DNA from: Paramicrosporidium saccamoebae KSL3 | Lineage: Eukaryota > Fungi > Cryptomycota | DNA: 32,000 bases | Reading direction: 5' to 3' | Assembly: GCA_002794465.1 (NCBI GenBank) | Contig: MTSL01000206.1 | Coordinates: forward strand, 1-32,000 | Shown: positions 1 through 32,000 of the stretch, in pieces | Layout: each line of letters opens with the position of its first letter | Numbering within the stretch: position 1 is the first letter of the stretch | The notes under the pieces: generated by a model | What the model saw: only the letters and a program-made list of their open reading frames with translations | What the model was told of the DNA's origin: nothing | The model's database searches: none | Made by a program: the position numbers and the translations under genes

Positions 1-2
1 GC

Positions 3-417
3 CGTTGGCTGAGCTATGCGGAGTTCCGTGCGGAGTGCACTTCCTCAAGTGCGCTTCACGACGATTACGACTTTGGGGCGAAAGCCGCATTGCTTGTATT
101 TGTTGACCCTACAGCGGCGATTCAATGCCGTAGGTGGTTTGTGGAGTACTCTATACTCCTAAAGCTGTCCTATTCCCTGAAGGGCATGGAACTAGTGGAC
201 CTGATCCGGTTCATCTGGAAGTGGGGTCCTTGACCGGGAGACCCGGTTGGATTGCACATTCCGTGCTTTCGAGAGTCTTAGGGTCACTCCTGGGATGACA
301 AAGTCTTTGTGCGTCGCACTGCTTTGCGAGCATCCAGGGCACCTGGATTCATCAGAAGCTTTTTTCAAGCTGGCCTCTCATAGAAGGATTGATGTGGATG
401 GAGTGTATTATCTCTGA
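3..417 (+). pseudogene. Family B paralog, 5' end outside the window, one frameshift near 225-231 (pseudogene or assembly error)
   Basis: Frame 3 from nt 3 reads RWLSYAEFRAECTSSSALHDDYDFGAKAALLVFVDPTAAIQCRRWFVEYSILLKL...IRFIWK, matching B1 SWLSFEEFKTEC...EKAALLIFADP...CREWFVRQALLLKL...IRLMWK. After TGA 231-233 similarity continues in another frame (LDRETRLDCTFRAF vs FNAAIRQDCFLDAF) to TGA 415-417. Not in the ORF track. Confidence 0.65.
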
Positions 418-530
418 TATAAGACTGGTTTATTGAAGCGCGACATGTGCGCCTACCAACAGCCATCTACTCAAACCTCAACCTATTGGTGCCAGGCATT
501 TTACAGATTTATGATGAGAGTTCCATAACT

Positions 531-596
531 TGCACTAGAACTTTTCAAGTATCTACAGCTCAAGAAGACTTTAGATACTTGAAAAGTTCTAGTGCA
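531..596. repeat. Perfect 25-bp inverted repeat with 16-nt loop
   Basis: 531-555 TGCACTAGAACTTTTCAAGTATCTA is the exact reverse complement of 572-596, checked base by base. Confidence 0.97.
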
Positions 597-831
597 CATG
601 CGATTAGCATTGCTTCATATCAAGAGGTCTTCAGAAAGCTTGTCTTGAGATGCCTATCATTGTGAGAGCTATCGGTTAAACGTCGGGACATCAGTTTCGT
701 TGATTCTGCAAGTCAGATACAGCGCTCCTCCTTTACCCTAATAAAGGCTATAATTGCTAATCTCGGTGTTGTGGCCGCATTAGAAGGCCACCTGGCGGTC
801 TCTTGAGCTTGGGACCGCTGCTCCTTCTTTG

Positions 832-1400
832 GGGATACTATGGGACCGCTACTTGTGGCGCTGCCGCAAACTGCGTAAATCTGGAGAGAGAACCGCCACT
901 TTCTGCAGGCTCCGTCCGGTGGATGGGCCGATTAGCTTTTTCCAGGCAGTATCCGTACGCCGTAAATCATCCTTCTCATTATTCTAGATCGCCTTCCAAG
1001 ACTACAAAAGAATCGACGTAGAATGTCTTTCTCGAATGCCATTGCCAATATTGAGGAAGATCTTTGAATCAAGGGTTTGGGGCCGCCAATGGCTCAGTTT
1101 TGAAGACTTTACTACGGAGTGCACCCGGGAGGTCAGCATTTATGACGTGAAAAAATCCCGTCAAAATGCTAGCCTCTTGCTTTTGGTAGACCCACTAGTG
1201 GCTGCTCAACGCCGAAAGTGGTTTGTCACACATGCAATCATGCTGGAATTGACCCAAAGCTTAATTTTAAAGTTTATGAATTAGCGAGCTCTATTAAGGG
1301 TATCTGGAAGAGCAGTGTATCTATTGATGCGGCTCGAGTAAGCTGTGCTGTTCACGAACTGAGCCTTCTAGATAGAGTAGAGACAAAGGTCTTGTCCTAA
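832..1400 (+). pseudogene. Degenerate family B copy with several stops and frameshifts
   Basis: Separate frames give WDRYLWRCRKLR...DGPISFFQAVS (cf. B1 WEWRRRR...DGMTFTQAVS), WLSFEDFTTEC...ASLLLLVDP...RKWFVTHAIMLEL (ORF 1036-1284) and IKGIWK. Boundaries approximate. Confidence 0.6.
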
Positions 1401-1741
1401 TATATGGGTGTGATGTAGAGGATTGATTAGTATGTGCTTTGGCAACAGTTCCCAAGTTTGGAGAAGAGACAATCGGAACAATCGATGAAGGATAATGAGA
1501 TCTATATCATTTTAGGACTACTGGGTGATTTGTCAGACTATAAAAGAGTCGTTGGATTAACTGAATAAGTTTTCTTCTCGTCCCATCCCGCCCTTTCCCG
1601 CCTGAAAAAGTCCGTGATATTATCCGCACTATGCGACATGGGGATCTTGACAATTAATGGATCGACTAGAAACTACTCAAATAATAGATTCCTGCATCGA
1701 GGCCAAGCAGCCATCGTGCAAACATGCAACAATTTACACGT

Positions 1742-3185
1742 TCAGGAAGTGTTTTTATTTTTCTGAGCTCGATACCAAGCGAGTAATAGCTCGTGTGAAG
1801 ATTTGTACTCTAGCCGACGAAGATGCAGATTGCATGGATTCCCAACAGTTGGGATCACCCAGTCATACTGCAGCCAAGGCGCATCTAGAAAGTCGACCAG
1901 CTCAGAGAAACTACTATGCTCTGAATAGGGTAGCGACATTACTGCAATGGCATCCTTCCTTTTAACAGGCTGGCCATGGGCATCCTTTCGGATGTGCGGG
2001 TGAAAAGATAGTTCACTACCTCTGGATGAAAAGGTCCATCCTGTTGGTCTGATGGCTAGGACATGCGTAAAACGGGGCCAAACCGAGTCTAGAATGTTTC
2101 CAATGTTCTAAATACGCATGAGAATCAGATACTTTGCATACTATGGCGTCGAGATCCATCATTGAAACGAGATGGACCAGCGCCTCGTCAGACTCTGCTG
2201 TTATCCTCTCTGACAATTCTGGCCATTCCAGACACTTGAACACTGTCCTTTTCCTAGCAGTGCAGAGAATCTTGGTATCCAACATCTTTGCCACTGCCAA
2301 GGCCACCTTTTCTTTCCCAATAAGATAGGATCCTACCAGAAAAAGTCTCCTGATCGGAATAAATGCACGTTGATCATTCTTGATGATGCGCGAGACGTGA
2401 TTGCAGCAGTTTGAGATGGCTTCGTGTTGACTGGGAAATGAATACTGAGGATCACAATAGGTCGTGTCGAGGTATACTGCGTCGAATCGGGGGATTTGAA
2501 GTTCTTGCCAAACCGGGTCATTATTCAGCTGCCGTGATCCTCGAAAATCTCCAGTGTGCAACAAATGACGGCAGGAGCCATCGTCATTCTTTATGCGGAA
2601 TACAAACATGACTGAGCCAGGACAGTGAAAGGCATCAACTAGGAATACATCCAGCAGCCCCACAGTGGTCCATGCACCAAGGGGAATCTTGCGAATCTTG
2701 TGCTCATCCACCTGCAAAACGGCAACCACCAAATTCCCGGTAGCTTCGGAGCAAACCACGCTGCCCCAGTCAAATGTCTTGCCAAGGCCGCGGTAGTGGT
2801 CCGAATGGAAATGACTATTATTTCATCAATTATACATTGAGCTCATGTACCTGAGAAAGTAAAAATCACATCCGTCCACTCGCACATCAAACGAGTCTAC
2901 CACGTACGGTGTGCCTAAGACTCTTTTCTGTGCAGGTACCACTCCACCGTGCGGGAGACGCGGTAGACGAGACTCGGAGCCGTTAACCGTAGGCTTGTCA
3001 GGAATTCCAAAAAAGGTAGACAAGGTTGATTGCTTCTGGACTCCAGGCGGGGAGCTCTTAGGAGACGGCACGCCGTCTATACATGCATTTACATGAATCT
3101 CGGCCGACGACTATAGCATGAAAAATTTCATTGTCTAAAATACAGGGTCAGCTGACAATGGGCGACAGCAAATAGGACATTCCAT
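1742..3185 (-). CDS. SNM1: SNM1/PSO2 (DCLRE1A-like) DNA interstrand cross-link repair nuclease, about 446 aa; introns 3111-3143, 2815-2850, 2108-2141
   Basis: Splicing restores a UBZ-type finger (MECPIC...IHVNACID), the MBL motif FLSHFHSDHY, DAxHCPGS, LHTGDFR, YLDTTY, GSYLIGKEK, and beta-CASP motifs IRPTGW and PYSEHSSF. All three introns are GTA...TAG and keep frame. Confidence 0.93.
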
Positions 3186-3259
3186 GACAAGCCTGATCAA
3201 TGCGCTGTGCTGCTGCCAAATATACTATTAGTATGCACAAAAAGCGACCTTGTATACGG

Positions 3260-3341
3260 GACACGATGGCCGAGTGGTTAAGGCGTGTGACTAGAAATCA
3301 CATGGGCTCTGCCCGCGCAGGTTCAAGTCCTGCTCGTGTCG
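3260..3341 (+). tRNA. tRNA-Ser, anticodon AGA (3293-3295), intronless, long variable arm
   Basis: Acceptor stem GACACGA/TCGTGTC, D-arm TGGCCGAGTGGTTAAGGC, anticodon stem TGTGA/TCACA around CTAGAAA, variable arm GGGCTCTGCCC, T-loop GGTTCAAGTCC; no encoded CCA. Confidence 0.97.
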
Positions 3342-3346
3342 AATTC

Positions 3347-3352
3347 TTTTTT
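3347..3352 (+). terminator. RNA polymerase III terminator (T6)
   Basis: Six Ts starting 5 nt after the tRNA discriminator base. Confidence 0.8.
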
Positions 3353-3519
3353 GCTCGCTCCACTAATGCGCTTATTATTGTGTATTTACAATTAGTTTCA
3401 AGTAGCATGTCTCGGTCAATTTTGCAGCACTGCTGGTGCCGGGAAAACACAGGCGCGCTCTGAATGAACCACGTATAAAGGGTCATTGATCCCAGTCTCG
3501 CGCATCGTTCAAATGCTGT

Positions 3520-4127
3520 TTATTCAGTCTCTACAGAGGTAGTATTGATTTTGAATTGAATGTGGTTTGGACTAACAAGGAGCATCTCAATAACCTTGCT
3601 CACCATACTCCGAACAAACGATTCCACCTTTCCCACATTCTTCAAACCTAGAACGTTAGCAAACCCGAATCTAGCTTACTATGTCGGTTAGGATCGCCAA
3701 TCTCAGAGTCGAAATCAAAAGTAAAGTCGCTTTCCTTTTCTTTCCTCAACGACAGAGTCACACTCGTGCCTATATAGTCCAACAGCAGCACACCGTCTAT
3801 ATCCACTTGCTTGATGCATATCCTGACGGGCAAGACGGCAAACCGCGGTGCGGGGTGGTTGATAACTAAATCGCCGCGTAAGAGGGCATTTATGGGCGAG
3901 GAGTATCGAATCCTGAGCACTAGTCTCGTGTCTTCTGGGGTGGGTCCGTCCAGTATATCTTCCAGCGCAAGCTCGGGCGGGGTCTCACCGAGCCAGAGGT
4001 CTTGTATCGTGAGCTGGTCTACCAATCCGTGCGTTGGTATGTTCTTCAAATGCTCGTTAAGCGTATCCTGCAGAGTATCTAGGCTGGACGGCTTTCTGAT
4101 TTCCTCCCAATTCACCTCAAAGGACAT
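3520..4127 (-). CDS. MDM12: ERMES subunit Mdm12 (SMP domain), 191 aa; intron 3648-3679
   Basis: N-terminus MSFEVNWEEI, LWLGETPPEL, LVINHPAPRFAVLPV. A 32-nt intron (GTAAGC...GCTAAC...TAG) joins to SEIGDPNRHSLKNVGKVESFV, the conserved Mdm12 C-terminal motif. Confidence 0.88.
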
Positions 4128-4410
4128 TACGTTTGCGAAATTTACAATAACGATTCGCTATTGGAGTCCCTGGTTCGCAATTACGTGGAATGATTATTTG
4201 GACATTCGACCAAACATGAAGAGAAAGGTCAGAGGCGAGTTTATAAAAGGCAGTTGACAATAGATAGCTCCCTGTAGCGCGTTTAAATTGACACTATGGT
4301 CGTACTCTTATCATGCAACAAATGCACCATCTCGACGTTTTATTCGTCTTCCCTTAAGCCAACTTTGCGACCTGCAACTGTCGCCAAGTAAAGCGTCAAT
4401 TTATAGACTG

Positions 4411-5886
4411 CTAGTTGGAGGGCGACAATCTCGTCCCTGCCAATAATTCCATATTACGACCTGATACTTTTTTGCCCTTCCACGCCTCTAAACCTTCTCC
4501 ACCATACGAAATGAGCGGCGAAATTTCCACCTCGCCCTCAACAATGGCGCCGGCCTGAATCAGCCACTTGCCATGCAAGTCGAGGACTGCCTTTCGGCAG
4601 TGGTCAGGTGAATCGCAATCCGCACCAGCGGCATTTTTAAGTGGTGAGAATTCCTGATCGCGATCTCCTTGATAGACGACCGGCTTCTCTCCATGTTCAA
4701 AGACGTCAAAGATGAATTTTTCGAGCTTCATCCCCATCAGAGCAGTCTTTATCGGGTTACCAGCTTCGTCGATTGATGGAATCTTCTTTCTCGCCAAATG
4801 TGTGGGAAGGGACAAGTTGGCGCATTTCTCCAAGAATGGAATGGAAAAGAAATGGTTTGCAATGTTTGCGTGGTTGAACACTAGATTCCCGTCACGATCC
4901 GTCTTCTCGGCCATGTTGGCGTCAAATTCACTATATTCTGCGACCGCCATCTTGCCGTCTTGTCGGCGACAGAACACTCCGACGCTCTCTGACGGATCCG
5001 TTTTTTTAATCGTTTTAGCCGCGCAATCAGTTCCCTTCTCAATACATGCACCAATGAAAGTGGGATCGCCGATCCGAACCAATGCATTGTCCACGCAATA
5101 CATGTGGACAAATTCGACGCCGGCCGTCTTTAACTCTGCAAGGACACCCTCCTCCTTTAACGCGGCATAGATGCCCCCATTGCCATTGGGCGACAGGGCC
5201 AATGATTCTTTGTCTTTCAAGATAATCTTTCCCTCTTCTGTCAACGCGGGGAGCTCGCCCTGCTTGAAAAACTTGACGCCACCCTCTCCGAGACCAAAGA
5301 AATTGTTCGTCGTGAAAAAATCCACCGTTGCCTTGTGTGTCGCCGCTGAAGTCATAATGTACCATAGGAGCTCCTTTGCATCAGCCAACTTGATTAGTTT
5401 ACGCAGCCGCAATGCCTGCATCTCAAAGAGTGACATTTGCGAGGGTAGGCCGATATTGAAGCATCCCTTTGGGGCGGATGAGCCAAGACGAGTGCCCTGA
5501 CCACCCGCCAGTGTGACTACGGCAACTTTGCCCCTTTTGATTGCCGAGAGACCTATAGTCCAAAATTTCCCATGATCATCGTCATGGATTACATCGGTCG
5601 CTTGAAGCGGTGCGGGCTGCAACCTGCTGGTCATCTCCTTTGCAGCATCCTTGGAGGCCTTAAAGTCTTTCATGACCTGCTCAATGTCAAAGGTCTCTAA
5701 CTGTGCGAGGAACCTTGCCAGCTCGCTGCTATCAAGGCTGTCAATCCATCTGAAAATGTGCTCTTGCCCCGCCTTTACATATTTGTCACGCAAGGCTGAC
5801 GGGATTTCGCTAGTGTGGTTGTTGGTGTGGTTGCTGGTTTGGGTGGATATTACCATGCTGGATGCCGGTGGCGCATGCAACGGCAT
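4411..5886 (-). CDS. UAP1: UDP-N-acetylglucosamine pyrophosphorylase, 491 aa
   Basis: LAGGQGTRLGSSAPKG, SPNGNGG, YCVDN, EYSE, NIANHFF, KLEKFIFDVF, EFSPLKN, EISPLISYGGEGL; single ORF with ATG. Confidence 0.96.
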   Translation of the reverse strand: MPLHAPPASSMVISTQTSNHTNNHTSEIPSALRDKYVKAGQEHIFRWIDSLDSSELARFLAQLETFDIEQVMKDFKASKDAAKEMTSRLQPAPLQATDVIHDDDHGKFWTIGLSAIKRGKVAVVTLAGGQGTRLGSSAPKGCFNIGLPSQMSLFEMQALRLRKLIKLADAKELLWYIMTSAATHKATVDFFTTNNFFGLGEGGVKFFKQGELPALTEEGKIILKDKESLALSPNGNGGIYAALKEEGVLAELKTAGVEFVHMYCVDNALVRIGDPTFIGACIEKGTDCAAKTIKKTDPSESVGVFCRRQDGKMAVAEYSEFDANMAEKTDRDGNLVFNHANIANHFFSIPFLEKCANLSLPTHLARKKIPSIDEAGNPIKTALMGMKLEKFIFDVFEHGEKPVVYQGDRDQEFSPLKNAAGADCDSPDHCRKAVLDLHGKWLIQAGAIVEGEVEISPLISYGGEGLEAWKGKKVSGRNMELLAGTRLSPSN

Positions 5887-6119
5887 TTTTGATTAAGTAC
5901 CAATTAGGTCTTGTTGCTATTATTGGTAACACGTCATATGGAAGCTCCATTGTACCAAGGATTGAGTATAGAGAATTGCGTGCGAATAGCAATAATCATG
6001 ATAGTCATAATAATTGCAAGGATCGCAATAAACGCTACAATAATCCCGGCAACACGGAGGGAGGGAGAATACAAAACACGACCGATTTCGGCCAATAGAA
6101 ATCTTTGGCGGCAGTCGAC

Positions 6120-8599
6120 ATGGAGGACGGACCAAAGCACATTGATGCCATGAACCCGGCCGATTTGCACGAGAATATTGATTCGCCGCACTTTCGTCCA
6201 GCTTTTGGGGACCTCACAAACAATGAAAATTTCGCCCTCGAGTCACCCGGACAGTTGGCAAAGAAGAGAAAGTCACTTGGCCGGCGGGTTTCGTTTGCAG
6301 CAAAGGCCAAAGTGCGGTACTATTTGTAAAGTTTGACTAATTGCAGATTCATTGACAAGGACTCGGATGCGGAGGCTGCTGAATTTGCAGAAGAGGGCGA
6401 CAATAATGTCTTTTTGGTTGAAAAAACACCAGTCCGGGAGCCAAACGTTCCGAAAGAGTCGCCAAAGTCCGACATGGACATGTCGGTTGTCTCCAATGAC
6501 AGCATCGAGGTCGAGTTGAAGGACCCCCACTCTTCCTTCTCCTCCTACGATTCAGCCGAGGAGGTGGAGAATCGTCCCAGTTTTTTGTTGGACGACATGG
6601 AAATGACCAAATGTGTGGGCGGGATCATTGCACCCAGCCAAAACACGGAAGACACGACGATGGATTTGACATCTTGCATTGGCGGCATTCTGAATAACAT
6701 TCCCAACTATGCCATGTCGCCCTCTTCAGTGGACACGATGGAATTGACAAATGTCGTTGGAGGCATTCTGGGGCCTTTGAAATCTAAAGGAGCAGATTCG
6801 CCAACGGCTCCAAAAGTGGAAGATGTTGTAGAAGACATGGCCGCAGTCATCAAGACTGCCAGAATTGCTCCAGATAGTCCGTCGCCCTTCCTAGCGACCC
6901 CCACCAGACTAAACTCGCCAATGCACAGCGAAGTCTCTTTCATTGGTGATGTAGATCAACCTGGAAGTCTTGGATTTGGGGCCAGTCCGGCACCTCCTCG
7001 AACTGAGGCCGCTGAAGATATGGATTTGACAACTGAGCTATTCAACAAGTACATTGATACCAGTCGATTCAATGCCCTGACTATGCGTCCCACAGAAGAA
7101 TCGCCTCCTGCCAAACAATTGTACACGCCCCAAAGTCCTGCCATAAATCTTGTCCCTCCAACCTCTCAAACCGAGAGTCCCACCGTGACAATCATGCTTC
7201 CGAGGGCATCTCTAAAGGACTTTTTAAACGAGACAGGCGTCCGCTTCCTGGACAATATTTCGTCTCTGAATCGTCGTGAGACTACCGGTCGTCCTCGTGA
7301 ATCTGAAGTTGTCAGTGCGGCCAAGCAGCTTTTTATTGATGGTGGACTATCTTTGGAAGGGGATGCGCTCGATGATGCCTGTGTTCGTCTGGCCGGAATG
7401 CTGACTGAAATTCGAGACGATTTGCAAAAGCAAGAGGAGCAGTTTAACCATTCCCCACCGTTGGCTTTCCTTCAATATCGTGATCCTGAGGAACGTTCAA
7501 ACGTTATCAGCAAGCTCAAAACACTCAAGAGTATTGCTCGTCTGTATGCCAAACAGGCGTGGTACGAATGGCGTAATCCTGTCCACTCGGCTCTGAATCG
7601 CGATTTGGAAAAGAATGTCCAAGTTGTCTCTGAACGCGTCGCCAAGCTGATTGCCCTGGGACAGAAACTGGATGAGACTATCACCAACCTCTCTCCCCTT
7701 GTAGATGGAATCACTAGTGAGGCCGAGGTTATGCGCGAGAGATGCGATGCCATGGCTACTGATGATGTCGAGCAGGTACAGCAACTCGAGCAACTTGTCA
7801 CTGCTCAAACTGAAAAGCTGTCGACAATCGATTCGGAAATGTCCGCTTTGGTCAGTCGGGAGGAAGAGCTTCGTGCGAGCATTGATCGTGCCTTGTCCAA
7901 ACGGAAGGAACTCCAGCAAAACGTTGCCATGATTAAGCAACAGATTGATTCGGTGCCTGAAACGTCGCCCATTATCTTGGAAGAGCTTCGTAGTTCGTTC
8001 AAGCTGCTTCAGGGCGCAACCGGTTGGAGATTATTGAAAATTGCTGCCACCGAGTTGCACTTGCAATTCACACGCGCCGAACTTGGCGTCGCCTTCAAGC
8101 TTTCCCTTGACTCGACAGGGAAATCTATAGTGTCATCCGTGGCCTTTGATGCCACTCAGGTAAAGTCAAGGATACTGAAGCATGTTTCCCGCATCCTGCG
8201 TGTCCCTACTGATCTTACCCTGTCACAGGTAACACATTCATCAACCTCATATTTTAGTGTTTAATGTATGTTGGACAAAGACTAGACAGGCTGTCTCAGA
8301 TCGACAAACAGCTTCATGTCGTCGGAGTGCAGTGTACCGTTGCCATCCCTGATCTCATCGGTCCTGATACTTGCGTGATCCCCATTGCCCTGGGTTTCTA
8401 TCATCAATCGTCTCGCGCTAAATTTGATCTCCTCCTAACTTTGGATGCCGAACGACTCTCATATTCGCAATTTGTCTATTTCTATGGCGCCGTGAAAGAG
8501 CACCATGTAATGGATATTGTGCAGCTCACTCTAATGCACAAATACCAGCCGATCCGGCGCCTGGTGGCCGCAATCCAGGAGGCCATCGATAATCAATAG
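6120..8599 (+). CDS. SPC105: Kinetochore scaffold Spc105/Spc7/KNL1, about 806 aa; introns 6317-6346 and 8229-8257
   Basis: RRVSF PP1-docking motif (6285-6296). MELT-type repeats MEMT/MDLT/MELT followed by xxxGGI at 6597, 6660, 6738, and MDLT at 7020. ASLKDFLNETGVRF, WYEWR, coiled coil, C-terminal globular region. Two introns join ORFs 6105, 6333 and 8264 in frame. Confidence 0.88.
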
Positions 8600-8939
8600 T
8601 CAAAAATAGCGATTTTATCTTTTTGATGTCGGACCATGAATGTAAAGCCACGAAGCTGGCTACTGTCAGCTATTTATTTGAGAGTGCATTATAATGTTTC
8701 AGATTCGTCCATGCCCTTATGCGGTTGCAGCTATTTGGAAAGATGTAGTGCTAATCTAGTGCAGATTTAGGAATCCCTAATCCGAAAACTTTAGATCGAA
8801 CAGCCTTCTGGTGAATCCCGATAACATATGTCACCGCTTGGCGTTACTTTTAAATGTTCTATCTATGGAATCCCAACATTTGGGGGCCGAATGTCGTCAA
8901 TAGAATGATACTACCACTAATGACACCAAGTTCTCTTTG

Positions 8940-9062
8940 ATGGCATACTTTGCGTTCAGATTCACCAAAGAAAGCGCATCTGTTTCAATATTGATACAGT
9001 TTTCAACTACGCAACTGATCGTCCTCTTCCTGCTGATGGTATGGGTTGTAGCCAGTCTATTC
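8940..9062 (+). pseudogene. Family A copy A0, truncated after TM1
   Basis: MAYFAFRFTKES...LIQF...LFLLMVWVVASLF aligns to MTYLTFRFSKGS...LVQF...LLLLMAWNVGNLF, then similarity stops. The family promoter motif is present upstream (8851) but the TATA reads TATCTATG. Confidence 0.7.
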
Positions 9063-9174
9063 GAGGGCATGTCTCGTCGGAGAGTGCTGCCACAAAGTCA
9101 AGGCTTTCTAGCGAACTAAATGCATCTTGACACGTAGAAACGAAACGATATGATAGGATATGAAATGCCACTCT

Positions 9175-10440
9175 TTATTCCGTAATTTCGGTAGTATTAG
9201 GTTCCGGCATGTCGACAACGCACTGATTTCCACTGGGACCTGCAGTACTGGGCCCTGCTTGACTTGATGGGGGCGACGCGGCGTCTTCAGTCGTTGGAGG
9301 AGGAGGTGGTGGTGGGATTATCGAGCTCACCGGGCGTATCGCGTTCAGATTACACACCTCGCAATGGCTCCGGGCCCTGGGCGCCCTCTTCCTCCAGCCG
9401 TACCAGGTGGTCCTCCAGATCGGCGTCTCTTTGGAACAGCGATATCCGCAGAGCTCGCACTCCGTGGCGTCACCTGGAACATACCAAGTATCGAGCTTGA
9501 GCTCGTCTTCTGTGCACAACCTAGAGGGCTCCACGTTTCCACACTTTGCCTTAAATTTAGGCATCTCTCGGTTGATCCAGGTGGCGTCGACATCAGCATC
9601 GGCATTAGTGGTGGTGGTACCGGATACGGCGGCGGTCTTGGTAGTGTCGGTGCCATGTTGTTCAAGAAGCTTCTGGCACAGTGCCAGTGCAACAGCTTTG
9701 TCCTTGCCCTTGACCAGCCGATAAAACGCGTCCAAAAAGCAGTCCTGCCGGATGGCCGCATTGAAGCTCTTCTCTTTCCACATCAAGCGGATGATTTCGG
9801 CCAAATCACCACCCTCTGCGGCACGGAAGAGTTTCAACAGCAATGCCTGTCGGACGAACCATTCTCGACATTCGGCTACATCGGAGGGGTCCGCAAAGAT
9901 TAACAATGCGGCCTTTTCTCTGAAGCTCTTGTCTTCATCGAATGAGAGGCCCAGCAGACACTCAGTCTTGAATTCCTCAAAACTGAGCCAACTCCCGTTA
10001 CTCGCCACCGTTTCATACGTCTGTTTCAAAGACGGAAACGAAAGTAACGGGATATTGGATGCACTGATGCGTCCATACTGCTTGATCGCAGTGGATACGG
10101 CCTGGGTAAAGGTCATCCCATCCTTGAGGGCACCGTCAGGATAAAAGTTCTGGTAATATCTTCCAACGATTCTCCTTCGGCGCCACTCCCACGCAAGGCG
10201 ACCAAGCAGCACGGTTATAGGTATGATGGCCAAACCTGCCGCAACAAGATACGGCCACCACGGATGAAACCTTCCTAGAGCCGCCATGCTACCACTGAAA
10301 ACCGCTAAGATGCCAACTGTCGCCTCTGCATAGGCGAAACAGCGGTAACGACCCCGAAACTTCTTTAATCTGCGCATTGTCGCAATCAGCCCGAAGGCAA
10401 GGGCGAAGACAGCCCCAAGGACAGCGGGTGTAACGTCCAT
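9175..10440 (-). CDS. Family B copy B1: unknown protein of 421 aa with 3 N-terminal TM segments, soluble core, CxxC...HCxxC finger and Pro-rich tail
   Basis: Long intact ORF; first ATG at 10440 lies about 45 nt below a TATAAATT box; three hydrophobic segments followed by RRRR; paralogs at 3-417, 832-1400 and about 15960-16760. Confidence 0.8.
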   Translation of the reverse strand: MDVTPAVLGAVFALAFGLIATMRRLKKFRGRYRCFAYAEATVGILAVFSGSMAALGRFHPWWPYLVAAGLAIIPITVLLGRLAWEWRRRRIVGRYYQNFYPDGALKDGMTFTQAVSTAIKQYGRISASNIPLLSFPSLKQTYETVASNGSWLSFEEFKTECLLGLSFDEDKSFREKAALLIFADPSDVAECREWFVRQALLLKLFRAAEGGDLAEIIRLMWKEKSFNAAIRQDCFLDAFYRLVKGKDKAVALALCQKLLEQHGTDTTKTAAVSGTTTTNADADVDATWINREMPKFKAKCGNVEPSRLCTEDELKLDTWYVPGDATECELCGYRCSKETPIWRTTWYGWRKRAPRARSHCEVCNLNAIRPVSSIIPPPPPPPTTEDAASPPSSQAGPSTAGPSGNQCVVDMPEPNTTEITE

Positions 10441-10484
10441 TGTTCTTGCTGGTTTGATTTTACTGTTGACCAGGGGCCGAGGAG

Positions 10485-10676
10485 AATTTATAGGCTGACT
10501 GGTTCTCGGAAAACACCACAAATTTCAATGGACATGGTTGACAGGTTAAATGTTAGTCGTTGATTGGTCAATAACGAGTTAGCGATACTGATAATTGATG
10601 TGATTGGACAATACCGAGCCGACGGTACCGGCAGCAAATATGATTGGCCAAAGTAAAGACAATGGTGATTGGCTGG
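10485..10676 (-). promoter_or_regulatory. B1 promoter: TATA box plus repeated CCAAT boxes
   Basis: TATAAATT at 10485-10492; TGATTGGNCAA at 10561, 10601 and 10641 (CCAATCA on the minus strand), a fourth TGATTGG at 10666. The same TATA context (16809-16816) and one box (16932) are kept upstream of B2. Confidence 0.6.
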
Positions 10677-10984
10677 ATCGTGTGGCTGTACATGTCAAGA
10701 ATAGTCATCGTACACTAAGGGCAGTGAGACTAAAGGGCCTGCCAGACTTGCCGCTGTTGTTGTAGCTCTTACGGGAAGAAGCGTACCTGTAATGAGCTGT
10801 AGTAAAACTTCCCAAGGTGGTGTATTCCTGACTTTATCTATTGGCTTATATTTTGTGTTTGTGAAACAGTTGTAATTCTAAATGCTCCCTATCAATAAAG
10901 ATTTGCAAGCTATTGTCTAATGAGTGCTATGTGCATTTGCTGAAGAATCCGGGGTGGAACACTCCAATCAGTTACTGTTGTCTC

Positions 10985-11030
10985 TAAATGTTCTATAAAT
11001 AGTCATTCGACACTTGGGGTCGAAACATCT
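10985..11030 (+). promoter_or_regulatory. Conserved family A promoter motif (AAATGTTCTATAAATAG...GGGGYCGAAAYATC)
   Basis: TATA-type core 61-85 nt upstream of the ATG in five copies (10994, 12110, 14175, 17269, 18493), plus a mutated version in the motif at 8851 upstream of A0. Confidence 0.65.
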
Positions 11031-11072
11031 ATCAAATAGAACACTGTCCCTGATGCCTCTGATATCCTTCTG

Positions 11073-11888
11073 ATGACATACTTGACATTCAGATTCTCCA
11101 AGGGTAGCGTGTTCGGTCCGAGATTGGTGCAGTTCCTCAGCTATGTAACTGATGCAGTCCTCCTCTTGCTGATGGCATGGAATGTCGGCAACCTATTCTA
11201 TCCGTTCTGGAGTACGGTCACACTCGTCTCCCTCTGGATCGGACTTGTTGTGCATCCATTCATCTTCTGGCTCGTCAAACGATTCCGTCTTCGCTCTGTA
11301 ATCGTCCCCAAATTCAAACTCATTGGGCCGGAACCGAAAGGTTATTACGAGCGCCTGAAATATCTCGGGTTCTTATACTCCGTCTGGGAGCGTTCCGATC
11401 ACTTGTGTCTGTCGTACTACTACTCACACGACGGATTCTTTTGCTCGAGGAAACGAGGTGCCTCTCGCTCATTTTATATGCACTGTAACACATTCCTGGG
11501 TTGGCTCACTGTCATACTCACAGATTTCATTCCGATAGCTGTGCTGATTGGATTCCTCTGTGCTGGCTATTTTCTTGGCATTGGCACTCTCATCTTCTTT
11601 TCCATGGGTCTCATTTTGGCATTCCAGCTGAAGGCTCTCTATTTCCGCTTTTATGAAGCCAGCCACGAGTGGAAAGACGAGATGGTTCTAGGTGAAAAGG
11701 TCCGCACTACCAAACATCTTGGATTGATGGCCTGCATACTGGAAGGACCGGATGGTGAGCTGTTCCTGGGGCTGGCCAAGTCTGTTGAATATGATCATTG
11801 TGTGAGATATTATTGGTTAACACCGCCGAGGGGGGGTGAATGCGAATGTTGTCCCTCTGCTTCACCTCTGCCTCGATTTAAAACATGA
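11073..11888 (+). CDS. Family A copy A1: unknown 4-TM protein, 271 aa
   Basis: Intact ORF, upstream TATA, AATAAA at 11926; conserved with three other intact paralogs; differences from A2 in the first 18 codons are all synonymous. Confidence 0.85.
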   Translation: MTYLTFRFSKGSVFGPRLVQFLSYVTDAVLLLLMAWNVGNLFYPFWSTVTLVSLWIGLVVHPFIFWLVKRFRLRSVIVPKFKLIGPEPKGYYERLKYLGFLYSVWERSDHLCLSYYYSHDGFFCSRKRGASRSFYMHCNTFLGWLTVILTDFIPIAVLIGFLCAGYFLGIGTLIFFSMGLILAFQLKALYFRFYEASHEWKDEMVLGEKVRTTKHLGLMACILEGPDGELFLGLAKSVEYDHCVRYYWLTPPRGGECECCPSASPLPRFKT

Positions 11889-12186
11889 TTTACCATAGGG
11901 AGCGCTTTCAGTATTAATACCCTTCAATAAATGCAGCATGCAAAGAGCCCAGTTTATTACAACGGAGAACCCGAATCAATACCAGTCGCCCAACCGCTGT
12001 TCTATAAAAAGCTGATTTTGGATACTAACAAACCTCATTCCACCTTGATTTTAACTATCGGAGTAGGCACGAATATGCCTCGACTAACAGGCATCCTTTT
12101 GTCGTTACCTATAAATAGTCATTCGACACTTGGGGTCGAAGCATCTATCAAATGGAACACTCCCTGATGCCCCCGATATCCTTCTG

Positions 12187-13008
12187 ATGACATATTTAAC
12201 ATTCAGATTCTCCAAGGGCAGTGTGTTCGGTCCAAGATTGGTGCAGTTCCTCAGCTATGTAACTGATGCAGTCCTCCTCTTGCTGATGGCATGGAATGTC
12301 GGCAACCTATTCTATCCGTTCTGGAGTACGGTCACACTCGTCTCCCTCTGGATCGGACTTGTTGTGCATCCATTCATCTTCTGGCTCGTCGAACGATTCC
12401 GTCTCCGCTCCGTCATCGTCCCCAAATTCAAACTCATTGGGCCGGAACCGAAAGGCTATTCTGAGCGCCTAAAGTATCTCGGGTTCTTATACTCCGTCTG
12501 GAAACTTTCCGATTCCTTGTGTCTGTCGTACTACTACGTAGAAGACGGATTCCTTTGCCCGGGGAAACGAGCTGCCTCTCGTGCATTTTATATGGATTGT
12601 AACCCGTTTCTGGGTTGGCTCATCGTCATACTCACAGATGCCATTCCGATAGCTGTGTTGATTGGATTCCTCTGTGCGGGCTATTTTCTTGGCATTGGCA
12701 CCCTAATCTTCTTTTCCATGGGCCTCATTTTGGCATTCCAGATGAAGGCTCTCTATTTCCGCTTTTATGAAGCCAGCCAAGAATGGGAAGACGAGATGGT
12801 CTTGGGTGAAAAGGTCCGCACTACCAAACATCTTGGATTGATGGCCTGCACACTGGAAGGATCGGATGGTGAGCTGTTCCTGAGTCTGGCCAAGTCTGTT
12901 GAATATGATCATTGTGTGAGATATTATTGGCTGACACCAGCAGGTGGATGCAAATACGAATGTGGATGTTGCCCTTCTGCTTCACCTCTGTCTCGATTTA
13001 AAGGATGA
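12187..13008 (+). CDS. Family A copy A2, 273 aa
   Basis: ATG at 12187 is homologous to the A1 start (the track's 12130 start is TTG); close tandem paralog of A1; AATAAA at 13046. Confidence 0.85.
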   Translation: MTYLTFRFSKGSVFGPRLVQFLSYVTDAVLLLLMAWNVGNLFYPFWSTVTLVSLWIGLVVHPFIFWLVERFRLRSVIVPKFKLIGPEPKGYSERLKYLGFLYSVWKLSDSLCLSYYYVEDGFLCPGKRAASRAFYMDCNPFLGWLIVILTDAIPIAVLIGFLCAGYFLGIGTLIFFSMGLILAFQMKALYFRFYEASQEWEDEMVLGEKVRTTKHLGLMACTLEGSDGELFLSLAKSVEYDHCVRYYWLTPAGGCKYECGCCPSASPLSRFKG

Positions 13009-13587
13009 TTTGTCGCGGAGAGTGCTTTCAATATCCCTATCATTTAATAAATACGATATGTATAGATTTAGTGTACTACAGCGGAAAATCTGAATTAATA
13101 TCAGTTATTTTACGCCTTTATATCGAAAAATTAAAGTCTCGGATACTAGCAAGCCTTATTCCGCCTCACTTTCGACTACTGAAACAGGCACAAGGCCAGT
13201 TTCGAGCACCCAGATTGGCGTTCCAAGAGCTGTTGCGTAATCTCAACGCATAAAGAGTTTTACAAAGGTGTACCATCCAAGCAACCTTTGAAATCACAAA
13301 TGACACACTAACAATCCTGAAATAGTAAAGATACAGGTCTCACTGCCTTTAATTAGCCGCTCCAAATATGTCACCTACAAACTAGCGTATCTTCTTCAAA
13401 GAGCATGACAATCAATCTACTATATCACATGGCCACGGTGCTAATGTGTAAAGTAGTGGAATGTTTATTATCAAATATCTTTTCTCCGGGATGGTGCCAA
13501 TGTGTCCAGACATTGAAGAGCCGACACTTCCGTTCCATAATTGCACAATTATCCAGCACCCAACTAGCCATTTCACTGCTTCACATA

Positions 13588-13820
13588 GTGGCCGTAATCT
13601 AGGAGGCCACTGATAACCGATGGCCAATAATAGCAATTTTATCTTTTTGATGTCGGACCATGAGCGGAAAGCCAAGAGACTAGCTATTGCCAGCTACTTA
13701 TTTGGGGGTGCTGCTCTTATTGGTACCGCTTGTACAAGCCGTGTGACTCGTAGGGTTTGGCTTTAGCGCATTCTCAGTATTCCGAATGATGCGGGCTAAT
13801 CATGCTGGTGACCCGATAAA
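13588..13820 (+). repeat. Duplicate of 8563-8825: last 12 codons of SPC105 plus downstream spacer
   Basis: GTGGCCGTAATCTAGGAGGCCACTGATAACC...TTTTATCTTTTTGATGTCGGACCATGA matches GTGGCCGCAATCCAGGAGGCCATCGATAATC...TTTTATCTTTTTGATGTCGGACCATGA. A distal anchor CTGGTGA(AT)CCCGATAA is also shared. Confidence 0.85.
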
Positions 13821-14258
13821 GTGCGTGTTCTGGCAGCGAGTCCGTGTCATTTCAAATGCACTTTCCATCTCTCTTCTAACACTTCCCTTGGTGCTTCCCT
13901 ACTTTTCAAATTCATTCATACTCTTCCGCACCACAACTAAAATTTAATTTCTAATCCGCCCTAATGAGCTGCTTACTTGGGACTAGCCGTCTCTAACGAC
14001 GACGCCATTCAACAGGCCGCCGACTCTTCGTCAATCGTGCGAATCAATAAAGCAATTGTAACGAGAATTTCATAGTTGGCCAGTCTTTGGATATCCACAG
14101 AACAGTATATCGTGCGCCTCTTGGACAGTTGGAGCCGGGGAACCTCGGCCAATCGAAACTAGCTTACCATGTTTTATTAATAGCCATCAAGCATTTTGGT
14201 CAGGGGAACATTTTTATTGGATGCCTCATCCTTGCTAGCCGTTCTGGCATCTCCACCG

Positions 14259-15080
14259 ATGACATACTTGAAATTCAAATCCTCCAAGAGTAGCCGGGTT
14301 ATTCCGGTACTTGTTCAGTGTCTCAGTGTGATCGCTGATACGCTCCTGCTCTTGCTCATGGGCTGGAACATTGTCAATCTGTTCTATCCTCTTTTTAGCT
14401 GGATCGCCATTACCCCCCTCTGGGTCGGTCTTATCATGCATTCGTACATCTTCTGGATCGTTGACCGCTTCAGACTCCGATCCTTTGTAGCTGCCAAACT
14501 CCGCCTCACTGACCAAACCACGTCGGAACAAGCCAGCCGCTTGAAACATTTGGGATTTCTGTATTCGGTATGGGGAAAGTCCGACTCTCTTGCCTTGGGA
14601 TATTACGACTGCTTAGATAGAGTTTACTGTCAAAAGAAACGTATTGCCATTCTACATTGTGAAAGCGACTATAACAAGTGGATAGGCTGGTTCGTTGTTT
14701 TGGTCACCGATGCCCTGCCGTTTGCTGTGCTTATGTCGTTGCTTTGTGCCGGCTACTTTCTTGGTATTGGCTCTGTCATATCCTTTGCAATGGGGCATAT
14801 CCTGGCTCTCCAAATACAGACTCTCCATTTTAGCATCCGGAAATCACATTATTACTGGAAAGAGGAAATGTTCTTTGGTGATAAAATGTGCAAGAGCAAA
14901 TCTCTTGGATGGATGACGTGCGTTTTAGAGGGACCCGACAGTGAGCTGTTCCTGACACTAATCAAAGTGGCCGAGTATGATCACTACGAAAGACAGCACT
15001 GGTTCAACTTGGCAAATTGGAAGGTGTGCGCATGCTGTACCTCAAATTCATGTGCTGCTCCCTCTGGGGAGAGTGTATGA
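14259..15080 (+). CDS. Family A copy A3, 273 aa
   Basis: MTYLKFKSSK start homologous to the other copies; keeps RLKHLGFLYSVW, VTDA, CVLEGPDSELFL, YDH and the CxCC tail; AATAAA at 15123. Confidence 0.85.
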   Translation: MTYLKFKSSKSSRVIPVLVQCLSVIADTLLLLLMGWNIVNLFYPLFSWIAITPLWVGLIMHSYIFWIVDRFRLRSFVAAKLRLTDQTTSEQASRLKHLGFLYSVWGKSDSLALGYYDCLDRVYCQKKRIAILHCESDYNKWIGWFVVLVTDALPFAVLMSLLCAGYFLGIGSVISFAMGHILALQIQTLHFSIRKSHYYWKEEMFFGDKMCKSKSLGWMTCVLEGPDSELFLTLIKVAEYDHYERQHWFNLANWKVCACCTSNSCAAPSGESV

Positions 15081-15959
15081 TGTATCATAGATCGATCCCC
15101 TACTGTACCGTCAATACCTTGAAATAAAGATGACTTTGTGTGTAATAGCGAACTTCTCGAGTTTCGGGTGCGGAGACACCTCAGCCGACACGGCCAAGAC
15201 GGTTAGAGGTGAGATCCCGCAATCTCTCTCGCAAAAAGCCCTAATATAACGCCGGCGATACCAATGTAGTATGCTGAATTTCCGAATCGGCACATTCGTT
15301 TCGGTAGTTCTAATAAACTAATCTTTTCGCTTTTAAAATGAGCATTCGAAATCCTTGCCGAGAGAGGCTTCTATTAGCCGAACGTTGTTGCCTTGGAGAA
15401 TACTTCCAAGACTGGTAGCGCCTCGACTCTCTACTGGCATTACCCTGCTATTACGACGATACTGAACATTACCACTATTTGGCCTCTAGTTAAGAAAATA
15501 CCGGATTATCCAAAACACTTTGTAATGGCGAAAATTATCAAATCCATTCTTGCAGCCGACTGCTCGGATATTACATTCATTGAACGATATTCCTAAGCAG
15601 CCCGAACGAGGATAAACTATTCATGCGCTAGACTTTTCCAGGCATCTAGAGCCTTGAAGCGACTGTAAATGCCTGAAAAGATCCAAGGCAAGCCTATACG
15701 CTTGAATTCCAATGTCTGCCGTAGTTGCTATTGTCGATTTGTAATCATTACTCGGCCGAGTGCTGGCTACAGGATCCATGGCTACATCCCGGGTGTTTCT
15801 GTGTTTTTGTAACCACGAAAGCACAGCATTCTCTTGACTGACTGCTTCTCGCGTTTCCAAACAAGACGGTCCAATTTAGTTCTGACGCTTGCAGAGTGCA
15901 CTGCGAGCAGCCCGAATATTAGAGCCGATGCACTCGGCACACTGGATGTGGTAGAAGGA

Positions 15960-16760
15960 TCTTCGAGTCCAGGAGCAAGATCGGAGGATTGAGCTCATAG
16001 GGCGTACGCATTTAGGTTACAAACCTCACAGTGGTTCCGGGCTTTGGGTACCCTTCGTCTCCAGCCATGCCAAGTGGTCCTCCAGCCCGGCGTCGCTTTT
16101 GGGCGCTGATAGCTACAAAGCTGACACTCTGTGGCGCTCCCTGGGGCAAACCAAGTACCAAGCTCGATCTCATCATCCGAACGCAGCACAAAAGCGTCAA
16201 TGTTCCCGCACTTTGCCTTGTGCTTGCCCTCGACCAGCCGATAGAATGCGTCCAAAAAGCAGTCCTGCCGGATGGTCGCATTGAAGCTCTTCTCTTTCCA
16301 CATCAAGCGGGTGATGTCGGCCAAATCACCACCCTCTATGGCACGGAAGAGTTTCAGCAGCACTGCCTGCTGGACGAACCATTCTCGACATTCGGCTACA
16401 TCGGAGGGGTCCGCAAAGATTAACAATGCGGGCTTTTCTCTGAAGCTCTTGTCTTCATCGAATGACAAGCCCAGCAGACACTCAGTTTTGAACTCCTCAA
16501 AACTGAGCCAAAGTCCGTTACTCGCCACCGTTTCAAAGACGGAAACGAAAGTAACGGGATGTTGGATGCGCTAATGCGTCCATACTGCTTAATAGCAGTG
16601 GATACGGCCTGGGTAAAGGTCATCCCATCCTTGAGGTCACCGTTTGGGTAAAACTTTTAGTAGTATTTACCAATGGCTATCCTCCGGCCATAAAGTACCA
16701 TCGATGACGGCCAGAATGCATACCAGCGGTGTTATCCTCTAAACTTTTTGGGGCTGCGAA
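15960..16760 (-). pseudogene. Family B copy B2, pseudogene
   Basis: Near-identical to B1 in the core, but with a premature TAA (16657-16659), a 13-nt deletion near 16530, a 147-nt in-frame deletion near 16220, a 1-nt deletion near 16007, and an eroded TM region. Confidence 0.88.
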
Positions 16761-17049
16761 GGAGAATACGGCCGGCTAGGTTGGTCAGTTACCAGGGAGG
16801 TAAAAGGGAATTTATAGGCTGGCTGGTTTCTACAATAAACGCCACAAATTCCAGTAATATTATTGGGCGATTCAATCGGCTAGATCCCTAACAATAACTG
16901 GATAATCTGTGTGAGAGGGCAAACGTATCTGTGATTGGTCAAATATAGTGGTGGCGACAGCCTTAATAGTCGTGGGATGTGCTTTACGACACAGGGTACG
17001 GGGAGACGGCAGGGTGGCTCGGTCATGAGCTTGTGGTTTGACTCTTCTG

Positions 17050-18530
17050 CTGTGAGTGAGTACAGAGCTTCCCGTTGAAGCAAAGTTCAATGCAAAGGAA
17101 TTACTTTGCCTGTTTAATGCATGATTTCATCATGAGAGTGAAAAGGAAAGCAATTATTAGTCTTCATTTTCAATCAGCTCTTTAATAGTGACAACTGGAT
17201 ATTCAATGTGCCTTCCGGACTGCCTGGGGTAGGGTACTCCAACCAGGTAACGTTGCTTCTAAATGTTCTATAAATAGCCATCCAACAAGTGGGGCCGAAA
17301 TATCATCTATTGGATCAGACATTGCTACTGACAACTCCGATCCCCTGCTGATAATGTACTTGACATTTAGACCCACCAAGGGAAGCATACTTATTCCCAA
17401 ACTGGTGCAGTTTCTTAGCTATTCAGCCGATGCACTTCTCGCATTGCTGATGGCATGGAGTATTGTCCATCTGTTCTATCCCATTTGGAGCTGGGCAACC
17501 TTTGCTTCTCTCTGGATCGGGATAGTCGTGCATCCATTCATCTTCTGGCTCATCATACGCTTCAAAATTCGTGCTTTCGTGATTTCCAGATATCCCTCCA
17601 TCGATCAGTACGCCTCTCCACCTGCGTTCCGCCTGAGACATCTTGGATTCTTCTTCTCAGTGTGGGAGTATCCTGATTCCTTGGTTCTAGCAGAGTACCA
17701 CGGACACGATATCCTATTCTGTTTGAAACAACAATATCCCCGCTTTTCATTTTCAACACAATACAAAAAGTGGGTGGGATGGCTCGTCGCATTATCCACT
17801 GATGCCCTTCTGGTGGCCTTGCTAGGTGGGCTATTGAGTGCTTGCTACTTTTACGGCATCGGCACAATTGTGTTCCTTGCAATGGGCGTCATCTTGGCTC
17901 TCCAAGTGAGGAGTCTCCGTTTCCGCTTCAGCAAGTCCCATTATCAGTGGAGGGATGAAATGTTCTTTGCTGATAAGATGTGCAAGACCAAGCCTCTTGG
18001 CTTGCTGACATGCATCCTGGAGGGACCTGATGGCGAGCTGTTCCTGACTTCCCCCGCGGTGGTATGGTTTGACCATTATAGAAGAAAGCATTGGATCTTA
18101 AGGGAAGCGGAGTTCTTATGTAAGTGCTGCCACCCGGCTCCCCTCCCCGGTCCACCTGAAAATGCTGTATGATGATTGATTACCCGTTTATTAGCTATTG
18201 CAGTGGACATTCAATAAAAAGCTCTACTAGGTATCTACCTCATGAGCAATGCTGCTGAGAGGCAAAGGTTCTTTAGTTGTGAGTCAATATGAAATTTCCC
18301 GTTGAGGCAAAGTCCCATGCAAGGAAATTAATTTGCCTGCTCGGTACATGAGCTCACCATGAGAGTAAAAGGGAAAGTAATTATTAGTCTTTATTTTCAA
18401 TCAGCTCTTTAATGGTCGCAACTGGCCATTCAATGTGCTTTCTGGACTGCCTGGGATAGGGCACTCTCGGTTCATTCTGCCCCTAGATGTTCTATAAGTA
18501 TTCATCCAACAGGTGGGCCGAAACATCACC
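17050..18530 (+). repeat. Duplicated upstream spacer of A4 (about 17050-17300) and A5 (about 18277-18530)
   Basis: Shared tracts TTCCCGTTGARGCAAAGT, CATGAGAGT, ATTATTAGTCTTYATTTTCAATCAGCTCTTTAAT and GGACTGCCTGGG define a tandem unit of about 1.2 kb. Confidence 0.85.
17354..18172 (+). CDS. Family A copy A4, 272 aa
   Basis: Intact ORF MYLTFRPTKGS...RLRHLGFFFSVW...STDA...CILEGPDGELFL...CKCC; TATA at 17269; AATAAA at 18213. Confidence 0.85.
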   Translation: MYLTFRPTKGSILIPKLVQFLSYSADALLALLMAWSIVHLFYPIWSWATFASLWIGIVVHPFIFWLIIRFKIRAFVISRYPSIDQYASPPAFRLRHLGFFFSVWEYPDSLVLAEYHGHDILFCLKQQYPRFSFSTQYKKWVGWLVALSTDALLVALLGGLLSACYFYGIGTIVFLAMGVILALQVRSLRFRFSKSHYQWRDEMFFADKMCKTKPLGLLTCILEGPDGELFLTSPAVVWFDHYRRKHWILREAEFLCKCCHPAPLPGPPENAV

Positions 18531-18553
18531 CATCGGAGCATATTCTCTTACTA

Positions 18554-19108
18554 ATGATGTACTCGACGTTCAGACCCACACAGGGAAGTGTGCTTATTCC
18601 AAAACTGGTGCAGTTTCTCAGTTATGCAGCCGATCAAATTCTCTTTTTACTGATGATATGAAATCTTATCAATCTGTTCCCTCCCATTTGGAGCTAGGCC
18701 ACTTTTGCTTCTCTCTGGATCGGATTAGTCGCGCATCCGTTCATTTTCTGGATCATCGAACACTTCAAGATTCGTGTTTTCGTAGTCACCAGACACCCCT
18801 CCATTGATCAGTATGCCTCTCCACCTACGTTTCGCCTGAGGCATCTTGGATTTCTCTACTCAGTGTGGGAGTATTCCGATTCCCTGACCCTGGCGTACTA
18901 TCACGAATACGATGTCGTCTTTTGCTTGAAACAACAATATCTCCCCCTCATGTTCTCAACGCAATATAGAAAGTGGGTGTGATAGCTCTTCTCGTTATCC
19001 ACCGATGCTATTCTGACATGTTTAATAATTGAATTGCTCGGCGCTTGCTACTTTCACGGCATCGGCACAATTGTGTTCTTTGCGATGGGTCCCATCTCGG
19101 CATTCCAG
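18554..19108 (+). pseudogene. Family A copy A5, pseudogene
   Basis: Colinear with A4 but with in-frame stops at 18659, 18695, 18980 and 18983; similarity ends after TM4 (AFQ); TATA reads TATAAGTA. Confidence 0.9.
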
Positions 19109-19508
19109 TCTGACAGAAACATGGGCGCCGCAATGGGCTTTTCCGCATCTTAGAGTCACCCGACAAACCTACGACACCAGCAACGACAGAGGAGAAATCG
19201 TTTGCGCCAAAGGAACAACGAGCATTGACTCAAAGTACCATAAGAAGCAGGACACGAGAGTAAATCTCAGTCCAACTATTACTTGTCACATGTACTCTTG
19301 GGAAGCACCAATGCCGAGTCCTACTGGACAATGGCGCTAGTCAAGCTTCGTGTTTTACAATTAGCGCCAGCACGCGAAATCGACTCGGCAGCCAAAATAC
19401 ATTTAGCATTTAGTACGTGCGATTCTGTGCTATCACTGGTACTGGCCAGGCCCTCTCACTCGACAATGAGTAAAAATCAATAATCCTTTAAATTTAATTA
19501 CTTTATCT

Positions 19509-21089
19509 ATGACTAGCAGTCCAACAGACTCCAACGTAACCGTGCACTCTGATAGCCGTGTGCGTTGTAAGATGCCCCCCACGGGCAGTCGAATCAGCTG
19601 GGTGTCACAATTAGATATTGATGCCACGCCGGCATGCGTCCGGAAGACCTCCATCATCTGCACTATTGGACCCAAAACGAACAACGTGGATTCTTTAATT
19701 GAGCTGCGAAAGGCAGGAATGAATATTGTGCGGATGAATCTGTCGCACGGGTCGCATGAGTACCATGGATCAGTGGTGGAGAATGTACGACGGTCATTTG
19801 AAGTATTCCCAGGGAGACCGGTGGCGCTTGCATTGGACACAAAAGGACCAGAGATCCGGTCTGGCGAGCTGGAAGGCGGGGTTTGCTTGATCCCAAAAGA
19901 TCATGTATTCATACTGACTACTGATGAGAAATATCGTCTGTGCGGCGGTCTAGAGCGGGTCTTTGTGGATTATCCACAGATTGGTGAGACTCTGGAGCCG
20001 GGCAAGCTAGTATACGTTGACGACGGCAATTTGCAGCTGGAAGTACTCGAGTCTCTGGGGAGCCAAGGAGTCAAGGTTCGAGCCTTGAACTCGCATAAAT
20101 TGCTGAATCGAAAAGGAGTCAACTTGCCGTACACAAAGGTCCTGATCCCCTCAGTGTCGGAGAAGGACAAGCAGGATTTGCGGTTTGCGGTTGAGCAAAA
20201 GATGGACATGGTCTTTGCCTCCTTTATCCGTAAGCCCGAAGACATTCACGAAATACGAAAAATACTGGGAGACAGTAAGATTCTCGTGATTGCCAAGATT
20301 GAAAACCACGAGGGAGTGAAAAACTTTGACGCCATCCTGGAAGAGGCAGACGGAATCATGGTAGCCCGTGGCGATCTCGGGATTGAGATTCCTCCTCAAA
20401 AGGTCTTTGTTGCGCAAAAGATGATGATTGCACGGGCCAATCTGAAGGGTAAGCCAGCGATTTGTGCCACGCAAATGCTCGAATCCATGACGCAGAACCC
20501 ACGACCCACGCGAGCAGAGGCATCCGATGTGGCCAACGCCGTTCTCGATGGCGCAGATTGTGTAATGTTGTCGGCTGAGACGGCGAGTGGAAATTATCCC
20601 GTCGAGACAGTACGCACAATGGCCAGCATCTGTGCCGAGGCTGAATCGACCATTGCCTATTTGCCGCTGTTTGAAGAGCTACGAGCTCTCATTGGCTGTG
20701 CCGAGAATGTTACTGAGACTATTGCCTGTTCCGCTGTTAATGCAGCATCGGAGACATATGTCCAGGCAATCATTGTGCTCACCACCACTGGCGGCACTGC
20801 TCGTCAGGTTGCCAAATTCCGACCACAGGTGCCAATCATTACAGTGACCCGCGAAGATTTGACCGCTCGACAAATCCATCTTCATCGCGGCTGTTATCCG
20901 CTGGTCTGGAAAGAATCACATGATCCGCAGAACGAATGGCAGGGCGACGTCGATGGACGTTTCCGATGGGCCATTTCCGAGGCCAAACGGATTAATCTGC
21001 TCAAAACGGGCGACCATGTGGTGCTCATCCAAGGAGCCCGAGCAGGACATGGCCATACCAACACTTTACGCATCCTCCAAGTCGAATAA
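19509..21089 (+). CDS. PYK1: Pyruvate kinase, 526 aa
   Basis: IICTIGPK, RMNLSHG, ALDTKGPEIR, VDDG, KGVNLP, DMVFASFIR, IAKIEN, GIMVARGDLGIEIP, ATQMLESM, PTRAEASDVANAVLDGADCVMLSAETASG. Confidence 0.98.
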   Translation: MTSSPTDSNVTVHSDSRVRCKMPPTGSRISWVSQLDIDATPACVRKTSIICTIGPKTNNVDSLIELRKAGMNIVRMNLSHGSHEYHGSVVENVRRSFEVFPGRPVALALDTKGPEIRSGELEGGVCLIPKDHVFILTTDEKYRLCGGLERVFVDYPQIGETLEPGKLVYVDDGNLQLEVLESLGSQGVKVRALNSHKLLNRKGVNLPYTKVLIPSVSEKDKQDLRFAVEQKMDMVFASFIRKPEDIHEIRKILGDSKILVIAKIENHEGVKNFDAILEEADGIMVARGDLGIEIPPQKVFVAQKMMIARANLKGKPAICATQMLESMTQNPRPTRAEASDVANAVLDGADCVMLSAETASGNYPVETVRTMASICAEAESTIAYLPLFEELRALIGCAENVTETIACSAVNAASETYVQAIIVLTTTGGTARQVAKFRPQVPIITVTREDLTARQIHLHRGCYPLVWKESHDPQNEWQGDVDGRFRWAISEAKRINLLKTGDHVVLIQGARAGHGHTNTLRILQVE

Positions 21090-21125
21090 TAAAGCAACGG
21101 CATGAATTTTATTGATATAGAAGTT

Positions 21126-22121
21126 TTAGAGCGGACGGCGACGGTCATCACGGTCACCGCGGTCACGAGGAGAATCCATTCCACCTCGTTGCGGACGTCC
21201 TCCAACGCTCGGCCTGCCGCCACTGCTTCCACCACGGGACCATCCAGCACCGCCATCACGGTCACGGTCGCGGTCACCACGGTCGCCACGATCACCGCGG
21301 TCACGGTCGCGACGGTCGCCTCCTCGTCCTCCGCGTGACCCTCCGCCGTGACTGCCAGCACTCGAAGTAAATTCAGTCAGGTCAACTCGGAGCGAAGTGG
21401 CATTTTCCACTCCAGAGGCCTTGAGCATGACGGCATAAAACTCTTCCCTATTCCGTATTAGGAAGGAATCAATGCTATTACCTGATTCGTTCACGGACGT
21501 CAAATGCGGCTGGTCCCAGCCAGAGCGAAATACGGCTTCGGCTCCCGCGATAAGCAAACTGGACACCGGTCAGGACCTGATAATCTGTGAGTTGGCATCC
21601 CACTGCCATTAATAACTAAACGTCAGACTAACCAATCAAGAAGTACGGCCATCTTCCACATGTTCGTAATGTTCATGTTTCGGGGCAGCTGCACTCGCCA
21701 CTCACAGCCTCCCACATTTGCCGGATCCTCCCACATTGGCTTGACGCCCTCGCGCATGAAAAAGTAATCACACTGCACCGGGATGGTGGTCACATCCTGC
21801 ATGCTCTTGTATAAACTAAAGTTAGCGTCCTGCCCCCAAGAGATACCACCAAAAGTCTTCCACCGTTCCAATGGTTACAGATTCTTCCAGACTGCCGGCC
21901 CAGGCGTCCTGCGTCACTCCCCGAGAGCTGGCACCTTCCACAGCGCCGAGCTTCTTGTGTAGTGTCCAGTGCGACTGCAGAGGGTGTTTGACGTGGTAGC
22001 TGGTGGCGTCCTCGAGGATGGTGCGATATCCCGAGACGGACGTGCGGCACGCCTCCACAAGGCCACCCGTGGGGGTCGTGGGAGGCGCTTCATTGCAATT
22101 TGGTGCGTCAGTGCTGGTCAT
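21126..22121 (-). CDS. eIF4E: Cap-binding factor eIF4E with a C-terminal RGG/RD low-complexity tail, 299 aa; introns 21816-21846, 21616-21646, 21448-21481
   Basis: Spliced protein has HPLQSHWTL, AWAGSL, TVEDFWCLY, DYFFMREGVKPMWEDPANVGGCEW, MWKMALL and RISLWL; three 31-34 nt GTA...TAG introns keep frame. Confidence 0.92.
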
Positions 22122-22176
22122 GACCAGTTTGGTCGGTTTACTGCCCCCGGTCGTCTGAGATGGGTTGACAGGCGTA

Positions 22177-22483
22177 CATGGCCAACTGACGTGAGCATGA
22201 TTTTCTAATAGTTTTTTTGCAGTATAAACAGTCTTGCCACATCATTATCCCAACTAGACACAACCGGATCAATTATCAGACATGGCCGGCTGACGTGCTC
22301 ATGCTTTTCTACTAGCTCTTTGCAATATAAACAGTCGCCACATCATTGTCCCGACTAGATAAAATTCGATCGTTTATCAGACGTGATCGGCTGACTTGAG
22401 CATAATTTTCTAATAGTTTTTGCAGTATAAACAGTCTCGCCATATGATCGTTCCGACTAGATACAATTTGGTTATTTATCAGA
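22177..22483. repeat. Three tandem ~102-bp units between the KIF15 stop and the eIF4E start
   Basis: CTGAC anchors at 22186, 22290 and 22391; each unit has TTTTCTA.TAG...TGCA.TATAAACAGTC...CC.ACTAGA...TTATCAGA. Confidence 0.92.
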
Positions 22484-25400
22484 TCCGACACTAAAATGTC
22501 CGGTTCTTGCACTCTTATATATATCCTCCAGCTCCACATTGCGCTGTGCCAGCCGAGCAAGCTCATCTCGGAGGTGCTTAATCTCTACTCGGAACTGGTT
22601 GTTCTCCTCCTTAATCTGCACATGGTATTGCAGCTTTTGCTTCATGTTCGAGTGTTTGATCAGCTTGTCATTCTCGCGCGTCAGCTTCAGCACCTCTTCT
22701 TGCATATTCTCCATCTCTTGATGCAGATGTGCTACCGTCTCTTGGGCGGCCGCCAAGTTTTCACGATCCGTTGGAGAGGAGGAGAGCTTGGCGATATGAG
22801 AGAGCAGTTCTTCATTGTCTTGTTGGGCTGACTGTAGGGTAAATTCCAGACGTTTGACGCGTTGCTGTAAAAGGGTTTGCTGTTGATCTCCCTGCTCAAT
22901 GCGGCGGACAATTTCATCAGTAGAAGATCCGTATGACTTTAGCGGGTCATATCGTAACAACTCTCCAGATAAATTCGATATCTGTTCCTCAAGGTCTTTA
23001 ATCTTTTGCTGGTTGAGGGCAGCTTCGTTACGGACATCTCGGAGAAGATCACATGTTTGATGATATTGCGTCTCGACCTCTGTCAGGGTGGAACGCAAAT
23101 TCTCCACAGTCGTCGCAAGTGCCTTTTTCTCCGAATCGAGACAATTCTTATCTCCCAGCGCATCCTCCAGCTTTTTGCAAGACTCGTCAAATTGGTTCTT
23201 CATCAACAGCATCTTTTCCTCATATCTCATCTTTTCACTGTGCAAATCTCCTTGTAATGTCTTGGCTGCATCAGCTTCTGTTTTTGCTGCTCCACGAATA
23301 TCCTCTAGATTCCCACGAAGCACTTGATTTTCCATCTCCAGCTGGCAAATTTTTCGCTCCAGTCTCTCTTGCATAACCAAAAGCTCTTCATTCGATTTGC
23401 TCATTGCTTCGTCGGCTTGATCACGTTGTGCTTCATTGGTCTGATCACATTGTACTTCATCAGCCTGATCACATTGTGCTTCATCGGCTTGATCGCATTG
23501 TGCATCACGGTTACATCGCTTTCTCTTGCCAATACTCGCCGACGACAAATTCATGTTGGAGGCACACAATTCTTCATATTCCTTCTTCATCATCTCGTGG
23601 GCAGTGTGTAAATCTTCGAACCTGCCTTCAAGAGTCTGTTTCTCAATTGCGAGTTGCTCAAACTTACTCCTCAGCCCTGCATCAGCGTTCAGGTCATTAT
23701 CCGATTTACGTAGCATCAAGAGGGATTCAGAACTGACCTGCTGCACTGGAATTTCGTCTCCCTCCTCGGGTGCTTGAGCTTGCCGTACTTTATCTTTTGC
23801 TTCCCGCGCCTGGATCTGATTCTTGGCCGCAGTGTATTGTTGTGACAAAATCTCTGAATATTTTCTGGCCTTTGCCAAGGCCGCTTCGTGGGCTTCAAGA
23901 TTATTCATAAAGGAATCCAACTGAGACATTCTGGCCTTTAGCTGAGCACTCTCCTGAGCAAACTTGATGACTTCGGGATGACAATCTAGCATCTTTTTCA
24001 ATTCGGCAATCTCTGTTTTGTATTGTTCCTAAGTGTGAATGAGGAGACTATAGGGTACCCTTTCGGCATCAAAAACGTCAAAAAAGCTGTCAGGGTTCTG
24101 TTCGGCGAGTTTGCTCTGGAAGGCTTTGATTGTCCCTTCTCTCAACTTGGCAATCATTTTCTCCGACTAAAGCATTACTAACACGACATTGAGCTACGTT
24201 GACTTGCTGGTCCTTCCTCTTCAATTGCTCCTCAAGCATTTCTAGGCGCTGTCTCGTCTTGCTGATTTCAGCCAGACTTTCGGCCTGTCGTTCTAAAGCA
24301 ACCGACAACATGAAATAGACATCACTTTGCTCTCCTTGGGCAGTCAATGATTCCAACGTAGTTTCGTCAATGGGATGTCTACCTCCCTGGGTCTTGAGCA
24401 CCAAAACTTCGCCACGAAGTCTACGTATTTCTGCTTGCAGCTCCACTAGATTCCCTTGGATATCCTTATTAACAATAGCCTTATTTCGGATTTGCTTGGC
24501 GCGCTGGGCAAATCGCAGGGTGCTGAGCGATTCGGCCTGACATAGGGGCGATGGCGAAACTGCGGCAATAATCAGCGTCTTGGCATTTCCACCCAACGAA
24601 TCGCGCAACAAAAATGTCAACCGCGAATCACGATAATGCACATGTCTTGGTTTTCCATTTGCAATATCCACGAGGGCATTAATGACGTTACTCAGGGCAA
24701 GGAGACTTTTGTTAATATTCCCCGCCTCCTTCAGTCTCGCTCCCGCTGTATTGGAAAATTGTTGTCGCTCCGATCCAGCCAAATCCACCAAATTGAATCT
24801 CGCCTCTCTCACATCCAGGATCTCTCCATCCAATTTTTTGCTCTGCAAGAATATTGTAAACACGGAATGGGAACGGCTCGATTCACGATTCATTGACGTT
24901 TCTGCGACATGTCGGTTTCTAGACCCTTCCTCAAACAACATGAATGCATCTTGGGGAGAGTAAATGGTCTCTTCACGACAGCCCTCAATGTAGACACCCT
25001 TTTTAGCGTCCTCTCGCAGATTGCAGACAGGGCCACTGTGGTCGAGGAGGTCGTAAATGCACTCATTGTAAATTTCAACGTACGAGCATTTGCAGTAGTG
25101 AGAGATTGCGCCATGACTCTTGCGCTCCTCCTCGCGGATGCGCTCAAAGAGATATTCAAAGATGCGGGGGATCATTCCGCGTTGTCCATAGTCAATGCTT
25201 CCGTCTTCATTGACGGGGCCTTGCATTGTAAAGGTCTTTCCCGAGCCTGTCTGGCCATATGCAAAAATGGTTCCATTGTAGCCCATCAGACAGTTATCTG
25301 TAATGTCACGTCCAGCAATATTAAAGACATCCTCCTGTTTGATATCGGCGCCGCCAATAGCATCAAAGGTAAAGTTTTCGCCATCGACGCTGCCAGGCAG

Positions 25401-25663
25401 TGTGAGCAACGAAGAGCTCGCACTGTTTCTTGGATTTAAAATACGCACGGTAGTTCCATGACCAGCATCCACACCGTCACCCATATCGAGAACCTGCACC
25501 ACCGAAGCGGCCCGTCGATGGAGATTGGAATTCAGCAGCGATTGGTCCTCCCGCTCCACAAAAGGACGGATACGCAAATACACGCGGATGTTTTCAGAAT
25601 CCACTAGACAATCAGAACGATGGTTGGATGGCTGCTACTGCTGCTGGCTACGCTGCCGTTCAT
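22472..25663 (-). CDS. KIF15: Kinesin-12 (KIF15/Xklp2-like), about 1031 aa; introns 25604-25638, 24167-24197, 24029-24058
   Basis: Motor motifs YGQTGSGKTFTM, NRESSRSHSVF, LVDLAGSERQ, HVHYRDSRLTFLLRDSLGGNAKT. KIF15-like stalk SEKMIAKLRE and LDCHPEVIKFA, and HMMR_C-like tail HSNMKQKLQYHVQIKEEN. The first micro-exon (25639-25663) is less certain. Confidence 0.9.
23406..23506. repeat. 24-bp x4 coding minisatellite in the KIF15 stalk (EAQCDQAD octapeptide)
   Basis: Consensus GCTTCRTCRGCYTGATCRCATTGT, four units plus a partial. Confidence 0.93.
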
Positions 25664-25906
25664 TGGAACGTTTCCCCGTTGTGGAGGGAAATCCATTGGC
25701 ACTGTTTAAACACCCGTATTTACGAAAAGTCAATTACCGTTAAAGAGCCCAATGGCCGGATCCTCTGGCGTAAGACTATAACATAGATAGTGCTCGATTA
25801 TTTACAATGGCAGAAAATTGCAAATAGTCAAGTACTATGGCGTTAAATCCAAGGACAGAACACCTGACTTAAAGCCACGGTATTTACGTAAATTCCTTTA
25901 TTAAAG

Positions 25907-26365
25907 ATGGAGCGCCCATCGTCTTTGCCGTCGTCATCATCGTCCAGACACGACCGGTCTGATGAAAAACTGCGTCGGATAGAAGAGCGACGCAAAGAGG
26001 ACAGTTTGGCCGCCAAACAAGAGACAGAACAATGGGGCAAGACTTTACAGGACAGTGATCATGCAAAAATTATTGAGAAAGAGGCAGGTGCGAGTCGTTT
26101 TATCCGACATGCTGACGACCCCACCCTTAACCAACGGAAACAGCACGAATCCCGTTGGGACGACCCGGCCCGTCACTTTGTAGACAGTATGAAGCAGGAA
26201 CGACCCAAACACCGGGCCCCGCCCAACCGGTTTGACCTCCCACCGGGTGTACACTGGGACGGCGTGGATCGGTCAAATGGGTTTGAAAGACGACTATTCC
26301 AAGAGAGAGCGAGCAAAGTATCTACAAAAGAACATGCACATAGGCACGATTACGAAGATTTATAA
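25907..26365 (+). CDS. BUD13: RES-complex splicing factor Bud13 (short form, 152 aa; an upstream exon is possible)
   Basis: RWDDPA and APPNRFDLPPGVHWDGVDRSNGFE, the Bud13 C-terminal signature. Confidence 0.85.
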   Translation: MERPSSLPSSSSSRHDRSDEKLRRIEERRKEDSLAAKQETEQWGKTLQDSDHAKIIEKEAGASRFIRHADDPTLNQRKQHESRWDDPARHFVDSMKQERPKHRAPPNRFDLPPGVHWDGVDRSNGFERRLFQERASKVSTKEHAHRHDYEDL

Positions 26366-26408
26366 AAGCAGACTTGTTACAATTAGACCCAAGACGATTT
26401 GTAAAGTG

Positions 26409-26630
26409 GTGAAATGTTCCAAAAAGATGGCAATCATATATGGACTAGTGAAATGTTCCAAAAAGATGGCGATCATATATGGACTAGTAAAATGTTCCAA
26501 AAAATAATGTTTATGCATTCTAAAAGTAGACAACGATCCCAAACGGTAATGCTTGTGCGTCATACAAGTAGACAAAATTCCAAAAGACGGTACTCGTGCA
26601 TCAAAAGAGTAGACAAATGTCTAAAAAAGG
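26409..26630. repeat. 39-42 bp minisatellite: 2.5 near-perfect units grading into degenerate units
   Basis: GTGAAATGTTCCAAAAAGATGGCRATCATATATGGACTA at 26409, 26448 and partially 26487; then AGTAGACAA anchors about 41-42 bp apart, one followed by TTCCAAAAGACGG. Confidence 0.85.
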
Positions 26631-26867
26631 CCCCGTCCCTTTGTCGCGTAGTGGGGATAATACCACGGCCCAGTTTAGGCGAGAAGAGACGAGGTGGGAC
26701 GAGAAGAGAATTTATTCAGTCGATCCAACGACCCATTTATAGTCTCACAAATAACATTATCCTTCATCGATTGTTCTGATTATCCCTTCTCCAAACTAGG
26801 GAACTATCCTCAAATACCCAACTAATCAGTCTTCTACGCCACACCCTTATACATAGATGTGCTAATA

Positions 26868-27866
26868 ATGTGTCAGGGGCATATGGTCTTTCTACCTGGG
26901 TGTCGGAGATGCATTCCACTGGCATGGTCCCGTCCCATTACATTTCAGAAATACAGCACAGAGCGATGGATAGAAATGTCACCTCTTAGCAGACGGATGA
27001 CGCGCCTCCCCTCGCTGTATGCGTCATTGTCCAAGGTGAAATTGTCCGCATTGGTGGTGGCTACTACGGTTGCCGGCTTCCAACTGTCGCCCGGCTCCCT
27101 ACAGCTGCCCCTTCTGGCCTGGACAGCCACAGGCGTTGCCCTGAGTTCCTTCTCCGCCAATACCCTCAACCAATGGTTTGAATCGCCTTTTGACGCCCAA
27201 ATGGGACGGACACGGGGCCGTCCATTACCGACCCAACGACTGTCGGCAAGCCACGCCTTTAGTTACGCAATTGTGGCAGGACTATGCGGAGTAGGTCTGT
27301 TGGCAGTCAAGGCGGGATGGCTGGCAGCAGTGCTGTCAGGAACCAACATTGCCCTATATGCGGCCCTATATACGCCGCTGAAGCGATCGAGTGTGGCCAA
27401 CACGTGGGTTGGAGCAGTAGTTGGGGCAATTCCGCCAATGATCGGCTATGTTGCCGGTGGGGGTGGATTTGATCTCGGCTGTCTCGTCCTTGGGGCTACT
27501 CTCTACTGCTGGCAGTTTCCCCATTTCAATGCACTCAGCTGGAACTTGCGTGCCGACTACAGTCGGGCCGGATATTGCATGGCATCCGTCCTCAATCCAA
27601 AGTTGACAGTGGATTCAGCCCTACGACATTCCCTCGCCCTACTGCCATTGTCAGCGCTTGTCGTCTATTCGGGAATCTGCGATAGCTGGTGGTTTATCGT
27701 CCATGCGACGCCCCTCCATTTGGGAATGGTGTATCTGGCGTACCAATTCCGACAGAATCCGTCTCGTCCAACAGCACGACGTCTCTTCTTGTATTCGCTT
27801 CTGCATCTGCCGCTCATCCTAACCCTCATGGTTCTCCATCATCAGTATCGACAACCCGATAAATAA
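26868..27866 (+). CDS. COX10: Protoheme IX farnesyltransferase (heme O synthase)
   Basis: LSKVKLSALVV, SANTLNQWFESPFDAQMGRTRGRPLP, LYTPLKR, NTWVGAVVGAIPPMIG, WQFPHFNALSW, DYSRAGYCM. First ATG is 26868 (alternative 26883). Confidence 0.95.
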   Translation: MCQGHMVFLPGCRRCIPLAWSRPITFQKYSTERWIEMSPLSRRMTRLPSLYASLSKVKLSALVVATTVAGFQLSPGSLQLPLLAWTATGVALSSFSANTLNQWFESPFDAQMGRTRGRPLPTQRLSASHAFSYAIVAGLCGVGLLAVKAGWLAAVLSGTNIALYAALYTPLKRSSVANTWVGAVVGAIPPMIGYVAGGGGFDLGCLVLGATLYCWQFPHFNALSWNLRADYSRAGYCMASVLNPKLTVDSALRHSLALLPLSALVVYSGICDSWWFIVHATPLHLGMVYLAYQFRQNPSRPTARRLFLYSLLHLPLILTLMVLHHQYRQPDK

Positions 27867-27972
27867 ACGATTGACCAATCAGTGCGCCGGACCTCGTGGA
27901 CCGACAGACTACCACGGGGGATGTCCGGGGTATCATATGTTGGCCGGACAGGGACCAACTGTGACGTTATGT

Positions 27973-28164
27973 ATGGAAAGACTGGAGGAGATCTTACGAA
28001 ACACTGAACTGAACACTGCAGCCCCAACCCGGCCGGTAGAGATACCACGAAAAAGACGAAACGCCATAGATACGATGCAACCATTTGCATTTCCCCTTGT
28101 TGTTCCCAAGCCATCCAGCTCCATTCCCGAGACGCTTTACCAACGCGGCACCGCAAGACTGTAA
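27973..28164 (+). CDS. Candidate small protein (63 aa; 75 aa from ATG 27937) containing RKRRNAI
   Basis: Fills an otherwise unexplained 324-bp gap between convergent COX10 and RBM39; GACCAATCA box at 27873; AT-rich 3' flank. No homology recognised. Confidence 0.4.
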   Translation: MERLEEILRNTELNTAAPTRPVEIPRKRRNAIDTMQPFAFPLVVPKPSSSIPETLYQRGTARL

Positions 28165-28190
28165 AATTACAATTTTATTTATTTATCAAA

Positions 28191-29462
28191 TTATAAATCA
28201 TGTTCTGTATCTGGATAGCGTTGGATGTAGTCCTCCTTGGGGATGAACATGGCACCAATCTGTCGACCTCCAAACCATCGTCCGCCCAAGGAGGAAACGA
28301 CTCCCTGCGCCGAATCACACGATCCAAAACGGAGGAAAACATCACCCTCTGCCGTTTTGGGCACGTGCAGATGGATTACTCGTCCAAACTTGGAACACTC
28401 CTCACGCACCTCGTCGGCAATTTCTACCTCCCAATCAGGGGCCGTCTCTACAGAGGGATCATACATGTACTGGAGGAGCACACAGGGTGAAGGACGGGTA
28501 GAGGCTAATCCCTTAAGCGCCGAAGTGTCTTTTGCCTGACGCAATAGCAAATCCATACCATCCTCATCATCCTCCAAATAGTCGCGTGTTGATGGTTTGG
28601 GCACCGTCTCTGGCGCTGCCTCTCGCAACTGAATCCGCATTGGACGTCCTGCCAATTCAAAGCCATTCATTTTGTCGCTTGCTTGGCGGGCGTCATGTTG
28701 GTCCCGGAAATAGATGGTTGCACTGGCTCGGGATGCATCTTCTCGCGTCACCTGCACAAAGGTAATATCACCAAACGGCTGGAAGACACGCCGCAAGTCT
28801 TGTTCCGTTATGCTTGCGCTCAGATTCCCAACTGACAAGTTAAAGACAGAGTGCTTCTGTGCCAATTTGTCCATCCGCACTGCCATGGCAGCCTCCTCGG
28901 CAATTCGATTCTTTTCCGTTTCTGTCAGCTCCACAATGATAGGAATGCCCAATAGCTTCTTCCCCGTCAAAGCCACCGCCTCCGGTACGCTTTCCTCCTC
29001 AAAAAACTCCACATAGGCCACGCCCTTGGACCGACGTGACACTTTGTCAAAGACTATTCGTACGTCACGCACCCGTCCCACTGATTCACAAAACTCTTTC
29101 AGTTCCCGCGGCTCTAAACGCTGAGCAAGTTGGCGACAGAATACAGTCCGACGGTCCCGTTGAGACTCTGTCAGCAACGACGGCATAATATGTTCCGGTT
29201 CGTGGGAGGAGCGTCCATGCTGTAATTTCCTAGAAGGTGAGGGTGAACGCGAATAGCGTCGTCGATGTCTAGATGGTGAACGTGAGCGTGAACGGCGTCG
29301 ACTGTTATAGTGTTGGCTGCTAGAGTGATGGCTGCTACGATAATGACTACTACGATGGTGACTGTCATGACTCCGTCCCTCTTCTTTCCTTACACTTCCT
29401 CGCTCTTCATGTTTCCTAAAGGGTGCCTCTAGCAAGGCCTCAATATCCAGCTCGTCCGTCAT
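28191..29462 (-). CDS. RBM39: Splicing factor RBM39/CAPER (Rsd1-like), 423 aa
   Basis: MTDELDIEALLEAPF start, RS domain, RRM1 (RDRRTVFCRQL...RSKGVAYVEF), RRM2 (MNGFELAGRPMRI) and C-terminal UHM (VREECSKFG...GRWFGGRQI). Confidence 0.95.
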   Translation of the reverse strand: MTDELDIEALLEAPFRKHEERGSVRKEEGRSHDSHHRSSHYRSSHHSSSQHYNSRRRSRSRSPSRHRRRYSRSPSPSRKLQHGRSSHEPEHIMPSLLTESQRDRRTVFCRQLAQRLEPRELKEFCESVGRVRDVRIVFDKVSRRSKGVAYVEFFEEESVPEAVALTGKKLLGIPIIVELTETEKNRIAEEAAMAVRMDKLAQKHSVFNLSVGNLSASITEQDLRRVFQPFGDITFVQVTREDASRASATIYFRDQHDARQASDKMNGFELAGRPMRIQLREAAPETVPKPSTRDYLEDDEDGMDLLLRQAKDTSALKGLASTRPSPCVLLQYMYDPSVETAPDWEVEIADEVREECSKFGRVIHLHVPKTAEGDVFLRFGSCDSAQGVVSSLGGRWFGGRQIGAMFIPKEDYIQRYPDTEHDL

Positions 29463-29684
29463 AGGATCACTGTGACAATGGCCAGGGTGAGGGCATTTCA
29501 ACATTAGTTCTAATCATTCCGAATTCGACCCAAAAACCCAGCATCCAGTATGCAGAGTTGATTTCTCAACCTTTGGCTGTATAAAAGGATGGCGTAATAT
29601 TAACCATTTGGTCGATCGGTGATTTGCGCAGGATTGGGATATGAACGTCGGCCTTTAAGACATTGCGGACGAGGGAATGGTTCA

Positions 29685-30443
29685 ATGCACTTATTGTCAC
29701 TAGTTTCTAATTCAGCACTACTGGGCTTCACATTATTGAGCTCTACTTTTGCTGCCCGCATCAGACATGGAAAGACTGTCTCCGAGACTGACAAGTCTAC
29801 TAAAGTGTCCACTTCTTCGACTGATAGTGGGGAGCCTGTCGCCGTTTTGCTCGGTTGGAAAATTGACAAGAACCACAGTTTCACCAAGGGCGAGTGCCCG
29901 TTCAAAAAATGCAAGTACGATGCCAAAGTGTGTCCGTTCAAGCAAATTCCAAAGGAGTATGAGAGTAATTGTCCCATTCTGTCCGCTGCTGCTGATGGAA
30001 GGATGAACAAAAATTGTCCGTTCCTCAATAGCAAGTCGGAGAGAAAGAAATCAACCCTAAGCAAATCGGATCGCCAATCTCGCAATCCTGAGTCGGCCCA
30101 GGCCGGCGATGGAAAGCAACGCTCTACGAAAAGGAAGGAAACAAAGCACGTTGGCGAGAAGAAGGCAAAGAAGCATTCGGCTGACAAAAACCCAAAAGGT
30201 GACAAGTGTCCCGACAACTTGAATAGTAACAAGTGTGACAAAAATTTAAAGAGTGGAAAGTGCACTGGAAATTCAAAAAGTAACAAAAAGCGCACAGAAT
30301 ATCCAAAGGCCACCAAGGTCCTGTTATCAGCAACTAATTCATCGTCGTCAAAATCTTTAGTAAGCTCCATCAGATCATCCTCATATTCCGCCAATGAATT
30401 ATCGAGATCATCATCATCATCATCCTCACTCTTTTCTCTCTAA
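29685..30443 (+). CDS. Unknown Lys/Ser-rich protein with 8 Cys and a predicted signal peptide, 252 aa
   Basis: ATG 29685 starts MHLLSLVSNSALLGFTLLSSTFA; TATAAAA at 29580; CPF/CPI/CPD repeats. An antisense ORF of similar length exists, so the coding strand is not certain. Confidence 0.6.
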   Translation: MHLLSLVSNSALLGFTLLSSTFAARIRHGKTVSETDKSTKVSTSSTDSGEPVAVLLGWKIDKNHSFTKGECPFKKCKYDAKVCPFKQIPKEYESNCPILSAAADGRMNKNCPFLNSKSERKKSTLSKSDRQSRNPESAQAGDGKQRSTKRKETKHVGEKKAKKHSADKNPKGDKCPDNLNSNKCDKNLKSGKCTGNSKSNKKRTEYPKATKVLLSATNSSSSKSLVSSIRSSSYSANELSRSSSSSSSLFSL

Positions 30444-30952
30444 TTCTGAATTAAGTAAACGCGCCATTTGACTACCAGGATAAACTCGAGACTACTACTC
30501 TAATCCAAAAGCTATAGCCAACAAGTTTTGTTGTGGCACTCTACTTCGTTTCGAGCCATCATAAGAATTATTCCAATATCAACATTGGTGATGCCATCAA
30601 AGCCGATCACAACGTCCCATTAGCAGTCCCACTCTCCTGCGAGTCAAAAGCACTCCCACAGCCTTTGCGTTTCCCTTTATGACACTCCAAAGCAATGCTA
30701 CCTCTCTAACCAGCCACCTTGGACGCTACACAATTTAATATCGGTTGATTTCATCGATGGGCTCCCTGAATTAATTTCCCAATCAACTAGGGGGCTTCCA
30801 GTCTATTCGATGATACTTTGTAAGACAGGCTCTTTCTAATTCATATTTGCCAAAACATTGCATCAAGCGCACAGTGACATGTCACAGAAACGGTGAATGC
30901 TACTTAAATCGCAAAATAAGCCATCCGACCGGCGCCCCCTGGTCTAGACACC

Positions 30953-32000
30953 ATGGCCTGCAGCATTTTACGTCTGTGTGGTTTCCTCCTCGTTCATGTG
31001 TCAGTAGTGGCAGCCTCGGATTCTCTCGATATCTTTGATTTTCCCCAAAACTACGAGTCTCTATTATATCATACGAGGCAAGTGCCTGAGGCTGAATGGC
31101 CATCCAATTTCATCATGTCGCTGTACACGACAGCTGATGCTATCTCTTCGTTAAAGACAGGGGACATGTCAGTTCTAAGCTCTCTTGCCTCAAAAGGCAC
31201 AGAATGGCTGCCTGAGGAGGAGCTGGTGGCGTTTATTTTTGAGAACAATCTTTGCGACGCGCTAGAACTTTTATTAAAAAGGTGTTTCAAATTCCAGCCA
31301 TCAGTGGAGAACTTGGATGCTGCCGCGGAGAAGGGCCATGTGGAGATGCTTAAAATAACTGCGACTAACTGTCCAATGGCTCGCCCCTCTGCAATTGGGA
31401 TCGATCGCGCAATAATTGCAGGCCATGTAGCCATCATGCAGCTGATTGCCGCAAAGACTCCAAACTACTTCAACTACCACCAAGAAGCTCTAGATGCTGC
31501 CCGACGGGGCCATTTGGATATTCTCAAATGGATATCTGAAGCCAAGGGCATACTTCCTTCGTATCTTGGCATCAGCCATGCTGCCTTGTCAGGGCATTTG
31601 GAAGTTGTTGAATGGCTCTTTGGTAAGAATCCACACATTCTTCCCACCCTTCTCTCCATTGAAGCCGCAGCACAAAATAAGCATTACAAAGTTGTGCAAT
31701 GGTATTCTGAAAACCGTAGAACACTCCCTGCCATTCATCATTTTGTTGTCAACGGGCTGTTCGGCATTGCTGATTGGTTGCATTCCAAATCTGATGGAAA
31801 CTATCCAAACCAGGGTACTATTAATGAAGCGTTTATAAAGGGAGATGTCCAAATCATTTCATGGTTATCACGCAAGCGCCCCGAAATAGGCCCAGATTCA
31901 CGTTCTATTTTGGATGCGGTTAAGAGGGGGCACGAAGCATCCCTAATTTGGCTGCTTCAGAATAGCCCCAAATGCCTATTGGTGCCACAAGTCATTGACG
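30953..32000 (+). CDS. Ankyrin-repeat protein with a predicted signal peptide, 3' end outside the window (>349 aa)
   Basis: Hand-translated with no stop from ATG 30953 to the window end: MACSILRLCGFLLVHVSVVAA, then LDAAAEKGHVEMLK, IDRAIIAGHVAIMQ, LDAARRGHLDILKWI, SHAALSGHLEVVEWL, EAAAQNKHYKVVQWY, EAFIKGDVQIISWL, DAVKRGHEASLIWL. Absent from the ORF track, presumably because it has no stop in the window. Confidence 0.88.
   Translation, partial: MACSILRLCGFLLVHVSVVAASDSLDIFDFPQNYESLLYHTRQVPEAEWPSNFIMSLYTTADAISSLKTGDMSVLSSLASKGTEWLPEEELVAFIFENNLCDALELLLKRCFKFQPSVENLDAAAEKGHVEMLKITATNCPMARPSAIGIDRAIIAGHVAIMQLIAAKTPNYFNYHQEALDAARRGHLDILKWISEAKGILPSYLGISHAALSGHLEVVEWLFGKNPHILPTLLSIEAAAQNKHYKVVQWYSENRRTLPAIHHFVVNGLFGIADWLHSKSDGNYPNQGTINEAFIKGDVQIISWLSRKRPEIGPDSRSILDAVKRGHEASLIWLLQNSPKCLLVPQVID

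Follow-up and report, generated by a model that had tools for sequence, protein, structure and literature searches.

Lineage-specific, multi-copy gene families that include pseudogenes and have no recognisable domains are familiar from Microsporidia, where the InterB-type families of Encephalitozoon and the large families of Nematocida are examples, and Paramicrosporidium, which lies near the base of the Microsporidia, is used in reconstructing the evolution of these parasites. Linked membrane-protein genes that form toxin-antidote pairs are known from Caenorhabditis elegans (peel-1/zeel-1) and Schizosaccharomyces pombe (wtf), while reticulon and REEP proteins consist of double helical hairpins with very short turns, with the termini and the central loop on the cytoplasmic side. 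Here we describe a pair of orphan membrane-protein families, named A and B, that are conserved as neighbours and of which four intact members lie outside the indexed public gene set. The stretch of DNA analysed (the window) comprises positions 1-32000 of the 70.8-kb contig MTSL01000206.1 of Paramicrosporidium saccamoebae. Like the amplified microsporidian families, A and B belong to one parasite lineage, occur in several copies, include pseudogenes and lack recognisable domains. They differ in that neither has a match to any Pfam family, in that the array lies between core genes and not in a subtelomere, in that two unrelated families alternate as neighbours, and in that both proteins, which evolve under purifying selection, have a predicted cytoplasmic orientation.

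The array is located between Spc7/Knl1 and pyruvate kinase, which identifies the two housekeeping flanks proposed in the initial annotation. It contains four intact A genes (about 272 aa, four TM helices) and one intact B gene (421 aa, three TM helices), together with two A pseudogenes (A0 and A5) and one B pseudogene (B2). Analysis by tblastn and ORF listing returned exactly the copy order read from the sequence earlier, A0 B1 A1 A2 A3 B2 A4 A5, with the six A copies all on the plus strand and B1 and B2 both on the minus strand. The three copies then called pseudogenes proved to be a relic (A0), a frameshifted gene (B2) and a gene with four in-frame stops (A5), and two additional B-family relics, absent from that account, were found at the start of the contig. 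The features of the locus are as follows.

3..414, plus strand: B-family relic B', frameshifted, running off the start of the contig and window
808..1263, plus strand: another B-family relic, its translation interrupted by an in-frame stop
8564..8687, plus strand: Spc7/Knl1 3' end and downstream sequence, left boundary of the segmental duplication
8842..9119 (tblastn match 8940-9062), plus strand: A0 relic, a degenerate promoter block and the first ~42 codons
8842-8911, plus strand: degenerate A0 promoter block, TATA mutated to CTATCTATGG at 8859
9175..10440, minus strand: B1, intact, 421 aa; three TM helices, helical domain, CxxC-x28-CxxC, Pro-rich tail
10486..10672, minus strand: B1 promoter; CCTATAAATTC TATA block at 10486-10493, 47 nt upstream of the ATG; CCAATCA at 10561, 10601, 10641 and 10666
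10951..11045, plus strand: A1 promoter block; CCAATCA at 10964, CTATAAATAG at 10993, then conserved CAYYCRACA..TGGGG.CGAAA
11073..11888, plus strand: A1, intact, 271 aa, four TM helices
11926..11931, plus strand: AATAAA after A1, +38 from the stop
12109..12161, plus strand: A2 promoter block, 96% identical to the A1 block
12187..13008, plus strand: A2, intact, 273 aa
13046..13051, plus strand: AATAAA after A2, +38 from the stop
13588..13711, plus strand: repeat of the Spc7 3'-end segment, marking the left edge of the cassette's second half
14147..14183, plus strand: A3 promoter; CCAAT at 14149, weakened TATA TTATTAATAG at 14174
14259..15080, plus strand: A3, intact, 273 aa
15123..15128, plus strand: AATAAA after A3, +43 from the stop
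15923..16692, minus strand: B2 pseudogene, TM region gone, first ~85 codons lost
16810-16817 (CTATAAAT) and 16932 (CCAATCA), minus strand: B2 promoter relic, surviving the decay of B2
17226..17320, plus strand: A4 promoter block, CTATAAATAG at 17268
17354..18172, plus strand: A4, intact, 272 aa
18213..18218, plus strand: AATAAA after A4, +41 from the stop
18270..19108 (tblastn match 18554-19108), plus strand: A5 pseudogene and promoter relic, A4 duplicate
18492, plus strand: A5 promoter relic, mutated TATA CTATAAGTAT

The 124-nt Spc7 3'-end segments at 8564-8687 and 13588-13711 are 82% identical, and the recurrence of this segment at the second position marks a segmental duplication. A2 is a recent duplicate of A1 (89% aa identity, dS 0.23, dN/dS 0.25), and A5, which is truncated at about residue 185, retains 70% aa identity to A4. 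B2 is also frameshifted near 16528-16540, carries an internal deletion and stops prematurely. At the contig start, tblastn aligned relic B' at 68% identity to aa 149-220 of the intact B protein of environmental contig L017, continuing in another frame to aa 286, and aligned the second relic at 31% identity to aa 69-204 of B1, with further matches to the B genes of L017 and L005. The locus probably grew through segmental and tandem duplication and is now shedding copies. An intron in B was considered and rejected, the frame breaks in the B genes of contigs L004 and L005 resembling single frameshifts with total length preserved; they represent either pseudogenes or assembly errors.

Among A1 to A4, dN/dS ranged from 0.21 to 0.35 and was about 0.25 at dS up to 1.9. 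Comparisons that involved a pseudogene gave 0.27-0.31 with one member of each pair still functional, which is consistent with constraint over most of the divergence. Conserved motifs were kept across 21 A and seven B sequences. As far as sequence can tell, A and B are thus established as real protein-coding genes under purifying selection. The A3 orthologue on environmental contig L008 is 68% identical, and the A4 orthologue on contigs L006/L007 62%; overall, the A1-, A3- and A4-type paralogs are 62-68% identical to their own environmental orthologue compared with 47-49% to one another, indicating that the A paralog classes are old. The birth-and-death evolution proposed earlier holds in part: duplication and decay are seen in the A1/A2 and A4/A5 pairs and in the A0, A5 and B2 relics, while the age of the paralog classes speaks against a fast turnover.

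The environmental relatives were reached via exact-protein look-ups. The linkage of A and B at other loci had been named as a test of the initial annotation, and we found A beside B on five independent environmental contigs with seven A-B junctions, in the orders A|B|A (L002 and L004), A|B (L005 and L006) and A|B|A|B (L017), the last a perfect alternation. These copies share 37-68% identity with A1 and 27-47% with B1. Where the 3' flank of an A gene extended for ~700 nt or more, as it did in six cases, a convergent B always followed, and tail-to-tail (A> <B) was the commonest arrangement among the relatives. A and B have thus been passed on and multiplied side by side, alternating along the array (A> <B <> A>), both in P. 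saccamoebae and in its uncultured relatives. A functionally coupled pair is judged by whether its members stay adjacent in independent, highly diverged genomes, and the presence of this pattern here supports, from sequence comparison, a functional coupling of A and B. Strict A-B pairing does not appear to be required, since the ratio of intact A to B genes at the locus is 4:1 and three A copies have no adjoining B. Spearman correlations of A and B divergence were 0.27 for tail-to-tail pairs (p = 0.24) and 0.61 for head-to-head pairs (p = 0.06), values obtained from few points and including the badly aligned B2 pseudogene.

Relatives of either family were rare, with 12 cluster representatives among 1.84 billion for A and three proteins in 5.8 billion for B. 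Neither protein had been recognised in the initial annotation, and nothing significant emerged from Pfam, NCBIfam, PHROGs, PDB or Foldseek: there was no curated-threshold match for A or B in Pfam-A, NCBIfam or PHROGs, hmmsearch of the PDB gave no match below an E-value of 0.69, and Foldseek against PDB and BFVD gave none at an E-value of 0.001 or better, the B model being poor (pLDDT 53) and uninformative in this comparison. Neither the A nor the B alignment matched anything in JGI metagenome contigs, a collection that evidently does not include the samples with these relatives, and no paper found mentions either family or the JGI samples. A relationship between A and B was rejected (hhalign probability 0.2%). 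Both families appear to be confined to Paramicrosporidium and close relatives, a very narrow taxonomic range. A viral or mobile origin was rejected on the basis of the absence of relatives in IMG/VR viral contigs, of PHROGs hits, of inverted repeats in 8000-19600 and of a significant BFVD match; the ORF listing likewise contained no transposase-like or other long ORFs.

Each intact A gene, and B1, has a conserved TATA-type promoter of its own. The CTATAAAT element occurs seven times in the window against 0.7 expected, a ten-fold enrichment that no shuffle reached, and five of the seven sites belong to the cassette, where they precede a B or A start by 47-80 nt: 10486(-), 10993(+), 12109(+), 16810(-) and 17268(+). 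The B-A spacers, previously put at 0.5-0.65 kb, measure 632 nt (B1-A1) and 661 nt (B2-A4, counted from the end of B2 homology), and the TATA boxes reported on both sides correspond to 10486(-)/10993(+) in the former and 16810(-)/17268(+) in the latter. The CCAAT boxes noted near B were found as four CCAATCA boxes upstream of B1 at 10561-10672(-), and the L005 B gene has kept a B1-type TATA block and a CCAATCA box in its upstream region. Contigs L002 and L004 have the A upstream block, CTATAAATAG..CATCCAACA, in common with the window, and the start context of A is conserved alongside the TATA block and the poly(A) signal. AATAAA, earlier placed 37-42 nt past the stops of intact A copies, was located at +38, +38, +43 and +41 in A1 to A4, and lies at +38 to +43 in all four A genes of the window and in 7 of 10 environmental A genes. 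The idea of co-regulation through a shared head-to-head promoter was weakened by these data, as each A has its own TATA block even where no B adjoins it, the upstream design of B differs (CCAATCA arrays) and the relatives are mostly arranged tail-to-tail.

In agreement with the initial view of both products as membrane proteins, models and sequence predicted four TM helices in A and three in B. The AF2 model of A was of moderate quality, with a pLDDT of 73.7, a pTM of 0.64 and three of five models poor, while the alignment of B was too shallow for a good model (pLDDT 53). A would consist of two repeats, in each of which a TM hairpin leads into a short beta-meander that carries the motif K-x-L-G-[FL]...E-x-x-D-x-L-x-L; the internal repeat scored 20.9 in hhalign, a value reached by none of 200 column shuffles. 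The N-terminal strand, central loop and C-terminal region of A are predicted on the cytoplasmic face, where they could form one small beta domain. In A, the Asp of TM3 (Asp151, within G-W...T-D-x-x-P) and Cys124 are both invariant, and the C terminus carries a CxCC. With 28-34 residues apiece, the TM helices of A have sufficient length to cross the bilayer. Lys and Arg residues number 0 in the two short loops of A as against 13 and 10 in the long loops, and seven lie within the 15-residue TM1-TM2 loop of B. From the positive-inside rule and the models, the predicted exoplasmic segments amount to 6 and 4 residues in A and 3 and 9 in B, so that nearly all the soluble mass of both proteins is predicted to be cytoplasmic; neither has a signal peptide or large ectodomain. 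B appears to cross the membrane three times and to have an all-helical domain on the cytoplasmic side and a Pro-rich, disordered tail. Its CxxC-x28-CxxC motif (C328, C331, C360 and C363) is invariant in all seven B sequences with zinc-ribbon-type spacing, and probably binds zinc.

Two structural comparisons bear on A. A relationship to MscS channels was suggested by an alignment made by eye and by the Foldseek search of the PDB, where roughly half of the top 50 matches for the A model belong to the MscS family (MscS, MSL10, MscK, YbiO, YnaI, MSL1 and FLYC1); MscS-family chains top the list at E-values of 0.24-3 and a TM-score of about 0.2, none of them significant. As modelled, A would share with this superfamily a Gly/Ala-rich TM helix followed directly by a small beta domain, but its model lacks the C-terminal alpha/beta domain that, with TM3 and an Sm-like beta domain, makes up the MscS fold. 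None of 11 A members matched the PF00924 MS_channel profile, even at an E-value of 10, and hhalign against an alignment of the six Escherichia coli MscS paralogs, which tests for the core of TM3 and beta domain, gave a probability of 0.3% and scores of 15.4-16.3, which 25 of 150 column shuffles also reached. Membership of A in the MscS-like channels was consequently rejected, and the resemblance is retained as a weak lead. With reticulon and REEP proteins A would share two short-turn hairpins and a cytoplasmic N terminus, central loop and C terminus as modelled, and it differs from them in its bilayer-spanning helices, buried invariant Asp and beta domain; no reticulon or REEP family appeared among its Pfam matches, even at an E-value of 10.

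Our best guess is that A and B form a hetero-oligomeric membrane complex, and we give about an even chance to a lineage-restricted two-gene membrane module in which an A oligomer is the core and B an accessory subunit. The A paralogs would oligomerise in one of the membranes of the parasite and so form the core of a small assembly resembling a channel, transporter or scaffold, and B would act as an accessory or regulatory subunit that binds the cytoplasmic beta domain of A. A single B might serve several A paralogs, as suggested by the four intact A genes against one intact B at the locus. A bolder version, in which A is an unseen class of small, internally duplicated four-pass channel or transporter, marked by its invariant buried Asp and a Cys-rich beta domain in the cytoplasm, and B its dedicated three-pass, zinc-ribbon partner, the two being a new two-component system invented in the Paramicrosporidium lineage, is in our judgement unlikely; the idea of a channel or transporter stems from a single buried Asp and from a fold resemblance that was weak and did not pass the profile test. 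We consider it just as unlikely that A and B are functionally unrelated and became neighbours through repeated duplication of a block holding both. That each gene has its own promoter of differing design, that A has duplicated without B (A1/A2 and A4/A5) and that intact copies stand at 4:1 would all fit such a history, but the adjacency is kept on five independent, diverged contigs and across at least four A subfamilies, which would be hard to maintain without selection in compact genomes, and both families share an identical, very narrow taxonomic range.

The remaining explanations concern the role, or the lack of one, of the locus. The initial annotation saw a host-interaction locus, perhaps a channel or receptor and its partner. 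The organism is indeed an intracellular, more exactly an intranuclear, parasite, and the families are lineage-specific, amplified and partly decaying, as host-facing surface proteins (receptor or antigen plus partner) under birth and death would be. The proteins themselves argue against this role: their outside loops are predicted at 10 or fewer residues, no signal peptide or large ectodomain would present them to the host, the Cys-rich, probably zinc-binding motifs suit a reducing cytoplasm, and a dN/dS of 0.21-0.35 between old paralog classes gives no sign of diversifying selection, so we hold host exposure to be improbable. A selfish toxin-antidote or drive-like element that spreads and decays, with A as a four-TM poison and B as a TM antidote, is a shade more improbable still. 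As in peel-1/zeel-1 and wtf, a small four-pass gene is tightly linked to one encoding TM helices and a soluble domain, with amplification, decay into pseudogenes, lineage restriction and insertion among core genes; yet there is no meaningful Pfam match or sequence relation to such families, the paralog classes are conserved as orthologues across species under purifying selection, four A genes to one B would leave poisons lacking antidotes, and mobile-element hallmarks (inverted repeats in 8000-19600, a transposase-like ORF) are absent. That the region is repetitive, non-functional DNA, made of dead relics or an unclassified repeat, is largely refuted and the least probable of all. It would account for the absence of every A copy from the genes indexed for the contig, three to five copies are clearly dead, and the published P. 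saccamoebae annotation masked repeats with a RepeatScout library (Quandt et al. 2017, PMC5701793), but four full-length A ORFs still give dN/dS values of about 0.25 with dS reaching 1.9, intact orthologues lie on independent contigs, and conservation extends to the start context, the TATA block and the poly(A) signal.

If the complex of A and B is real, it would be a lineage-specific invention without structural precedent. In the public gene set as indexed for the contig, A1, A2, A3 and A4 are all uncalled, and B1 (P0008) is the only cassette gene correctly called. Should masking be the explanation, the repeat-masking of multi-copy genes would hide precisely those lineage-specific genes likeliest to carry parasite-specific biology. 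The public annotation also contains a probably spurious antisense gene call, and the coordinates given above permit the A genes to be added and this call to be removed.

Copies of the membrane-protein families A and B were located by an ORF listing combined with tblastn, giving the following arrangement.

Copies of A and B and the genes that flank them
6120-8599, plus strand: Spc7/Knl1, left flank
8940-9062, plus strand: A0, relic of about 42 codons
9175-10440, minus strand: B1, intact, 421 aa
11073-11888, plus strand: A1, intact
12187-13008, plus strand: A2, intact
14259-15080, plus strand: A3, intact
15923-16692, minus strand: B2, dead
17354-18172, plus strand: A4, intact
18554-19108, plus strand: A5, dead
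19509-21089: pyruvate kinase, right flank

The copy content, array order and housekeeping flanks proposed in the initial annotation were all recovered. B2 lacks the initial ~85 codons, and with them the TM region, and is further disrupted by a frameshift, an internal deletion and a premature stop; A5 is interrupted by four in-frame stops and breaks off near residue 185. The TATA and CCAAT boxes, spacer size and AATAAA signals described earlier were also found: CTATAAAT occurs seven times in the window (0.7 expected), five of them 47-80 nt upstream of B1, A1, A2, the B2 relic and A4; four CCAATCA boxes, spaced by 40, 40 and 25 nt, lie upstream of B1; the B1-A1 spacer measures 632 nt; and in all intact A copies AATAAA begins 38-43 nt past the stop.

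Co-occurrence of A and B at other loci, which the initial annotation had named as its own test, was observed on five contigs of uncultured environmental relatives (JGI samples 3300042203 to 3300042205).

Order and strand of A and B on environmental contigs
L002: A minus, B plus, A minus
L004: A plus, B minus, A plus
L005: A plus, B minus
L006: A plus, B minus
L017: A plus, B minus (intact, 374 aa), A plus, B minus

Wherever an environmental A has ~700 nt or more of 3' flank, a convergent B follows it, and the contigs with no visible B have too little flank. These copies are 37-68% identical to A1 and 27-47% identical to B1, and they share the signals of the window: the A promoter block is present in L002 and L004, the B TATA block with CCAATCA boxes in L005, and AATAAA at +38 to +43 after seven of 10 environmental A genes. 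In a neighbour-joining tree, A1 and A2 grouped with L002, L005 and L010, A4 and A5 with L006, and A3 with L008, and further clades had no window member; this grouping indicates that the classes of A paralogs are older than the divergence from the environmental relatives, and that the array is old and not a recent burst. In several environmental B copies the frame is broken at or before the junction between the TM region and the soluble domain (L002, 600-1150; L004, 1951-2089; L005, 2049-2083), never with a length change; these are either pseudogenes, as is B2 in the window, or assembly errors.

As had been claimed, neither family was recognized. Searches of A and B against Pfam (even at an E-value of 10), NCBIfam and PHROGs, and a PDB sequence-profile search, returned nothing meaningful, and there were no relatives in the IMG/VR viral contigs. 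A HMMER search of 1.84 billion cluster representatives with a profile of 11 A sequences yielded 12 proteins, all of them family members on short contigs, and a word-indexed search yielded seven; for B, three proteins were found among 5.8 billion, namely B1's own entry (P0008), P0009 and P0021. Judged by these searches, both families are orphans of very narrow range. A relationship between A and B was rejected by hhalign comparison.

Pairwise dN/dS among A1-A4 was 0.21-0.35, with dS from 0.23 (A1/A2) to 1.9. Comparisons involving pseudogenes gave 0.27-0.31, which fits constraint over most of the divergence and is not conclusive alone, since each pair still has one functional member. We conclude that A and B are real genes and a new pair of families. 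The indexed public gene list for this contig includes B1 and none of the A copies; P. saccamoebae was annotated with MAKER and a custom RepeatScout library (PMC5701793), and the multi-copy A family was likely masked as a repeat. Adding the four intact A genes missing from the indexed public set is a solid annotation correction. A public 118-aa gene at 16067-16423 (plus strand), antisense to the B2 pseudogene and with no Pfam match, is probably a spurious call.

Two B-family relics had been overlooked in the initial annotation.

B-family relics
3-414, plus strand: relic 1, at the contig start and running off the contig end
808-1263, plus strand: relic 2, near the contig start

Relic 1 is 68% identical to the intact B of an environmental contig. 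In addition, a 124 nt segment of the Spc7 3' end (8564-8687) has a second copy at 13588-13711 with 82% identity, so the halves A0-B1-A1(-A2) and A3-B2-A4(-A5) are products of a segmental duplication that included a piece of the flanking Spc7. The halves match unevenly: over 487 nt (9695-10181 and 16215-16688) B1 and B2 share 89% identity, versus 72% in the adjoining stretch (9320-9552 and 15988-16219), while the A genes flanking them are about 66% identical (66% for A1 and A4) and are more similar to orthologues from other organisms. This pattern suggests later gene conversion between the B copies.

The AF2 model of A reached a pLDDT of 73.7 and a pTM of 0.64, with two of five models being good. 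Along the chain it predicts an N-terminal strand and a TM hairpin (14-41 and 48-81) followed by four to five strands (94-138); another TM hairpin, at 140-168 and 170-199, leads into four strands (203-234), after which come a helix (235-249) and a disordered C-terminal tail with CxCC. Lys and Arg are absent from both short turns (FYPFWS and LGIG) and number 13 and 10 in the long loops, so the soluble parts of A should all be cytoplasmic. Residues 89-128 align to 207-247 with the common pattern K-x-L-G-[FL]...E-x-x-D-x-L-x-L, at an hhalign score of 20.9 that none of 200 column shuffles reached (maximum 19.6); A thus appears to consist of two internally duplicated units, each a TM hairpin plus a beta-meander. 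Residues invariant in 21 A sequences include Y3, L4, F6, C124, G143, W144, D151, E224, G225, C259 and C260, with D151 predicted to lie inside TM3.

Neither PDB nor BFVD yielded a significant match when searched with the A model in Foldseek. MscS-superfamily channels made up about half of the 50 best PDB matches, none significant, and by eye TM4 and the following strands of A resemble TM3 and the beta domain of MscS. Against an alignment of six E. coli MscS paralogs, however, hhalign returned a probability of 0.3%, with a score reached by 25 of 150 shuffles. The likeness is thus weak and architectural only, and membership is not supported.

The model of B was poor (pLDDT 53, shallow alignment) and fits a protein that has three TM helices, the first loop being K/R-rich, together with an all-helical domain and a Pro-rich tail. 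By the positive-inside rule its entire C-terminal part is predicted to be cytoplasmic, and it carries the invariant motif C328-x2-C331...C360-x2-C363.

The pyruvate kinase matches a gene on MTSL01000206.1 (GCA_002794465.1) with full identity, and B1 places the window at 1-32000 of this contig of 70,785 nt. The genome (MTSL00000000) belongs, as the initial annotation had assumed, to an intracellular parasite: P. saccamoebae lives inside the nucleus of Saccamoeba and branches beside Microsporidia (PMC5701793). A host-exposed receptor, one of the roles suggested earlier, is disfavoured by the cytoplasm-facing topology predicted for both proteins and by purifying selection. A toxin-antidote pair is possible but unlikely, as the paralog classes are conserved and A and B stand in a 4:1 ratio. 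A and B are best explained as functionally coupled integral membrane proteins, with their working parts directed towards the cytoplasm of the parasite; coupling is supported by an adjacency that is conserved in several A subfamilies and by the identical, narrow distribution of the two families. Oligomers of A might assemble into a small core resembling a channel, transporter or scaffold, with B as an accessory subunit of which one copy could supply several A paralogs. The sole hints to chemistry are the buried invariant Asp and the Cys clusters.

The neighbours are all ordinary core genes: to the left, a DRMBL/Mdm12-MMM1 gene model, tRNA-Ser, a UDP-glucose pyrophosphorylase family gene (PF01704 UDPGP) and Spc7/Knl1; to the right, pyruvate kinase, a kinesin with a coiled-coil tail, Bud13, a UbiA prenyltransferase and an RBM39-like RRM protein. 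Spc7/Knl1 carries MELT repeats and consists of two reading frames meeting at 8264, and the 2480 nt spanned by its public 775-aa model imply short introns. The tRNA-Ser(AGA) at 3260-3341 (plus strand) is enclosed by the 576-aa DRMBL/Mdm12-MMM1 model of the minus strand, where it presumably sits in an intron or separates two merged genes. From 21126 to beyond 24089 (minus strand), the public model is a 1271-aa protein matching Kinesin, HMMR_C and also IF4E. The motor (24090-25604) and coiled-coil part (22472-24001) are separate ORFs in the ORF listing, and a kinesin joined to an eIF4E domain looks like the result of merged gene models. At 22186-22483, where the coiled-coil/kinesin gene borders on the pyruvate kinase side, a 101-nt unit is repeated 2.9 times in tandem (78% matches), close to or within the 3' end of the ORF at 22472-24001 on the minus strand, and short tandem repeats occur at 26409-26503 and 23405-23507, with a 39-nt unit (2.4 copies) and a 24-nt unit (4.3 copies). 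Finally, a non-coding dispersed repeat of ~240 nt, with no match in Rfam, is present at 1401-1644 (plus) and 26636-26851 (minus), inverted and 25 kb apart; its copies are 71% identical with one 28-nt indel, have stops in every frame and include CTATAAAT in one of the two, and the repeat could be a small mobile element or an unknown RNA gene.

Follow-up and report, generated by a model that had tools for sequence, protein, structure and literature searches.

Does a family of unannotated genes in a genome of an intranuclear parasite encode a membrane protein made of two repeated units, and what might the acidic residue buried in each unit do? The genome is that of Paramicrosporidium saccamoebae, a parasite of Saccamoeba (assembly GCA_002794465.1; Quandt et al. 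2017, PMC5701793). We analysed positions 1 to 32,000 of the forward strand of contig MTSL01000206.1 (hereafter the window, 32,000 nucleotides), with a focus on A1, the first intact member of a multi-copy family that we call family A. A preliminary description of A1 had proposed an internal two-fold repeat, each half consisting of a transmembrane (TM) hairpin with an Asp residue and a soluble module. The explanation that we favour overall, at slightly less than an even chance, is that family A is an orphan two-unit protein with four membrane helices, whose halves would descend from a duplication, whose buried acids would contribute to a cation site, and which would act with a second membrane protein encoded by the neighbouring family B.

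A conserved gene family missing from the annotation

The window contains four intact family A genes (A1–A4), the pseudogene A5, and a remnant of a further copy (Table 1). Two pairs are tandem duplicates at the DNA level: A1 and A2, with 88.6% identity over ∼1 kb, and A4 and A5, with 76% identity over ∼0.86 kb. None of A1–A4 appears among the deposited gene calls for the contig, and the ∼9 kb between B1, a member of family B, and the pyruvate kinase gene holds a single deposited call, a 118-aa open reading frame (ORF) at 16067–16423 that runs antisense to B2. According to the genome paper, MAKER was run with a RepeatScout library and with Augustus after training on Rhizopus oryzae (PMC5701793). 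Either the training of Augustus on R. oryzae or the RepeatScout library could explain why the A genes were missed. Since A1–A4 are unannotated, the window's own A proteins are not among the matches of any protein search reported below. The pyruvate kinase gene at 19509–21089 has its closest named relative in Rozella allomycis (61%), and environmental sequences reach up to 81%.

The A genes might be missing from the annotation for another reason, namely that their ORFs are non-functional, either decaying repeats or chance ORFs, and the same array does hold both a pseudogene and a remnant. Against this stand the four intact ORFs of equal length and the substitution pattern among them. Pairwise dN/dS is 0.21–0.35 across the four copies, at dS from 0.23 to ∼1.9 (dN/dS 0.25 for A2 versus A1), which argues for purifying selection on A1–A4. 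Moreover, invariant motifs are common to relatives at 35–67% identity from other organisms. With dN/dS and cross-species conservation in agreement, a reading of family A as repeat DNA or as non-genes is ruled out as exceedingly unlikely. Family A consists of real protein-coding genes under purifying selection, not of chance ORFs.

Table 1. Features of the family A and family B array in the window, elements of the A1 protein, and related arrays on metagenome contigs. Positions are those of the window, except for the two metagenome contigs, which have their own numbering.
Feature	Position	Strand	Basis and remarks
Family A remnant (first 42 residues only)	8940..9062	+	Asp column lost; convergent with B1
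B1 (421 aa from ATG)	9175..10440	-	3 N-terminal TM segments, soluble domain, CxxC...HCxxC, Pro-rich tail
A1 (complete 271-aa ORF, stop codon included)	11073..11888	+	ORF translation
A1 TM1, residues 18–38, LVQFLSYVTDAVLLLLMAWNV	11124..11186	+	Kyte-Doolittle window; AlphaFold helix 14–41
A1 Asp27 codon, near mid-membrane in TM1	11151..11153	+	Family alignment; kept in A5
A1 TM2, residues 50–68, then basic helical extension 69–81	11220..11276	+	Kyte-Doolittle; AlphaFold helix 48–81
A1 N-unit beta module, residues 94–115, RLKYLGFLYSVWERSDHLCLSY	11352..11417	+	AlphaFold strands 94–98, 102–106, 111–115
A1 TM3, residues 144–164, with T150-D151-A-I-P154 motif	11502..11564	+	Kyte-Doolittle; AlphaFold helix 140–168
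A1 Asp151 codon in TM3	11523..11525	+	D in 18/18 sequences
A1 TM4, residues 166–186, then helical extension 187–199	11568..11630	+	Kyte-Doolittle; AlphaFold helix 170–199
A1 C-unit beta module, residues 209–234	11697..11774	+	AlphaFold strands 209–216, 220–224, 230–234; conservation
A1 C-terminal CxCC motif (C257, C259, C260)	11841..11852	+	Conservation; AlphaFold pLDDT <50 here
A2 (273 aa)	12187..13008	+	90% identity to A1; tandem duplicate, ∼1 kb
A3 (273 aa)	14259..15080	+	49% identity to A1; convergent with B2
B2 (truncated)	15995..16692	-	Frame change near 16530; without N-terminal TM part
A4 (272 aa)	17354..18172	+	48% identity to A1
A5 pseudogene (residues 1–185)	18554..19108	+	4 in-frame stops; D27 and D151 columns kept
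Metagenome contig L002	A 3–746, B 2127–1099, A 2711–3136	A (+), B (-), A (+)	
Metagenome contig L003	A 71–865, B 2098–1379, A 3919–4491	A (+), B (-), A (+)	

Relatives and searches against known families

A word-indexed search of 5.8 billion proteins returned seven relatives of family A, and an exhaustive HMM search of 1.84 billion representatives returned 12 proteins, all of them family A members or fragments. The ∼19 relatives in total share 35–67% identity and lie on independent JGI metagenome contigs. The contigs that were looked up are short and come from samples 3300042203 and 3300042204; a literature search for these sample identifiers found no paper. A scan of metagenome DNA based on A2 matched 79 patterns, none of which was confirmed as a relative. 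As far as these searches reach, family A is restricted to P. saccamoebae and close environmental relatives.

Searches against known families were negative. A Pfam scan of six window proteins and 22 family members, at E up to 10, gave only scattered matches below the cut-off, each in a single member. A sequence-profile search of the PDB with family A found nothing (best E = 0.58), and Foldseek with the full A1 model gave no match in the PDB at E of 0.001 or better and none in the viral BFVD. At the level of sequence, where every membership test failed, family A is an orphan family.

Membrane architecture and conserved residues

A1 contains four hydrophobic segments in Kyte-Doolittle windows, listed as TM1 to TM4 in Table 1. 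The full-length AlphaFold2 model, built from an 11-sequence alignment (pLDDT 74, pTM 0.64), places its elements in the order H-H-E-E-E, then H-H-(E)-E-E-E, as assigned by DSSP. The connections within the hairpins are very short, a loop of six residues (42–47) in the first and a break of one to two residues at 169 in the second. Lys and Arg are distributed unevenly along the chain, with three in the N-terminus, none in loop 1–2, 14 in loop 2–3, none in loop 3–4, and 10 in the C-tail. Because these residues occur only in the N-terminus, loop 2–3, and the C-tail, the positive-inside rule predicts an N-in/C-in protein with every soluble part on one side of the membrane, the cytosolic one. Two earlier claims thereby hold: hairpin loops of 1–6 residues and K+R counts of 3/0/14/0/10 agree with the proposal of very short loops and soluble parts on a single side, and the Kyte-Doolittle segments place both Asp residues inside the membrane, D27 in TM1 and D151 in TM3.

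In the model, family A proteins comprise two consecutive units with the same element order and the same membrane orientation. Each modelled unit consists of a TM hairpin with a conserved acid in its first helix, a helical extension with many basic and aromatic residues, and a three-stranded beta module. The soluble parts of the two units differ in detail: AlphaFold adds extra strands at 121–138 to the N unit, and an extra strand at 203–206 and a helix at 235–249 to the C unit.

Alignment of the family highlights the two acidic positions. Nine of the ten sequences that cover the D27 column have Asp and the tenth has Glu, and D151 is Asp in every sequence covering its column (Table 1). D27 is position 10 of the 21 residues of TM1 and D151 is position 8 of the 21 of TM3; each belongs to the first helix of a hairpin, where it forms part of a [T/A]-D-A motif. 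All four intact copies of the window and A5 retain both residues, as the preliminary description had stated. Other helix positions are also conserved. In TM2, W55, G57, and W66 are invariant, as are G169 and G179 in TM4, a Gly-rich helix that also contains G171; P154 of TM3 occurs in 16 of 18 sequences. Conserved polar residues in the helices are S23, H61, T150, and Q185.

The soluble parts carry conserved positions of their own. G99 of the N-unit beta module is invariant, and the best-conserved motif of family A is the C-I-L-E-G-P-D-G-E-L-F-L hairpin of the C-unit beta module. Six Cys and His residues are conserved in the soluble parts: C124 (17/17 sequences), C221 (19/19), H242 (18/19), C257 (18/19), C259 (19/19), and C260 (19/19).

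Do the two halves share ancestry?

The proposal of an internal two-fold repeat combines a statement about architecture with one about descent, and the two fared differently. The two-unit architecture is the same in both halves, as judged from the AlphaFold element order and the charge distribution. Homology of the halves is unproven, the self-alignment being non-significant. The proposed pairings of TM1–2 with TM3–4 and of the two soluble parts do recur as the best-scoring diagonals of a weighted family profile, at offsets of 124 for TM1/TM3, 122 for TM2/TM4, and 118 for the soluble motif. Self-alignment had been set in advance as the check that would count against the repeat if non-significant, and both Smith-Waterman and hhalign gave that result. 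Single-sequence Smith-Waterman comparison of the N half with the C half, calibrated with shuffles, gave no signal in any of the four copies (z = 0.7, 0.7, -1.2, and 1.5). For the half profiles, hhalign was run in three modes (local, global, and low-mact) against block-permuted as well as reversed nulls. The soluble motif was the only match between N-half and C-half profiles, with P = 0.045 for an 11-sequence and P = 0.15 for a 22-sequence version. Comparison of unit with unit was non-significant (P = 0.12; empirical p = 0.31 in local and 0.15 in global mode against block-permuted columns). Profile Smith-Waterman yielded p = 0.49 and 0.14 at usual settings, and p = 0.023 only with a lenient chaining score.

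Tests of individual blocks gave a mixed picture. The TM-hairpin diagonal scored no better than permuted TM columns (p = 0.26–0.47). The soluble motif alone reached a permutation p of 0.011–0.029 in a sequence window chosen after the proposed alignment had been seen, and a test of three collinear blocks gave p = 0.0065 with blocks defined post hoc from that same alignment. Seven of the best-conserved columns pair at an offset of 118–119 (K96/K214, L98/L216, G99/G217, E106/E224, D109/D227, L111/L230, and L113/L232). The three strands of the N-unit beta module are in register with strands 212–216, 220–224, and 230–234 of the C unit in the model. A shift of the DSSP string by one strand (offset ∼109) fits almost equally well, so the agreement of secondary structure between the halves is not specific. 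The N half modelled alone reached a pLDDT of 48, with the soluble part below 50; a fold search with this unusable model returned only generic helical hairpins.

We give an even chance to the reading that an ancient internal duplication gave rise to the two units and has left almost no trace in the sequence. The competing reading holds that no duplication took place: the resemblance would reflect the shared hydrophobicity of membrane helices and an independently acquired turn pattern of beta hairpins (E-x-x-D, then L-x-L), and the two Asp residues would be unrelated. The non-significant results of Smith-Waterman, hhalign, and profile Smith-Waterman at usual settings speak for independent origins, as do the p-values of the TM-hairpin diagonal and the differing detail of the two soluble parts. 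Three observations fit this reading poorly. The best diagonals of three independent blocks are collinear to within six residues, by the post hoc test above; the soluble motif is the single top hhalign match in both profile versions; and in each hairpin it is the first helix that bears the acid, at similar depth and in a common [T/A]-D-A motif. An origin of the resemblance without duplication is quite possible, though we find it doubtful. A genuine duplication would make family A a compact example of a membrane protein with parallel, pseudo-two-fold repeats, each of which holds one buried carboxylate.

Family B and the A-B cassette

Members of family B lie next to A genes on the opposite strand. 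The conserved, zinc-ribbon-like Cys motif of B1 (Table 1) reads in full ECxxC...HCxxCNxNA. Lys, Arg, and His are absent from the three predicted TM segments of this protein, which contain just one Glu. Family B is also an orphan: apart from B1 itself, a search returned a single JGI protein.

The order A (+), B (-), A (+) occurs twice in the window, as remnant/B1/A1 and as A3/B2/A4, and again on two independent metagenome contigs (Table 1). Identity between the metagenome and window copies is 37–65% for A and 27–47% for B. The linkage of A with B across such divergence suggests functional coupling of the two proteins; shared ancestry of the array may be an alternative account of the same linkage. 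B-like fragments also lie at the very start of the contig (6–221 and 811–1251, + strand), which indicates that the assembly breaks inside the array.

A broader proposal joins these observations. A and B would form a previously unrecognised two-gene membrane module of Paramicrosporidium-type intranuclear parasites, with A as a pseudo-symmetric subunit that binds or conducts cations and B as its three-helix, zinc-ribbon-like partner, amplified and turned over in tandem arrays. As part of the same proposal, tandem arrays with pseudogenes and a contig end inside them are the pattern expected of a host-interface cassette or of a selfish, poison-antidote-like one. Taken as a whole, we judge this proposal decidedly unlikely.

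A possible role for the buried carboxylates

The function of family A is speculative, and the following model is offered in that spirit. In the predicted topology, D27 and D151 would lie ∼7–9 residues from the cytosolic face of TM1 and TM3, with H61 at similar depth in TM2. D27, D151, and H61 may thus form a putative polar site for a cation or proton in the inner half of the membrane. The presence of H61 in only nine of 13 sequences counts against this assignment. A single cytosolic beta domain is probably formed by the beta strands of both units together with the N-terminal strand; such joint packing is suggested because all confidence in the soluble part of the N half is lost when this half is modelled alone. 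Such a domain would carry the conserved Cys/His set (C124, C221, H242, C257, C259, and C260) as a candidate metal site, which is a more likely role for these residues than disulfide formation because they would be on the reducing side of the membrane. We conjecture that family A probably acts together with the co-inherited membrane protein of family B. In its specific form, that family A is a small oligomeric channel or transporter for cations (metal or proton), or else a cation-sensing membrane subunit, the putative assignment is the functional reading that we favour, but it is tentative and, taken alone, rather unlikely.

The buried Asp residues may instead be determinants of structure or assembly and have no part in permeation. 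They would then form hydrogen bonds within the helix bundle (e.g., with H61 or T150) or with a polar partner, be it another A copy or B, and family A would serve as a scaffold or regulatory subunit. Several features are consistent with such a role: the conserved polar neighbours S23, H61, T150, and Q185, a TM4 whose Gly content is typical of tight helix packing, and the conserved gene linkage with a membrane protein. However, the TM segments of B1, with one Glu and none of the basic residues with which a carboxylate could pair, offer little to such a partnership, and two near-universal carboxylates, with a single D-to-E change in TM1, would be unusual, if not impossible, for a purely structural role. 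We regard such a role in structure or assembly as somewhat unlikely. Salt-bridge pairing of the family A Asp residues with family B was set aside, as the B1 TM segments have no basic residue.

Comparison with known systems

The most frequent structural matches of A1 are to mechanosensitive channels. Thirteen of its 14 best Foldseek matches in the PDB are MscS, MSL10, MscK, or YbiO, all of them weak (E 0.2–1, TM-score ∼0.2). The best local fit is to MSL10 chain 8jwe_A, with 69 columns at an rmsd of 3.2 Å and a Foldseek probability of 0.89. Like A1, E. coli MscS and Arabidopsis MSL10 have a membrane helix that runs into a cytosolic helical stretch followed by a small beta domain. These matches would be expected if family A were a remote relative of MscS-type channels, with a cytosolic beta domain after a pore helix. 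None of the matches, though, has an E below 0.2, none of the 22 family members matches Pfam MS_channel, and the PDB holds no sequence match. Comparison of the family A profile with E. coli MscS (a query identical in sequence to 6rld_A) by hhalign gave P = 0.18, with the match in the wrong domain, outside the beta domain. The N half alone also lacks an MscS match, albeit with an unusable model. Each family A chain differs from MscS in having two such units, in its conserved buried Asp residues, and in its Cys/His set; family A lacks the MscS alpha-beta domain and shows no sequence or profile similarity to MscS. The MscS lead was rejected at the sequence level by the hhalign comparison, and we consider kinship highly improbable. 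That a helix precedes a beta domain in both is an analogy at most.

Family A also recalls the stator-type proton-channel subunits MotA, ExbB, and TolQ, which act with a separately encoded membrane partner. In family A as in these subunits, four TM helices are arranged N-in/C-in, the outer loops are very short, TM2 and TM3 are connected by a large cytoplasmic loop, the C-tail is cytoplasmic, and TM3 has a conserved Pro. Here the similarity is one of topology alone, with no match of family A to Pfam PF01618. The MotA/ExbB/TolQ systems are bacterial, the cytoplasmic parts of MotA are helical whereas those of family A are predicted to be beta, and the essential Asp resides in the partner (MotB, ExbD, or TolR) and not in the four-helix subunit.

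Two further groups share the principle of a two-helix unit repeated in the same membrane orientation, the K2P (4TM/2P) potassium channels and the mitochondrial carriers. Parallel repeats of this kind give a pseudo-symmetry axis perpendicular to the membrane and one equivalent functional residue per repeat. Sequence comparison is enough to reveal the repeats in both groups. The re-entrant pore loops of K2P channels are long, in contrast to the 1–6-residue loops of family A, and mitochondrial carriers have three repeats and a Px[DE]xx[KR] signature. Pfam and PDB profile searches detected no homology of family A to either group.

Finally, cation diffusion facilitators (CDF) and other metal transporters with Asp/His sites resemble family A in having intramembrane Asp and His at one depth and a cytosolic domain that is a candidate for metal binding. 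CDF proteins have six TM helices where family A has four, and their C-terminal domain is ferredoxin-like, in contrast to the beta modules of family A; Pfam, PDB profile, and Foldseek searches returned no sequence or fold match to transporters of this kind. Across Pfam, PDB, Foldseek, and hhalign, no homology or significant fold match ties family A to any transporter or channel. Family A is thus an orphan whose design follows a familiar principle.

Implications

P. saccamoebae belongs to the Rozellomycota, at the base of the Microsporidia, and to our knowledge the parasite-specific membrane proteins of this lineage are almost unknown. The finding has no bearing on long-standing open questions. 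Its most useful concrete results are the missed A gene family and the conserved A-B cassette. In a published genome, a conserved gene family of several copies lies hidden in an annotation hole of ∼9 kb, and the omission affects gene-content comparisons for such reduced parasites. The conserved linkage of A and B, in turn, raises the possibility of a two-component membrane system, which can be tested.

Family B and the A/B array

The orphan four-helix membrane proteins of family A are accompanied by a second orphan family, B, and the two alternate in the order A(+), B(-), A(+), an arrangement seen in the window as well as on the metagenome contigs L002 and L003. Family B is characterised by three TM segments at the N-terminus, together with a soluble domain, a tail rich in Pro and a conserved motif, ECxxC...HCxxCNxNA, that resembles a zinc ribbon. 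Among the gene calls deposited for P. saccamoebae, just one falls in the ~9 kb between positions 10500 and 19500; none of the four intact family A genes (A1-A4) is among the calls for this interval.

Features of the window and of two metagenome contigs (window positions unless a contig is named)
Feature	Position	Strand	Remarks
Family B-like fragments	6-221; 811-1251	+	Strand opposite to B1/B2
B1 (family B)	9175-10440	-	Orphan family, second beside A
A1 C124	11442-11444		Near-invariant Cys/His position
A1 C221	11733-11735		Near-invariant Cys/His position
A1 H242	11796-11798		Near-invariant Cys/His position
A1 C257/C259/C260	11841-11852		Near-invariant Cys/His positions, CxCC tail
B2 (family B)	15995-16692	-	
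Sole annotated ORF	16067-16423	+	118 aa, antisense to B2 (deposited gene calls)
Tandem repeat, 101-bp unit	22186-22483		2.9 copies, 78% matches
Coiled-coil ORF	22472-24001	-	509 aa
Kinesin motor ORF	24090-25604	-	504 aa
Tandem repeat, 39-bp unit	26409-26503		In ORF 26414-26779 (+), 121 aa
Family B, L002	1099-2127		
Family B, L003	1379-2098		

Sequence features of family A

Across family A, six Cys or His residues in the portions predicted to be cytosolic show almost no variation. Together these residues may form a metal-binding site. AlphaFold models the CxCC tail of A1 with low confidence. Comparison of the family A profile with E. coli MscS, the mechanosensitive channel, using hhalign gave a single, non-significant match (P = 0.18), which pairs residues 94-121 (RLKYLG-FLYSVWERSDHL) with MscS residues 224-256. 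This part of MscS is a stretch of the alpha-beta domain and falls outside the beta domain that Foldseek had suggested.

Two copies of a non-coding 124-bp segment (82% identity) lie upstream of the family A remnant (8564-8687) and upstream of A3 (13588-13711); the segment could have been left behind by the duplication unit, or it could serve both copies as a regulatory element. The ~110 bp upstream of A1 (10961-11072) and of A4 (17236-17353) can still be aligned as part of a DNA match with 66% identity, yet the A1 and A4 proteins are just 48% identical. This upstream stretch may represent a conserved promoter or 5′ UTR.

Other features of the contig

The coiled-coil ORF lies 88 bp downstream of the kinesin motor ORF on the same strand; a short intron or a frame change probably divides a single kinesin gene into these two ORFs. 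The 101-bp tandem repeat is located immediately beyond the coiled-coil ORF on its 3′ side. The 39-bp repeat encodes MFQKDG(N/D)HIWTS twice at the N-terminal start of its 121-aa ORF, and an inverted match (244 bp, 71% identity) links positions 1401-1644 with 26636-26851. This has the appearance of a dispersed repeat.

At the extreme start of the contig are two family B-like fragments, one of which is interrupted by an in-frame stop. Here the assembly is apparently interrupted within the A/B array, and further copies may therefore exist elsewhere.
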